A DNA stretch of 64,000 nucleotides from Eledone cirrhosa (taxonomy: Eukaryota): positions 5,270,001 to 5,334,000 of the forward strand of contig OZ024756.1 of NCBI GenBank assembly GCA_964016885.1. The letters are read 5' to 3'. Positions within the stretch are counted from its first letter, which is position 1, and each line of letters begins with the position of its first letter. Shown here one piece after another: positions 1 to 64,000 of the stretch. The notes beneath the pieces were generated by a model, which saw nothing but the letters and a program-made list of their open reading frames with translations, was not told where the DNA came from and ran no database searches. The translations under genes and the position numbers were made by a program.

Positions 1-28
1 TCGGAAACATAACCTTATTATGTAAAAA

Positions 29-102
29 GCTGTCTGACGATGTCGCGACACTGGCGCACGGAACAGTGTAACCACTGTCGCCATTGAAATATATATCACA
101 GC
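29..102 (+). ncRNA. Type I hammerhead ribozyme
   Basis: gctgt CTGACGA [stem II gcgaca...tgtcgc] GAAA tatata TC acagc; stem I gctgt/acagc; predicted cleavage after C97. Confidence 0.8.
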
Positions 103-116
103 ATTATTATTAAAAG

Positions 117-311
117 GGCGGGGGATTGGCAGTATCGGTAGAGGGTCGGACGCCATGCTTTGACGCATAGAGTTACGGCCCTTTCCATTCTGAGTTCAAA
201 TCCAGCCGAGGTAAACTTTGCCTTTCATCCTTACGAGGTCGATAAAATAAAGTACCAGTAATACGCTGGGTAATTGCTGGCCTTGTGCCAAAAGTAGAAA
301 CAATTATTATT
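117..311 (+). mobile_element. tRNA-derived SINE with Nin-type central domain (subfamily A)
   Basis: A-box-like TGGCAGTATCGG, B-box GAGTTCAAATCC, central GCCTTTCATCCTTACGAGGTCGATAAAATAAAGTACCAG, (ATT)n tail; many copies in window. Confidence 0.85.
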
Positions 312-1536
312 TAAAGACTTGAACATCTGAAACTACTTCGCTTTTCCTTATTCGATATTTACTCCGTCACTCCTATGTGGAATAAGTACGTTGAGTGCTT
401 CAATTGAATTGCATCAATATTTACCCTAAGAATTTAGCTCCAATTAGTTGAGCGCTCTATGATGTAACCGATATGGTGGAGAACAGAGGAACCAACCAAG
501 AGCTACACCCGGAAATACCCCCTACCATGGGGATTGAAACCCCTGATACTGGACGGACATAATACCTTTCGGCAGGATAAATACGCGGAAACAAAAACAA
601 AGATAAACCCCTATTTCCTGCACCAAATCGCATTTGAACAGAAGCCCCCTCAATTCAATCTATACATGGACAAATTGACAATCATATTGATCATCTATCT
701 CATTTTGCATATATGTACTCTGTGTTTTTGTATTTATTCATTAATTGTTTTTTCTTTTGTGTACGTTATATCGTTTTTTTTTTGGTTCGGTTCCATGTGA
801 TGGAAATTCTAGCTATGTACCCGACTAAATACTACCTTTCATACCGTACTTTACCCTCCGTTGTACTCTACGGTACTATCGTTCAGTATATAGATAATAT
901 AACCGTAACATTAATACCCATTTCAAAACTTCTTACTTAAACATCTCTCTGCATATTATTTACTCACTTCAATCTATATTTTTTTTACTCGCCTCAATCC
1001 AGATTCCCAATTGAAAAAGTATTAATTTTTAATTGTTAATTTTTAATTTCTAATTTTTGATATTTAATATTTGATTTCTGATTTTGGATTTTAAATTTTA
1101 ATTCCCAACTCTCATTCATAACTTCCACTGTGAAACCAGGATACATAGAATTAAATATATTTTCTCTTAGAGGTTGATGGTCAATTATACTGTCCATGCT
1201 TAATGAGAGGTGGTATTCAGACCTGTGGATACTCACACTCTCTCATCCCCACTGGCTTTCGACTGACAGCCACTGACGGGATAGGTAGCAGTAAGCTATA
1301 TTACAGACCTTGAAGGGCTCATTGTTCGGCTGAGAGGGGGAACTGACTAAGCGAATTTCGTTGAAATCTGCGGTAGCTAATGGTCAATTTCATACGGACC
1401 TGCGCCTGCGCAGACCGGTGGGGGTGAATTGATACTCACATGGGAATGGAAGAAGAACCCAAGAGCACACACTTCGTCCGTTCCCATGTCGATTCAATTT
1501 GAATTGCCGCGGAAACATAACCTTATTATGTAAAAA

Positions 1537-1610
1537 GCTGTCTGACGATGTCGCGACACTGGCGCACGGAACAGTGTGAACACTGTCGCCATTGAAATAT
1601 ATATCACAGC
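1537..1610 (+). ncRNA. Type I hammerhead ribozyme
   Basis: Same fold as 29..102 (CTGACGA...GAAA tatata TC acagc). Confidence 0.8.
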
Positions 1611-1616
1611 ATTATT

Positions 1617-1799
1617 TTGGCAGTATCGTTAGAGGGTTGGAAGCCATGCTTTCTTGCATAGTTACGTCCCTTTACAGTCTGAGTTCAAATCCCGCCGAGG
1701 TTAACTGCCTTTCATCCCTACGGGGTCGATAAAATAAGGTACCTGTAATGTACTGGGTATTTGATGGCCTTGTGCCTAAAGTAGAAACAATTATTATTA
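1617..1799 (+). mobile_element. Nin-type SINE (subfamily B, slightly 5' truncated)
   Basis: B-box GAGTTCAAATCCC, Nin core, (ATT)n tail; diagnostic tttc.tgcatagttacgtccctttac shared with the copy at 26465. Confidence 0.85.
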
Positions 1800-1837
1800 A
1801 AAGACTTGAACATCTGAAACTACTTCGGTTTTCCTTA

Positions 1838-1904
1838 TTATATATATGTATATATGTATATATATATGTATGTATATATGTATATATATATATATATATA
1901 TATC

Positions 1905-1980
<76 letters not shown>

Positions 1981-2066
1981 CACACACATATATATATATA
2001 TACATATATATATACATATATATATATACATATATATACATATATATATATATATACATATTTACA

Positions 2067-2098
<32 letters not shown>

Positions 2099-2099
2099 C

Positions 2100-2132
<33 letters not shown>

Positions 2133-2185
2133 CATATATATGTATATATATATATATACATATATATATATACATATATACATAT
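1838..2185. repeat. (TA)n microsatellite with CA interruptions
   Basis: Direct inspection. Confidence 0.95.
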
Positions 2186-2862
2186 CCGAGAGAAGCGAAA
2201 TGAGATGGCTGGTTTAAGTTAACAAACGATGCAGCAACACACGCACACACACACACACACACAAACAAGACATCTACACACACACACACACAGTAGCATT
2301 CCACCATACGAACATACTACACTGCCAATACAGAGGAACAAGGCAACAACACACGCACACACACACACACACACACACTCAAGCGAGACAAAAACACACG
2401 CACACACACACAGTAACATTTAACAAACAGGCAGAGAATGGACTGACAGCTAGCGCCACCCCACTCCCTCATTCGGCAGCTGACCTCTGCCCGACCGGCC
2501 CCATTTCACGCGCACGCGCGCCCTGCTGAATACCTCAGATATTCAAAACAACAAACAGCGGAGGACGCGTTTCGCACCTTTCCGACAGACAACCTTTCCC
2601 CCACCCCGGAAAAAAAACCCCAGTTGATGGATGTGACTCCGAAATATAAAGGGACAATTAAATCTCTCCCAAGGTAACTCTCTCTCGTGTTGTTATTTTA
2701 ATTTTATCCTTTATACTCTTTCCTTCATTCTTCTACACGTCTTATACACGCCACGCATCTCAACATACACCCACTTACATCTCTCTCTCCACCACCGGAT
2801 CTTGTTACCCGGAGATTTACCCATTTGAATTGTCGAGGCTTCCAAACGACTTAAAGATATTT
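2186..2862 (+). mobile_element. 3' fragment of a PLE related to the element at 23208..24330
   Basis: Starts with ORF end [11 protein letters not shown] (compare RAERNEQTWLT*); shares tcacgcgcacgcgc, an HHR-like motif and attaaatctct...ggtaac tail with that element. Confidence 0.6.
2618..2654 (+). ncRNA. Degenerate or variant hammerhead motif (core CAGTTGA)
   Basis: ccc CAGTTGA t gga tgtgac tcc GAAA tata aaggg. Confidence 0.4.
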
Positions 2863-4214
<1,352 letters not shown>

Positions 4215-4231
4215 GTAAACCTTCTTTCCTG

Positions 4232-4295
<64 letters not shown>

Positions 4296-4426
4296 GGAAA
4301 GTTTTATTTAAAATTGTTGGGTTACAACTAGTAAATATTTATAACTGATATAAAAGCACTCGACAAATATTTGGAGTATATTTACAATATTAAATAAATG
4401 GAAACTATATTTATAAAACCATATTT

Positions 4427-4490
4427 ATTTCATTATATATATTTCGGGGATATCATATTAACAATATGCTATGCCTTCCTCAGACAAAAT
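4427..4490 (-). ncRNA. Type I hammerhead ribozyme (inverted pLTR arm)
   Basis: attttgt CTGAGGA ... GAAA tatatat A atgaaat on the minus strand. Confidence 0.7.
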
Positions 4491-5793
4491 ATAATATAAA
4501 CAGTTTTATAGAGAAATAGATTGGACATACCGTAACAACACCGACTTGCATTTGGAGAGGTTGAGCTGGCAGTGAAAAAATTTTACACAGAGAGAAAGAA
4601 AGAGAGAAAGAAGAAAGAAGGACAGAAAACGAAGAAAAGGAAGAAAAAGAAATGATCTTTGAAATGATCTTTGCTAGTTGTGATTTGATGGATAATTTTT
4701 GGCTTTGTCTGTTTTTCGACTCTGATGCTTATAATGAACTTGGCAATATATTGTCAACTAATTTTGAAGGGTTGATCTTTGTGGTTTATTTTTATTTTTT
4801 ATTATTGTAGTATTTTCTAATATTTTTTTATTTTTATTTTTAATATCTTTAATATGTAAATTTTTTAATATGTAATATTTTTAATATGTAATATTCTTTC
4901 GTAATATTTTTATTTTTTTAGTTTTCTATTTTATTATTACTTATTACTTATTATTATTATTGTTATTTTTATTTTTTTAGTTTTGTTTCTGATATATATT
5001 TTTATTAGTATATTGAAATCTGCTCTCTATTTCTGCTTGATAGATAATCTTGTAGAGTAAAGACAGGAATAATAGTACACATATTTGTATACTCAAAGTT
5101 TTATACCACATTGAGAATGTTTTCCGTGAACTTAGAGTTTGCAGAGTTGATCATGTGGATTCACATGTTTGTAGCTATCACATAAACATATGAATTTTTT
5201 TAAAAAACTAAACATAAGATAATTAATTTTCACACACTATGGATACTTGTCTCATTCAGGAGTACTGATATTTACAATATAGTGGAAGTTTTATAAATAC
5301 TAATACATTAAAACATAGGGTTTTTTACGCCTCGAATATATCTGGCTACTTTTTAAATTTTTTCTCTCGCTATTTTTTCTCTCTCTATATTCTTTCTCTC
5401 TCTATATATCTCCCTTACATTAATACTAGAGCTAAATAAATAAATAAATAAATAAATAAATGTACCATTGATACATTTACTCAACTGACCTCCCACTACC
5501 TAATTTTCTATATATATATGTATCTATCTCTATTTCCTCTCTCTCTATATATATATATCCCTTTCTGTTTCTTTACATGAAGCTCTTCTCCTTATCTATC
5601 TCTCCATCTCTCTACTTTGTTCCATGCATTTCTTCTTTTTCTTCCTTTTATTCGTTTTCTGTCCTTCTTTCTTCTTTCTCTCTTTCTTTCTCTCTGTGTA
5701 AAATTTTTTCACTGCCAGCTCAACCTCTCCAAATGGAAGTCGGTGTTGTTACGGTATGTCGAATCTATTTATCTATAAAACTGTTTATATTGT

Positions 5794-5857
5794 ATTTTGT
5801 CTGAGGAAGGCATAGCATATTGTTAATATGATATCCCCGAAATATATATAATGAAAT
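5794..5857 (+). ncRNA. Type I hammerhead ribozyme
   Basis: attttgt CTGAGGA aggcatagcatattgttaatatgatatcccc GAAA tatatat A atgaaat. Confidence 0.7.
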
Positions 5858-5895
5858 AAATATGGTTTTATAAATATAGTTTCCATTTATTTAAT

Positions 5896-5926
<31 letters not shown>

Positions 5927-6020
5927 GAAGTAATTCCGTCGGAAAAGTCCAGGAATAAAAAGTGCTCTATGTAGGTAACAGAGCTTAATAGTTATGTAAT
6001 AAACAACATAAGGCAATTAT

Positions 6021-6078
6021 TCCATTTACCAGTGGTTTCTTAAAAGCAAAAAAATTTGCTTTCAATCATAAGAATGAA
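6021..6078 (-). ncRNA. Hammerhead motif with G5U core change (CTTATGA), in a PLE 3' remnant (~5926..6750)
   Basis: ttcatt CTTATGA t tgaaagcaaa tttt tttgctttta a GAAA cca c tgg TA aatgga; all three stems can form. Confidence 0.55.
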
Positions 6079-6749
6079 AAAATCCTGGTGTATTTATTGA
6101 TATTGGATTCTAAAAACAAAAATGCAATCTATATGAAAGTGAGGCTGGAGAAGGAAGAAGGAAAGGAAAAATAAAATAAAAACACACATGCAAACACACA
6201 CACACACACACAATTTATACATACACACATATATATATATATATACATACTCTCATACATACACAGACACATATACACATATATATGTGTATATATATAC
6301 ATACACATACATATACACATACACACATACACACATAAATATCAACATATCCATATATACACATATATATATATACAACCACACACACATATATACACAC
6401 ATACATATATAAATATATATATATGCATACACATACACATACATAGCCATACACACATACATATACATACATACATGCACACAATCATACATATATACAT
6501 ACGTACAAACATACACATGCATACATACATACATACATGCATACATATGCATGCACCAAATTAGAAAAATATACATACACCTCTACATATTCACACATGC
6601 AAATAAATATAAAAAAAATATATAAAAAATAATAAAAGAAAATAAAGACTATTATAAAGTTGACAGCGATACAGGCAACAAATAAATGAAGAAACACACG
6701 TGGTAGGCAATACACACAAATGCACGTACACATACATACGTAAAAATAA

Positions 6750-6784
<35 letters not shown>

Positions 6785-6799
6785 CGTATATATATATAT

Positions 6800-7133
6800 T
6801 AGTAAGAGGAATTCTAACTTTGTCTGATTTACACTTTTTATTTACAACCCTTTAAAATTTATAATGGTATTATAATGAAATAGTATGATAGAATATTAAA
6901 TGTTAATTGAACAAGTACTTTCATGCTTTCGCAATCTTCAGGTCCATAATGTATGGTGACAGCCAAGTTTGCAATACAATCATACACACGCGTGTATATT
7001 TATCTATCTATATATATATTCCTATTGTGTATATGCCAACATTTCTGGAAAGCAACAAATGAAATCAGACAAAGTTGGAATTCCTCTTATTAATATAATC
7101 TTCTATACACAATCATACACACCCGTGTATATT
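6800..7133 (-). mobile_element. Short copy of the Neptune-like PLE pLTR with inverted 5' piece
   Basis: 6800..6975 resembles 17035..17216; 7064..7133 is the reverse complement of 16990..17063. Confidence 0.8.
6908..6946 (-). ncRNA. Minimal type I hammerhead ribozyme
   Basis: tggac CTGAAGA ttgc gaaa gcat GAAA gtac TT gttca. Confidence 0.7.
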
Positions 7134-7142
7134 TCTCTCTCT

Positions 7143-7830
<688 letters not shown>

Positions 7831-7936
7831 AGCAGTTGAGCAGTTGAAGTATAAGGACGTGTTTTTACTTCTCTCCCCGAGTAAGCAGCAAGTCACACAG
7901 CCACAAAACAAAACCACAAGACAAAACCAAACAAAC

Positions 7937-8195
7937 AAAAATTGACCGGTTAATACATTTTCATACATCTATATTATTATATATTTGAAAATTGACCGGT
8001 TAATACATTTTTCATACATCTATATTATTATATATTTGAAAATTGACCGGTTAATACATTTTTCATACATCTATATTATTATATATTTGAAAATTGACCG
8101 GTTAATACATTTTTCATACATCTATATTATTATATATTTGAAAATTGACCGGTTAATACATTTTTCATACATCTATATTATTATATATTTGAAAC
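7937..8195 (+). repeat. ~5 x 51-bp tandem monomers in the LINE 5' UTR
   Basis: aaaattgaccggttaatacatttttcatacatctatattattatatatttg repeated. Confidence 0.9.
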
Positions 8196-8205
8196 CACGT
8201 GTTTT

Positions 8206-8671
8206 CGAACTTGTGAGTACATTTTCCTTTAACTACAAATTATTATTATATACTTTCGTCTTTTCATTAACTTAATTAATTTCAAATAACCAGAATATAC
8301 ATATATATATATATATATATACTCATATTTATATATATACGCTTCTCACTCACACACAAGAAAAACAAAAATAAATCAAAAATAAATTTGAAAAAAATAT
8401 ATATATATTGAAATACTTAACTAAAACACACACACACGAACTTGTGAGTACATTTTCCTTTAACTACAAATTATTATATACTTTCGTCTTTTCATTAACT
8501 TAATTAATTTCAAATAACCAGAATATACATATATATATATATATATACTCATATTTATATATATACGCTTCTCACTCACACACAAGAAAAACAAAAAACA
8601 AAAATAAATCAAAAATAAATTTAAAAAAAAATATATATATATTGAAATACTTAACTAAAACACACACACAC
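8206..8671 (+). repeat. ~230-bp tandem duplication in the LINE 5' UTR
   Basis: cgaacttgtgagtacattttcc...ctaaaacacacacaca occurs twice (at ~8206 and ~8437). Confidence 0.9.
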
Positions 8672-8682
8672 TCAAAACTAGA

Positions 8683-8990
8683 ATGGCTAACCAGCAAAAA
8701 TCCAAACAGAACTGGTCTGATAATGAAATCGACATTCTAATAAACACATGGCATTGCCTTTCCCAAACAGAAGATATAGATGCTTCATCTCTGAACGACA
8801 TTGCTAAACGTACAGTTCAATTTTTGAAAACTCGATCTGAACAACAGATTCAAAATAAATTAAAGCAAATCGAAATTGCTTTTAAATTAATCAATAAACA
8901 TTTGGATAAACTACGGTGTGTTTTCTCTTCGAATGCTGTCCAGCAGCAGCAACAACAACAACAGCAGCTACAACAGCAACAACAACAGCT

Positions 8991-9026
<36 letters not shown>

Positions 9027-9846
9027 GCTACAACAACAACATCAACAACAACAGTGTGAACCACTCCTTGATTCATCAACAATGGCCGATCTACTAAATG
9101 AAACTATTGACCCCCCAGTAGCCTCTGTCTCACAGCATGAAACGCCACATCCTTTCTCTGGCCCAGCAGTCCAATCATCACCACTGCCAACATCTCTGCC
9201 TACTACTACTACTACTACTACAACATTTTTGTCTACTGCTATGTCAAGGAATTTACCTTCTAATACCAGAACAAGAACTCTCCCTCCCACAGTCCACAAA
9301 GGTCGTCAAATCCTACCCAAACCATCATCTACACCTCTCACAACACCCACACCCACATACCCACCCACTCGAAACCCCATCATTTGCCGCTACTCTCTAC
9401 GCTATAGAATATGTACGGATAGTGGCTGCAAATTCACCCATTTACCTAGGACAAAACGATCTATCCCCACAAACAGCCACCACCATAATACATACTCTAA
9501 TTTAACACCAACACAACCACCAATAACTCAAACAAGGAATCCACAAATCTGCCGTTTTTCCCTGCGAGACAGATTGTGTTTAGACCGGGATTGTCCCTTT
9601 AACCATCTCCCGGGGACCCGTCGGATAAATGAAAATAAAATTAAAAATAAAAGCAAAAACAAAAACCATAACCTACATAAAAATAACCACTACCACAGTC
9701 ACCAACAGTCTTCTAAACAGGAAACTTCTTCCGCTTTTTTAGCCATAATGAATCTGGCAAAAGAACTGGAAAAAAACATTCGAGCTATCACCCAGCACCA
9801 CCCTCCACTATCACCCCACTGCACAAACTCCCATTGCTGCCATTAA
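8683..9846 (+). CDS. LINE ORF1 protein: Myb/SANT-like N-terminus, poly-Q, two CCCH zinc fingers
   Basis: NWSDNEIDILINTW...RSEQQIQNKLK; CRYSLRYRICTDSGCKFTH and CRFSLRDRLCLDRDCPFNH. Confidence 0.8.
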
Positions 9847-12800
9847 CAAACAAACAAATTAACAACACACCAAAACAATTAAAACCATCCACTCTCGCCT
9901 CTACATTTTTGCTTAACGCCCAAGGCATCAGCCCTTCCACCAATACTCAAAAATGGAAGATCAAATTCCTGGAGGACTGGATTGATGTCCATCCAAACCA
10001 CATCCCTTTCTTCGTCCTCACTGAAACCCATCTCAGTAACCTCCACTTGGAAGCCGAGGTGAAAGTGAAAAATTTCAAAGCCATCCGTGCTGATCGCGCT
10101 GGCAGAAGAAAGGGCGGAACTGCCATTTATGTCCATAATTCTTTCTCAACAGAGGCTATGAACATATTCACTAATGGATACTGTGAGGCAGTCACTGTAT
10201 TCAGTCAAACCAACAACCTATTAGTAGTTGGGCTCTATAGGCCACCCCAAACGCCTGTACCATGCTTCAAGGAATGCCTCAACAGCATAAAGTGTTTCAT
10301 CCAAGAGTGTCACCCTGACAACATCTTAATGATGGGGGACTTCAACCTCCCCGGAGTTGACTGGTCCACAAACACCCTGCCACCAGGTTCTTCTGCCTCA
10401 ACCTCTGACAGGGAAGCTGTGGAATCGCTTCTTGACTTCATGGATGATTTCTTCCTATCCCAACTAGTGCTCGAACCAACGAGGTGCCACAAAAACGTCC
10501 TAGACTTAATTTTCAGCAATCACACTGACAATATCCACAATATTGCAGTGGAGAAAACTCTACTCTCTGATCATGACATGGTTCTCTGTGATCTGAGATT
10601 CCACCGTCCAATATACAAACCCAATGTCATCTCTCCTGTCCATCCGTTTGACGCTATGGATTTCCACAATGCAAACTGGGAAGCGATCAGTCATGATCTT
10701 GCACATGTCGACTGGTCCTTCACGCACACTCATACACCCACTAACATCAAAAAGTCCTGGCAGACATTTGTGGACACTGTTACAAACATATGTGCTAAAC
10801 ACACCCCATTAAGAACTATAAACAAATCTAAGAGCAGAATCCCTAGAAATAGAAAAACGCTCATCAGAAAAATTAAGAGAACGAACAAAAAAATCAACAA
10901 GCTGAAATACTGTCAGCAGCAACACATCAACTTGACTGCCATTTCATCACTAGAGATTAAAAAACATAACCTCCAAAACAACATAATGTCCCTCATCAAC
11001 AATCAGAGAAGAGCTGAAGAGGCCTGGGCCATTGAGAAGATCAAACTCAATCCCAAAGTGTTCTTTTCATTTGCAAAAAAACACAAAATCACTGGCTCTA
11101 CTGTTGGCCCTCTAATTGATGAAAATGGCACTCTTCAAGACAATGCTAAAACCATGGGTGAGATACTGCAGAAACAATACTGCTCTGTTTTCAGCAATCC
11201 TGATATGGCCGATCTGGGCTGTATCGGCGATGTTACTCCCCATTACACCTTATCGGACATAACGTTTGGCGCCCCTGATGTCTTGGCGGCAATAAAGGAA
11301 ATCAAGCATAATTCAGCAGTAGGTCCCGATAGGTTCCCTGCTTGTGTCTTGAAGGCGTGTCAACACCAACTTGCTTCTCCTCTTGCCAATCTGTGGCGGA
11401 ACTCACTGGATGCTGGATATGTGCCAGAAAACCTTCTATCCCAGTCTGTTGTCCCAGTTTTCAAAAAGGGAAACAAATCCCTTGCCGTGAATTACCGTCC
11501 AATCTCACTCACCTCTCATATCATTAAGGTATTTGAGCGAGTGGTGAGATCGCGAATGACCCACTTCCTTGAGAGTAACAATATGCTGAACTCCAACCAG
11601 CATGGATTCCGTAATGGAAGGGATTGCCTGACGCAACTACTGCATCACTTTGATGACATTTTGAGAGCCTTGGGAGAGGGTTCCAACACTGATGTTATCT
11701 ACCTTGATTTCAGCAAGGCCTTTGACAGGGTTGATCATAACATTCTACTGAGAAAGCTGTCCAATATTGGTGTCACTGGAAAGCTGCTGCAGTGGATCAA
11801 GAGCTTCCTGTCAAACAGAACCCAACATGTTGTAGTTGAGGGAGTCAAATCAAGCCCAGCCAAAGTCAGTAGTGGAGTCCCACAAGGCACTGTGTTGGGC
11901 CCACTTCTCTTCATCATCTATATTAATGACATCACTGACATCATCAAACACAGCAACATTAAAATTTTCGCTGATGATTCCAAGCTCCAAAAGGTCATCA
12001 ATGGCGTGGATGACCGGATAAGCCTTCAGTCAGACCTACTGGCTGTTACCCAATGGGCAGAAAAGAACAACATGTTACTGAACGAAGACAAATTCGAACT
12101 GATCCACTTTGGAAAAGAGGATGCTCTGAAACTCCCGTACTCCCTTCCCTCCGGGGAAACTCTCGTGGCATCTAACAACATCAGAGACTTGGGAGTAACC
12201 GTGGACAGCAACATAAGCTGGACCACGCATATAAGCAGCAAAGTTGACATGGCCCGCAGAATGTGTTCCTGGATCCTCAGAACCTTCCAGTCGAGAGATT
12301 CCCGCACCATTATCCTTCTCTTCTCTACTTTCGCCCGACCACACCTTGAATACTGTTGTCCACTGTGGTCTCCCCACACGAAACAAAGTATCATGAAACT
12401 TGAAGCTCCTCAAAGGGCAATCACGAAAAAGATAGATGGCATGTCAGACCTTGACTACTGGGGTCGATTGGAAAACCTGAAACTTTACTCACTCCAACGT
12501 CGCCGTGAGCGTTATATTATCTGCATGATGTGGAAAATGTTCCATCATCACTGCCCAAATGATGTTGGCATCGCCTTCAAGATACACCCAAGGCTTGGGC
12601 CCCGTGCTATCCGTCCCATTCAAAAATCTAAATCGCAACTCATAACAACAATACGGCACAATTATTTCACCTCAATCGGCCCTGCTCTCTTCAACATCAC
12701 ACCAGGACACGTCAAAACAGAAACTGACCACACAAAATTCAAGAAGTCTTTGGACAAATTCCTCCAAGTAATCCCGGACAAACCACCCACACCCGGATAT

Positions 12801-12854
12801 GTCTCCGCAAACAGTAATTCTCTTCTCGAATGGGCCATGGTGCCCAAATCCTGA
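9834..12854 (+). CDS. LINE ORF2: APE endonuclease + reverse transcriptase (no in-frame AUG before the APE domain; frame open from 9717)
   Basis: APE motifs LNAQG, LTETHL, GDFNLP, LDLIF, SDHD; RT motifs [39 protein letters not shown]; CR1-like C-terminus [13 protein letters not shown]. Confidence 0.95.
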
Positions 12855-12940
12855 ATTGAAAGACTTCGCCAGGTGGTGCTATTAAGTTAGACATGGCCTG
12901 GGCCAATACTGGCCAAAACATTTCAAAGTTATTCAAAGTT

Positions 12941-13186
<246 letters not shown>

Positions 13187-13316
13187 GAAAGAAGGTTGAC
13201 ATGGTTTGCTATACAAAAAATGTTTAATCACATAGCTTACATTTGTTTCACTGAGCTGGTAGGTCTAGAGATCGCTATTCGCTTATTTTCGCGTTACTCG
13301 ATCGCCAATACAAAAT

Positions 13317-14584
13317 ATTAGAATATTCTTAAAAAAACTAGGCCTAAGTATTACCTACGAACTAAACCATAAGAAGGTAAATTTTCTAGATGTAACTCTA
13401 AATCTAAATACTGGATTAATAGAACCTTTCCACAAAAATAATGAAAATCTTGCTTACATTAGTTACAACTCAAATCACCCGAAATCCATAATTAGATACA
13501 TAGCACGTAGTATATCCCTCCGAATATCCCGCCTATCCTCAAACCTAGAAATCTTTAACGAGCATGCTGACTATTATAATGCAGCATTACGTAGGGCCTG
13601 TCATAAAGATAAACTGCAGTATATAGCGAATAAGGACAACGTAAACAATCCTAGTAATTACTACTCCAACCGCTCACATAATAATAGGAATAGCTTGACT
13701 AGACATAGGGTTAGATACGTAACACCTGGAGTAAACGGCCAAAAACACTAATAACGTAAACCCAAGAAACAATAGAAGAAACAGACAAAGAAAATACCTA
13801 TGGTTCAACCCAATATTCAACTCCTCTATAAAAACTAGACTGCCCTCTACATTCTTTAAACTAATAGATAAACACTTCCCTATCTCGCATAGATATCACA
13901 AAATACTCAATAGATCTACTATAAAACTCTCATTCTCAACAGCAGCTAACATAGAATCACACATACGCAAGATCAACCACAGAAATATCTCTAGTAAATC
14001 AACTGCACCTATACATAAGCACAAACACATCACAACATCACAACCACAAGCGCATACAAACGCGCAGCAGCAAAACCCCATTGGGCATATATCACAACCC
14101 ACTTATAACAGAGTACTAAACAGGAATGTAAAAGCTGCACAAAATAGCGCCTCAAACTGTAACTGTCACCTCCCAGATAGGTGCCCATTGGCGAACAGAT
14201 GTCTCGATTCGAGCCTGGTGTACATGTGCACGGTCATCTCGGGTAACTCCACATGGAATTACATAGGATCCACCGCAGGGTTCTTTTAAAAAAAGATGGT
14301 ATGTGCACAGACACTCAATGAAAAACCGTGCACTTATGGGTTCCATAACCCTCGCCAAAAAAATATGGGAATTGAAGGACAGCAACACTAACTACAGTAT
14401 CAACTGGTCAAAGTTGTCGACTGCTAAAACCTATAGTACAGGGATGTCCCACTGCGGGCTATGTGATCTTGAGCTATTGTATATCCTTAAAAATGTAAAA
14501 AGGCTACTTAACAATAAGTTAGAAAGATCTATCTTCTGCAGACATAGAATTGCCACTAAATTCATAAGATTCAAACCTCCGTGA
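13317..14584 (+). pseudogene. PLE RT C-terminus + GIY-YIG endonuclease, two frameshifts
   Basis: KVNFLDVTL, SNHPKSI, WFNPIF...FFKLIDKHFP, CNCHLPDRCPL (CxCx5C), LVYMC...YIGST, CGLCDLE...CRHR. Confidence 0.85.
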
Positions 14585-14904
14585 ATCGAACCAACATAAC
14601 ATAGCTTTAAATTAGGATACCTACTACCCACAGAAATATATTCATTAAGTATACTATATCCTTCACAAGTCTATACCACATAATTGTCTGTAAGTACCTC
14701 ATCTACCAACAAACTTATTCCTTCTCAGCTGCTGCAATCATTTGATCCTAAATCCTAGTTTTTCTCAAATCACTACTACAATGTAACTTCACCTTCTTTT
14801 TGCCATAATTACAATTAGCACGCTTATCTCTTTGCATGTATGTATATTTTTGAACGAGTGTATATCGATGTGTATGTATGTGTCTATGTACACATGCATG
14901 TGTA

Positions 14905-14973
<69 letters not shown>

Positions 14974-15374
14974 ATGCGTGTGTGTGTGTGCGTAAATATA
15001 TGCGTATATTACTTCGTTAACCTCTGTATTAACTCAACAACTATTTAACTTTGACAGTGTTGTCCCACTCATGTATACTATTGAAGATGAAGAGAAAGAT
15101 TGTAAACACTAGCTTATCTTTAAAATTTAAAATTGACATACACTTCGATACTCTGTACATGCCAAACGCTTTCTTTTGCCTCATGACAGCTAGTTTTACA
15201 CGCCGTAACGTTAGATACATTATATACCCCCCACCTAAGTAATGTTAGGGTCTCCTTGAATAATTTATTAATAACATTGTTGTAATTGTTGTTATTGTTC
15301 TAATTGAATGCCATTACTACTTCATATAGTAGCCTGTATATTCTTTTCTTGCCTGTGTATTTTCTTCATGCTCG

Positions 15375-15487
15375 CATGCTCCGAAGATCTGACTGGTTAT
15401 AATTTTGTATTGGCGATCGAGTAACGCGAAAATAAGCGAATAGCGATCTCTAGACCTACCAGCTCAGTGAAACAAATGTAAGCTATG
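15375..15487 (+). ncRNA. Type I hammerhead ribozyme with CCGAAGA core and long stem II insert
   Basis: catgct CCGAAGA t ctgactggt...accagctcag t GAAA caaatg TA agctatg. Confidence 0.65.
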
Positions 15488-15720
15488 TGATTAAACCTTT
15501 TTTGTATAGCAAACCATGTCAACCTTCTTTCCTGATTGATTATTACTCCAAGTGTTTACAACATAGGAATTACGGCATACCCGCAGCATCACTATGAAAA
15601 CGCCTTGTTGAGTCAAACCAAGCCAAGCGTTAATATCATCCACTACCTGGAATACCATAACTGGACTTTACCTAAGTGGACTGCATTTAACTATTATTTG
15701 TTACCCCGTATATATATACA

Positions 15721-15773
<53 letters not shown>

Positions 15774-15974
15774 TGCTTTACTTGGGTAGGGTCATATTTG
15801 TGTAATATTGCCAGAATTAATAACAGAACACACTCACTGTTTGGTTGGTTTTCGCTTCTCGATGTCTTTTATATCGGTAATCTAACTTACTCGGTCCTCA
15901 ATGTTGCCATTGACTGACCGACGGTCAAAAGATAATACAGATACAATATAGACACAAACACATATATATAGTTT

Positions 15975-16018
15975 ATCATAAATCTTTCGTTGCAGATCTG
16001 CAACATCGTCAGTGGTGT
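15975..16018 (-). ncRNA. Hammerhead core with decayed stem I, in a PLE 3' remnant (~15775..16495)
   Basis: CTGACGA t gttgcag at ctgcaac GAAA gatt; stem I pairs poorly. Confidence 0.45.
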
Positions 16019-16492
16019 TATATTTTCCTCCTGTTGTGTTGTATGTCTACGCCATTTTTATTCAGTATGTCTATATATTTATTTATATATTTACTTGTTT
16101 GTTTATTTTATTTTGTTTTCTTTGCGCATGCGTTTGCGTGTGTGTATAGTGTTATGTTTGTTGTGTGATGGGTGACTAGTGTGTGTTTATGTGCTTGTTG
16201 TTATTGTGCTTGTGTATATTTATTTATTTATTTGTCTTATTTTATTTACTTATTTATACTTCTCTTAGGTCAGTGTTGTTTGTTTGGCTGTTGTTGTTAT
16301 TCCATTCATTCTTTCTGTTTAGCTTTGGTCTTCTAATTTCTATTTCACTGGCCTCTCTGATTTGCCTATCTGCTGGGTCATTTCTATGTTTAGATATTAT
16401 TCTAATTTCTATGTTGTCTATGTTACCGTCATGTTGTTGTCTAGCATGTTCGTTTTGTTTCCACACACGATTTCATATAAAAAACCTCGCAA

Positions 16493-16980
<488 letters not shown>

Positions 16981-17149
16981 ATAGATAGGTAAATATACAC
17001 GGGTGTGTATGATTGTGTATAGAAGATTATATTAATAAGAGGAATTCCAACTTTGTCTGATTTACTCGTTTTATTTACAATCCTTTAAAATATATATAAT
17101 GGTATTATAATGAAATAGTATGATAGAATATTAAATTCTAAGTGTTAAT

Positions 17150-17188
17150 TGAACAAGTACTTTCATGCTTTCGCAATCTTCAGGTTCA
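17150..17188 (-). ncRNA. Minimal type I hammerhead ribozyme
   Basis: tgaac CTGAAGA ttgc gaaa gcat GAAA gtac TT gttca; palindromic stem III typical of dimer-cleaving PLE HHRs. Confidence 0.8.
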
Positions 17189-17563
17189 TGATATGTGGTG
17201 ACAGTCGAGTTTGCAATTTTCAACTGTAATGAGATGGGTAAATTTCCTACCTTTTATACATTTTATACAGAGAAAAGTGGCTCCAGAATGCAAAGCCCTG
17301 TAAACTGTATTTCGACCAATCAGTGTGTAGTTTCACTGAATTACTACAGCTGATTGGTTTAAGCGTCACGGCTGGTTGAGCATGCTAACGACCAATAGTC
17401 ATATCCAACGTATCAATTGTTTTGCTTTTTTGAAATGATGAAAATAGCATTTTCTATTAATCATCACCATCAACATCACTTTTATTATTATTATTATTGT
17501 TGTTGTTGTTGTTGTTAGTGGTCGTGGTCATAGTGGTAGTAGAAGTAATACCCCTAGGCGTTA

Positions 17564-19750
17564 TTATTGTTCATTTAGCTTGGGTTTGAATTTATCAATA
17601 AAATTCTTTTCTTTGATTTTTCTCTTGATTTCATTTGGGCTGTGTAATTTGTAGAATGGGAATATTATAAATATTCCCTGACCACATGTTGCCAGGTGGC
17701 CGCTTAGGGGTATCTGACGGACATTTGGGTCTCTGATTTGTTGACGGTGTACCCGTGCACGTTCCGATAGTGCATTTCCAGTTTGACCGACATATAGTTC
17801 TTCACAATTCGGGCATTTAATGCAGTAAATTAGATTTCTGCTTTTGCAGTTCATATTTGCATTTGTGAATATTTTTCCAGTTTTTGTTTTCATATATTGA
17901 CCGGCGTGTATGGATTGACATGTGCCGCATCGATTATCATTGCATTTAGATACAGTGAATGATTGGTCTTTGTTGTTAAGGTCAAACTTTGCTTTTGTTA
18001 GCAATTGCTTCAAATTTTTTGGCTGTCTTTTACTAAGAGTCAAAGATCGATCTGTGATTAAGCTTTTTAATTCATTACTTTGAGCAATGATCGGTAGGTT
18101 TGCTTTGGCAGTGTTGAAGATATTCTGGTGACATGGGTTGTGTGTCATTATAAATGGTATGACCAGTTCTTGGTTTCTTCTTCTTTGGGTTGTTCTAAGT
18201 TGTTGTATAGGTATTTTTATAGCCCGCTGTATGCCATTTTCTATAAGTAGAGATGGGTATTTTTGTTTGAGCAAAAATTCTCTTAGTTCTGTTAGGCGTT
18301 TGTACCTGGTATTCGTATCTTCTACAATGGTACAAATTCTTCTGGCTAGGCAGTATGGGATGTTGCGTTTTGTATGAGGTGGATGGCACGACTTAAAATT
18401 CAGATATTGATGGGTGTCTGTGTGTTTATAATATATATCCGTGGTAATGGTGGTGTCGTTTTTGATTATCATTATATCTAGGAATGGTAATTTGGTCCTA
18501 CTCATCTCTTTTGTGAATTGGAGAGATGGGTGTAGGTTATTCAGGAAGATATTGAACTCATCCAGAGTATCTAGAGATTCTGTCCAGATGATGAAACAGT
18601 CGTCAAGGTATCTCTTCCAAGATTTTTCAATGTACTTTCTAAAGTCAGTACTATATTTTTCCTCTATTTCTTGGTAGAGTTGTTGTTCTAAGTATCCCAT
18701 TACAGAGTTCGCGTAAACGGGAGCAAACTTCGTTCCCATCGCTGTGCCTCTAATTTGGATGTAATTCTTTCCATTGAAGAAGAAAGTGTTGTTTTCCAGA
18801 ATAAGTTTAACTGCGTCTAATATAAATGGCGCTGTGAATCTAATGGGAATCACTTCTCTATGTTTTTCCACCCAGTATTTAACCGCCTTTATTCCTAAAT
18901 CATGTGTAATGTTGGTGTAAAGGCTTACCACATCAAAACTGAGTAGAAGTGAATTCGTTTCCGTGGTTTTGGGAAGATGGGACAGGAAGTCGATATCATC
19001 CCGGATGAAACTGGGTATGTGAATACATAGTGGTTTCAAAATAATGTCAACAAAATTGCTTAGACGGTGAGTGGGGCATGTTGGACCAGCTATAATAGGT
19101 CTAAGTTTTAAGTCTTTTGGGTGTAATAATTTAATGTACTCACTGTTTTGTTCTCTTACTGCCAGTTGTATTTCTTTTGACTTGTGAACTTTCGGTAGGC
19201 CATACAGGTTGCTGGGTTTCGGCTCAAAATTGGTGATGTAGTCTCTTTCCTTATCAGTAAATGAGTTGTGGTATTTTGAAGCCAGGTTGTTGATCTTCTT
19301 CATGATGTTGTGGTCTGTATTTGACGGTATTTCATGATAGAATGTTGTGTCTTTCAGTTGTTCCTCAACCAAATCCTTGTAGTATTCAGTATCCATTATA
19401 ACAACTGCACCCCCTTTATCTGCTTGTTTAATTATTATTGTTTTATCATTTTGTATACGTTTAAGTGCAGACATTTCTGATTTGTTAATGTTTGGCCTAA
19501 CATTAGTATTATGTCTAAGAGGAAATTTAGACAGGATGTCAATGTATTGGTCGAGATAGATATTTCTTCCTTTTGGCGGAGTGAAATTTGATTTATTCTT
19601 TACTAGTGATTCATCACTCTCATTATTTTTATCAGCGAAGAATTCTACAAGACGTAATTTTCGACAGAATTCTTGGGTATCCTCCTTCAGTTCTTGGTGG
19701 TTGACTGTTGGAGTCGGTGTGAATTTCAGTCCTTTTGACAGAATTTGCAT
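17564..19750 (-). CDS. PLE reverse transcriptase + GIY-YIG endonuclease (frame open from 19891)
   Basis: KGLKFTP, ADKGGAVV, YGLPKVHK, RPII, FDVVSLYTNI, GTAMGT, RYLDD, LPFLD, SCHPPH; Neptune-type CxxxRCxxC linker; LIYCIKC...YVGQT. Confidence 0.95.
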   Translation of the reverse strand: MQILSKGLKFTPTPTVNHQELKEDTQEFCRKLRLVEFFADKNNESDESLVKNKSNFTPPKGRNIYLDQYIDILSKFPLRHNTNVRPNINKSEMSALKRIQNDKTIIIKQADKGGAVVIMDTEYYKDLVEEQLKDTTFYHEIPSNTDHNIMKKINNLASKYHNSFTDKERDYITNFEPKPSNLYGLPKVHKSKEIQLAVREQNSEYIKLLHPKDLKLRPIIAGPTCPTHRLSNFVDIILKPLCIHIPSFIRDDIDFLSHLPKTTETNSLLLSFDVVSLYTNITHDLGIKAVKYWVEKHREVIPIRFTAPFILDAVKLILENNTFFFNGKNYIQIRGTAMGTKFAPVYANSVMGYLEQQLYQEIEEKYSTDFRKYIEKSWKRYLDDCFIIWTESLDTLDEFNIFLNNLHPSLQFTKEMSRTKLPFLDIMIIKNDTTITTDIYYKHTDTHQYLNFKSCHPPHTKRNIPYCLARRICTIVEDTNTRYKRLTELREFLLKQKYPSLLIENGIQRAIKIPIQQLRTTQRRRNQELVIPFIMTHNPCHQNIFNTAKANLPIIAQSNELKSLITDRSLTLSKRQPKNLKQLLTKAKFDLNNKDQSFTVSKCNDNRCGTCQSIHAGQYMKTKTGKIFTNANMNCKSRNLIYCIKCPNCEELYVGQTGNALSERARVHRQQIRDPNVRQIPLSGHLATCGQGIFIIFPFYKLHSPNEIKRKIKEKNFIDKFKPKLNEQ

Positions 19751-19797
19751 TTCATCATTGTCAAGATCTCTTTTAGATAAATTAATTATTTTAGGAT

Positions 19798-20433
19798 CTA
19801 CGTGTACAGCTGTTTTGGGTATGTTTCCTCCTGGAGTTTTTCTTTTTCCGGTTTTTGTTGTCCTGACGTTAAAAAATGAATTTTTCTCTGTTCAGGATTT
19901 ATATTCCTGTTGGTGTTCGCTTGATGAACTTTTGGTCGTGATATTATATTTGGTTTCGTTATGTATTTTGTCCTATTTTTGGTATTCTGTATATTATTTT
20001 TCTTCCTGTTAGCATTATTTTTAACAATCTGGGAAAATGACCTAGGTTTGCTTTCAGGTTTAGATCGTTTTTTCGTCCAGTTTCTTGTGGGCAATCTCTG
20101 TTGAGATCTTGAGAGTGATCTGGTTATTCTACGTTTTGTTTCCACATTCCTTGTTGGTAGTCTCTGTTGAGATCTTGAGAATGATCTCCTGGTTTTACTA
20201 CTTCTCATGGTCTGGTCAAAGGAATACCTATCGTGTTTGTGCTTTTTGTTCATGTTGTGTGCGATAGGGTGTTTTTGTAGAAAAAGCGAAGAGTTATTAC
20301 CGTAGTTCTTCTTTGATTCAAGGTAAGGTGAGTGTTTGTGTTGGCACGTGTTCTGGCGTATGTTGTGTTGATGAGATTGTCCACTTTTAATGCTTTTTCT
20401 CAGGGTTCCAGAGTCTTTACCGTAATTTGCAGC
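19798..20433 (-). CDS. Basic, repetitive upstream ORF of the PLE (open back to the 5' truncation)
   Basis: K/R-rich, duplicated [11 protein letters not shown]; overlaps the RT frame, joined by a -1 shift at H-F-L. Confidence 0.55.
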
Positions 20434-20484
20434 ATATGTGGAAACAAAACGTAGAATAACCAGATCACTCTCAAGATCTCACAC

Positions 20485-20515
<31 letters not shown>

Positions 20516-20528
20516 TATATATATACAC

Positions 20529-20563
<35 letters not shown>

Positions 20564-20634
20564 TATATATATATGCACACACACATATATATATATATAT
20601 ACACACATATATATATATACACATATATATATAC

Positions 20635-20701
<67 letters not shown>

Positions 20702-20742
20702 TATATACACATATATATATATATATACACATATATATATAT

Positions 20743-20783
<41 letters not shown>

Positions 20784-20926
20784 TATATATATATATAAAC
20801 AATTGTTCTCGGTATGGTGAACTAACTGTTGTGTAACCACTTCTACCTAACTCGTCCCATGGACTCAGTGCTCTACCACTACGGATATTACCTTCCAGTG
20901 TTCCACCACTATATATATATATATAC

Positions 20927-22400
20927 AAAAGTTTTATTTAAAATTGTTGGGTTACAACGAGTAAATATTTTATAACTGATATAAAAGCACTCAACAGTTT
21001 TTGGAGTAGGTTTACGATATTAAACAAATGGAAACTATATTTATAAAACCATATTTATTTCATTATATATATTTCTGGGATATCATATTAAAAATATGGT
21101 ATGCCTTCCTCAGACAAAATACAATATATAAGCCGTTTTATAAATAAATTTGACATTCCTTAAAATAATGCAACTTCCATTTAAAAATGTATTTGGTAGT
21201 GAAACTGTTAAGGACAGTTATAAAGAAAGACGAAGAAAAACGAAGAGAAAAAAAAACGAAGAGAAAAAAGAAGGAAAGTGTATAGTGCTAAGGACGAAGA
21301 GAAGAAGAAAGAGAGTGTATAGTGCTAAGGACAGTTAGAGAAGAAGATGAAGAGATGTATGTAAAGAAAAACAACAGAGCGAGATAGAGAGAGAAGGAGA
21401 TATGGGAGAGAGAAATATATTGAGGAAGTGAAAAATGGTAGGCAGCTTGGGGACAGATGATCAGCGTACAAGTGAGAGGTTAAGGAGGGAAGGGATACAG
21501 TTAAAACAGCCGACGTATAAATCCCGTCAAGAGTAGAGGAGAAAAAGAAAGAAAAATGATATATTTAAAATATTATGTCTCATCCATTTGAATTATCAAT
21601 TTTTATGAATTAGGTATTATAATGTAAATATCAATATTCATGAATGAGACACATATCCATAATGTGTGAAAAAATGAAAAAATAATGACCCCATGTTTAG
21701 TTTAAAAAATTCTTAGGTTTATAAGCAAAATCTGAGATAAAACTTCAAAAATACATAAGTATATATGCATTTTCATGAAAAAAGGAAAAAGAGAAAAGAG
21801 AAGGTTATCTCAAATTCAAGTTGACGATTATAGACACACATGTGAACTTACGTGATATGCTCCGCAAATTCTTATTTTTCATGAAAATCTTCATTGCGTT
21901 ACAAAAGATTCCACCATACATATATATATATATAGACATAAAATATACATTAATATTAATAGTAATATTCCTGCCCTCACTTACATGATTATCGTTCAAG
22001 CATAGAATAGACAACAGATATCAATATATTAAAAATTAAAAACGCCAAGAATATCTTCGTCACTCCCCAGAGTATCTAGGGACGTAAGAGAACATAGTAT
22101 GCCACGCATATCAATCACATAAAACCACCCTTCCAATTTATTTGACAATATATTGTCAAGTTCATTAGAAGCAATCAGAATCAAAAGCAAACAAAAACCA
22201 AAATTGTTCAACAAAACTTATTTAGCAGAAATCATTCAAAAACTTATTCTACAAATGCTCTTATATTTATTATAGAAGTTTATCTAGATTAAAAATTTAT
22301 ATATATATATTATTTTCGGCTGGAAGGAACTTGACAACAATATTAAGCGTTGCTTTTCTCTTTTTTTTTTTATCGAAAACCGTTTTAACAAAACACAAGC
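20927..22400 (-). mobile_element. Degenerate PLE, same family as 4294..5900
   Basis: 20927..21140 resembles 4298..4510; interior homologous to 4680..5290. Confidence 0.7.
21057..21120 (-). ncRNA. Type I hammerhead ribozyme
   Basis: CTGAGGA...GAAA tatatat A, homologous to 5794..5857. Confidence 0.6.
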
Positions 22401-22402
22401 CA

Positions 22403-22453
<51 letters not shown>

Positions 22454-22670
22454 CACACACACGCACACATATATATATATATTTAATACAATAACAGAGA
22501 AAGCTTTAAGCTAAACTCCGACTGGTAACCATCTCACTCAACAAACATTAGGTTATACGTTATATATATATATATATACGTTATATACGTTATTCCGGGT
22601 TGAATCGGAGGTAACCACAGTAAGTAAGGTACTCAATACATAGCAGAGTATAAAGGTTTTAATATAGATG

Positions 22671-22721
22671 AGATTCTACAGGACTAGAACTGTTTCATTC
22701 ATTAGAAATCATCAGGAATCT
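22671..22721 (-). ncRNA. Type I hammerhead ribozyme in a pLTR remnant (~22567..22741)
   Basis: agattc CTGATGA tttc taat gaat GAAA cag ttctagtc ctg TA gaatct. Confidence 0.8.
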
Positions 22722-22741
22722 GGCTATCAAAAAATAATTTT

Positions 22742-22772
<31 letters not shown>

Positions 22773-22869
22773 ATGTATATATGTGTATGTATATATATAT
22801 ATATATATATATTTGTATACGTATGTGTGTGTATATATATGTGTATGTATGTATGTGTGTATGTGTGTA

Positions 22870-22950
<81 letters not shown>

Positions 22951-23207
22951 ATATGTATATATATATATATATGTGTGTGTATATGTGTCTGTGTATATGT
23001 ATGTATATATGTCTATATGTATTTGTGTGTATATGTATACACATGTATATTTGTGTTTGTATGTAGGTGTGTGAGTGTATTTATATGTGTATATACGTGC
23101 GTGTGTGTGTATGTATGTGTATGTGTGTGTGTGTATGTGTATATATATGTGTGTGTGTGTATATATATATATATATACTTATATATATATATATATATAT
23201 ATAAAAT

Positions 23208-24330
23208 ACGTATTTAAGAAAGCCACAACAATGCAAAGGGAAATCTCGAGGTAGGAAGTGAAATATAGATAGGAAAAACAGGTGAAAGTGAAAATTGAGA
23301 GAGACAAAGATGAAAACAAAACAAAGGTAGAAGGGTTACCGTAGTAGAGATTTAATCCCAATATTTCGGGCTCACGCCCATCAACAGGGGAAAAGTTCCA
23401 AAAGGGGGGAACAGGCTAAGCGGAGAAAGTTGTGATGTCGTTAAGACAGGAATGCCGTTATGGGGAGGAAAATATTTAAAATTTAAACGAGGGAAAGAAT
23501 GCGCGTGCGCGTGATAGGCTGTGGCAAAAGCTACTGACCAAATGGGTTAAATCAAGAGGGTGCGTTAGCGTGTGAAAGCCGTAAGATATGTGTATGTAGA
23601 TATATATATGTGTGTGTAACTGTGTGTGTATAAGTGTAAGTGTGTATATGTGTGAGTGTGTGTGTGCGTGAAAGATAGTGGGCTGTAGAAGTTGGAAATC
23701 AAAGGGTGTGAAAGGTGGTAGGTTGTAAAATATGTGTGCGTGTATAAATATAGATGTGTGTGTGTAAGCGTATGGGTATACATGTGTGTGTAACTGTGTG
23801 TGTATATGTGTGAGTGCGTTTGTGTGTGAAAGATAGTGGGCTGTAGAAGCTGGAAATCAAAGGGTGTGAAAGGTGGTAGGTTGTAAAAACATGTGTGCGT
23901 GTATAAATATAGATGTGTGTGTGTATGCGTATGGGTATGCATATACGTGCGTGTGTGTGAAGATAGCAGGCCGTAGGCTGTAAATGGTCATTATGGTTAA
24001 GTTAGCCATGTCTGCTCATTTCTCTCAGCCCGGTTGTTAAGTGGGGGTCTGAGGTTCTTAATAACAAGTGCTTCCTTTATCCTTAAGGATCCGATGCTGC
24101 GTTCAGTCGCTAGGACTGTGACCAAGGGTCTACCCTGTGGGTTTCCGCATTTAAGGATGTGTTTACGGAAGGAAGATGCGTTGGTGTTGATATGTTCCTT
24201 GATACGAACATGTAGGGATCGGATGGTGCTACCTATGTAAAACTTGTTACATTTATCGCATTGAATTTTATATACGACATAGGTGCGTAGGCAATCTGCC
24301 CCCCGTATCGGGCAGTTATCACTGACCAAT
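23208..24330 (-). mobile_element. 5'-truncated PLE (Nematis-like): GIY-YIG domain + 3' UTR/pLTR
   Basis: CPI...C...VVYKIQCDKCNKFYIGSTIRSLHVRIKEH...IKEALVIKNLRPPLN (23997..24330). Confidence 0.8.
23356..23391 (-). ncRNA. Variant hammerhead (core CTGTTGA)
   Basis: tccc CTGTTGA t gggc gtga gccc GAAA ta TT ggga. Confidence 0.55.
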
Positions 24331-24409
24331 GACCTGCACCCATCCAACTCCCCACCCTCTCCTACCACTTGTAGAGACCTATAAATACCATTTTTATTTT
24401 TTGATACCC

Positions 24410-24460
24410 AGATTCCTGATGATTTCTAATGAATGAAACAGTTCTAGTCCTGTAGAATCT
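24410..24460 (+). ncRNA. Type I hammerhead ribozyme (same as 22671..22721, opposite strand)
   Basis: agattc CTGATGA tttctaatgaat GAAA cagttctagtcctg TA gaatct. Confidence 0.8.
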
Positions 24461-24702
24461 CATCTATATTATACGTTATATATATATATATATAGATAGA
24501 TTTTGAGTATATGTTGGTTGTATACCAACACCTAAGTATGCAAGCTGGAGCACTCGACGAGGTGCGCAGGTTGGTTTGGAACCATATATGATTCCAGTTC
24601 CTCAGTGAAATAACAACCCAACCAGGAACTGGGCATATCAGAGTATTGACAAAATTATACACCTCAACAACATATGTACTTGTCTATACCACACTAATTC
24701 AA

Positions 24703-24757
24703 ACTGCCTGAAGAGGTCACAGCCAAAGATGGCTGTCACCGAAATATATATAGCAGT
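24703..24757 (+). ncRNA. Type I hammerhead ribozyme in a pLTR remnant (~24500..24810)
   Basis: actgc CTGAAGA ggtcacagcc aaagat ggctgtcacc GAAA tatata TA gcagt. Confidence 0.85.
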
Positions 24758-24835
24758 AATAAACGAAGCTAAATTTTAAACATTTGACTTATTTATTTTA
24801 CTTTATTTTATATATATATATATATATATATATGT

Positions 24836-24955
24836 ATAGGAACCAGTAAGACCGCGACGGCCGAGCTCAAGCCGTTTCGACGGCTAAATCTAGCCGTCTA
24901 GAATCAGCCGTCGAAACGGTTTGAGCTCAGCCGTCGGGGTCTTACTGGTTCCTAT
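24836..24955. repeat. GC-rich 120-bp fold-back palindrome
   Basis: ataggaaccagtaagacc...ggtcttactggttcctat, arms of ~50 bp with few mismatches. Confidence 0.9.
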
Positions 24956-25049
24956 TACCCACTCTACTACCCTAAGTATTAAGTACTTTGGTGTCTTATG
25001 GTCCACCTGGTTCCTTACCACATTTCCTTCGTTATATATATATATATAA

Positions 25050-25240
25050 AGCGGTGGATTGGCAGTATTGGTAGAGGGTCGGACGCCATGCTTTGACGCA
25101 TAGAGTTACGGCCCTTGCCATTCTGAGTTCAAATCCCGCCGAGGTTAACTTTGCCTTTCATCCTTACGGGGTCGATAAAATAAAGTACCAGTAATACACT
25201 GGGTTTTTGCTGGCCTTGTGCCTAACGTAGAAACAGTTAT
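25050..25240 (+). mobile_element. Nin-type SINE (subfamily A)
   Basis: Highly similar to 117..311. Confidence 0.85.
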
Positions 25241-25369
25241 ATATATATATATATATTCCCTCATAACGCTAAATCGTCTCGTGGTATTGGCAATTAGACA
25301 ATTAAAATCAATTTAAGTGATTTTCTTTTCAAACAATCTTCTAGTTCTATTTTGAATCCAATTTTCTAG

Positions 25370-25456
25370 GATCGGTATTGAATCTCTGATGGTGCCAAGT
25401 TGCAAATTGAAGAATAAAAGAATTGAATTTGGGAGAATGCAATGTGAACAGAAACA
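25370..25456 (+). other. Candidate spliced exon (87 nt)
   Basis: ttttctAG acceptor, GTAAGT donor, single open frame IGIESLMVPSCKLKNKRIEFGRMQCEQK. Confidence 0.35.
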
Positions 25457-25643
25457 GTAAGTTTTAATTTGCCACTAATTTCCTTTTAATGATTTTACGA
25501 ATAATTATTACCAACTAATTATAGATGTAAAATCGGCCGAAATCATTTATATTCAACATTCGGTGTAATTCTGTGTATAGCGATGTACTGACAGATGTGT
25601 GTGTGTGCTTGCATACGGTTACGTATATGTGCTGGTTGGAGTC

Positions 25644-25683
<40 letters not shown>

Positions 25684-25794
25684 TATATATATATATATAT
25701 ATATATAAATATGCGCCACATACACTCACACACACATGCATATATATATGTGTGCATCTATATATATGTATATATATATATGTATGCTTATATA

Positions 25795-25846
<52 letters not shown>

Positions 25847-25849
25847 CCA

Positions 25850-25880
<31 letters not shown>

Positions 25881-26462
25881 AGTATATATGTATATATATA
25901 TATATATGTATATAAGTATATATGTATATATGTATATATATGTATATGTGTGCATATATATATGTATATATTATATATATATGTGAGTGTGTGTGTATGC
26001 ATGTATGTTGTTTGTATAGTTTTTTTGGGAGGTGAGAGTGTGTTTGGTTCATTAATATTACAGACAATGCAATCACAGAATTCTGAAAAGTTGCAATCTT
26101 CATTGATAAGATTGCTGAATGAACGGACGTCTCTGAGATTTAGAGCCAACATGCTGCTATTTTAATATCAACCAACGTTTCTTCATTACATCTTTATTTT
26201 GCTTCTAGCAATGATATCAGTTCCTTACTTTGATAAGGTCCCTGATATTTTCTCTTTATTTATCAGCCATATATTTGACCAGTTAATATAACACCAAGAC
26301 ATAAGAATCAGGCTTAATGATTATACACCCTACTTAATCTAGTTTATGTATTGTAATCTTGTTTTGCTCAATGAAGCTCTGTGTTTCCTATCCTCTGCTT
26401 TATTTGTATATGTTTCACTGAACGTATTTCACACGTTACTCTGTTTCTATGTGGATTTTATA

Positions 26463-26658
26463 TAATAATAATTGTTTCTTCTTTTGGCACAAGGTCAGCA
26501 ATTACCCAGTACGTTACTGGTACTTTATTTTATCGACCCCGTAAGGATGAAACGCAAAGTTAACCTCGACGGGATTTGAACTCAGACCGTAAAGGGACGT
26601 AACTATGCTAGAAAGCATGGCGTCCAACCCTCTACCGATACTGCCAATTCCCCGCCCT
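26463..26658 (-). mobile_element. Nin-type SINE (subfamily B)
   Basis: Reverse complement of the SINE consensus. Confidence 0.85.
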
Positions 26659-27317
26659 TTTATATTGTAATCATGTTTATACATATGTTGCATTCACATA
26701 ACGAATTCTTGCTTACTTCTACATTCGACTGTATATATTATTTTTAATAATAGTATTGTTAGCCAATGACGTTTGGGTAGTTGGATTCACTTCTCCATAC
26801 CGTATTCCATTTAACAGATAAAGCCAGAGTGTGTGTGTATAAGTATAAGTATGTGTCTATAACTGTTTGATATTTCTTCATAATACATACAGGAATCGCA
26901 AATACAATGTTATAAAAACCTTCGCTAAGTACAAATCAATACCTCCCTACGGACAATTGACGCTGCACACCAGGTCCGAACACGGAAGAGGCGAACTCCC
27001 ACTGTCATAGCCACCATCTCTCTCGCCTCCCCCCCTATCTCTCTGTATTATGAGCAAATCGGGTCCCACGTGCTGGCCGCTCCATGGCCACGGCGGACAG
27101 AATGGAGAAGGCGTTTCCCCGGGGGATGGTAAGGGAGATGCGCTAGAAGAGCCATTGCACCTCGTGAGCCTCACACCTGCGGCTAGTAAGCTCAGCGCCT
27201 ATGGAGGTAAGTAGAGGGGTAGCCCTAGGACGAAATACACCAGAAGTCTGAGGATAACAGTTGCAACTGTGAAATGTCACTCTCACAATTAGCCATCCTC
27301 ACAGTAGAAGTATAACA

Positions 27318-27492
27318 GTCTCTACTTTTGGCACAAATTACCTAGTGCATTACTGGTACTTTATTTTATCGACCTCGTAAGGATGAAAGGCAAAGTTAAC
27401 CTCGGCGGGATTTGAACTCAGAATGGTAAGGGCCGTAACTCTATGCGTCAATGCATGGCGACCGCCCCTCTACCGACACTGCCAATCCACCG
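27318..27492 (-). mobile_element. Nin-type SINE (subfamily A)
   Basis: Reverse complement of the SINE consensus. Confidence 0.8.
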
Positions 27493-27669
27493 AAGTATGA
27501 CAAACGTTTCTCACATTCTCTATAGTTTCACGTTCATAGAGTCACTCGTTGATTGGATAAGCTATAAAATTAAACGATAACGAGGTGTAAGGATGAGGGT
27601 CTAATGTTTCCTTAAATCATGTTCTACCGTTTCAAAACAAAGCAGGGTGCAATAGATAACAAATAGACA

Positions 27670-27775
27670 ACATAGTCCTTGTTCTACAAGATGGGATGGT
27701 CATGGCTGAAATGGCTGTGATCAAAGGTCGGCTTTATCGGGATTGAGCCGGGACTAAATAACAGCAACAACAACT
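27670..27775 (+). mobile_element. 3' fragment of another SINE-like repeat with a (CAA)n tail
   Basis: ggatggtcatggctgaaatg...gggactaaataacagcaacaacaac. Confidence 0.4.
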
Positions 27776-27849
27776 CAGTCATACAGCAAAAACGATAACA
27801 AAAACCAAAACAATTCTTTCCTAGAAATACAATAAAAATGTTTACATGT

Positions 27850-28050
27850 AATGATTTCTAGCATAGGCACAAGGCCAGTAATTTGGGTGAAGAGGAAAGT
27901 CGATTAAATCGACCCCAGTACGTTACTGGTACTTTATTTTATCGACCCCGTAAGGATGAAAGGCAAAGTTAACTTCGGCGGGATTTGAACTCAGACTGTA
28001 AAGGGTCGTAACTCTATGCTGAAAAGCATGGTATCCGATTCTCTACCGGT
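27850..28050 (-). mobile_element. Nin-type SINE (longer tail variant)
   Basis: Nin core plus ggggtcgatttaatcgac insert; ends ccttgtgcctatgctagaaatcatt. Confidence 0.8.
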
Positions 28051-28509
28051 CTACATATAATAATCAGTCTAAGGAATTATAGAAGTAAAATATAACATCA
28101 TCCCAAACAACATTCATATTGCAAAAACAACAGAAATAATGTACCTTACTACACTTCATACCCTACTTCATTTGCTTAACATGCCCCCTTCATCATTAGA
28201 GAGCTTTTAATAACATATATTGGTACTGCATCACTAAAGGTATACCATAATGGGGTGGGAAATGGCACCCTTCACGTGGTAAACTCTGATGTACTTTGGT
28301 CGATACATGATCGATATTCATAATTTCATCATAACTTTAGTCTATTTCCATCTTCAACAATTCATCTCAACATATATACATACAACACGAAACTAATTAC
28401 AGCTCCATATGAGATATAATTTCCTGTTTAAGACATGTCGTTATTACAACCAATGGCACAGTGTACAGCAACTGTTGAACTGAACATCAACCATCAACAT
28501 CATAACACT

Positions 28510-29030
28510 CAATTCTATGAACAAATCACAAACACTGTTACCCCTTTGAATGATGTTTGTTGAGACAACGTCTCAGCTGAGACAAGCAGAATCTCAGAAT
28601 TGATCGACATCAATGTAAACGACATAGATACGTCAATGTATACAGTCAACAAAACAATTATAGAAGCTTCTAAAAATATATTCCACAAGGTAGTCATAAA
28701 TATATAATCCTAATTAAACAGCAGAAATAGCAAACAAGATAAGAAAAAAAAAAGACAAGAACTGTAAAGTTTAAGAATTGCATTCAAAATAGAAATAAGA
28801 CTCAGTGTCAAGCGACTAAACAAAGATTTAATGAACATATTCCCTAAACACAGTTGCACAACTACTACGAATCTACACCAATTATCTAAAAAACCTGTCC
28901 CCCAAAATAGATTAAAATTAGCACGTAAGAAATTCAGCATTTTTTTTTTCAACAACGCCATAATTTTTATCAAGAGCATCAAATACAACCTACAGACATC
29001 AAGATTCCGTATAAGCAGGACATACATACA
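28510..29030 (+). pseudogene. Possible decayed LINE (RTE-like) APE-RT linker remnant
   Basis: A-rich, broken reading TIIEASKNIF...KRLNKDL resembles LINE linker helices; weak. Confidence 0.25.
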
Positions 29031-29039
29031 CTAAGGGTC

Positions 29040-29185
29040 GTCTAGAGCAGAGGTCGACTAAATCGACCCCAGTGTTTCACTGGTACTTTATATTATTGGT
29101 CCTCGGAGGAATGAATTGCAAAGTTATCTTCGGTGGAACTTAAACACAGAACGTTAAGTTCCGAAACCAATACCGAAAGGCATAT
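29040..29185 (-). mobile_element. Old Nin-type SINE fragment
   Basis: gtcgactaaatcgaccccagtg...ctggtactt. Confidence 0.6.
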
Positions 29186-29419
29186 GTGTGATGTTCTAAC
29201 CCAGAGCTTCGCAAAACGTGGGCTCCCCACCCCAGGGGACGTGGAGAAGATCCACGGAAGGTCCAGTGAGGGCGGCAGGATGATATAATAGTATAATAAA
29301 TATCAAATGATACATCGTCAGTCGATCAACTTTCGTCAAATCGGACCGAGGAAACAATGTTTCCATTGGTCTTTCCAATTGCTAATACTATCTATTGGTC
29401 GCAACTCCAGGTAGAAGGA

Positions 29420-29522
29420 GCAACTTGCTCAATGACATAACGCATCGCCCGATGCAGGAATCAAACTCACAACCTCACGATTGCGAATCCAATTCTCTAA
29501 CCACTCAGCCACAGGCCTTCAC
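29420..29522 (-). mobile_element. tRNA-derived SINE head (CORE-like)
   Basis: gtggctgagtggttag...gagtttgattcc...ttgagcaagtt on the minus strand. Confidence 0.55.
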
Positions 29523-29616
29523 TAAATAATATATATTATATGTAAATATAGTAAAATATAAAATATATAATATTTATTTATACATAGTATATATTATATA
29601 ATCTCCTTATAATATA

Positions 29617-30401
29617 CTAGCAGTAAAGCCCGGCGTTGCTCGGGGTCGCTCAGTAGGTGTGTTAAAGTTACAATGTTAAGTTTCTTTTTTGGCTTAAAAA
29701 CTGTAGTGTCTACTGTGCAGACTTGCATGTGGTGTTTTTGATTAATATTCCCTCAACCAACAATATGCCTTATGAAGTTAAGAAAACATAACGATAACCC
29801 GAATGTTATAACAAAAGAGGATGCTGGGGATAAAAACTGCACTGGTTATTTATTAACAAAGATCGAAAATGTAAACACTGCAACGCAGAGAAAAACATTA
29901 GCGTAACCAAATTATCAGTTATGTGTGTCTGCACGCCTATATCACCTCTCTGCACGACTGTCTGTCTGCACGCCTGAAATATTTGCTTGTTTTACGTAGT
30001 CTTTAAATAGACTTGTTTTCAAGTAAAAATATTGTTTTAAAATGCTTTTAAATGGAAATGAAGCAAAACGGAAGCTTAGTGTTCGAACTGATGAATTTTG
30101 CAGGTCAATATTTTGCTGGCTCGAACGCTGAGAAAGCCAGCGTAATTTTTTACGTAAGACGCTCAATGTAAACAGAACAAAGGGAAATAACTGATAACTT
30201 ACGCTCAAAAATCGATACATTATATTCGATTTCGTCACATAGGGTGGGTCAATTTGAAATATTTTTTTTCCGATGTCTTCGCTAGGGCTCAATGTACAAG
30301 TATAGCAATTTCGGTGCAATTCCGTGAGAGATTCTAAGAGGAGATGTGTGCCAAAAATCGATAGACAGACAGACAACCACAGTTTTATATATATAGATAG
30401 A
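29617..30401 (-). mobile_element. Non-autonomous Helitron
   Basis: 5' TCTATCTATATATATAAAA with (CTGT)n; 3' hairpin cccgagcaacgccggg followed by CTAG|T. Confidence 0.75.
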
Positions 30402-30404
30402 TAA

Positions 30405-30898
30405 CCAGCAATTTCGCTGTCTGTCTGTCCGACAGTGGAAACACGTGCGCACGTGCGAATGTTTTTTGCGCACGCGTAGAGAGAGAATGAGAGTGAAAGA
30501 AAGAGACAGACTACGAGAGGGGGATAGCCGGAGGGAGAGAGGGAGAGAGAGAGAGTGAATAGACGCTAAAACACGTGCGCGCGTGCGAATGTTTTTTGCG
30601 CACGCGTAGAGAGAGAGAGTGAGAGTGAAAGAAAGAGACAGACTACAAGAGGGGTATAGCGGGAGAGAGAGAGGGGGGAATTGAGGAGTGCTACAGAAAC
30701 ATATATACATTTCTGTGTGTGTGTAATATATATATATATACACACACAGAAATATATATATATACACACAGAAATATATATACATTTTTGTGTGTATAAT
30801 ATATATATATATACACACAGAAATATATATACATTTCTGTGTGTGTAATATATATATATATATACACACACAGAAATATATATACATTTCTGTGTGTG

Positions 30899-30937
<39 letters not shown>

Positions 30938-31701
30938 GAAATATATATATATTTCCGTGTGTGTATATATATATATTACACACACAGAAATGTATATATA
31001 TACACACAGAAATATATATATATTTCCGTGTGTGTATATATATATATTACACACACAGAAATGTATATATATACACACAGAAATATATATACATCCCTTA
31101 GCTACTGTACTGTATCTGTTGCTATCTCTCTCTCTCTCTCTCCAGCTATCCCTCTCTTTTAGTCTGTCTGTTTCTCTCACTCTCACTCTTTCTCTTTGTA
31201 ACACACTAACATTCCTCCCCTCTATCGCTGTGACGAATGGGGAGATGGAGGAGGAGGAGGAGAGAGTCACTTCGTCACTTCACCTCTGCCTTTCTTTCTC
31301 TCCCCTCTACCTCCCTCATTACGTACAGACATTAGGGCGGTGGATTGGCAGAATCTGTAGAGTGTCGGACACCATGCTTCATAGCATGGAGTTACGTCCC
31401 TTTACGGTCTGAGTTCAAATACCGCCGAGGTTAACTTTGCCTTTCATCCTCCCGGGGTCGATAAAATAAAGTACCAGTAATGTACTGGGTGATTGCTGGC
31501 CTTGTGCCAAAAGTAGAAACAATTATTAGAAACATTGCTTCATGTTTACCTACCGTTTTCAAACTTTACACATGTGATACTTATGTTTCAGGGAGTGTTC
31601 TGAGCAAAATAAATTTCAAAGTTTCAATGCCCTAAGGACCGCATTAGGTGATTTAGCGATCTCTCTCTATAATTCTTAGTCTTTCTCTTTTTAGATAGAT
31701 A
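30405..31701 (-). mobile_element. Non-autonomous Helitron containing a minisatellite and a SINE
   Basis: 5' TCTATCTAAAAAG; 3' ...cagacagcgaaattg CTGG|T (CTRR); internal tandem duplication 30440..30660 and acacacagaaatatat minisatellite. Confidence 0.6.
31334..31528 (+). mobile_element. Nin-type SINE inserted in a Helitron
   Basis: Full SINE consensus with (ATT) tail. Confidence 0.85.
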
Positions 31702-32042
31702 CATACATATAACGTCGCTCCCTTATAATATCTGTCTGTATGTCTGGCTGTCTGCATTACGTCACTTCCCACAATTCCCTCTGCGTCCAGAACGACGAAA
31801 TTTCAAGGCATGTTATGCACTTAAAAAAATTCATTTTCTTGATCCTTTAGGGCCCGCATTAGGTGAAAACCTGCATTTTTCCTGCTTCATCGAGGAAAAT
31901 CTTAAAGATTATCCAGCCATCAGAGTATTCGGTTTATTTTCTTTACATATTGTCCAGGCGTGCAGTTTTTCCACGCTTAGATCTGTTGGCGACCCGCGTT
32001 CCAAAATACCTTATCCCGTGCAGCGCCGGGTACCACTGCTAG
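31702..32042 (+). mobile_element. Non-autonomous Helitron body and 3' end (5' end probably at 29602)
   Basis: 3' hairpin cccgtgcagcgccggg + taccactg CTAG|T; (CTGT)n near the start; TCTCCTTATAATA at 29602. Confidence 0.65.
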
Positions 32043-32250
32043 TTTATTATATATTGTTTACAATTTGTGTGTAGCTAGGTTTCTCTGGAAACAAGGTTGG
32101 GGGAAGGAGGGTATTGCGTGGCCGTGGGGTTGGGGTGGGGCCAAAATGTGAGAGCCTCTGATCTAATGATTATTGTCACTTCACCCTAAACTTTATTTTA
32201 AAAAATAGGGGCAGTAAAAAAAATAACAACCTGCTTAATCTTGTCACGCT

Positions 32251-32625
32251 GGATGATAATAATGGCGATGATGGTGATGATGATGGTGGGGATGATGGTG
32301 GGGATGATGTAGATGGTGATGATGATGATGGTGGGGATGATGATGATGATGATGGGAATGATAACGACGATGATAACGATAATGATGATGGTGATGAAGA
32401 TGATGATGATGATGATGATAACGGCGATGGTGATGGGGATGATGACGATTGTGGTTATGACGATGATGTTGATGATGCTGATAGTGGTGGTGTTGCTGCT
32501 GGGGATGATGAAGATGCTGGGGATGACGATGATGGTGATGAGAATGATGATGATGATGATGATGATGATGATGTTGATGATGGTGATCGTAATGAGAATG
32601 ATGATGATGATCATGATGGTGGTGG

Positions 32626-32656
<31 letters not shown>

Positions 32657-32720
32657 GATATTGATGATGATCATGATGATGATCATGATGATGATGATAA
32701 TTATACTGAGGAGGATGAAA
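32251..32720. repeat. Degenerate (GAT/GGT)n trinucleotide repeat
   Basis: Direct inspection. Confidence 0.95.
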
Positions 32721-34593
32721 TAATTCATGTACAGCTCTATAATCTGATTCATTAATAATGCAAATGATGCTGTTGCACAACGTTGCAAGTTGGCTGATGC
32801 ACACGAATGCATACAATTAAATAGTGAAGCATTAAATATTTTCTAAACGTTACTTATATATATTCCGATGCCAAGATATGTAGGAAGAAACTAAGATTTT
32901 GAACACGTAATGTGTGTGGTGTGATATGCAACTACACTTTATATGTAGTGTATATACGCCATTTTGACTTACAGGAAGTATGTTGGAATATTTAAATGAA
33001 TAACAGAATAAAGAAAATCAGATAATGAAAAATAATATACTGCTAAGTGATTTTGATACACGTATTTGTTGAATGATATGGCACTAATCTAAACATTGCA
33101 GTAATCGCAAAAACAATCTTTCTTTACTAACAACGTTAAAACGATCTTAAGTTCACTTTCACTGTTTATGTGTTTCAAGATAAAAAGCTTGCTGTCTTCC
33201 TCTAAAATACGGTAAACATTATTTTATTTAGAACAATGATATTAGTGTATTTGTACAAGATGAAGATAGACCTGATTGAAATTCTATCAACTTTGAGGTG
33301 TGAACACTAATATTGCAGAATTGATAGAAACTTACTAGCGACTATTATCAGAAACTAAAATACCACAGAGTCTAGGAATGTAAATCCAGTGACAAACTAG
33401 ATACATAATGAAATAATGGGAAATTGTGAGTGGATTTTATTATATTCTCACTCTGTAATTCCTATAAAACTGTATCGTCGGTAGTATGATATTTTATTAT
33501 AACCCACCACCACCCTCTGCTAAAAAAACTACAACAAAACATTAAGAAACAAAAACTTGTTGGACAGATACGCTGGGAATATATTTTGTTGGAGCTATCA
33601 AGAGTCGCCGGTTTATTGCTTAGTCTAAAGAAGAGATATGATGTCAATAAAGATATTTTTTGCTTTAGTTTTGTTTAGACTATCCAACAAAAGAGTGAAT
33701 TGATAACTGGATAAAGTTTATGCAGTTAATGTTCAGTATGAATAGTTAGAGTTTAGTATTTCAGAATAAAATATGGGAAGGAATTTTAGGAATGTTGTTC
33801 TTCGGAAGAAGGGTTAGATAAAGTGCTTAGTAGAGAGAAATTAAATTAAGAAAATACAAACGGGGGGATTGAAATAAAAAGATGTAACACGACAATTAAA
33901 ATGGAAGTGATGCAATGGAGATGTTGGCTGAGTTACAAAAGATGAGGCAACTTCACAAGGTTATGTACAGATATTATTAAGCTGGAGTTTGAACTCTAAA
34001 CGTAGAAAGTTGTAACTAGATACTGTAAATCTTAACTAAATAACGAGGCTCTTCTGATATTGCCGAATTAACGTCCTTAACTGTATCGAAAATATTAACT
34101 TGAATATTCAACTAGAATATATATATATTCAACTACAATATATATATAGAGTCGTAGTTTGAAATCTTAGAACGTATCCGAGGTGACATTGAAGTTAAAC
34201 ATTCCCCAAAATATACGTAAATGAAAGCTTTATAGGTAGATTACATGAAACATAACATATCTGTGTGTGAAATTTCCTCGTTGCACACCATTAATCCCAT
34301 CAGTCATTCTTTCAACGGATGTCGAGTGAGGTGACAGACATTTGAAGCTTGATACAGAAGAGCTTGCAGCATGTCAAGTATCTAAGTCCAGTAAGTGGAA
34401 GTGTTTCAAGTTAGGAACAGAAGTAACATAGGTATATTAATTATGCTACATAAGGTGTAGCCTATATACGGCACATTTCCGAAGTGGGTGACTAAGCACG
34501 CACGTATTTGGCTCAAGCGGAAATATTTTCCCCGCTTTCATTCTTTTCTTACACTTTTCTATATTTCTATTTCCTCTTCTACCTCTCATTATA

Positions 34594-34629
34594 ACTTCCG
34601 ATGAAGGACTACTCTCCGAAACGTTAAAC
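34594..34629 (+). ncRNA. Degenerate hammerhead motif (CCGATGA core)
   Basis: actt CCGATGA a gga ctactc tcc GAAA cg TT aaac; stem I weak. Confidence 0.4.
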
Positions 34630-34760
34630 CTCTTTTCCTACTATATCAAGAGTTAAACTAATATATATCATCATTGTACTGTATTTTACTGTATTGTATA
34701 GTACTGTACTGCATTGTTCTCTCATGTTTATTTTCATTGTTTACTTTTCTCACACATACA

Positions 34761-34928
34761 CCGTATTTCCCGGCGTCGAAGACACTAATTTTATCCTAAA
34801 ATAAGTCTTAAAAATCTACCATGCGTCCTGGAGGCGGAAGGTTGTTTATTATTCTTTTCGAAATTTTTGGTTGTCAAAGTTAGGGTGCATCCCCGAGGAC
34901 GAAGCGTCTTCGGCGCCGGGAAATGCGG
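34761..34928. mobile_element. pogo/Tc2-like MITE
   Basis: Terminal inverted repeats CCGTATTTCCCGGCGTCGAAGAC / GTCTTCGGCGCCGGGAAATGCGG. Confidence 0.7.
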
Positions 34929-34939
34929 CATATGTATAT

Positions 34940-35161
34940 ATTGGTTTCTGAGTTAGGCACAAGGCCAACAATTTGGAGGAGGGGAAAGTCGACCAAACCG
35001 AGCCCAGTGCATTACGGGTACTGTATTTTATAGACCCCATAGAGATTTAAGGCAAAGCTAACCTCGGCAGGATTTGAAATCAGATCTTAAAGAGGCGTAA
35101 CCCTATGTTATATAGCATGCTCCCCCTCCGACACTCTACCGATACTGCAATCCACCACCCC
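34940..35161 (-). mobile_element. Nin-type SINE (diverged)
   Basis: Reverse complement of the SINE consensus. Confidence 0.75.
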
Positions 35162-35169
35162 TGTGTATG

Positions 35170-35200
<31 letters not shown>

Positions 35201-35207
35201 GTATATA

Positions 35208-35256
<49 letters not shown>

Positions 35257-35355
35257 GTAGGAGGTGAGTTTTATTGTAGTACAATAAAGCAATGCAGATA
35301 TCGGATAAGAAGCACTCTACAGTTTGTAGGACTGGAGTATATATAATATATAAGA

Positions 35356-35618
35356 TCAAAAGATGGTTAAAAGAGTTCCATGTGTTTTATTATGCGCATT
35401 TCAAAAACAAATATCATCATGCAATAACATTTGTGTTTTCATCAGATAAAATAGGAAGACATGATATGAAGGTTAAAAAACACTTGTGAATAGTGCAGTT
35501 TAAAATCAACATATGTTGATTTTAAACTGCACTATTCACAAGTGTTTTTTAACCTTCATATATTTGTTTTTGAAATGCGCATAATAAAATACATGGAACT
35601 CTTTTAACCATCTTTTGA
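35356..35618. repeat. Head-to-head palindrome of a PLE pLTR
   Basis: Spacer-less 98-bp palindrome 35464..35561 plus outer arms. Confidence 0.85.
35385..35451 (-). ncRNA. Type I hammerhead ribozyme
   Basis: ttttat CTGATGA aaacacaaatgtta...tgatatttgttttt GAAA tgcgca TA ataaaa. Confidence 0.75.
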
Positions 35619-35619
35619 A

Positions 35620-35667
<48 letters not shown>

Positions 35668-35816
35668 GTTGTATATATGTGTAAATATATACTTACTATA
35701 AGTGTATGCCTTAATGTATGTGTGTTATTTGAATATATAACAACAATTAATAACGATGTTTTAAACATGGAAAATGTGAGGGATATTGTATATTTCCTGA
35801 AGAAGACAGAAGGATA

Positions 35817-35862
<46 letters not shown>

Positions 35863-36106
35863 TTTTCTTTATTAACCACAAGGGTTTACATAAAGTAGAC
35901 ATTAAGGACAGTACAGGACAATACAGGACGGTACAAATGGGCATTTCTGCGTATAAAAAAAAACAGAGGATGAAATAAAATAACAAAGAAAAATTCCCCA
36001 ATAGGGGGGAGACTTCCGAGGGACATTTGTGGAGAAAGCCCATTAAAAGACCACAGTGGCCCTGACCACCAGGGCAAGTGCCCTCTCCCAGTTTTCCACC
36101 TTTAAT

Positions 36107-39100
36107 TTACAGACACATACTCAGAGAAGGCCCATTCATTCGGGCCATACTTGCTTCTCTCACCCATCTTTCAACAAAATGCTGGGAAGAGAGCACTTCC
36201 CTCTCTACCCTGACTTTCCTTTTCAGATGAAATTTGAAAAAGTTAATCAGGGCATCACCAAAGAGGTAAGTGCTCGTCTTCAACCCTTTCAAACGTGTCC
36301 ACCATACTATCTCTTTCGCCATGGCCACCAGACAGATAAAAACTGCCTGCCCTTCCCGGCTAAAGGAAGAGGGCGGGGCAATCCTCACGATGGACTCAGC
36401 TGATAGCTGGATCCGTCCTACACGTGACAGCAGGTATTCGACATAAACCCACAAGTCAGCAATGCTCGGACACTGGACGAGTGCGTGCAGGACGGTTTCG
36501 TCGCCCTGTGCGCATCTCGGACATGCCCGGCTGACGGCACCTCCATGCCTGTAAAGTTTATCCCGAACTGGCAAAGCACCCCGGTAGCACTGCCAGGCCA
36601 GAGATTTCTGGAAGTTGTCCATAGGCCCCGGCCCGAAAGTCCTTCCGAAGAGATTGGCTAGTTGATTTTCGTCGACGCCTAGAGTTTCTCCAAGTACGTC
36701 GTCGCTCTTCCCCTCCACTAATCCCCTATAGAACGCCAAGGTGGAGTTTCCACCGATCACATTGCCCGATTGGTCGAGGGCTGTGAGCGCCTGAAGACAT
36801 TCCAGTCTCCAAGCGCTCCCTCTCGGTCTTCGCTTGACCCAGGACTGCAGCTCCATCAAGGAGACGAGCTGGGGAAAAACGTGTCTAGCAAACGGCGACC
36901 ACACCTGATCACCGTCGAGGAAGAGGTGGAGATGTCGTAGCCTGAGCGCGTGTCTGCGCATCATCATCCACGGCATGCCCAGCCCTCCACGTAGCGGGTG
37001 TTGACAGCAGATGGACCGCCTGACCATCGGAGCGCGTCCCTTCCAAAAGAAGCGAAAGAGCAAACGCTCCAGCGCAGTCAGGCGGGGCTTAGGACAAGGT
37101 ACGACGGTCAGGCGGTATGTGATGACGGACGCGATGTACGCGTTAGCCACCTCCGCTCGACCTTTCAGGGATAGCTTCCTCTCGGCCCATTTCTGGGTGA
37201 AAGAAGCCACCCTGCTCGTCACCTCGTCCCAGTTTTTGTCCGTCTGGAGGTCTGGACCGAACCAGACCCCTAGCAATTTAACCGGTCCGTCCGTCTAGAG
37301 CCCGACGACGCTGTTGGACGGCATGGACCTGCCTCTCCAGGTGCCGAGCTGCAGGCCCACTGACTTTTCCTGGTTGATCATTGCTCCTGTCACCGCTTCG
37401 TATTCTCCTAGTGTAGTGCCGATCGCCTCGATGTGTTTGGCGTTCGACACCACTACGGTGACATCGTCGGCATATGCTGACACGGATCTTCCGCATCCTA
37501 GTTCGCGCGGGACCCCCCTCAACGTCTCCAGTTTGTGCAGTAATGGCTTGAGAGTCAATACGTACAATAGGGACGAGAGGGGACATCCTTGGCGGACCGA
37601 GCGCATGATGTTGAACGGTTCCGAAAGGTGACCGTTCACTCTCACTACAGAGCAGATGTCGCTGTGCATGGCAGCGATCCAGCCTCTGAAGACGGGCCCA
37701 AAGCCAGCCGCCCTCAGGACTGCCGCTAGGTAACGATGGTTGACCCTATCGAAGGCTTTCGACTGATCTAAATTGATCAAAGACCCACCCGTGCCAGGTT
37801 CCCTAGCTACCCTCTCTACGATGTATCGCATGAGGTGGAGGTTGTCGTGAATGGATCTGTCGGGAATGGCGCATGTCTATGCCTCTCCCACCAGACCATC
37901 AACGACAAGCGCCAACCTCTTTGCTAGCACCTTGGCCAAAATCTTGAACTCTGTGTTTAGCAGAGTTATGGGCCTAAAATTATCTATGTTATCACCCTTG
38001 TTCGGATCCTTTCTCAGCAGCGCCACCGCTCCTCGGCTCACAGAGCTGGGAATTCTCCCGTTCTGTTGCCAGTTGCAGTAGACGTCCGCCAAGAGGCCTC
38101 CGAACAAGTTTGGCATTTGTACGTAAAGTTCATAGGGCAGACCATCTAAACCAGGCGATTTACCCCTTGTGCAACTCGTCATTGCATCCCGTACTTCAGC
38201 GGTTGTTATCGGCTTTTCGCAACACTCCGTCTCAGTGGCCGAAAGCCGCGGCAGTCCGTCGAGGTAGACACTAAAGTCCATCCCTCGATCCGGCCCGCCA
38301 CTGCCCCCGAACAGTTGAGCGAAGTGTCGCTGAAAAGCTTCACACATTTGCCCGGGATCGAATAGCATGCGCCCGTCGTGGTCCACCAAAGACCGGATCG
38401 TGGCTTTGTTGCCACGACGCGCCTCCGCCACTCGGGCCCATTGAACGGCTTTCGTCCCCTCGTGTCTGAGAGCACGCACCCTAGCTCTGACAACGCAGCC
38501 TTCGTGCTTTGCATTGAAGAATTGGTCAAGGGCCAATTTCGCCGCAAGTACGTCGGTCGCGATGCCTTTGCTAAGCGCCTCATCTAATTTTCTAACTAAT
38601 TCTCCCTCTGCTCTATTTTTCTCTATTGCTAAAGTCTTACTAAACCTAATGGACTCTATTCTAATTGCTCTTTTCAGAGCAAACCACCACTTGTTGTTGA
38701 CGATGGCCCCCGTCAACGCCCGCTTAACTAGTTCGCTAATCCGGTCTCTGTAGGCCTTGCGCGCTGGTAAGGATGCGTTTAGCTTCCAGTAGCCGGGTCC
38801 TCGTCTATGAAGCCTATCTAAGTCAAGCACACAGATCACGAATTTGTGGTCCGTGTAGCTGACTATCTTGAATTGTGGACAGCCTATGCTAGACCTATCT
38901 ATTTCCCTACAAAATACCCTATCTAGATATGATCTGGATGACCCTATGCGATTTGTCCAAGTCCACATTGGTACATTCGGGAAATCCATTCAGTACCTGT
39001 CAGACAGGTCAAAACGTCTGAGCAGGTTGGTGAGACTCTTGCACCCTCCTTCCCTATCCACTAATCCCACACAATCCCAGCGTGCATCTAAGATCCCGTT

Positions 39101-39526
39101 CCAGTCGCCCACTAACATTAAAGAGCGGGACGTTCCAAGAAAGGTCTCCAGACGCCGGAAGAAATCAGGCCGCCCTGCTCCTGTCGGGGCATAGACGGCC
39201 AGTAACCTGAAAGCTTGGCCGTCTCCGCTGGTCACGTCCAGCACCACCAACTTACCTTCTGGGTCCTGGAAGATGGCCCGTATGGCAAGATCCAAACCTC
39301 TCCGAAAAAGCACAGCAACTCCTCCCTCCGATCCCGGACGGCTGGGAGATGCGTACACATCGTAGCCGCCGAAGATCGGTGCGAAAGCCTGTGCTTCGGA
39401 GATTCTGGTCTCGCTGATGGCCACTACATCTATGTTTAGTGACCTGAGGTCGTTGAGCAGGTGGCCCTGCTTCCATGACGACCCCAAGCCACGCGCATTT
39501 ATGCTGCCTATTCTGAGTGAGGTCAT
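36107..39526 (-). pseudogene. Tx1 ORF2 (APE + RT + C-terminal Cys/His domain); one frame with three premature stops
   Basis: SINARG, ISET, GDWN, YLDRV, TDHK, WKLN, KSPGLDG, FRPITLLN, DQSKAFDRV, RQGCPLS, YADD, CPRC...HALVQC; stops at 38990, 37877 and 37295. Confidence 0.92.
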
Positions 39527-39572
39527 GTTGAAAAGGAGTGGAAAAGATGGAAAAGACCACTTACCTTACTTC

Positions 39573-41527
39573 TCATAGGGGAAGGACGGTTTTTCCATCC
39601 TTTTCACTGCTTGTGGCCTCCTCAGGAAGGATGTCCTTATAAATCCTCCTGGAGAGTGCTTGTCGGAAGTCTCCGATGTCTTTGGGGAATTTTTGTTTTA
39701 GTGTCATGTACGTTTTCTTTGTGATGCGAGTGATTTGTATGTGTGGAGGTGGTGTGAATTTTGGGGTTGTTGTGTAGTCTTTTTCTGTGATGCTGGTGTT
39801 GTGTTGGATGTAGTGTAATAATTGCTTGTTGTTCAAAAGTAATGCTGTGTAGTGTGTATCGTTTTGGTTGTTTTGTTTTGTTTGCGTTTGTTGTGGGTTT
39901 GTTTCTGTTTCGCATTTTGGTGACTTTTGTGGTGTAGGTGATGGTGGTGTTGGGGTTAATGATGGTGATGGTGTTGGTGTTTGGGTTGATGGGGTTGGTG
40001 ATGCTGGTGAGGATGGTGGCATATCTGTCCTAACTTTTTTGTTTCTTAATTTATTTGTTTCCCTCTGTATTTTGTTTTTGGAGGGGGAAGGAAGAGAATT
40101 TTTTCTTTTTTGGTTTCTTTTTTTTTTTCGGATATCGTTTCCCACTCCTCGTCGTCACAATCTGTCTCCAGTTGTGATAGGCCGGGGAATGGAAAATCCT
40201 CCACAGCCGTTAGTTTTGGTTGTGGCGTGGTGGATGGTGTAGGCGATGGTGCTAGTTCTGAAGCGTTGGGTGGTGGTGGTGTTGGTTTTGCTGGTGGTGG
40301 TGGTGGTGTTGGTTTTGCTACTGTTGCTGGGGTTGTTGCTGTTATAGTTGCTTCTGTTGTTGCTGCTACAGTTGTTGCTGCCATCTCTGCTACTGGTGGT
40401 GTTGATGGTTGTGTCACTGGGGTGGGTAGGAGAGGTGGCCTCAACCTTTTAGCCTGGGGGCAGAAAGCCCTTAGGTGGGTTCCTTCACCACAAACGACAC
40501 ACCTAGGTCTTCTGCCCTCGACAATTACCGTGAGGTGGCTGCTGTCAGTGAGGTCTATTACCTCTGGGATCTCCTCAATGCTTTTTTGGTCCGCTTGGAT
40601 CAGGAGCTCCATCCCAGATCCGGACCAGTTCTCCTGCTTTTCTTTTGCTATTGCTATTATTTTCGTGTTGGCTTCGATGCCGGTGAGGACAGCCGCTATT
40701 AGCCAGGGAATTTCGATGGCCGGTGGAACGTGGGTCACCCTGATCTTTACGAGTCTCTGGCCACAATAGCTTGGGACGAGTGTGAAGTCGTCACTTCTTA
40801 ATGGGGCCATGGAGTGTCCTCTAGCCTCCTCTGGTGTTTCAAAGAACACGTCCACGGTTCCATACTTTTGCCCAAGTCTGATGTGGGTTTTTCTTGCCCA
40901 CACATGTCCCAAAGCTTTTTGGATTTGGGACTCGGATGCCCGTTCCACTCGGCGCGATTTTACATTTATTGTTCTATACGACACGGTGCATAGGCGCCGA
41001 TGCTCCATTTTATTAGGTGGGGGGGGGGGGCTGACCCTGTACCCATCTTTCTTTACCATTTGTTTGGCATTTTCTAAATCCTCCTGAGTTACCGTAAATG
41101 CTTCGAACTGTTTTGCTACTCTGGCGAAACTGAGGGGGGGTTTTATAATGTCATTGTTGTTGTTGTTGCTATCGTTAATATTAATTTTAGTTTCAATTGT
41201 GGTGGTGGTGTCGTCAGTCGTCTTTGGTGGGGAAGAGTCCATTTTGCTTGATTTCATTTCGACATCACGAGTTAATTTATTTTTTTCTTCTTTTGTTTCT
41301 GTTGTCGCGGTGGTGGTGGTGGTGGTGGTGGTGGAGGCTTTAACACCTGCAGTCATTGGTAATGGCGGGAAATGAATGTCTGCCTGAGACAAATTTAAAA
41401 TATTGCTAGTGCTTATATTTTTTTTTGTGTTGGCAAACGTAGTAACATTTACAATGGTGGTGTCGGTGTGAGGTGTTAATTTGTGAGGAAGGCTTTCAGC
41501 TGCTTCGTGCAGAGGTGAATTAGCCAT
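39573..41527 (-). pseudogene. Tx1 ORF1 (RRM-like region, CCHC knuckle, Pro/Thr-rich tail) with a frameshift at an A11 run
   Basis: ATG at 41527 (MANSPLH), EGRRPRCVVCGEGTHLRAFCP; frame change at 40118..40128. Confidence 0.8.
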
Positions 41528-41734
41528 TTTTTTGAAAGAAATTTTTTGATAATAATAAACGTTTAAATTTGGGGCACAAGGCCCCAATCTTTTTGGGTGT
41601 CCTTTTCGGAAAACAATGTATGTGCGCTTATAAACAGTTAACAATAAAATTTTCCATAAATGACAATTTTTAACAAACGGAAATAACAAACCTTTGCGGA
41701 GCTCACGATGATACGATTTACTACGTAGGTCGCC

Positions 41735-41778
<44 letters not shown>

Positions 41779-41779
<1 letters not shown>

Positions 41780-42305
41780 CAATTTACCACATTCTGAGAA
41801 GTGGTATGAGCATAAGCCAGAGGCGGTGATAGAAAACGATCAGGTGAAGGTGCTGTGGGATTTTAGGATACAGACGGACAAGAAACTGGAACACAATAGA
41901 CCTGACCTGGTGGTTGTGGACAAAGAAAAAAGATCGTGCCTGATTGTGGATGTGGCCTGCCCATTCGACACGAGAGTGCAAGAGAAGGAGAGGGAGAAAA
42001 TTAATCGATACCAGGACTTAAAGTGGGAGGTAAAAAGGATTTGGAACTGCCATGAAGTCAAAGTGATCCCGATTGTCATAGGCGCACTAGGGACTATCTC
42101 AAAAAGTTTCCAGGGATGGTTAAAGAAAATTGGCCCCTTCACGCTTTTTGGAACGCTTCAAAAGGCATGCTTGCTGGGAACAGCAAGAACCCTCCGATAC
42201 GTCCTGAATATCTGAGGCTGTAGGTAGTGGCTTGATATTCATTTCAACAAACTTTCCAGTTAACTAACATCAATGACTGAGACTCAAAGAGTAATAATAA
42301 TAATA
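41779..42305 (+). mobile_element. 5'-truncated Dong/R4-clade retrotransposon (restriction-like endonuclease C-terminus)
   Basis: WYEHKPE...LWDFRIQTD...NRPDLVV...IVDVACP...EKINRYQDL...PIVIGALG...KACLLGTA; (TAA)n on both sides, the known Dong target type. Confidence 0.88.
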
Positions 42306-42546
42306 TAGAAAGCAGGAAGATGGGAAAGTGAAAGGAGAGATGTGATGTGTTTACAGGGATTGGTTGAAAGATAAGTAAAGAATAAGTAAAACGGTTTCGT
42401 GGAAGAAAAACATATAGAAAAGATAAGGTGTGCATTGGAGAGAGAGAAATATATATAAAATAGTAGAGAGGAAGTGTGAAGAGAGAGAGGGGGGGGGGAG
42501 AGCAGGTAAGAGAGAGCGAGAGAGAGACTGACAGATAGATAGATAG

Positions 42547-42600
<54 letters not shown>

Positions 42601-43086
42601 TTGATAGATAGAGTGGGGGTTAGAGAGAGACAGATAAATAGATAGGTAGAGAGAGAGTGAGAGAGACAGAGAGAGAGAAGGTGAGAAAGAGAGAGAGAGG
42701 GAGCAGATGAGAGGGAACATTGATGATTCATATTTAAACATATCAAGAAGTTATTATAGAAGTGGAGCAGGAAATGAGTGCATATAGGGGGAGGGAGGTT
42801 TGTGAAGAGAGTAACGAAGGATGTGAGAAGGAGAGAGTTGGAGACAGAGAAGGAGAAACTGGTCGGGAAATAGTCTGTCATAGGAACATGTAGATAATAC
42901 GAGAGGGAGAGGGGGGTTAGAGGTAGGTAGAGGTGTGGGGAGTGAGAGGTGTGAAGAGCGAGTGGTAGGGACAGGTGTGGGGAACGAGTGGTAGGTAAAG
43001 GGAGGGTGGGGTGACATATAGGGAGTTTGGGGAGGTCACCAGAGTGGAGAGCGAGAGAAAATGTGGGTTAAAATAGAAGGATATAC

Positions 43087-43188
43087 GTCGTTGGAAATAT
43101 GTTGCAGTGTTGTCTAGCCCTTGGCTATTGGAATACAGCATTCCATTCCATTGGAAAGATGGAGTTTGGAGTTTGATTGAAATAATAT
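43087..43188 (-). other. Candidate 102-nt phase 1-1 exon next to the 52-bp satellite
   Basis: AG/GT boundaries; open frame (D)IISIKLQTPSFQWNGMLYSNSQGLDNTATYFQR. Confidence 0.3.
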
Positions 43189-43195
43189 CTTTAAT

Positions 43196-46100
43196 AGGGT
43201 AATAGAGAGTGAAAATATGATGGGATGAGAGAGTAAGGAGAGGGTGAAGGGGAGTAGAGAGTGAAAATATGATGGGATGAGAGAGTAAGGATAGGGTGAA
43301 GGGGAGTAGAGAGTGAAAATATGATGGGATGAGAGAGTAAGGAGAGGGTGAAGGGGAGTAGAGAGTGAAAATATGATGGGATGAGAGAGTAAGGAGAGGG
43401 TGAAGGGGAGTAGAGAGTGAACATATGATGGGATGAGAGAGTAAGGAGAGGGTGAAGGGGAGTAGAGAGTGAAAATATGATGGGATGAGAGAGTAAGGAG
43501 AGGGTGAAGGGGAGTTGAGAGTGAACATATGATGGGATGAGAGAGTAAGGAGAGGGTGAAGGGGAATAGAGAGTGAAAATATGATGGGATGAGAGAGTAA
43601 GGAGAGGGTGAAGGGGAGTAGAGAGTGAACATATGATGGGATGAGAGAGTAAGGAGAGGGTGAAGGGGAGTAGAGAGTGAAAATATGATGGGATGAGAGA
43701 GTAAGGAGAGGGTGACGGGGAATAGAGAGTAATCATATGATGGGATGAGAGAGTTAGGAGAGGGTGAAGGGGAATAGAGAGTAATCATATGATGGGATGA
43801 GAGAGTTAGGAGAGGGTGAAGGGGAATAGAGAGTGAAAATATGATGGGATGAGAGAGTAAGGAGAGGGTGAAGGGGAGTAGAGAGTGATCATATGATGGG
43901 ATGAGAGAGTTAGGAGAGGGTGAAGGGGAATAGAGAGTAATCATATGATGGGATGAGAGAGTAAGGAGAGGGTGATGGGGAGTTGAGAGTAATCATATGA
44001 TGGGATGAGAGAGTAAGGAGAGGGTGAAGGGGAATAGAGAGTGATCATATGATGGGATGAGAGAGTAAGGAGAGGGTGATGGGGAGTTGAGAGTGATCAT
44101 ATGAGTGGATGAGAGAGTAAGGAGAGGGTGAAGGGGAGTTGAGAGTGATCATATGAGTGGATGAGAGAGTAAGGAGAGGGTGAAGGGGAATAGAGAGTAA
44201 TCATATGATGGGATGAGAGAGTAAGGAGAGGGTGATGGGGAGTTGAGAGTAATCATATGATGGGATGAGAGAGTAAGGAGAGGGTGAAGGGGAATAGAGA
44301 GTGAAGATATGATGGGATGAGAGAGTAAGGAGAGGGTGATGGGGAGTTGAGAGTAATCATATGAGTGGATGAGAGAGTAAGGAGAGGGTGAAGGGGAGTT
44401 GAGAGTAATCATATGAGTGGATGAGAGAGTAAGGAGAGGGTGATGGGGAGTTGAGAGTGATCATATGAGTGGATGAGAGAGTAAGGAGAGGGTGATGGGG
44501 AGTTGAGAGTAATCATATGAGTGGATGAGAGAGTAAGGAGAGGGTGATGGGGAGTTGAGAGTGATCATATGAGTGGATGAGAGAGTAAGGAGAGGGTGAA
44601 GGGGAGTTGAGAGTGATCATATGAGTGGATGAGAGAGTAAGGAGAGGGTGATGGGGAGTTGAGAGTGATCATATGAGTGGATGAGAGAGTAAGGAGAGGG
44701 TGAAGGGGAATAGAGAGTAATCATATGATGGGATGAGAGAGTAAGGAGAGGGTGATGGGGAGTTGAGAGTAATCATATGATGGGATGAGAGAGTAAGGAG
44801 AGGGTGAAGGGGAATAGAGAGTGATCATATGATGGGATGAGAGAGTAAGGAGAGGGTGATGGGGAGTTGAGAGTAATCATATGATGGGATGAGAGAGTAA
44901 GGAGAGGGTGAAGGGGAATAGAGAGTGATCATATGATGGGATGAGAGAGTAAGGAGAGGGTGATGGGGAGTTGAGAGTAATCATATGATGGGATGAGAGA
45001 GTAAGGAGAGGGTGAAGGGGAATAGAGAGTGATCATATGATGGGATGAGAGAGTAAGGAGAGGGTGATGGGGAGTTGAGAGTAATCATATGATGGGATGA
45101 GAGAGTAAGGAGAGGGTGAAGGGGAGTAGAGAGTGATAATATGATGGGATGAGAGAGTAAGGAGAGGGTGAAGGGGAATAGAGAGTGAAAATATGATGGG
45201 ATGAGAGAGTAAGGAGAGGGTGAAGGGGAGTAGAGAGTGATCATATGATGGGATGACAGAGTAAGGAGAGGGTGAAGGGGAGTAGAGAGTGATCATATGA
45301 TGGGATGAGAGAGTAAGGATAGGGTGAAGGGGAGTTGAGAGTGAACATATGATGGGATGAGAGAGTAAGGAGAGGGTGAAGAGGAGTAGAGAGTGAAAAT
45401 ATGATGGGATGAGAGAGTAAGGAGAGGGTGAAGGGTAATAGAGAGTGAAAATATGATGGGATGAGAGAGTAAGGAGAGGGTGAAGGGGAGTAGAGAGTGA
45501 TCATATGATGGGATGAGAGAGTAAGGATAGGGTGAAGGGGAGTTGAGAGTGAACATATGATGGGATGAGAGAGTAAGGAGAGGGTGAAGAGGAGTAGAGA
45601 GTGAAAATATGATGGGATGAGAGAGTAAGGAGAGGGTGAAGGGTAATAGAGAGTGAAAATATGATGGGATGAGAGAGTAAGGAGAGGGTGAAGGGGAGTA
45701 GAGAGTGATCATATGATGGGATGACAGAGTAAGGAGAGGGTGAAGGGGAGTAGAGAGTGATCATATGATGGGATGAGAGAGTAAGGAGAGGGTGATGGGG
45801 AGTTGAGAGTAATCATATGATGGGATGAGAGAGTAAGGAGAGGGTGAAGGGGAATAGAGAGTGAAGATATGATGGGATGAGAGAGTAAGGAGAGGGTGAA
45901 GGGGAATAGAGAGTGATCATATGATGGGATGAGAGAGTAAGGATAGGGTGAAGGGGAGTTGAGAGTGAACATATGATGGGATGAGAGAGTAAGGAGAGGG
46001 TGAAGAGGAGTAGAGAGTGAAAATATGATGGGATGAGAGAGTAAGGAGAGGGTGAAGGGTAATAGAGAGTGAAAATATGATGGGATGAGAGAGTAAGGAG

Positions 46101-48668
46101 AGGGTGAAGGGGAGTAGAGAGTGATCATATGATGGGATGACAGAGTAAGGAGAGGGTGAAGGGGAGTAGAGAGTGATCATATGATGGGATGAGAGAGTAA
46201 GGATAGGGTGAAGGGGAGTTGAGAGTGAACATATGATGGGATGAGAGAGTAAGGAGAGGGTGAAGGGGAGTAGAGAGTGAAAATATGATGGGATGAGAGA
46301 GTAAGGAGAGGGTGAAGGGTAATAGAGAGTGAAAATATGATGGGATGAGAGAGTAAGGAGAGGGTGAAGGGGAGTAGAGAGTGATCATATGATGGGATGA
46401 GAGAGTAAGGAGAGGGTGAAGGGGAGTTGAGAGTGAACATATGATGGGATGAGAGAGTAAGGATAGGGTGAAGGGGAGTTGAGAGTGAACATATGATGGG
46501 ATGAGAGAGTAAGGAGAGGGTGAAGGGGAGTAGAGAGTGATCATATGATGGGATGAGAGAGTAAGGAGAGGGTGAAGGGGAGTAGAGAGTGAACATATGA
46601 TGGGATGAGAGAGTAAGGATAGGGTGAAGGGGAGTTGAGAGTGAACATATGATGGGATGAGAGAGTAAGGAGAGGGTGAAGAGGAGTAGAGAGTGAAAAT
46701 ATGATGGGATGAGAGAGTAAGGAGAGGGTGAAGGGTAATAGAGAGTGAAAATATGATGGGATGAGAGAGTAAGGAGAGGGTGAAGGGGAGTAGAGAGTGA
46801 TCATATGATGGGATGAGAGAGTAAGGAGAGGGTGAAGGGGAATAGAGAGTAATCATATGATGGGATGAGAGAGTTAGGAGAGGATGATGGGGAGTTGAGA
46901 GTAATCATATGATGGGATGAGAGAGTAAGGAGAGGGTGAAGGGGAGTTGAGAGTGATCATATGATGGGATGAGAGAGTAAGGAGAGGGTGAAGGGGAGTT
47001 GAGAGTAATCATATGATGGGATGAGAGAGTAAGGAGAGGGTGAAGGGGAGTAGAGAGTGAAAATATGAGTGGATGAGAGAGTAAGGAGAGGGTGAAGGGT
47101 AATAGAGAGTGAAAATATGATGGGATGAGAGAGTAAGGAGAGGGTGAAGGGGAGTAGAGAGTGATCATATGATGGGATGAGAGAGTAAGGAGAGGGTGAA
47201 GGGGAGTTGAGAGTGAAAATATGAGTGGATGAGAGAGTAAGGAGAGGGTGAAGGGTAATAGAGAGTGAAAATATGATGGGATGAGAGAGTAAGGAGAGGG
47301 TGAAGGGGAGTAGAGAGTGATCATATGATGGGATGAGAGAGAAAGGAGAGGGTGAAGGGGAGTTGAGAGTGAAAATATGAGTGGATGAGAGAGTAAGGAG
47401 AGGGTGAAGGGTAATAGAGAGTGAAAATATGATGGGATGAGAGAGTTAGGAGAGGGTGAAGGGGACTAGAGAGTGATAATATGATAGGATGAGAGAGTAA
47501 GGAGAGGGTGAAGGGGAGTAGAGAGTGATCATATGATGGGATGAGAGTGTAAGGAGAGGGTGAAGGGGAGTAGAGAGTGATAATATGATGGGATGAGAGA
47601 GTAGGGAGAGGGGGAAGGGGAGTAGAGAGTGATCATATGAGTGGATGAGAGAGTTAGGAGAGGGTGAAGAGGAGTTGAGAGTGAAAATATGATGGGATGA
47701 GAGAGCAAGGAGAGGGTGATGGGGAGTTGAGAGTGATCATATGATGGGATGAGAGTGTAAGGAGAGGGGGAAGGGGAGTTGAGAGTGATCATATGATGGG
47801 ATGAGAGAGTTAGGAGAGGGTGAAGGGGAGTTGAGAGTGAAAATATGATGGGATGAGAGAGTAAGGAGAGGGTGAAGGGGAGTAGAGAGTGATAATATGA
47901 TGGGATGAGAGAGTAAGGAGAGGGTGAAGGGGAGTTGAGAGTGATCATATGATGGGATGAGAGAGTTAGGAGAGGGTGAAGGGGAGTAGAGAGTGATAAT
48001 ATGATGGGATGAGAGAGTAAGGAGAGGGTGAAGGGGAGTTGAGAGTGATCATATGATGGGATGAGAGTGTAAGGAGAGGGGGAAGGGGAGTTGAGAGTGA
48101 TCATATGATGGGATGAGAGAGTTAGGAGAGGGTGAAGGGGAGTAGAGAGTGATCATATGATGGGATGAGAGAGTAGGGAGAGGGTGAAGGGGAGTAGAGA
48201 GTGAATATATGATGGGATGATAGAGTAAGGAGAGGGTGAAGGGGAGTAGAGAGTGATCATATGATGGGATGAGAGAGTAAGGAGAGGGTGAAGGGGAGTA
48301 GAGAGTGAAAATATGATGGGATGAGAGAGTAGGGAGAGGGGGAAGGGGAGTTGAGAGTGATCATATGATGGGATGAGAGAGTAAGGAGAGGGTGAAGGGG
48401 AGTAGAGAGTGAAAATATGATGGGATGAGAGAGTAGGGAGAGGGGGAAGGGGAGTTGAGAGTGATCATATGATGGGATGAGAGAGTAAGGAGAGGGTGAA
48501 GGGTAATAGAGAGTGATCATATGATGGGATGAGAGTGTAAGGAGAGGGTGAAGGGGAGTTGAGAGTGATCATATGATGGGATGAGAGAGTAAGGAGAGGG
48601 TGAAGGGTAATAGAGAGTGATCATATGATGGGATAAGAGTGTAAGGAGAGGGGGAAGGGGAGTAGAGA
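43196..48668. repeat. 52-bp purine-rich satellite (~105 copies)
   Basis: gagagtgaaaatatgatgggatgagagagtaaggagagggtgaaggggagta. Confidence 0.97.
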
Positions 48669-48745
48669 GAGAGAAATAAACTAAAATAAATACGTTGAGA
48701 TTAGATCTCACCTTGAACGTCATTCTCACTTAATCTACGATATTA

Positions 48746-50520
48746 TGTGTGTGGCAGTGTGAGGGAGAAGGAGAGAGTGTGTGTGTCTGTGTGAGGGAGA
48801 AGGAGAGAGTGTGTGTGTGTCTGTGAGAGAGAGAAAGAATGTGTGCGTGTGAGTGAGTGTATGAGTGAGTGTGTGTGGCAGTGTGAGGGAGAAGGAGAGA
48901 GTGTGTGTGACAGTGTGAGAGAGCAAGAATGTGTGCGTGTGAGTGAGTGTATGAGTGAGTGTGTGTGGCAGTGTGAGGGAGAAGGAGAGAGTGTGTGTGT
49001 GTGTCTGTGAGAGAGAGAAAGAATGTGTGCGTGTGAGTGAGTGTATGAGTGAGTGTGTGTGACAGTGTGAGGGAGAAGGAGAGGGTGTGTGTGTCTGTGA
49101 GAGAGAGAAAGAATGTGTGCGTGTGAGTGAGTGTATGAGTGAGTATGTGTGACAGTGTGAGGGAGAAGGAGAGGGTGTGTGTGTCTGTGAGAGAGAGAAA
49201 GAATGTGTGCGTGTGAGTGAGTGTATGAGTGAGTGTGTGTGACAGTGTGAGGGAGAAGGAGAGGGTGTGTGTGTCTGTGAGAGAGAGAAAGAATGTGTGC
49301 GTGTGAGTGAGTGTATGAGTGAGTGTGTGTGACAGTGTGAGGGAGAAGGAGAGGGTGTGTGTGTCTGTGAGAGAGAGAAAGAATGTGTGCGTGTGAGTGA
49401 GTGTATGAGTGAGTGTGTGTGACAGTGTGAGGGAGAAGGAGAGGGTGTGTGTGTCTGTGAGAGAGAGAAAGAATGTGTGCGTGTGAGTGAGTGTATGAGT
49501 GAGTGTGTGTGACAGTGTGAGGGAGAAGGAGAGGGTGTGTGTGTCTGTGAGAGAGAGAAAGAATGTGTGCGTGTGAGTGAGTGTATGAGTGAGTGTGTGT
49601 GACAGTGTGAGGGAGAAGGAGAGGGTGTGTGTGTCTGTGAGAGAGAGAAAGAATGTGTGCGTGTGAGTGAGTGTATGAGTGAGTGTGTGTGACAGTGTGA
49701 GGGAGAAGGAGAGGGTGTGTGTGTCTGTGAGAGAGAGAAAGAATGTGTGCGTGTGAGTGAGTGTATTAGTGAGTGTGTGTGGCAGTGTGAGGGAGAAGGG
49801 GAGGGTGTGTGTGTGTGTCTGTGAGAGAGAGCAAGAATGTGTGCGTGTGAGTGAGTGTATGAGTGAGTGTGTGTGGCAGTGTGAGGGAGAAGGAGAGAGT
49901 GTGTGTGTCTGTGAGAGAGAGCAAGAATGTGTGCGTGTGAGTGAGTGTATGAGTGAGTGTGTGTGACAGTGTGAGGGAGAAGGGGAGGGTGTGTGTGTGT
50001 GTCTGTGAGAGAGAGAAATAATGTGTGCGTGTGAGTGAGTGTATGAGTGAGTGTGTGTGACAATGTGAGGGAGAAGGAGAGAGTGTGTGTGTGTCTGTGA
50101 GAGAGAGCAAGAATGTGTGCGTGTGAGTGAGTGTATGAGTGAGTGTGTGTGAGTGAGTGTGTGTGAAAGAGAGAGTGTGTGTGTGTCTGTGAGAGAGAGC
50201 AAGAATGTGTGCGTGTGAGTGAGTGTATGAGTGAGTGTGTGTGAAAGAGAGAGTGTGTGTGTGTCTGTGAGTGAGTGTGTGTGAGTGAGTGTGTGAGTGA
50301 GTGTGTGTGAGTGAGTGTGTGTGAAAGAGAGAGTGTGTGTGTGTCTAAGAGAGAGAATGTGTGTGTGTGTGTGTGTGAGTGAGAGAGAGAGTGAGAGAGA
50401 GAGAGTGAGAGAGAGAGAGAGAGCCAGAGAGAGTGCGTGTGTGTGTGAGAGAAAGAGAGAAAAAAGAGAGATACTGTGTGAGAGAGTGAGGGAGAGAGTG
50501 TGAGTATGTGTGCGTGCGTG
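48746..50520. repeat. 90-bp GT/GA-rich minisatellite
   Basis: About 8 near-identical 90-bp units at 49020..49740 with degenerate edges. Confidence 0.95.
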
Positions 50521-50865
50521 CGTGCGCTGACGTAGAAGAACAGGTTTCCTGCTTAGTCCCCTACTTAGGAAGGTTTGCTCCCATTCAGCGCTGGTATGTA
50601 GAGTCTTTAAATCACACACGGAAATAACACAAACATACTTTGGCCTTAAGACCAAAAGACTATAAGATTTGTAGACCTATTAAATCGTACAATTTGATTC
50701 ATTGTTTTGTCTTAACACAGACGAGACCCTTCAGTTTTTCTGTCCTTACAATTCTCCCCTGGTACTAAACAGGGTCTCTCATCCCTGGGTTAGATGCTCT
50801 CGTATATATATAAATGTATATAATTAAATGTGGGCCCACATGAACAGAAATTGGTGAAAGCTGAA

Positions 50866-53800
50866 GTATAGTGTGGTTTAGTAGAGACTGTATAGTGTAG
50901 TTTAGTGCAGACTGTATAGTGTGGTTTAGTAGAGACTGTATAGTGTGGTTTAGTAGAGATTGTATAGTGTGGTTTAGTAGAGATTGTATAGTGTGTTTTA
51001 GTAGAGACTATATGGAGTCGTTTAATAGAAACTATAGTTGGTTTACTAGAGACTATATAGTGTGGTTTAGTGGAGACTATAGTATGGTTAACTAGAGATT
51101 GTATAGTGTGGTTTAGTGGAGACTATAGTATGGTTTAGTAGACATTGTATAGTGTGGTTTAGTAGGGATTGTATAGTATGGTTTAGTAGAGACTGTATAG
51201 TGTGGTTTATTAGAGACTATAGTGTAGTTTAGTAGAGATTGTATAGTATGGTTTAGTAGAGACTGCATAGTGTGGTTTAGTAGAGACTATATAGGGTAGT
51301 TTAGTAGAGACTGTATAGTATAGTTTAGTAGAGACACTATAGTGTGGTTTAGTAGAGACTGTATAGTGTGGTTTAGTAGATACTGTATAGTGTGGTTTCG
51401 TAGAGACTATAGTGTGGTTTAGTCGAGATTGTATACTGTGGTTTAGTAGAGACTATAGTGTAGTTTAGTGTAGACTATAGTGTGGTTTAATAAAGACAAT
51501 AGTGTGGTTTAGTGGAGACTATAGTATGGTTTAATAGAGACTATATAGTATGGTTTAGTAGAGACTATAGTGTGGTTTAGTGGAGATTATAGTGTGGTTT
51601 AGTAGAGACTATATAGTGTGGTTTAGTGGAGACTGTATAGTGTGGTTTAGTAGAGACTATATAGTGTGGTTTAGTGGAGACTGTATAGTGTGGTTTAGTG
51701 GAGACTGTACAGTGTGGTTTAGTAGAGACTATATAGTGTGATTTAGTGGAGACTGTATAGTATGGTTTAGTGGAGACTGTATAGTGTGGTTTAGTAGGGA
51801 CTATAGTGTGGTTTAGTGGAGACTGTATAGTGTGGTTTAGTAGAGACTGTATATAGTGTTTTAGTAGAGACTGTATTGTGTGGTTTATTAGAGGCTATAG
51901 TGTAGTTTAGTGGAGACTATAGTGTGGTTTAGTAGAGACTGTATAAAGTGGTTTATTAGAGGCTATAGTGTAGTTTAGTGGAGACTATATAGTGTAGTTT
52001 AGTGGAGAGTGTATAGAGTGGATTATTAGAGACTATATAGTGTGGTTTAATAGAGACTATAGTGTCTTTTAGTAGAGACTCTAGTGTGGTTTAGTAGAGA
52101 CTGTATAGTGTGGTTTAGTGGAGACTATAGAATGGTTTACTAGAGACTGTATAGTGGGGTTTAGTGGAGACAGTAAAGTGTGGTTTAGTGGAGACTATAT
52201 AGTGTGGTTTAGTAGAGACAGTGTAGAGCGGTTTAGTAGAGACTATATAGTATGGTTTAGTGGAGACTGTGTAGTGTGTTTTAGTGTTGACTGTATAGTG
52301 TGGTTTAGTAGAGACTGTATAGTATGGTTTAGTAGAGACTACAGTGTGGTTTGGTAGAGATTGTATATTATGGTTTAGTAGAGACTATATAGTGTGGTAT
52401 AGTAGATACTATAGTGTGGTTTAGTAGAGACTGCATAGTGTGGTTTAGTAGAGACTGTATAGTGTGGTTTAGTAGAGACAGTGTAGAGCGGTTTAGTGGA
52501 GACTGTGTAGTGTGTTTTAGTGTTGACTGTATAGTATGGTTTAGTGTTCACTGTATAGTGTGGTTTAGTAGAGACTGTATAGTGTGGTTTAGTAGAGACT
52601 ATATAGTGTGGTTTAGTAGAGACTATATAGTGTGGTTTAGTAGAGACTATAGTGTGGTTTAGTAGAGATTGTATATTATGGTTTAGTAGAGACTATATAG
52701 TGTGGTTTAGTAGATACTATAGTGTGGTTTAGTAGAGACTGCATAGTGTGGTTTAGTAGAGACTGTATAGTGTGGTTTAGTAGAGACTATAGTGTTCTTT
52801 ACTAGAAACTATATAGTGTGGTTTAGTGGAGACTATAGTGTCTTTTAGTATAGACTCTAGTGTGGTTTAGTATAGACTGTATAGTGGGGTTTAGTGGAGA
52901 CAGTAAAGTGTGGTTTAGTGGAGACTATATAGTGTGGTTTAGTAGAGACAGTGTAGAGCGGTTTAGTAGAGACTATATAGTATGGTTTAGTGAAGACTGT
53001 GTAGTGTGTTATAGTGTTAACTGTATAGTGTGGTTTAGTAGAGACTGTATAGTGTGGTTTAGTAGAGACTGTATAGTGTGGTTTAGTGGAGACTGTATAG
53101 TGTGGTTTAGTAGAGACTGTATAGTGTGGTTTAGTAGATACTGTATAGTATGGTTTAGTGGAGACTGTGTAGTGTGGTTTAATAGAGACTATATAGTATG
53201 GTTTAGTGGAGACTGTGTAGTGTGGTTTAGTGTTGACTGTATAGTGTGGTTTAGTAGAGACTGTATAGTGTGGTTTAGTGGAGACTGTATAGTGTGGTTT
53301 AGTAGATACTGTATAATATGGTGTAGTACAGACACTATAGTGTGGTTTAGTAGAGACTGTATAGTGTGGTTTAGTAGAGACTGTATAGTGTGGTTTAGTA
53401 GAGACTGTATTGTGTGGTTTAGTAGAGACTATAGAGTGTGGTTTAGTAGAGACTATATAGCCTGGTTTAGTAGAGACTATATAGTGTGGTTTAGTAGAGA
53501 CTGTATAGTGTGGTTTAGTAGAGACTGTATAGTGTGGTTTAGTGGAGACTATAGTGTGGTTTAGTAGATACTGTATAGTGTGGTTTAGTGGAGACTATAT
53601 AGTGTGGTTTAGTAGAGACTGTTAGTGTGGTTTAGTAGAGACTATAGTGTTGTTTAATAGAGACTTTATAGTGTGGTTTAGTGGAGACTGTATAGTGTAG
53701 TTTAGTGGAGACTATAGTAGGTTTACTAGAGAGAGTAGAGTGTGGTTTAGTGGAGACTGTATAGTATGGTTTAGTAGAAACTTGATAGTGTGATTTAGTG

Positions 53801-56800
53801 GAGACTATATAGTGTGGTTTACTAGAAACTGTATAGTGTGGTTTAGTAGAGACTATAGTATGGTTTAGTGGATACGGTATAGTGTGGTTTAGTAGAGACT
53901 GTATAGAGTGGTTTAGTAGAGACTGTATAGTATGTTTTAGTAGAGATTATATAGTGTGGTTTAGTAGAGACTATATAGTGCGCTTTACTAGAGACTGTAT
54001 AGTGTGGTTTAGTGGATACTGTATAGTGTGGTTTAGTGGAGACTATAGTATGGTTTAGTGGATACGGTATAGTGTGGTTTAGTAGAGACTGTATAGTGTG
54101 GTTTAGTAGAGACTGTATAGTGTGGTTTAGTGGAGACTGTATAGTGTGGTTTACTGGAGACTGTGTAGTGTGGTTTAGTGTTGACTGTATAGTGTGGTTT
54201 AGTAGAGACTGTATAGTGTGGTTTAGTGGAGACTGTATAGTGTGGTTTAGTAGATACTGTATAATATGGTGTAGTACAGACACTATAGTGTGGTTTAGTA
54301 GAGACTGTATAGTGTGGTTTAGTAGAGACTGTATAGTGTGGTTTAGTAGAGACTGTATTGTGTGGTTTAGTAGAGACTATAGAGTGTGGTTTAGTAGAGA
54401 CTATATAGCCTGGTTTAGTAGAGACTATATAGTGTGGTTTAGTAGAGACTGTATAGTGTGGTTTAGTAGAGACTGTATAGTGTGGTTTAGTGGAGACTAT
54501 AGTGTGGTTTAGTAGATACTGTATAGTGTGGTTTAGTGGAGACTATATAGTGTGGTTTAGTAGAGACTGTTAGTGTGGTTTAGTAGAGACTATAGTGTTG
54601 TTTAATAGAGACTATATAGTGTGGTTTACTAGAAACTGTATAGTGTGGTTTAGTAGAGACTATAGTATGGTTTAGTGGATACGGTATAGTGTGGTTTAGT
54701 AGAGACTGTATAGAGTGGTTTAGTAGAGACTGTATAGTATGTTTTAGTAGAGATTATATAGTGTGGTTTAGTAGAGACTATATAGTGTGGTTTCGTAGAG
54801 ACTATAGTGTGGTTTAGTCGAGATTGTATACTGTGGTTTAGTAGAGACTATAGTGTAGTTTAGTGTAGACTATAGTGTGGTTTAATAAAGACAATAGTGT
54901 GGTTTAGTGGAGACTATAGTATGGTTTAATAGAGACTATATAGTATGGTTTAGTAGAGACTATAGTGTGGTTTAGTGGAGATTATAGTGTGGTTTAGTAG
55001 AGACTATATAGTGTGGTTTAGTGGAGACTGTATAGTGTGGTTTAGTAGAGACTATATAGTGTGGTTTAGTGGAGACTGTATAGTGTGGTTTAGTGGAGAC
55101 TGTACAGTGTGGTTTAGTAGAGACTATATAGTGTGATTTAGTGGAGACTGTATAGTATGGTTTAGTGGAGACTGTATAGTGTGGTTTAGTAGGGACTATA
55201 GTGTGGTTTAGTGGAGACTGTATAGTGTGGTTTAGTAGAGACTGTATATAGTGTTTTAGTAGAGACTGTATTGTGTGGTTTATTAGAGGCTATAGTGTAG
55301 TTTAGTGGAGACTATAGTGTGGTTTAGTAGAGACTGTATAAAGTGGTTTATTAGAGGCTATAGTGTAGTTTAGTGGAGACTATATAGTGTAGTTTAGTGG
55401 AGAGTGTATAGAGTGGATTATTAGAGACTATATAGTGTGGTTTAATAGAGACTATAGTGTCTTTTAGTAGAGACTCTAGTGTGGTTTAGTAGAGACTGTA
55501 TAGTGTGGTTTAGTGTAGACTATAGAATGGTTTACTAGACACTGTATAGTGGGGTTTAGTGGAGACAGTAAAGTGTGGTTTAGTGGAGACTATATAGTGT
55601 GGTTTAGTAGAGACAGTGTAGAGCGGTTTAGTAGAGACTATATAGTATGGTTTAGTGGAGACTGTGTAGTGTGTTTTAGTGTTGACTGTATAGTGTGGTT
55701 TAGTAGAGACTGTATAGTATGGTTTAGTAGAGACTACAGTGTGGTTTGGTAGAGATTGTATATTATGGTTTAGTAGAGACTATATAGTGTGGTATAGTAG
55801 ATACTATAGTGTGGTTTAGTAGAGACTGCATAGTGTGGTTTAGTAGAGACTGTATAGTGTGGTTTAGTAGAGACAGTGTAGAGCGGTTTAGTGGAGACTG
55901 TGTAGTGTGTTTTAGTGTTGACTGTATAGTATGGTTTAGTGTTCACTGTATAGTGTGGTTTAGTAGAGACTGTATAGTGTGGTTTAGTAGAGACTATATA
56001 GTGTGGTTTAGTAGAGACTATATAGTGTGGTTTAGTAGAGACTATAGTGTGGTTTAGTAGAGATTGTATATTATGGTTTAGTAGAGACTATATAGTGTGG
56101 TTTAGTAGATACTATAGTGTGGTTTAGTAGAGACTGCATAGTGTGGTTTAGTAGAGACTGTATAGTGTGGTTTAGTAGAGACTATAGTGTTCTTTACTAG
56201 AAACTATATAGTGTGGTTTAGTGGAGACTATAGTGTCTTTTAGTATAGAGTCTAGTGTGGTTTAGTATAGACTGTATAGTGGGGTTTAGTGGAGACAGTA
56301 AAGTGTGGTTTAGTGGAGACTATATAGTGTGGTTTAGTAGAGACAGTGTAGAGCGGTTTAGTAGAGACTATATAGTATGGTTTAGTGAAGACTGTGTAGT
56401 GTGTTATAGTGTTAACTGTATAGTGTGGTTTAGTAGAGACTGTATAGTGTGGTTTAGTAGAGACTGTATAGTGTGGTTTAGTGGAGACTGTATAGTGTGG
56501 TTTAGTAGAGACTGTATAGTGTGGTTTAGTAGATACTGTATAGTATGGTTTAGTGGAGACTGTGTAGTGTGGTTTAATAGAGACTATATAGTATGGTTTA
56601 GTGGAGACTGTGTAGTGTGGTTTAGTGTTGACTGTATAGTGTGGTTTAGTAGAGACTGTATAGTGTGGTTTAGTGGAGACTGTATAGTGTGGTTTAGTAG
56701 ATACTGTATAATATGGTGTAGTACAGACACTATAGTGTGGTTTAGTAGAGACTGTATAGTGTGGTTTAGTAGAGACTGTATAGTGTGGTTTAGTAGAGAC

Positions 56801-59800
56801 TGTATTGTGTGGTTTAGTAGAGACTATAGAGTGTGGTTTAGTAGAGACTATATAGCCTGGTTTAGTAGAGACTATATAGTGTGGTTTAGTAGAGACTGTA
56901 TAGTGTGGTTTAGTAGAGACTGTATAGTGTGGTTTAGTGGAGACTATAGTGTGGTTTAGTAGATACTGTATAGTGTGGTTTAGTGGAGACTATATAGTGT
57001 GGTTTAGTAGAGACTGTTAGTGTGGTTTAGTAGAGACTATAGTGTTGTTTAATAGAGACTTTATAGTGTGGTTTAGTGGAGACTGTATAGTGTAGTTTAG
57101 TGGAGACTATAGTAGGTTTACTAGAGAGAGTAGAGTGTGGTTTAGTGGAGACTGTATAGTATGGTTTAGTAGAAACTTGATAGTGTGATTTAGTGGAGAC
57201 TATATAGTGTGGTTTACTAGAAACTGTATAGTGTGGTTTAGTAGAGACTATAGTATGGTTTAGTGGATACGGTATAGTGTGGTTTAGTAGAGACTGTATA
57301 GAGTGGTTTAGTAGAGACTGTATAGTATGTTTTAGTAGAGATTATATAGTGTGGTTTAGTAGAGACTATATAGTGCGCTTTACTAGAGACTGTATAGTGT
57401 GGTTTAGTGGAGACTATAGTATGGTTTAGTGGATACGGTATAGTGTGGTTTAGTAGAGACTGTATAGTGTGGTTTAGTAGAGACTGTATAGTGTGGTTTA
57501 GTGGAGACTGTATAGTGTGGTTTACTGGAGACTGTGTAGTGTGGTTTAGTGTTGACTGTATAGTGTGGTTTAGTAGAGACTGTATAGTGTGGTTTAGTGG
57601 AGACTGTATAGTGTGGTTTAGTAGATACTGTATAATATGGTGTAGTACAGACACTATAGTGTGGTTTAGTAGAGACTGTATAGTGTGGTTTAGTAGAGAC
57701 TGTATAGTGTGGTTTAGTAGAGACTGTATTGTGTGGTTTAGTAGAGACTATAGAGTGTGGTTTAGTAGAGACTATATAGCCTGGTTTAGTAGAGACTATA
57801 TAGTGTGGTTTAGTAGAGACTGTATAGTGTGGTTTAGTAGAGACTGTATAGTGTGGTTTAGTGGAGACTATAGTGTGGTTTAGTAGATACTGTATAGTGT
57901 GGTTTAGTGGAGACTATATAGTGTGGTTTAGTAGAGACTGTTAGTGTGGTTTAGTAGATACTATAGTGTTGTTTAATAGAGACTTTATAGTGTGGTTTAG
58001 TGGAGACTGTATAGTGTAGTTTAGTGGAGACTATAGTAGGTTTACTAGAGAGAGTAGAGTGTGGTTTAGTGGAGACTGTATAGTATGGTTTAGTAGAAAC
58101 TTGATAGTGTGATTTAGTGGAGACTATATAGTGTGGTTTACTAGAAACTGTATAGTGTGGTTTAGTAGAGACTATAGTATGGTTTAGTGGATACGGTATA
58201 GTGTGGTTTAGTAGAGACTGTATAGAGTGGTTTAGTAGAGACTGTATAGTATGTTTTAGTAGAGATTATATAGTGTGGTTTAGTAGAGACTATATAGTGC
58301 GCTTTACTAGAGACTGTATAGTGTGGTTTAGTGGAGACTATAGTATGGTTTAGTGGATACGGTATAGTGTGGTTTAGTAGAGACTGTATAGTGTGGTTTA
58401 GTAGAGACTGTATAGTGTGGTTTAGTGGAGACTGTATAGTGTGGTTTACTGGAGACTGTGTAGTGTGGTTTAGTGTTGACTGTATAGTGTGGTTTAGTAG
58501 AGACTGTATAGTGTGGTTTAGTGGAGACTGTATAGTGTGGTTTAGTAGATACTGTATAATATGGTGTAGTACAGACACTATAGTGTGGTTTAGTAGAGAC
58601 TGTATAGTGTGGTTTAGTAGAGACTGTATAGTGTGGTTTAGTAGAGACTGTATTGTGTGGTTTAGTAGAGACTATAGAGTGTGGTTTAGTAGAGACTATA
58701 TAGCCTGGTTTAGTAGAGACTATATAGTGTGGTTTAGTAGAGACTGTATAGTGTGGTTTAGTAGAGACTGTATAGTGTGGTTTAGTGGAGACTATAGTGT
58801 GGTTTAGTAGATACTGTATAGTGTGGTTTAGTGGAGACTATATAGTGTGGTTTAGTAGAGACTGTTAGTGTGGTTTAGTAGAGACTATAGTGTTGTTTAA
58901 TAGAGACTTTATAGTGTGGTTTAGTGGAGACTGTATAGTGTAGTTTAGTGGAGACTATAGTAGGTTTACTAGAGAGAGTAGAGTGTGGTTTAGTGGAGAC
59001 TGTATAGTATGGTTTAGTAGAAACTTGATAGTGTGATTTAGTGGAGACTATATAGTGTGGTTTACTAGAAACTGTATAGTGTGGTTTAGTAGAGACTATA
59101 GTATGGTTTAGTGGATACGGTATAGTGTGGTTTAGTAGAGACTGTATAGAGTGGTTTAGTAGAGACTGTATAGTATGTTTTAGTAGAGATTATATAGTGT
59201 GGTTTAGTAGAGACTATATAGTGCGCTTTACTAGAGACTGTATAGTGTGGTTTAGTGGATACTGTATAGTGTGGTTTAGTGGAGACTATAGTATGGTTTA
59301 GTGGATACGGTATAGTGTGGTTTAGTAGAGACTGTATAGTGTGGTTTAGTAGAGACTGTATAGTGTGGTTTAGTGGAGACTGTATAGTGTGGTTTACTGG
59401 AGACTATAGTATGGTTTAGTGGATACGGTTCAGTGAGGTTTAGTAGAGACTGTATAGAGTGGTTTAGTAGAGACTGTATAGTATGTTTTAGTAGAGATTA
59501 TATAGTGTGGTTAAGTAGAGACTATATAGTGAGGTTTAGTGGACACTGTATAGTATGGTTTAGTAGAGACTATATAGTGTGGTTTAGTAGAGACTATATA
59601 GTGTGGTTTAGTGGAGACTGCATAGTGTGGTTTAGTAGAGACTATAATGTGGTTTAGTAGTGACTGTATAGTGTGGGTTAGTAGAGACAGTATAGTATGG
59701 TTTACTAGAGAATCTATAGTGTGCTTGAATAGAGACTATAGTGTGGTTTAGTGGAGACTGTATAGTGTGGTTTCGTAGAGACTATATAGTGTGGTTTAGT

Positions 59801-62800
59801 GGAGACTATAGTGTGGTTTAGTAGAGACTGCTTAGTGTGGTTTAGTAGAGACTATATAGTGTGATTTAGTGGAGACTATAGTGTGGTTTAGTACAGACTG
59901 CTTAGTGTGGTTTACTAGAGACTGTAGAGTGTGGTTTAGTGAAGACTATATTATGGTTTACTAGTGACTATATAGTGTGATTTAGTAGAGACTGTATAGT
60001 GTGGTTTAGTAGAGACTGTATAGTGTGGTTTAGTAGAGACTGTATAGTGTGGTTTAGTAGTGACTGTGTAGTGTGGTTTAGTAGAGGCTTTATAGTGTGA
60101 TTTAGTAGAGACTATATATTATAATTTAGTAAAAACTATATAGTGTGGTTTAGTGGAGACTATAGTATGGTTTAGTGGAGGCTATAGTGTGGTTTAGTAG
60201 AGACTATATAGTGTGGTTTAGTGGAGACTATATAGTGTGGTTTAGTAGATACTATAGTGTGGTTTAGTAGAGACTATAGTGTGGTTTAGTAGAGACTATA
60301 TAGTGTGGTTTAGTAGAGACTATAGTGTGGTTTAGTAGAGACTATAGTGTGGTTTAGTAGAGACTATATAGTGTGGTTTAGTAGAGACTGTATAGTGTGG
60401 TTTAGTAGTGACTATATAGTGTGGTTTAGTGGAGACTATATAGTGTGGTTTAGTAGTGACAGTGTAGTATGGTTTACTAGAGATTGTATAGTGTGCTTTA
60501 TTAGAGACTATAGTGTGGCTTAGTATAGATTATATATTGTGGTTTAGTAGAGGCTATATAGTATAGTTTAATAGAAACTATATAGTGTGGTTTAGTGGAG
60601 ACTATAGTATGGTTTAGTGGAGGCTATTGTGTGGTTTAGTAGAGGCTATATAGTGTGGTTTAGTAGAGACTGTATATTGTGGTTTAATAGAGATTGTATA
60701 GTGTGGTTTAGCGGAGACTGTATAGTGTGGTTTACTAGAGACTATATAGTGTCTTTTAGTAGAGACTGTAGAGTGTGGTTTAGTGGAGACTATATAATTG
60801 GTTTAGTAGAGACCATAGTATGATTTAGAGGAGACTGTATAGTGTGGTCTAGTAAAGACTGTATATTGTGGTTTAGTACGGACTGTATAGTGTGGTTTAA
60901 TAGAGTCTAGATAGTGTGGTTTAGTAGAGACTGTATACTGGGGTTTAGTAGAGAATATATAGTGTGGTTTAGTAGAGACTATAGTGTGGTTTAGTGTAGA
61001 CTGTATAGTGTGGTTCAGTAGAGATTGTATGGTGTGGTTTAGTGTAGACTGTATAGTGTGGTTTAGTGGAGACTATAGTGTGTTTTAGTAGAGACTGTAT
61101 AGTGTGGTTTAGTAGAGACTGTATAGTGTGGTTTAGTGGGGATTGTATAGTGTGGTTTACTAGAGACTATATAGTGTGTTTTACTAGAGACTGTATAGTG
61201 TGGTTTAGTAGAGACTATAGTGTGGTTTAGTAGATACTGTATAGTGTGGTTTAGTGGAGACCACATAGTGTGGTTTAGTGGAGACTGTATAGTGTGGTTT
61301 ACTAGAGACTATATAGTGTCTTTTAGTAGAGACTGTATAGTGTGGTTTAGTGGAGACTATATAATGTGGTTTAGTAGACACCGTAGTATGATTTAGAGGA
61401 GACTATAGTGTGGTTTAGTAGAGACTATAGTGTGGGTTAGTGGAGACTATGGTATGGTTTAGTAGAGACTATATAGTATGGTTTAGCAGAGACTATATAG
61501 TGTCGTTTAGTAGAGACTCTATAGTGTGGTTTAGTGGAAACTATATAGTGTGGTTTAGTAGAGTTTGTATATTGTGGTTTAGTAGAGACTATATAGTGTG
61601 GTTTAGTGGAGACTGTATAGTGTGATTTAGTAGAGACTGTATAGTGTGGTTTAGTAGAGACTATATACTGTGGTTTAGTAGAGACTATATAGTGTGGTTT
61701 AGTGGAGTCTGTATAGTGTGGTTTAGTAGAGACTATATACTGTGGTTTAGTAGAGACTATATAGTGTGTTTTAGTAGAGACTATATAGTGTGGTTCAGTG
61801 GAGACTGTATAGTGTGGTATAGTAGAGATTATATAGTGTGGTTTAGTATAGACTACATAGTGTGGTTTAGTAGAGCCTATTGTGCAGTTTAGTGGAGACT
61901 ATATAGTGTGGTTTAGTAGAGACTATATACTGCGGTTTAGTAGAGACTATATAGTGTGGTTTAGTAGAGACTATATAGTATTGTTTAGTAGAGACTGTAT
62001 AGTGTGGATTAGTGGAGACTATATAGTGTGGTTTAGTAGAGACTATATAGTGTGGTTTAGTAGATATTATATAGTGTGGTTTAGTAGATAATATAGTATG
62101 ATTTAGTAGAGACTCTAGAGTGGTTTAGTGGAGACTGTTTAGTGTGGTTTAGTAGAGACTGTATAGTGTGGTTTAGTAGAGACTATATACTGCGGTTTAG
62201 TAGAGACTATATAGTGTGGTTTAGTAGAGATTTTATAGTGTGGTTTAGTGGAGACTGTATAGTGTGATTTAGTAGAGACTGTATAGTGTGGTTTAGTAGA
62301 GACTATATACTGTGGTTTATTAGAGACTATATAGTGTGGTTTAGTAGAGACTATATAGTATTGTTTAGTAGAGACTGTATAGTGTGGATTAGTGGAGACT
62401 ATATAGTGTGGTTTAGTAGAGACTATATAGTGTGGTTTAGTAGATATTATATAGTGTGGTTTAGTAGAGAATATAGTATGATTTAGTAGAGACTCTAGAG
62501 TGGTTTAGTGGAGATTGTTTAGTGTGGTTTAGTAGAGACTGTATAGTGTGGTTTAGTAGAGACTATATACTGCGGTTTAGTAGAGACTATATAGTGTGGT
62601 TTAGCAGAGATTTTATAGTGTGGTTTAGTGGAGACTATAGTGTGGTTTAGTGGAGACTGTATAGTGTGGTTTTGTAGAGACTATATAGTGTGGTTTAGTA
62701 GAGACTATATAGTGTGGTTTTGTAGAGACTATTTAGTGTGGTTTAGTGCAGACTATATAGTGTGGTTTAGTAGAGACTGTTGTTTAGTGGGGACTGTATA

Positions 62801-63545
62801 GTGTGGTTTACTAGAGATTATATAGTGTGTTTTAGTAGAGACTGTATAGCATGGTTTAGTAGAGACTGTATAGTGTGGTTTAGTAGAGACTATAGTGTGG
62901 TTTAGTGGAGACTGTATAGTGTGGTTTAGTAGGGACTATATAGTGTGGTTTAGTAGAGACTATAGTGTGGTTTAGTGGAGACTGTATAGTCTGGTTTACT
63001 AGAGAATATATTGTTTAGTTTAGTAGAGACTACAGTGTAGTTTAGTAGTGTTTCTAGTGTGGTTTAGTAGAGACTGTATAGCATGGTTTAGTAGAGACTA
63101 TAGTGTGGTTAAGTAGAGACTATAGTGTGGTTTAGTGGAGACTATATAGTGTGGTTAAGTAGACACTATAGTGTGGTTTAGTAGAGACTATATAGTGTGG
63201 TTTAGTAGAGACTGTATAGTGTGGTTTAGTAGAGACTGTATCGTGAGGTTTAGTAGAGACTATAGTGTGGTTTAGTAGAGACTGTATAGTGTGGTTTAGT
63301 AGAGACTATAGTGTGGTTTAGTAGAGACTGTATAGTGTGGTTTAGTAGAGACTGTATCGTGAGGTTTAGTAGAGACTATAGTGTGGTTTAGTAGATACTG
63401 TATAGTGTGGTTCAGTAGTGACTATAATGTGGTTTAGTGGAGACTATTTATTATCGTTTAGTAGAGACTGTATAGTGTGGTTTACTCGAGACTATAGTGT
63501 GGTTTATTTGAGATTATATAGTATGATTTAGTAGCTATATAGTGT
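50866..63545. repeat. 24/22-bp satellite (~12.7 kb) with higher-order repeats
   Basis: gtgtggtttagtagagact(gt/at)ata; 3395-bp and 924/948-bp periodicities. Confidence 0.97.
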
Positions 63546-64000
63546 TATATATGTCTTATGACAATGTTATATATGATGTAGTTATGACAATGGTATATAT
63601 GTCTTATGACAATGTTACATATGTCTTATGACAATGGTATATGTCTTATGACAATGTTATATATGTCTTATGACAATGGTATATGTCTTATGACAATGTT
63701 ATATATGTCTCATGACAATGTTATATGTCTTATGACAATGTTATATATGTCTTATGACAATGTTATATGTCTTATGACAATGTTATATATGTCTTATGAC
63801 AATGTTATATGTGTTATGACAATGTTATATATGTCTTATGACAATGTTATATGTCTTATGACAATGTTATATATGTCTTATGACAATGTTATATATCTCT
63901 TATGACAATGTTATATATGTCTTATGACAATGTTATATGTCTTATGACAATGTTACATACATCTTATGACAATGTTATATATGTCTTATGATAATGGTAC
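63546..64000. repeat. 24/22-bp satellite (gtcttatgacaatgttatat[at]), runs off the window
   Basis: Direct inspection. Confidence 0.95.

Follow-up and report, generated by a model that had tools for sequence, protein, structure and literature searches.

A Tx1-clade retrotransposon lineage that targets (ATT)n arrays is a likely partner of a young SINE in Eledone cirrhosa

In Octopus vulgaris, SINEs account for ~11.6% of the genome assembly and have been discussed as a force behind genome change in octopuses, and no partner LINE is named for them in the portions of these reports available to us (PMC13282606, PMC12988792). Which LINE copies such SINEs is a question raised directly by one 64,000-nucleotide stretch of the E. 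cirrhosa genome (hereafter the window), in which a Tx1-type retrotransposon flanked by (ATT)n repeats lies among SINE copies that carry a similar 3′ end. An original prediction, made from the letters of the window, proposed that an (ATT)n-specific Tx1 lineage mobilizes this SINE family.

Results

The window element, whose family we named Tx1a, comprises ORF1 and an ORF2 with APE endonuclease, reverse transcriptase (RT), and a C-terminal zinc-binding domain, the layout of the Tx1 clade (L1 group) (Table 1). A Pfam search with ORF1 returned no significant family, and ORF2 of the window copy is broken by three internal stop codons (38992, 37879, and 37297). In a tree that had no animal L1 row, the RT grouped (support 99/98) with an alligator 'transposon TX1 149 kDa' protein and with fish and turtle proteins, leaving out a green-algal protein, CR1, and RTE, and the best solved-structure match was human L1 ORF2 (E 8e-53). 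By its sequence, the element is thus assigned to the Tx1 clade. Both ends recur in many genomic copies at 97 to 99% identity, the mark of a family judged to be young from sequence divergence. The Tx1 3′ end was also present in contigs of three coded runs (X2, X6, and X7), where transcript ends were not readable. The Dong/R4-like piece adjoining the 5′ array gave no match in a Pfam search.

Table 1. Features of the window, with positions counted from its first nucleotide
Feature	Position	Strand	Basis
SINE copy, short form, tail stem TGGC/GCCA	117..308	+	
SINE copy, short form, clipped 5′ end	1617..1798	+	
SINE copy, short form, within (TA)n run	25050..25240	+	
SINE copy, short form, absent from earlier list; 5′ limit approximate	26465..26660	-	
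SINE copy, long form; 5′ limit approximate	27848..28050	-	
SINE copy, short form	31334..31528	+	
SINE copy, long diverged form; 5′ limit approximate	34940..35160	-	
Tx1a 3′ (ATT)n run (tail and/or target array)	35817..35861	-	
Full-length Tx1-clade non-LTR retrotransposon (Tx1a), ~5.9 kb	35862..41734	-	Domains, homologs, tree, ends common to many genomic copies
Tx1a 3′ UTR	35862..36106	-	
Tx1a predicted terminal hairpin, stem AACC/GGTT, loop CTTGT, then AATAAAGAAAAC and ATT run	35874..35886	-	
Tx1a ORF2 (APE endonuclease, RT, zf-RVT), 1140 codons, single frame	36107..39526	-	Pfam PF03372, PF00078, PF13966
Tx1a ORF1, 493 aa, open	40046..41527	-	
5′ (ATT)n array (target of Tx1a), common to adjoining Dong-like piece	41735..41778	-	
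5′-truncated Dong/R4-like element, ends in (TAA)4; neighbor, outside Tx1	41779..42303	+	Label inferred; restriction-like endonuclease C-terminus by eye

As originally described, the window Tx1 lacks poly(A) and has pure (TAA)n at each junction, namely (TAA)14 at 35819-35860 and 41737-41778. Elsewhere in the genome, 30/30 full-length Tx1a 5′ ends picked on the junction abutted (ATT)n, with 5 to 29 ATT units, as did all 28 contiguous 5′ ends in a junction-blind sample of 30 copies chosen via ORF1, the other two being interrupted. For Tx1b, 15/19 5′ ends had at least four ATT units, and 8/12 junctions of truncated Tx1a copies lay in ATT arrays by eye. Microsatellite-specific Tx1 elements are defined, in the accessible text of PMC4494074, by more than 20% of flanks being of one repeat type, a proportion exceeded by full-length and truncated Tx1a alike. 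Target duplications, not measurable for full-length Tx1 inside pure arrays, were 18, 22, and 22 nt in three truncated copies and started with ATT, although two of the three were mostly pure repeat. A run of A6 within 60 nt was found at 0/137 Tx1 3′ ends. This Tx1 lineage targets (ATT)n and ends without poly(A); the proposed target specificity was borne out by the array flanks of Tx1a and Tx1b, which are present at copies beyond the window.

The SINE is ~185 to 215 nt long and was represented by 97 segments in a random sample of 600 kb from the 3.0-Gb genome. It is young, with 11/24 random copies having a neighbor at 96% identity or above. A-box-like and B-box-like words in its head were seen by eye only, while ARAGORN made no tRNA call there and Rfam returned nothing; together with high copy number and target duplications, these words make the SINE a candidate tRNA-type element. 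Its earlier labeling as 'Nin-type' found no support in word matching and by-eye comparison, a search of supplements with three SINE-body words yielding 0 matches and a pair of Nin rows from Lottia looking unlike it by eye. The (ATT)n tail ascribed to the SINE holds as far as ATT repeats are concerned, but long (ATT)n is not found; tails of 77 copies held 0 to 3 units (two in 30/77, three in 5/77, none more).

Target duplications of 9 to 22 nt (median 16) were called in 37/77 full-length SINE copies and no call was obtained in 40/77, with 3/384 mismatched pairs giving a call as control. Most of the duplications began with ATTAT(T) (ATTAT in 23/37). Sites with at least four ATT units were no more frequent for the SINE (1/37) than among background ATTAT sites (164/2857; p 0.72), in contrast to truncated Tx1a, for which 8/12 were array sites (Fisher p 9e-6). 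SINE and Tx1 insertions have the same strand, the same ATT start, and compatible duplication lengths but differ in array preference: the SINE is not array-specific and uses much shorter ATT sites than Tx1. Because RTE partners also give duplications starting with the tail repeat (PMC6007223), such a start does not single out Tx1.

The motif CCTTGTG-N8-AGAAA occurs eight times in the window, each time without a mismatch, against 0.26 expected (100 shuffles): once at the Tx1 3′ end (35864-35883, minus strand) and seven times in SINE tails, confirming that the two share it. All six SINE copies quoted originally keep the motif, and a seventh, missing from that list, was found at 26475-26494. It sits at an equal distance from the tail in Tx1 and SINE, and the likeness between Tx1a and the SINE covers ~26 terminal nt, consisting of a predicted hairpin plus the ATT tail. 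Structural models place the motif at the tip of this 3- to 4-bp hairpin, where it supplies the CUUGU loop and the base pair that closes it; the hairpin is kept with compensating stem changes in six Tx1 families and the SINE. Conservation among Tx1 copies, on which the original prediction depended, was therefore seen among copies and sister families in the form of a covarying hairpin. In an alignment of 12 rows, 83.3% of cells were paired (at most 54.2% in slid controls), two-sided change occurred in 3/4 pairs, and covariation was 0.371, a value reached by 0/500 shuffles, although the hairpin was drawn from the same related sequences it was scored on, biasing the result in its favor. The hairpin appeared in 6/7 Tx1/SINE minimum-energy folds, one SINE copy not folding it, and is weak (3 to 4 pairs, z-scores -0.01 to -2.4). 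Its outer pair is broken in 7/12 rows, as it is in the most frequent SINE haplotype; among 77 copies, 33 had the stem haplotype GCCT and 14 GCCA, and these main haplotypes keep the loop and three inner pairs.

When 26-nt ends were scored against the best of three SINE tails, the Tx1 families gave 13 (Tx1c), 12 (Tx1b), 11 (Tx1d), 8 (Tx1f), 7 (Tx1e), and 6 (Tx1a), while eleven non-Tx1 LINE end stretches scored -5 to 7. The non-Tx1 sample comprised two RTE, three CR1, one L2-like, and four Dong/RLE families, all but the L2-like ending in other repeats, and the hairpin was absent from the eleven stretches, a partial sampling of LINEs. One CR1 family scored 7 on sequence alone, one above Tx1a. Only 5 of 2442 ATTAT-anchored random 26-mers scored at least 9, all five being clipped SINE tails, and none of the 2442 anchored sites was an unmasked non-SINE carrier of the hairpin structure. 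Thus, no sampled RTE, CR1, L2-like, or Dong/RLE end beats the ATT-tailed sister Tx1 families, the outcome that the original prediction required. Its choice of the window Tx1 as partner stands for the Tx1 lineage and not for Tx1a itself, the weakest tail match of the six families, to which the sister families are preferable. As the random sample covered only 600 kb of 3.0 Gb, there is room for a lower-copy LINE with a better match.

Individual candidates were rejected on their ends. The 3′ end of RTE-BovB differs (30 loci). In the window CR1 family (15390 candidates by protein search), 30 ends after TTCAAAGTTA repeats run into (TA)n in 28 cases, (TATG)n in one, and neither in one. The CR1 family of L227, despite its score of 7, has (AAATG)n tails in 10/10 and is without such a hairpin, and a hairpin-scan match inside a CR1 ORF was attributed to chance. 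The ATT-tailed L2-like family, for which 23/30 loci were excluded as near-identical repeats of a single block, has a different hairpin and no ATT-started duplications. Dong/RLE families have other tails or the opposite orientation.

Discussion

Given the shared predicted hairpin and ATT tail, it is likely that enzymes of the Tx1 lineage copy the SINE. ORF2 would bind the hairpin loop (CUUGU), the Tx1 endonuclease would nick the AAT strand, and the AUU tail would pair with the freed DNA end and prime reverse transcription. The SINE may have acquired its Tx1-type 3′ end in the distant past, and the enzymes it uses may come from a single ATT-type Tx1 family or from several of them, the sisters being better candidates than Tx1a. 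A short SINE tail (~two units) would allow minimal ATTATT sites, while the LINE would favor arrays.

We consider it unlikely that an unsampled non-Tx1 LINE with a closer 3′ end, e.g., another RTE family, copies the SINE and that the Tx1 likeness reflects chance or convergence. SINE sites are indeed unlike those of Tx1a, the tail-repeat start of duplications is found with RTE partners too, one CR1 end reaches 16/26 ungapped matches, and the accessible part of a related octopus annotation has 13 recently active RTE and 13 CR1 families (PMC13282606), more than were sampled here. However, an RTE-mobilized SINE is disfavored by the lack of both an RTE-like 3′ end (two RTE families) and a T stretch ~10 nt before the duplication (T 0.16 at -10; 0.49 to 0.57 at -9/-8; n = 37 sites), and the sampled non-Tx1 families neither carry the hairpin nor, the L2-like aside, end in ATT, just as the anchored sites yielded no further carrier of the structure. 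Quite unlikely, in our estimation, is a SINE whose tail is Tx1-derived but whose recognition has since relaxed to nothing more than the AUU tail, so that ATT-tailed LINEs in general, among them the young L2-like family (2524 candidates, 93 to 100% identity), could copy it, as decay of the outer stem pair in most SINE copies might suggest. Such copying is difficult to reconcile with the retained loop and inner pairs of the main SINE haplotypes, or with ATT-started 5′-junction duplications in 0/10 truncated L2-like copies (by eye; one in a tandem repeat) versus 9 to 22 nt in 37/77 SINEs.

The shared motif could also be a signal for 3′-end formation and not an ORF2 binding site, in which case it would say little on partnership. 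AATAAA does directly follow the hairpin stem in all Tx1 families, but the SINE is without AATAAA while its loop, stem, and GAAA are kept. Moreover, tRNA-type SINEs are expected to be Pol III transcripts and would therefore not need such a signal, making this reading very improbable. The proposed copying by Tx1 lineage enzymes has parallels in other LINE/SINE pairs, among them the eel pair UnaSINE1/UnaL2 cited in PMC3472496 and PMC4824008. In the eel pair (L2 clade), recognition of a stem-loop plus a short tandem-repeat tail by the LINE protein has been shown experimentally, whereas hairpin recognition here is predicted and the LINE is a Tx1, not of the L2 clade. In the stringent L1-clade pairs of maize/sorghum and Chlamydomonas, according to the available text of PMC3472496, LINE and SINE have a 3′ hairpin in common whose loop is conserved while its stem varies with compensatory changes. 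Similarly, the present candidate pair joins an L1-group LINE and a SINE by a common 3′ hairpin, with 3′-terminal sequence shared at the same position (~26 nt) and a stem-loop with compensatory changes (3 to 4 pairs, the outer often broken); it differs in being an animal Tx1 with ~26 shared nt.

Although the pairing was originally put forward as undescribed, a Tx1 partner has precedent in crocodilian SINEU, inferred from a shared target to be moved by Tx1 (Tx1-Mar; PMC4494074); searches of the accessible literature returned no case of a Tx1 tail hairpin shared with a SINE. Two of three SINEU families likewise show weaker target preference, but the heads of SINEU derive from snRNA, its tail is poly(A), and the same accessible text reports no LINE with the SINEU-1 3′ end (PMC4494074), whereas here the 3′ hairpin and ATT tail provide the link and the SINE head is putatively tRNA-type. 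Microsatellite-targeting Tx1 elements (Kibi, Koshi, and crocodilian families) have (TC)n, (TTC)n, (TTCC)n, and (TTTC)n as targets, and in the parts of these papers available a TAA target is given only for Dong (PMC3812793, PMC4494074). Tx1a resembles the former as a Tx1-type APE-RT element in a microsatellite with fixed orientation but is without poly(A), and because its target (ATT)n differs from (TC)n and (TTC)n it was not filed as Kibi or Koshi. Dong (R4 clade) shares the TAA/ATT microsatellite (PMC3812793, as accessible), and a Dong-like piece adjoins the same array in the window, yet it has a restriction-like endonuclease, the opposite orientation (ending in TAA), and no hairpin match.

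It is possible, though doubtful, that an animal Tx1 (L1-group) lineage uses stringent CUUGU-hairpin recognition and drives octopod SINE expansion with its target set largely by RNA-DNA pairing of the tail, such that sister families retain the hairpin but have ATCT-type tails in place of ATT, LINE RNA with its long tail is directed to arrays, and SINE RNA with its short tail to any ATTATT. If true, the RNA tail would partly set target choice. If the partner is indeed a Tx1 that recognizes a defined 26-nt element, the machinery behind these SINEs would be identified, and the debate on ancestral stringency in L1-group elements, as raised in the accessible text of PMC3472496, would gain an example from animals. 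The Tx1/SINE pair would also be compact enough for the hairpin, the tail repeat, and the endonuclease to be exchanged singly.

Tx1 Inserts into ATT Arrays

The Tx1 element in the window encodes a 493-aa ORF1. Three internal stops interrupt its ORF2, which encodes APE, RT, and zf-RVT domains. The element's 3' end carries no poly(A), and the (TAA)n junctions originally described are present. The closest named homolog is from Argonauta hians (74% identity over the RT region), pointing to a likely octopod host. In an RT tree of 16 rows, with animal L1 left out, the Tx1 families joined fish and turtle proteins and an alligator protein annotated as transposon TX1 (99/98). Tx1a, the family of this element, yielded 589 and 1835 first-look candidates with 98 to 100% identity among scored copies, and is young.

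Tx1 target samples were top-scoring young copies. At Tx1a loci picked with a 5' query, 5 to 29 ATT units adjoined 30 of 30 5' ends, and long ATT runs adjoined all 28 unbroken 5' ends among 30 copies picked on mid-ORF1. The RNA of truncated copies cannot carry upstream repeats; counted by eye, 8 of 12 such Tx1a copies lay in arrays of at least four units. In the sister family Tx1b (2159 candidates), at least four units were present at 15 of the 19 5' ends found. No run of six A occurred within 60 nt at any of 137 Tx1 3' ends. Within these samples, insertion into ATT arrays and 3' ends free of poly(A) are therefore demonstrated, bearing out the original prediction both for the window copy and for other Tx1 copies, and we regard an (ATT)n-targeting Tx1 lineage as almost certain.

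Other elements share these arrays. Head-to-tail Tx1 tandems of the same or different families were separated only by ATT runs (sampled loci L097, L100, L338, L339, and L340), and elements of at least two families that we take to be Dong/R4-like occupied the same arrays in the reverse direction, frequently tail to tail with Tx1 (in the window and at L004, L009, L012, L016, and L022). The 3' UTR of RTE-BovB contains GT, TA, and ATT tracts (L111-L140); its ATT tract was hit by Tx1 (L130, L138, and L027) and by the SINE (L115 and L124), providing a ready empty-site reference for both.

Features annotated in the window
Feature	Positions	Strand	Remarks
Tx1 element	41734 to 35862	minus	(TAA)14 run at each flank
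Dong/R4-like element (presumptive)	41779-42303		opposite orientation to Tx1
CR1-type LINE	9717-12945	plus	open 1045-aa frame
Penelope-like pieces	13269-14584, 17564-19891, 23997-24425		GIY-YIG matches for last two
Long tandem arrays	42900-48600, 50800-63900		~52-nt units, followed by arrays of short units that have kilobase higher-order repeats; repetitive frames

Tx1 and the SINE Share a Tail Motif and Predicted Hairpin

The motif CCTTGTG-N8-AGAAA occurs exactly eight times in the window against 0.26 expected, once at the Tx1 3' end and seven times in tails of the SINE, an abundant, putatively tRNA-type repeat (the A/B box labels are, like the Dong-like and L2-like ones, presumptive, made by inspection). 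The six SINE copies first listed all carry it, although that list was incomplete. The Nin-type label first given to these SINEs is provisional. The motif forms the closing C-G pair and loop of a small predicted hairpin, with stems AACC/GGTT in Tx1a, GGCC/GGCC in Tx1b, and TGCC/GGCA in an ATCT-type family; the SINE has TGGC/GCCA or TGGC/GCCT. Ten of 12 alignment rows have the loop CTTGT, and the stems covary; the motif is kept among Tx1 families. In a structure drawn from the same related rows used to score it, 83.3% of cells were paired with two-sided change in three of four pairs; none of 500 shuffles reached the covariation score and slid structures paired at most 54.2%. At the second stem position, 8 of 9 Tx1 rows have a C-G pair and all three SINE rows have G-C. 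Pairing at the outer position is lost in 7 of 12 rows, as it is in the SINE haplotype seen most often (GCCT, 33/77, vs. GCCA, 14/77), and the hairpin appeared in six of seven minimum-energy folds, with z-scores of only -0.01 to -2.4. Sister Tx1 families, which share ~67% identity in ORF2, retain the hairpin and end differently, in ATCT runs (3/8 ends), one or two TATCT units (3/8), or neither (2/8) (L035, L173, L208, L108, L092, L211, and L335).

Three SINE tails were scored over their final 26 nt against six Tx1 ends and eleven end stretches of other LINEs: three CR1 families (two places being scored in one of them), one L2-like family, two RTE, and four Dong/RLE. Best scores were 13 for Tx1c, 12 for Tx1b, 11 for Tx1d, 8 for Tx1f, 7 for Tx1e, and 6 for Tx1a; the best non-Tx1 end, the CR1 of locus L227, scored 7 and the remainder at most 4. 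Among 2442 random ATTAT-anchored 26-mers (101 of 2543 were masked by upstream context), 10 scored at least 6, 6 at least 7, and 5 at least 9, the last all clipped SINE tails. Sister Tx1 families therefore match well above chance and the window's own Tx1a only modestly above it, scoring below one CR1. That CR1 was rejected as partner, since 10 of 10 copies carry (AAATG)n tails. (TA)n accompanies the window CR1, RTE-BovB has a different 3' end, and Dong-like elements lie in opposite orientation. In the L2-like family the tail is also ATT but the hairpin is a different one, and ATT-started duplications occurred in 0 of 10 truncated copies.

The SINE Targets ATTATT Rather Than Arrays

At least 2.4% of the sequence sampled at random consists of this SINE, in 97 segments. 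At loci not chosen for ATT arrays, 37 of 77 full-length copies had target duplications of 9 to 22 nt (median 16), starting ATTAT in 23 and ATTATT in 19; mismatched pairs gave false calls in 3 of 384. Tails carried 0 to 3 ATT units across the 77 copies. Duplications in three truncated Tx1 copies measured 18, 22, and 22 nt and started ATT, one being clearly unique. The T stretch at -10 given as a signature of RTE-type insertion in excerpts of PMC6007223 was not clear across the 37 SINE sites. Only 1 of these 37 had at least four ATT units, no different from the background of 164/2857 (p 0.72) and far rarer than for truncated Tx1a (p 9e-6). The SINE targets ATTATT, not arrays, which counts against a simple model of Tx1 driving the SINE. 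The looser sites may reflect the short SINE tail, less stringent targeting in trans, or a Tx1 family that is older or lies outside the sample.

Probable Mechanism and Alternatives

The shared predicted hairpin suggests that the Tx1 lineage likely drives the SINE. ORF2 of the ATT-type lineage would probably bind the hairpin and nick the AAT strand, and the AUU tail would prime reverse transcription, of its own RNA in cis and of SINE RNA in trans; we infer these steps from the stringent SINE-LINE model, as excerpted from PMC3472496 and PMC4824008.

A non-Tx1 partner LINE outside the sample is unlikely. Those non-SINE carriers with ATT/ATCT tails that were traced in a hairpin scan were Tx1 families; LINE families with fewer than ~15,000 ends could be missed because the sample spans 600 kb of the 3.0-Gb assembly. 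Relaxed recognition of the SINE tail alone is decidedly unlikely, and there is only a slight chance that the motif is a 3'-end formation signal.

Other Repeats

The window CR1 (copies L171-L200) had 15390 candidates, and every one of the 150 that were scored was 100% identical over 149 aa; (TA)n followed 28 of 30 copies and most visible 5' junctions lay in TA runs, so it looks very active and (TA)n-associated. One sequence common to L032, L059, L107, and L164 adjoins (CTT)n/(GAA)n runs and may represent the 5' end of a further microsatellite-targeting element. Nineteen L2-like 3' ends, sharing one orientation and 100% identity over 293 nt, clustered at 124.8-126.3 Mb of another contig, G000:C28 (L263-L281), probably a tandem segmental repeat; other members of this family have a duplicated 3' end (L321-L334).

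Relation to Known Tx1-SINE Systems

Excerpts of PMC4494074 name Kibi, Koshi, and TTCC/TTTC families as microsatellite-targeting Tx1, tie SINEU, with poly(A) tails, to Tx1-Mar by target, and report no LINE with the SINEU-1 3' end. In contrast to this link by target, the Eledone SINE shares the predicted Tx1 3' hairpin and an ATT tail. Three SINEs with L1 tails appear in excerpts of PMC3472496, the cases described there being monocot and algal, and a TAA target is listed for Dong in those of PMC3812793. Related literature, likewise in excerpt, includes PMC4758252, PMC4824008, PMC5804259, PMC3747384, PMC3531059, PMC13282606, PMC8967140, and PMC12988792. We found no description of an octopus SINE-Tx1 tail or (ATT)n Tx1 in the literature searched; a name for the SINE or its partner may already exist in Repbase, Dfam, SINEBase, Kojima and Fujiwara 2004, Ohshima and Okada 1994, or Piskurek and Jackson 2011. 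The (ATT)n-targeting Tx1 lineage that likely drives the SINE is a real feature of this genome and a variation on the known Tx1-SINE pairing.
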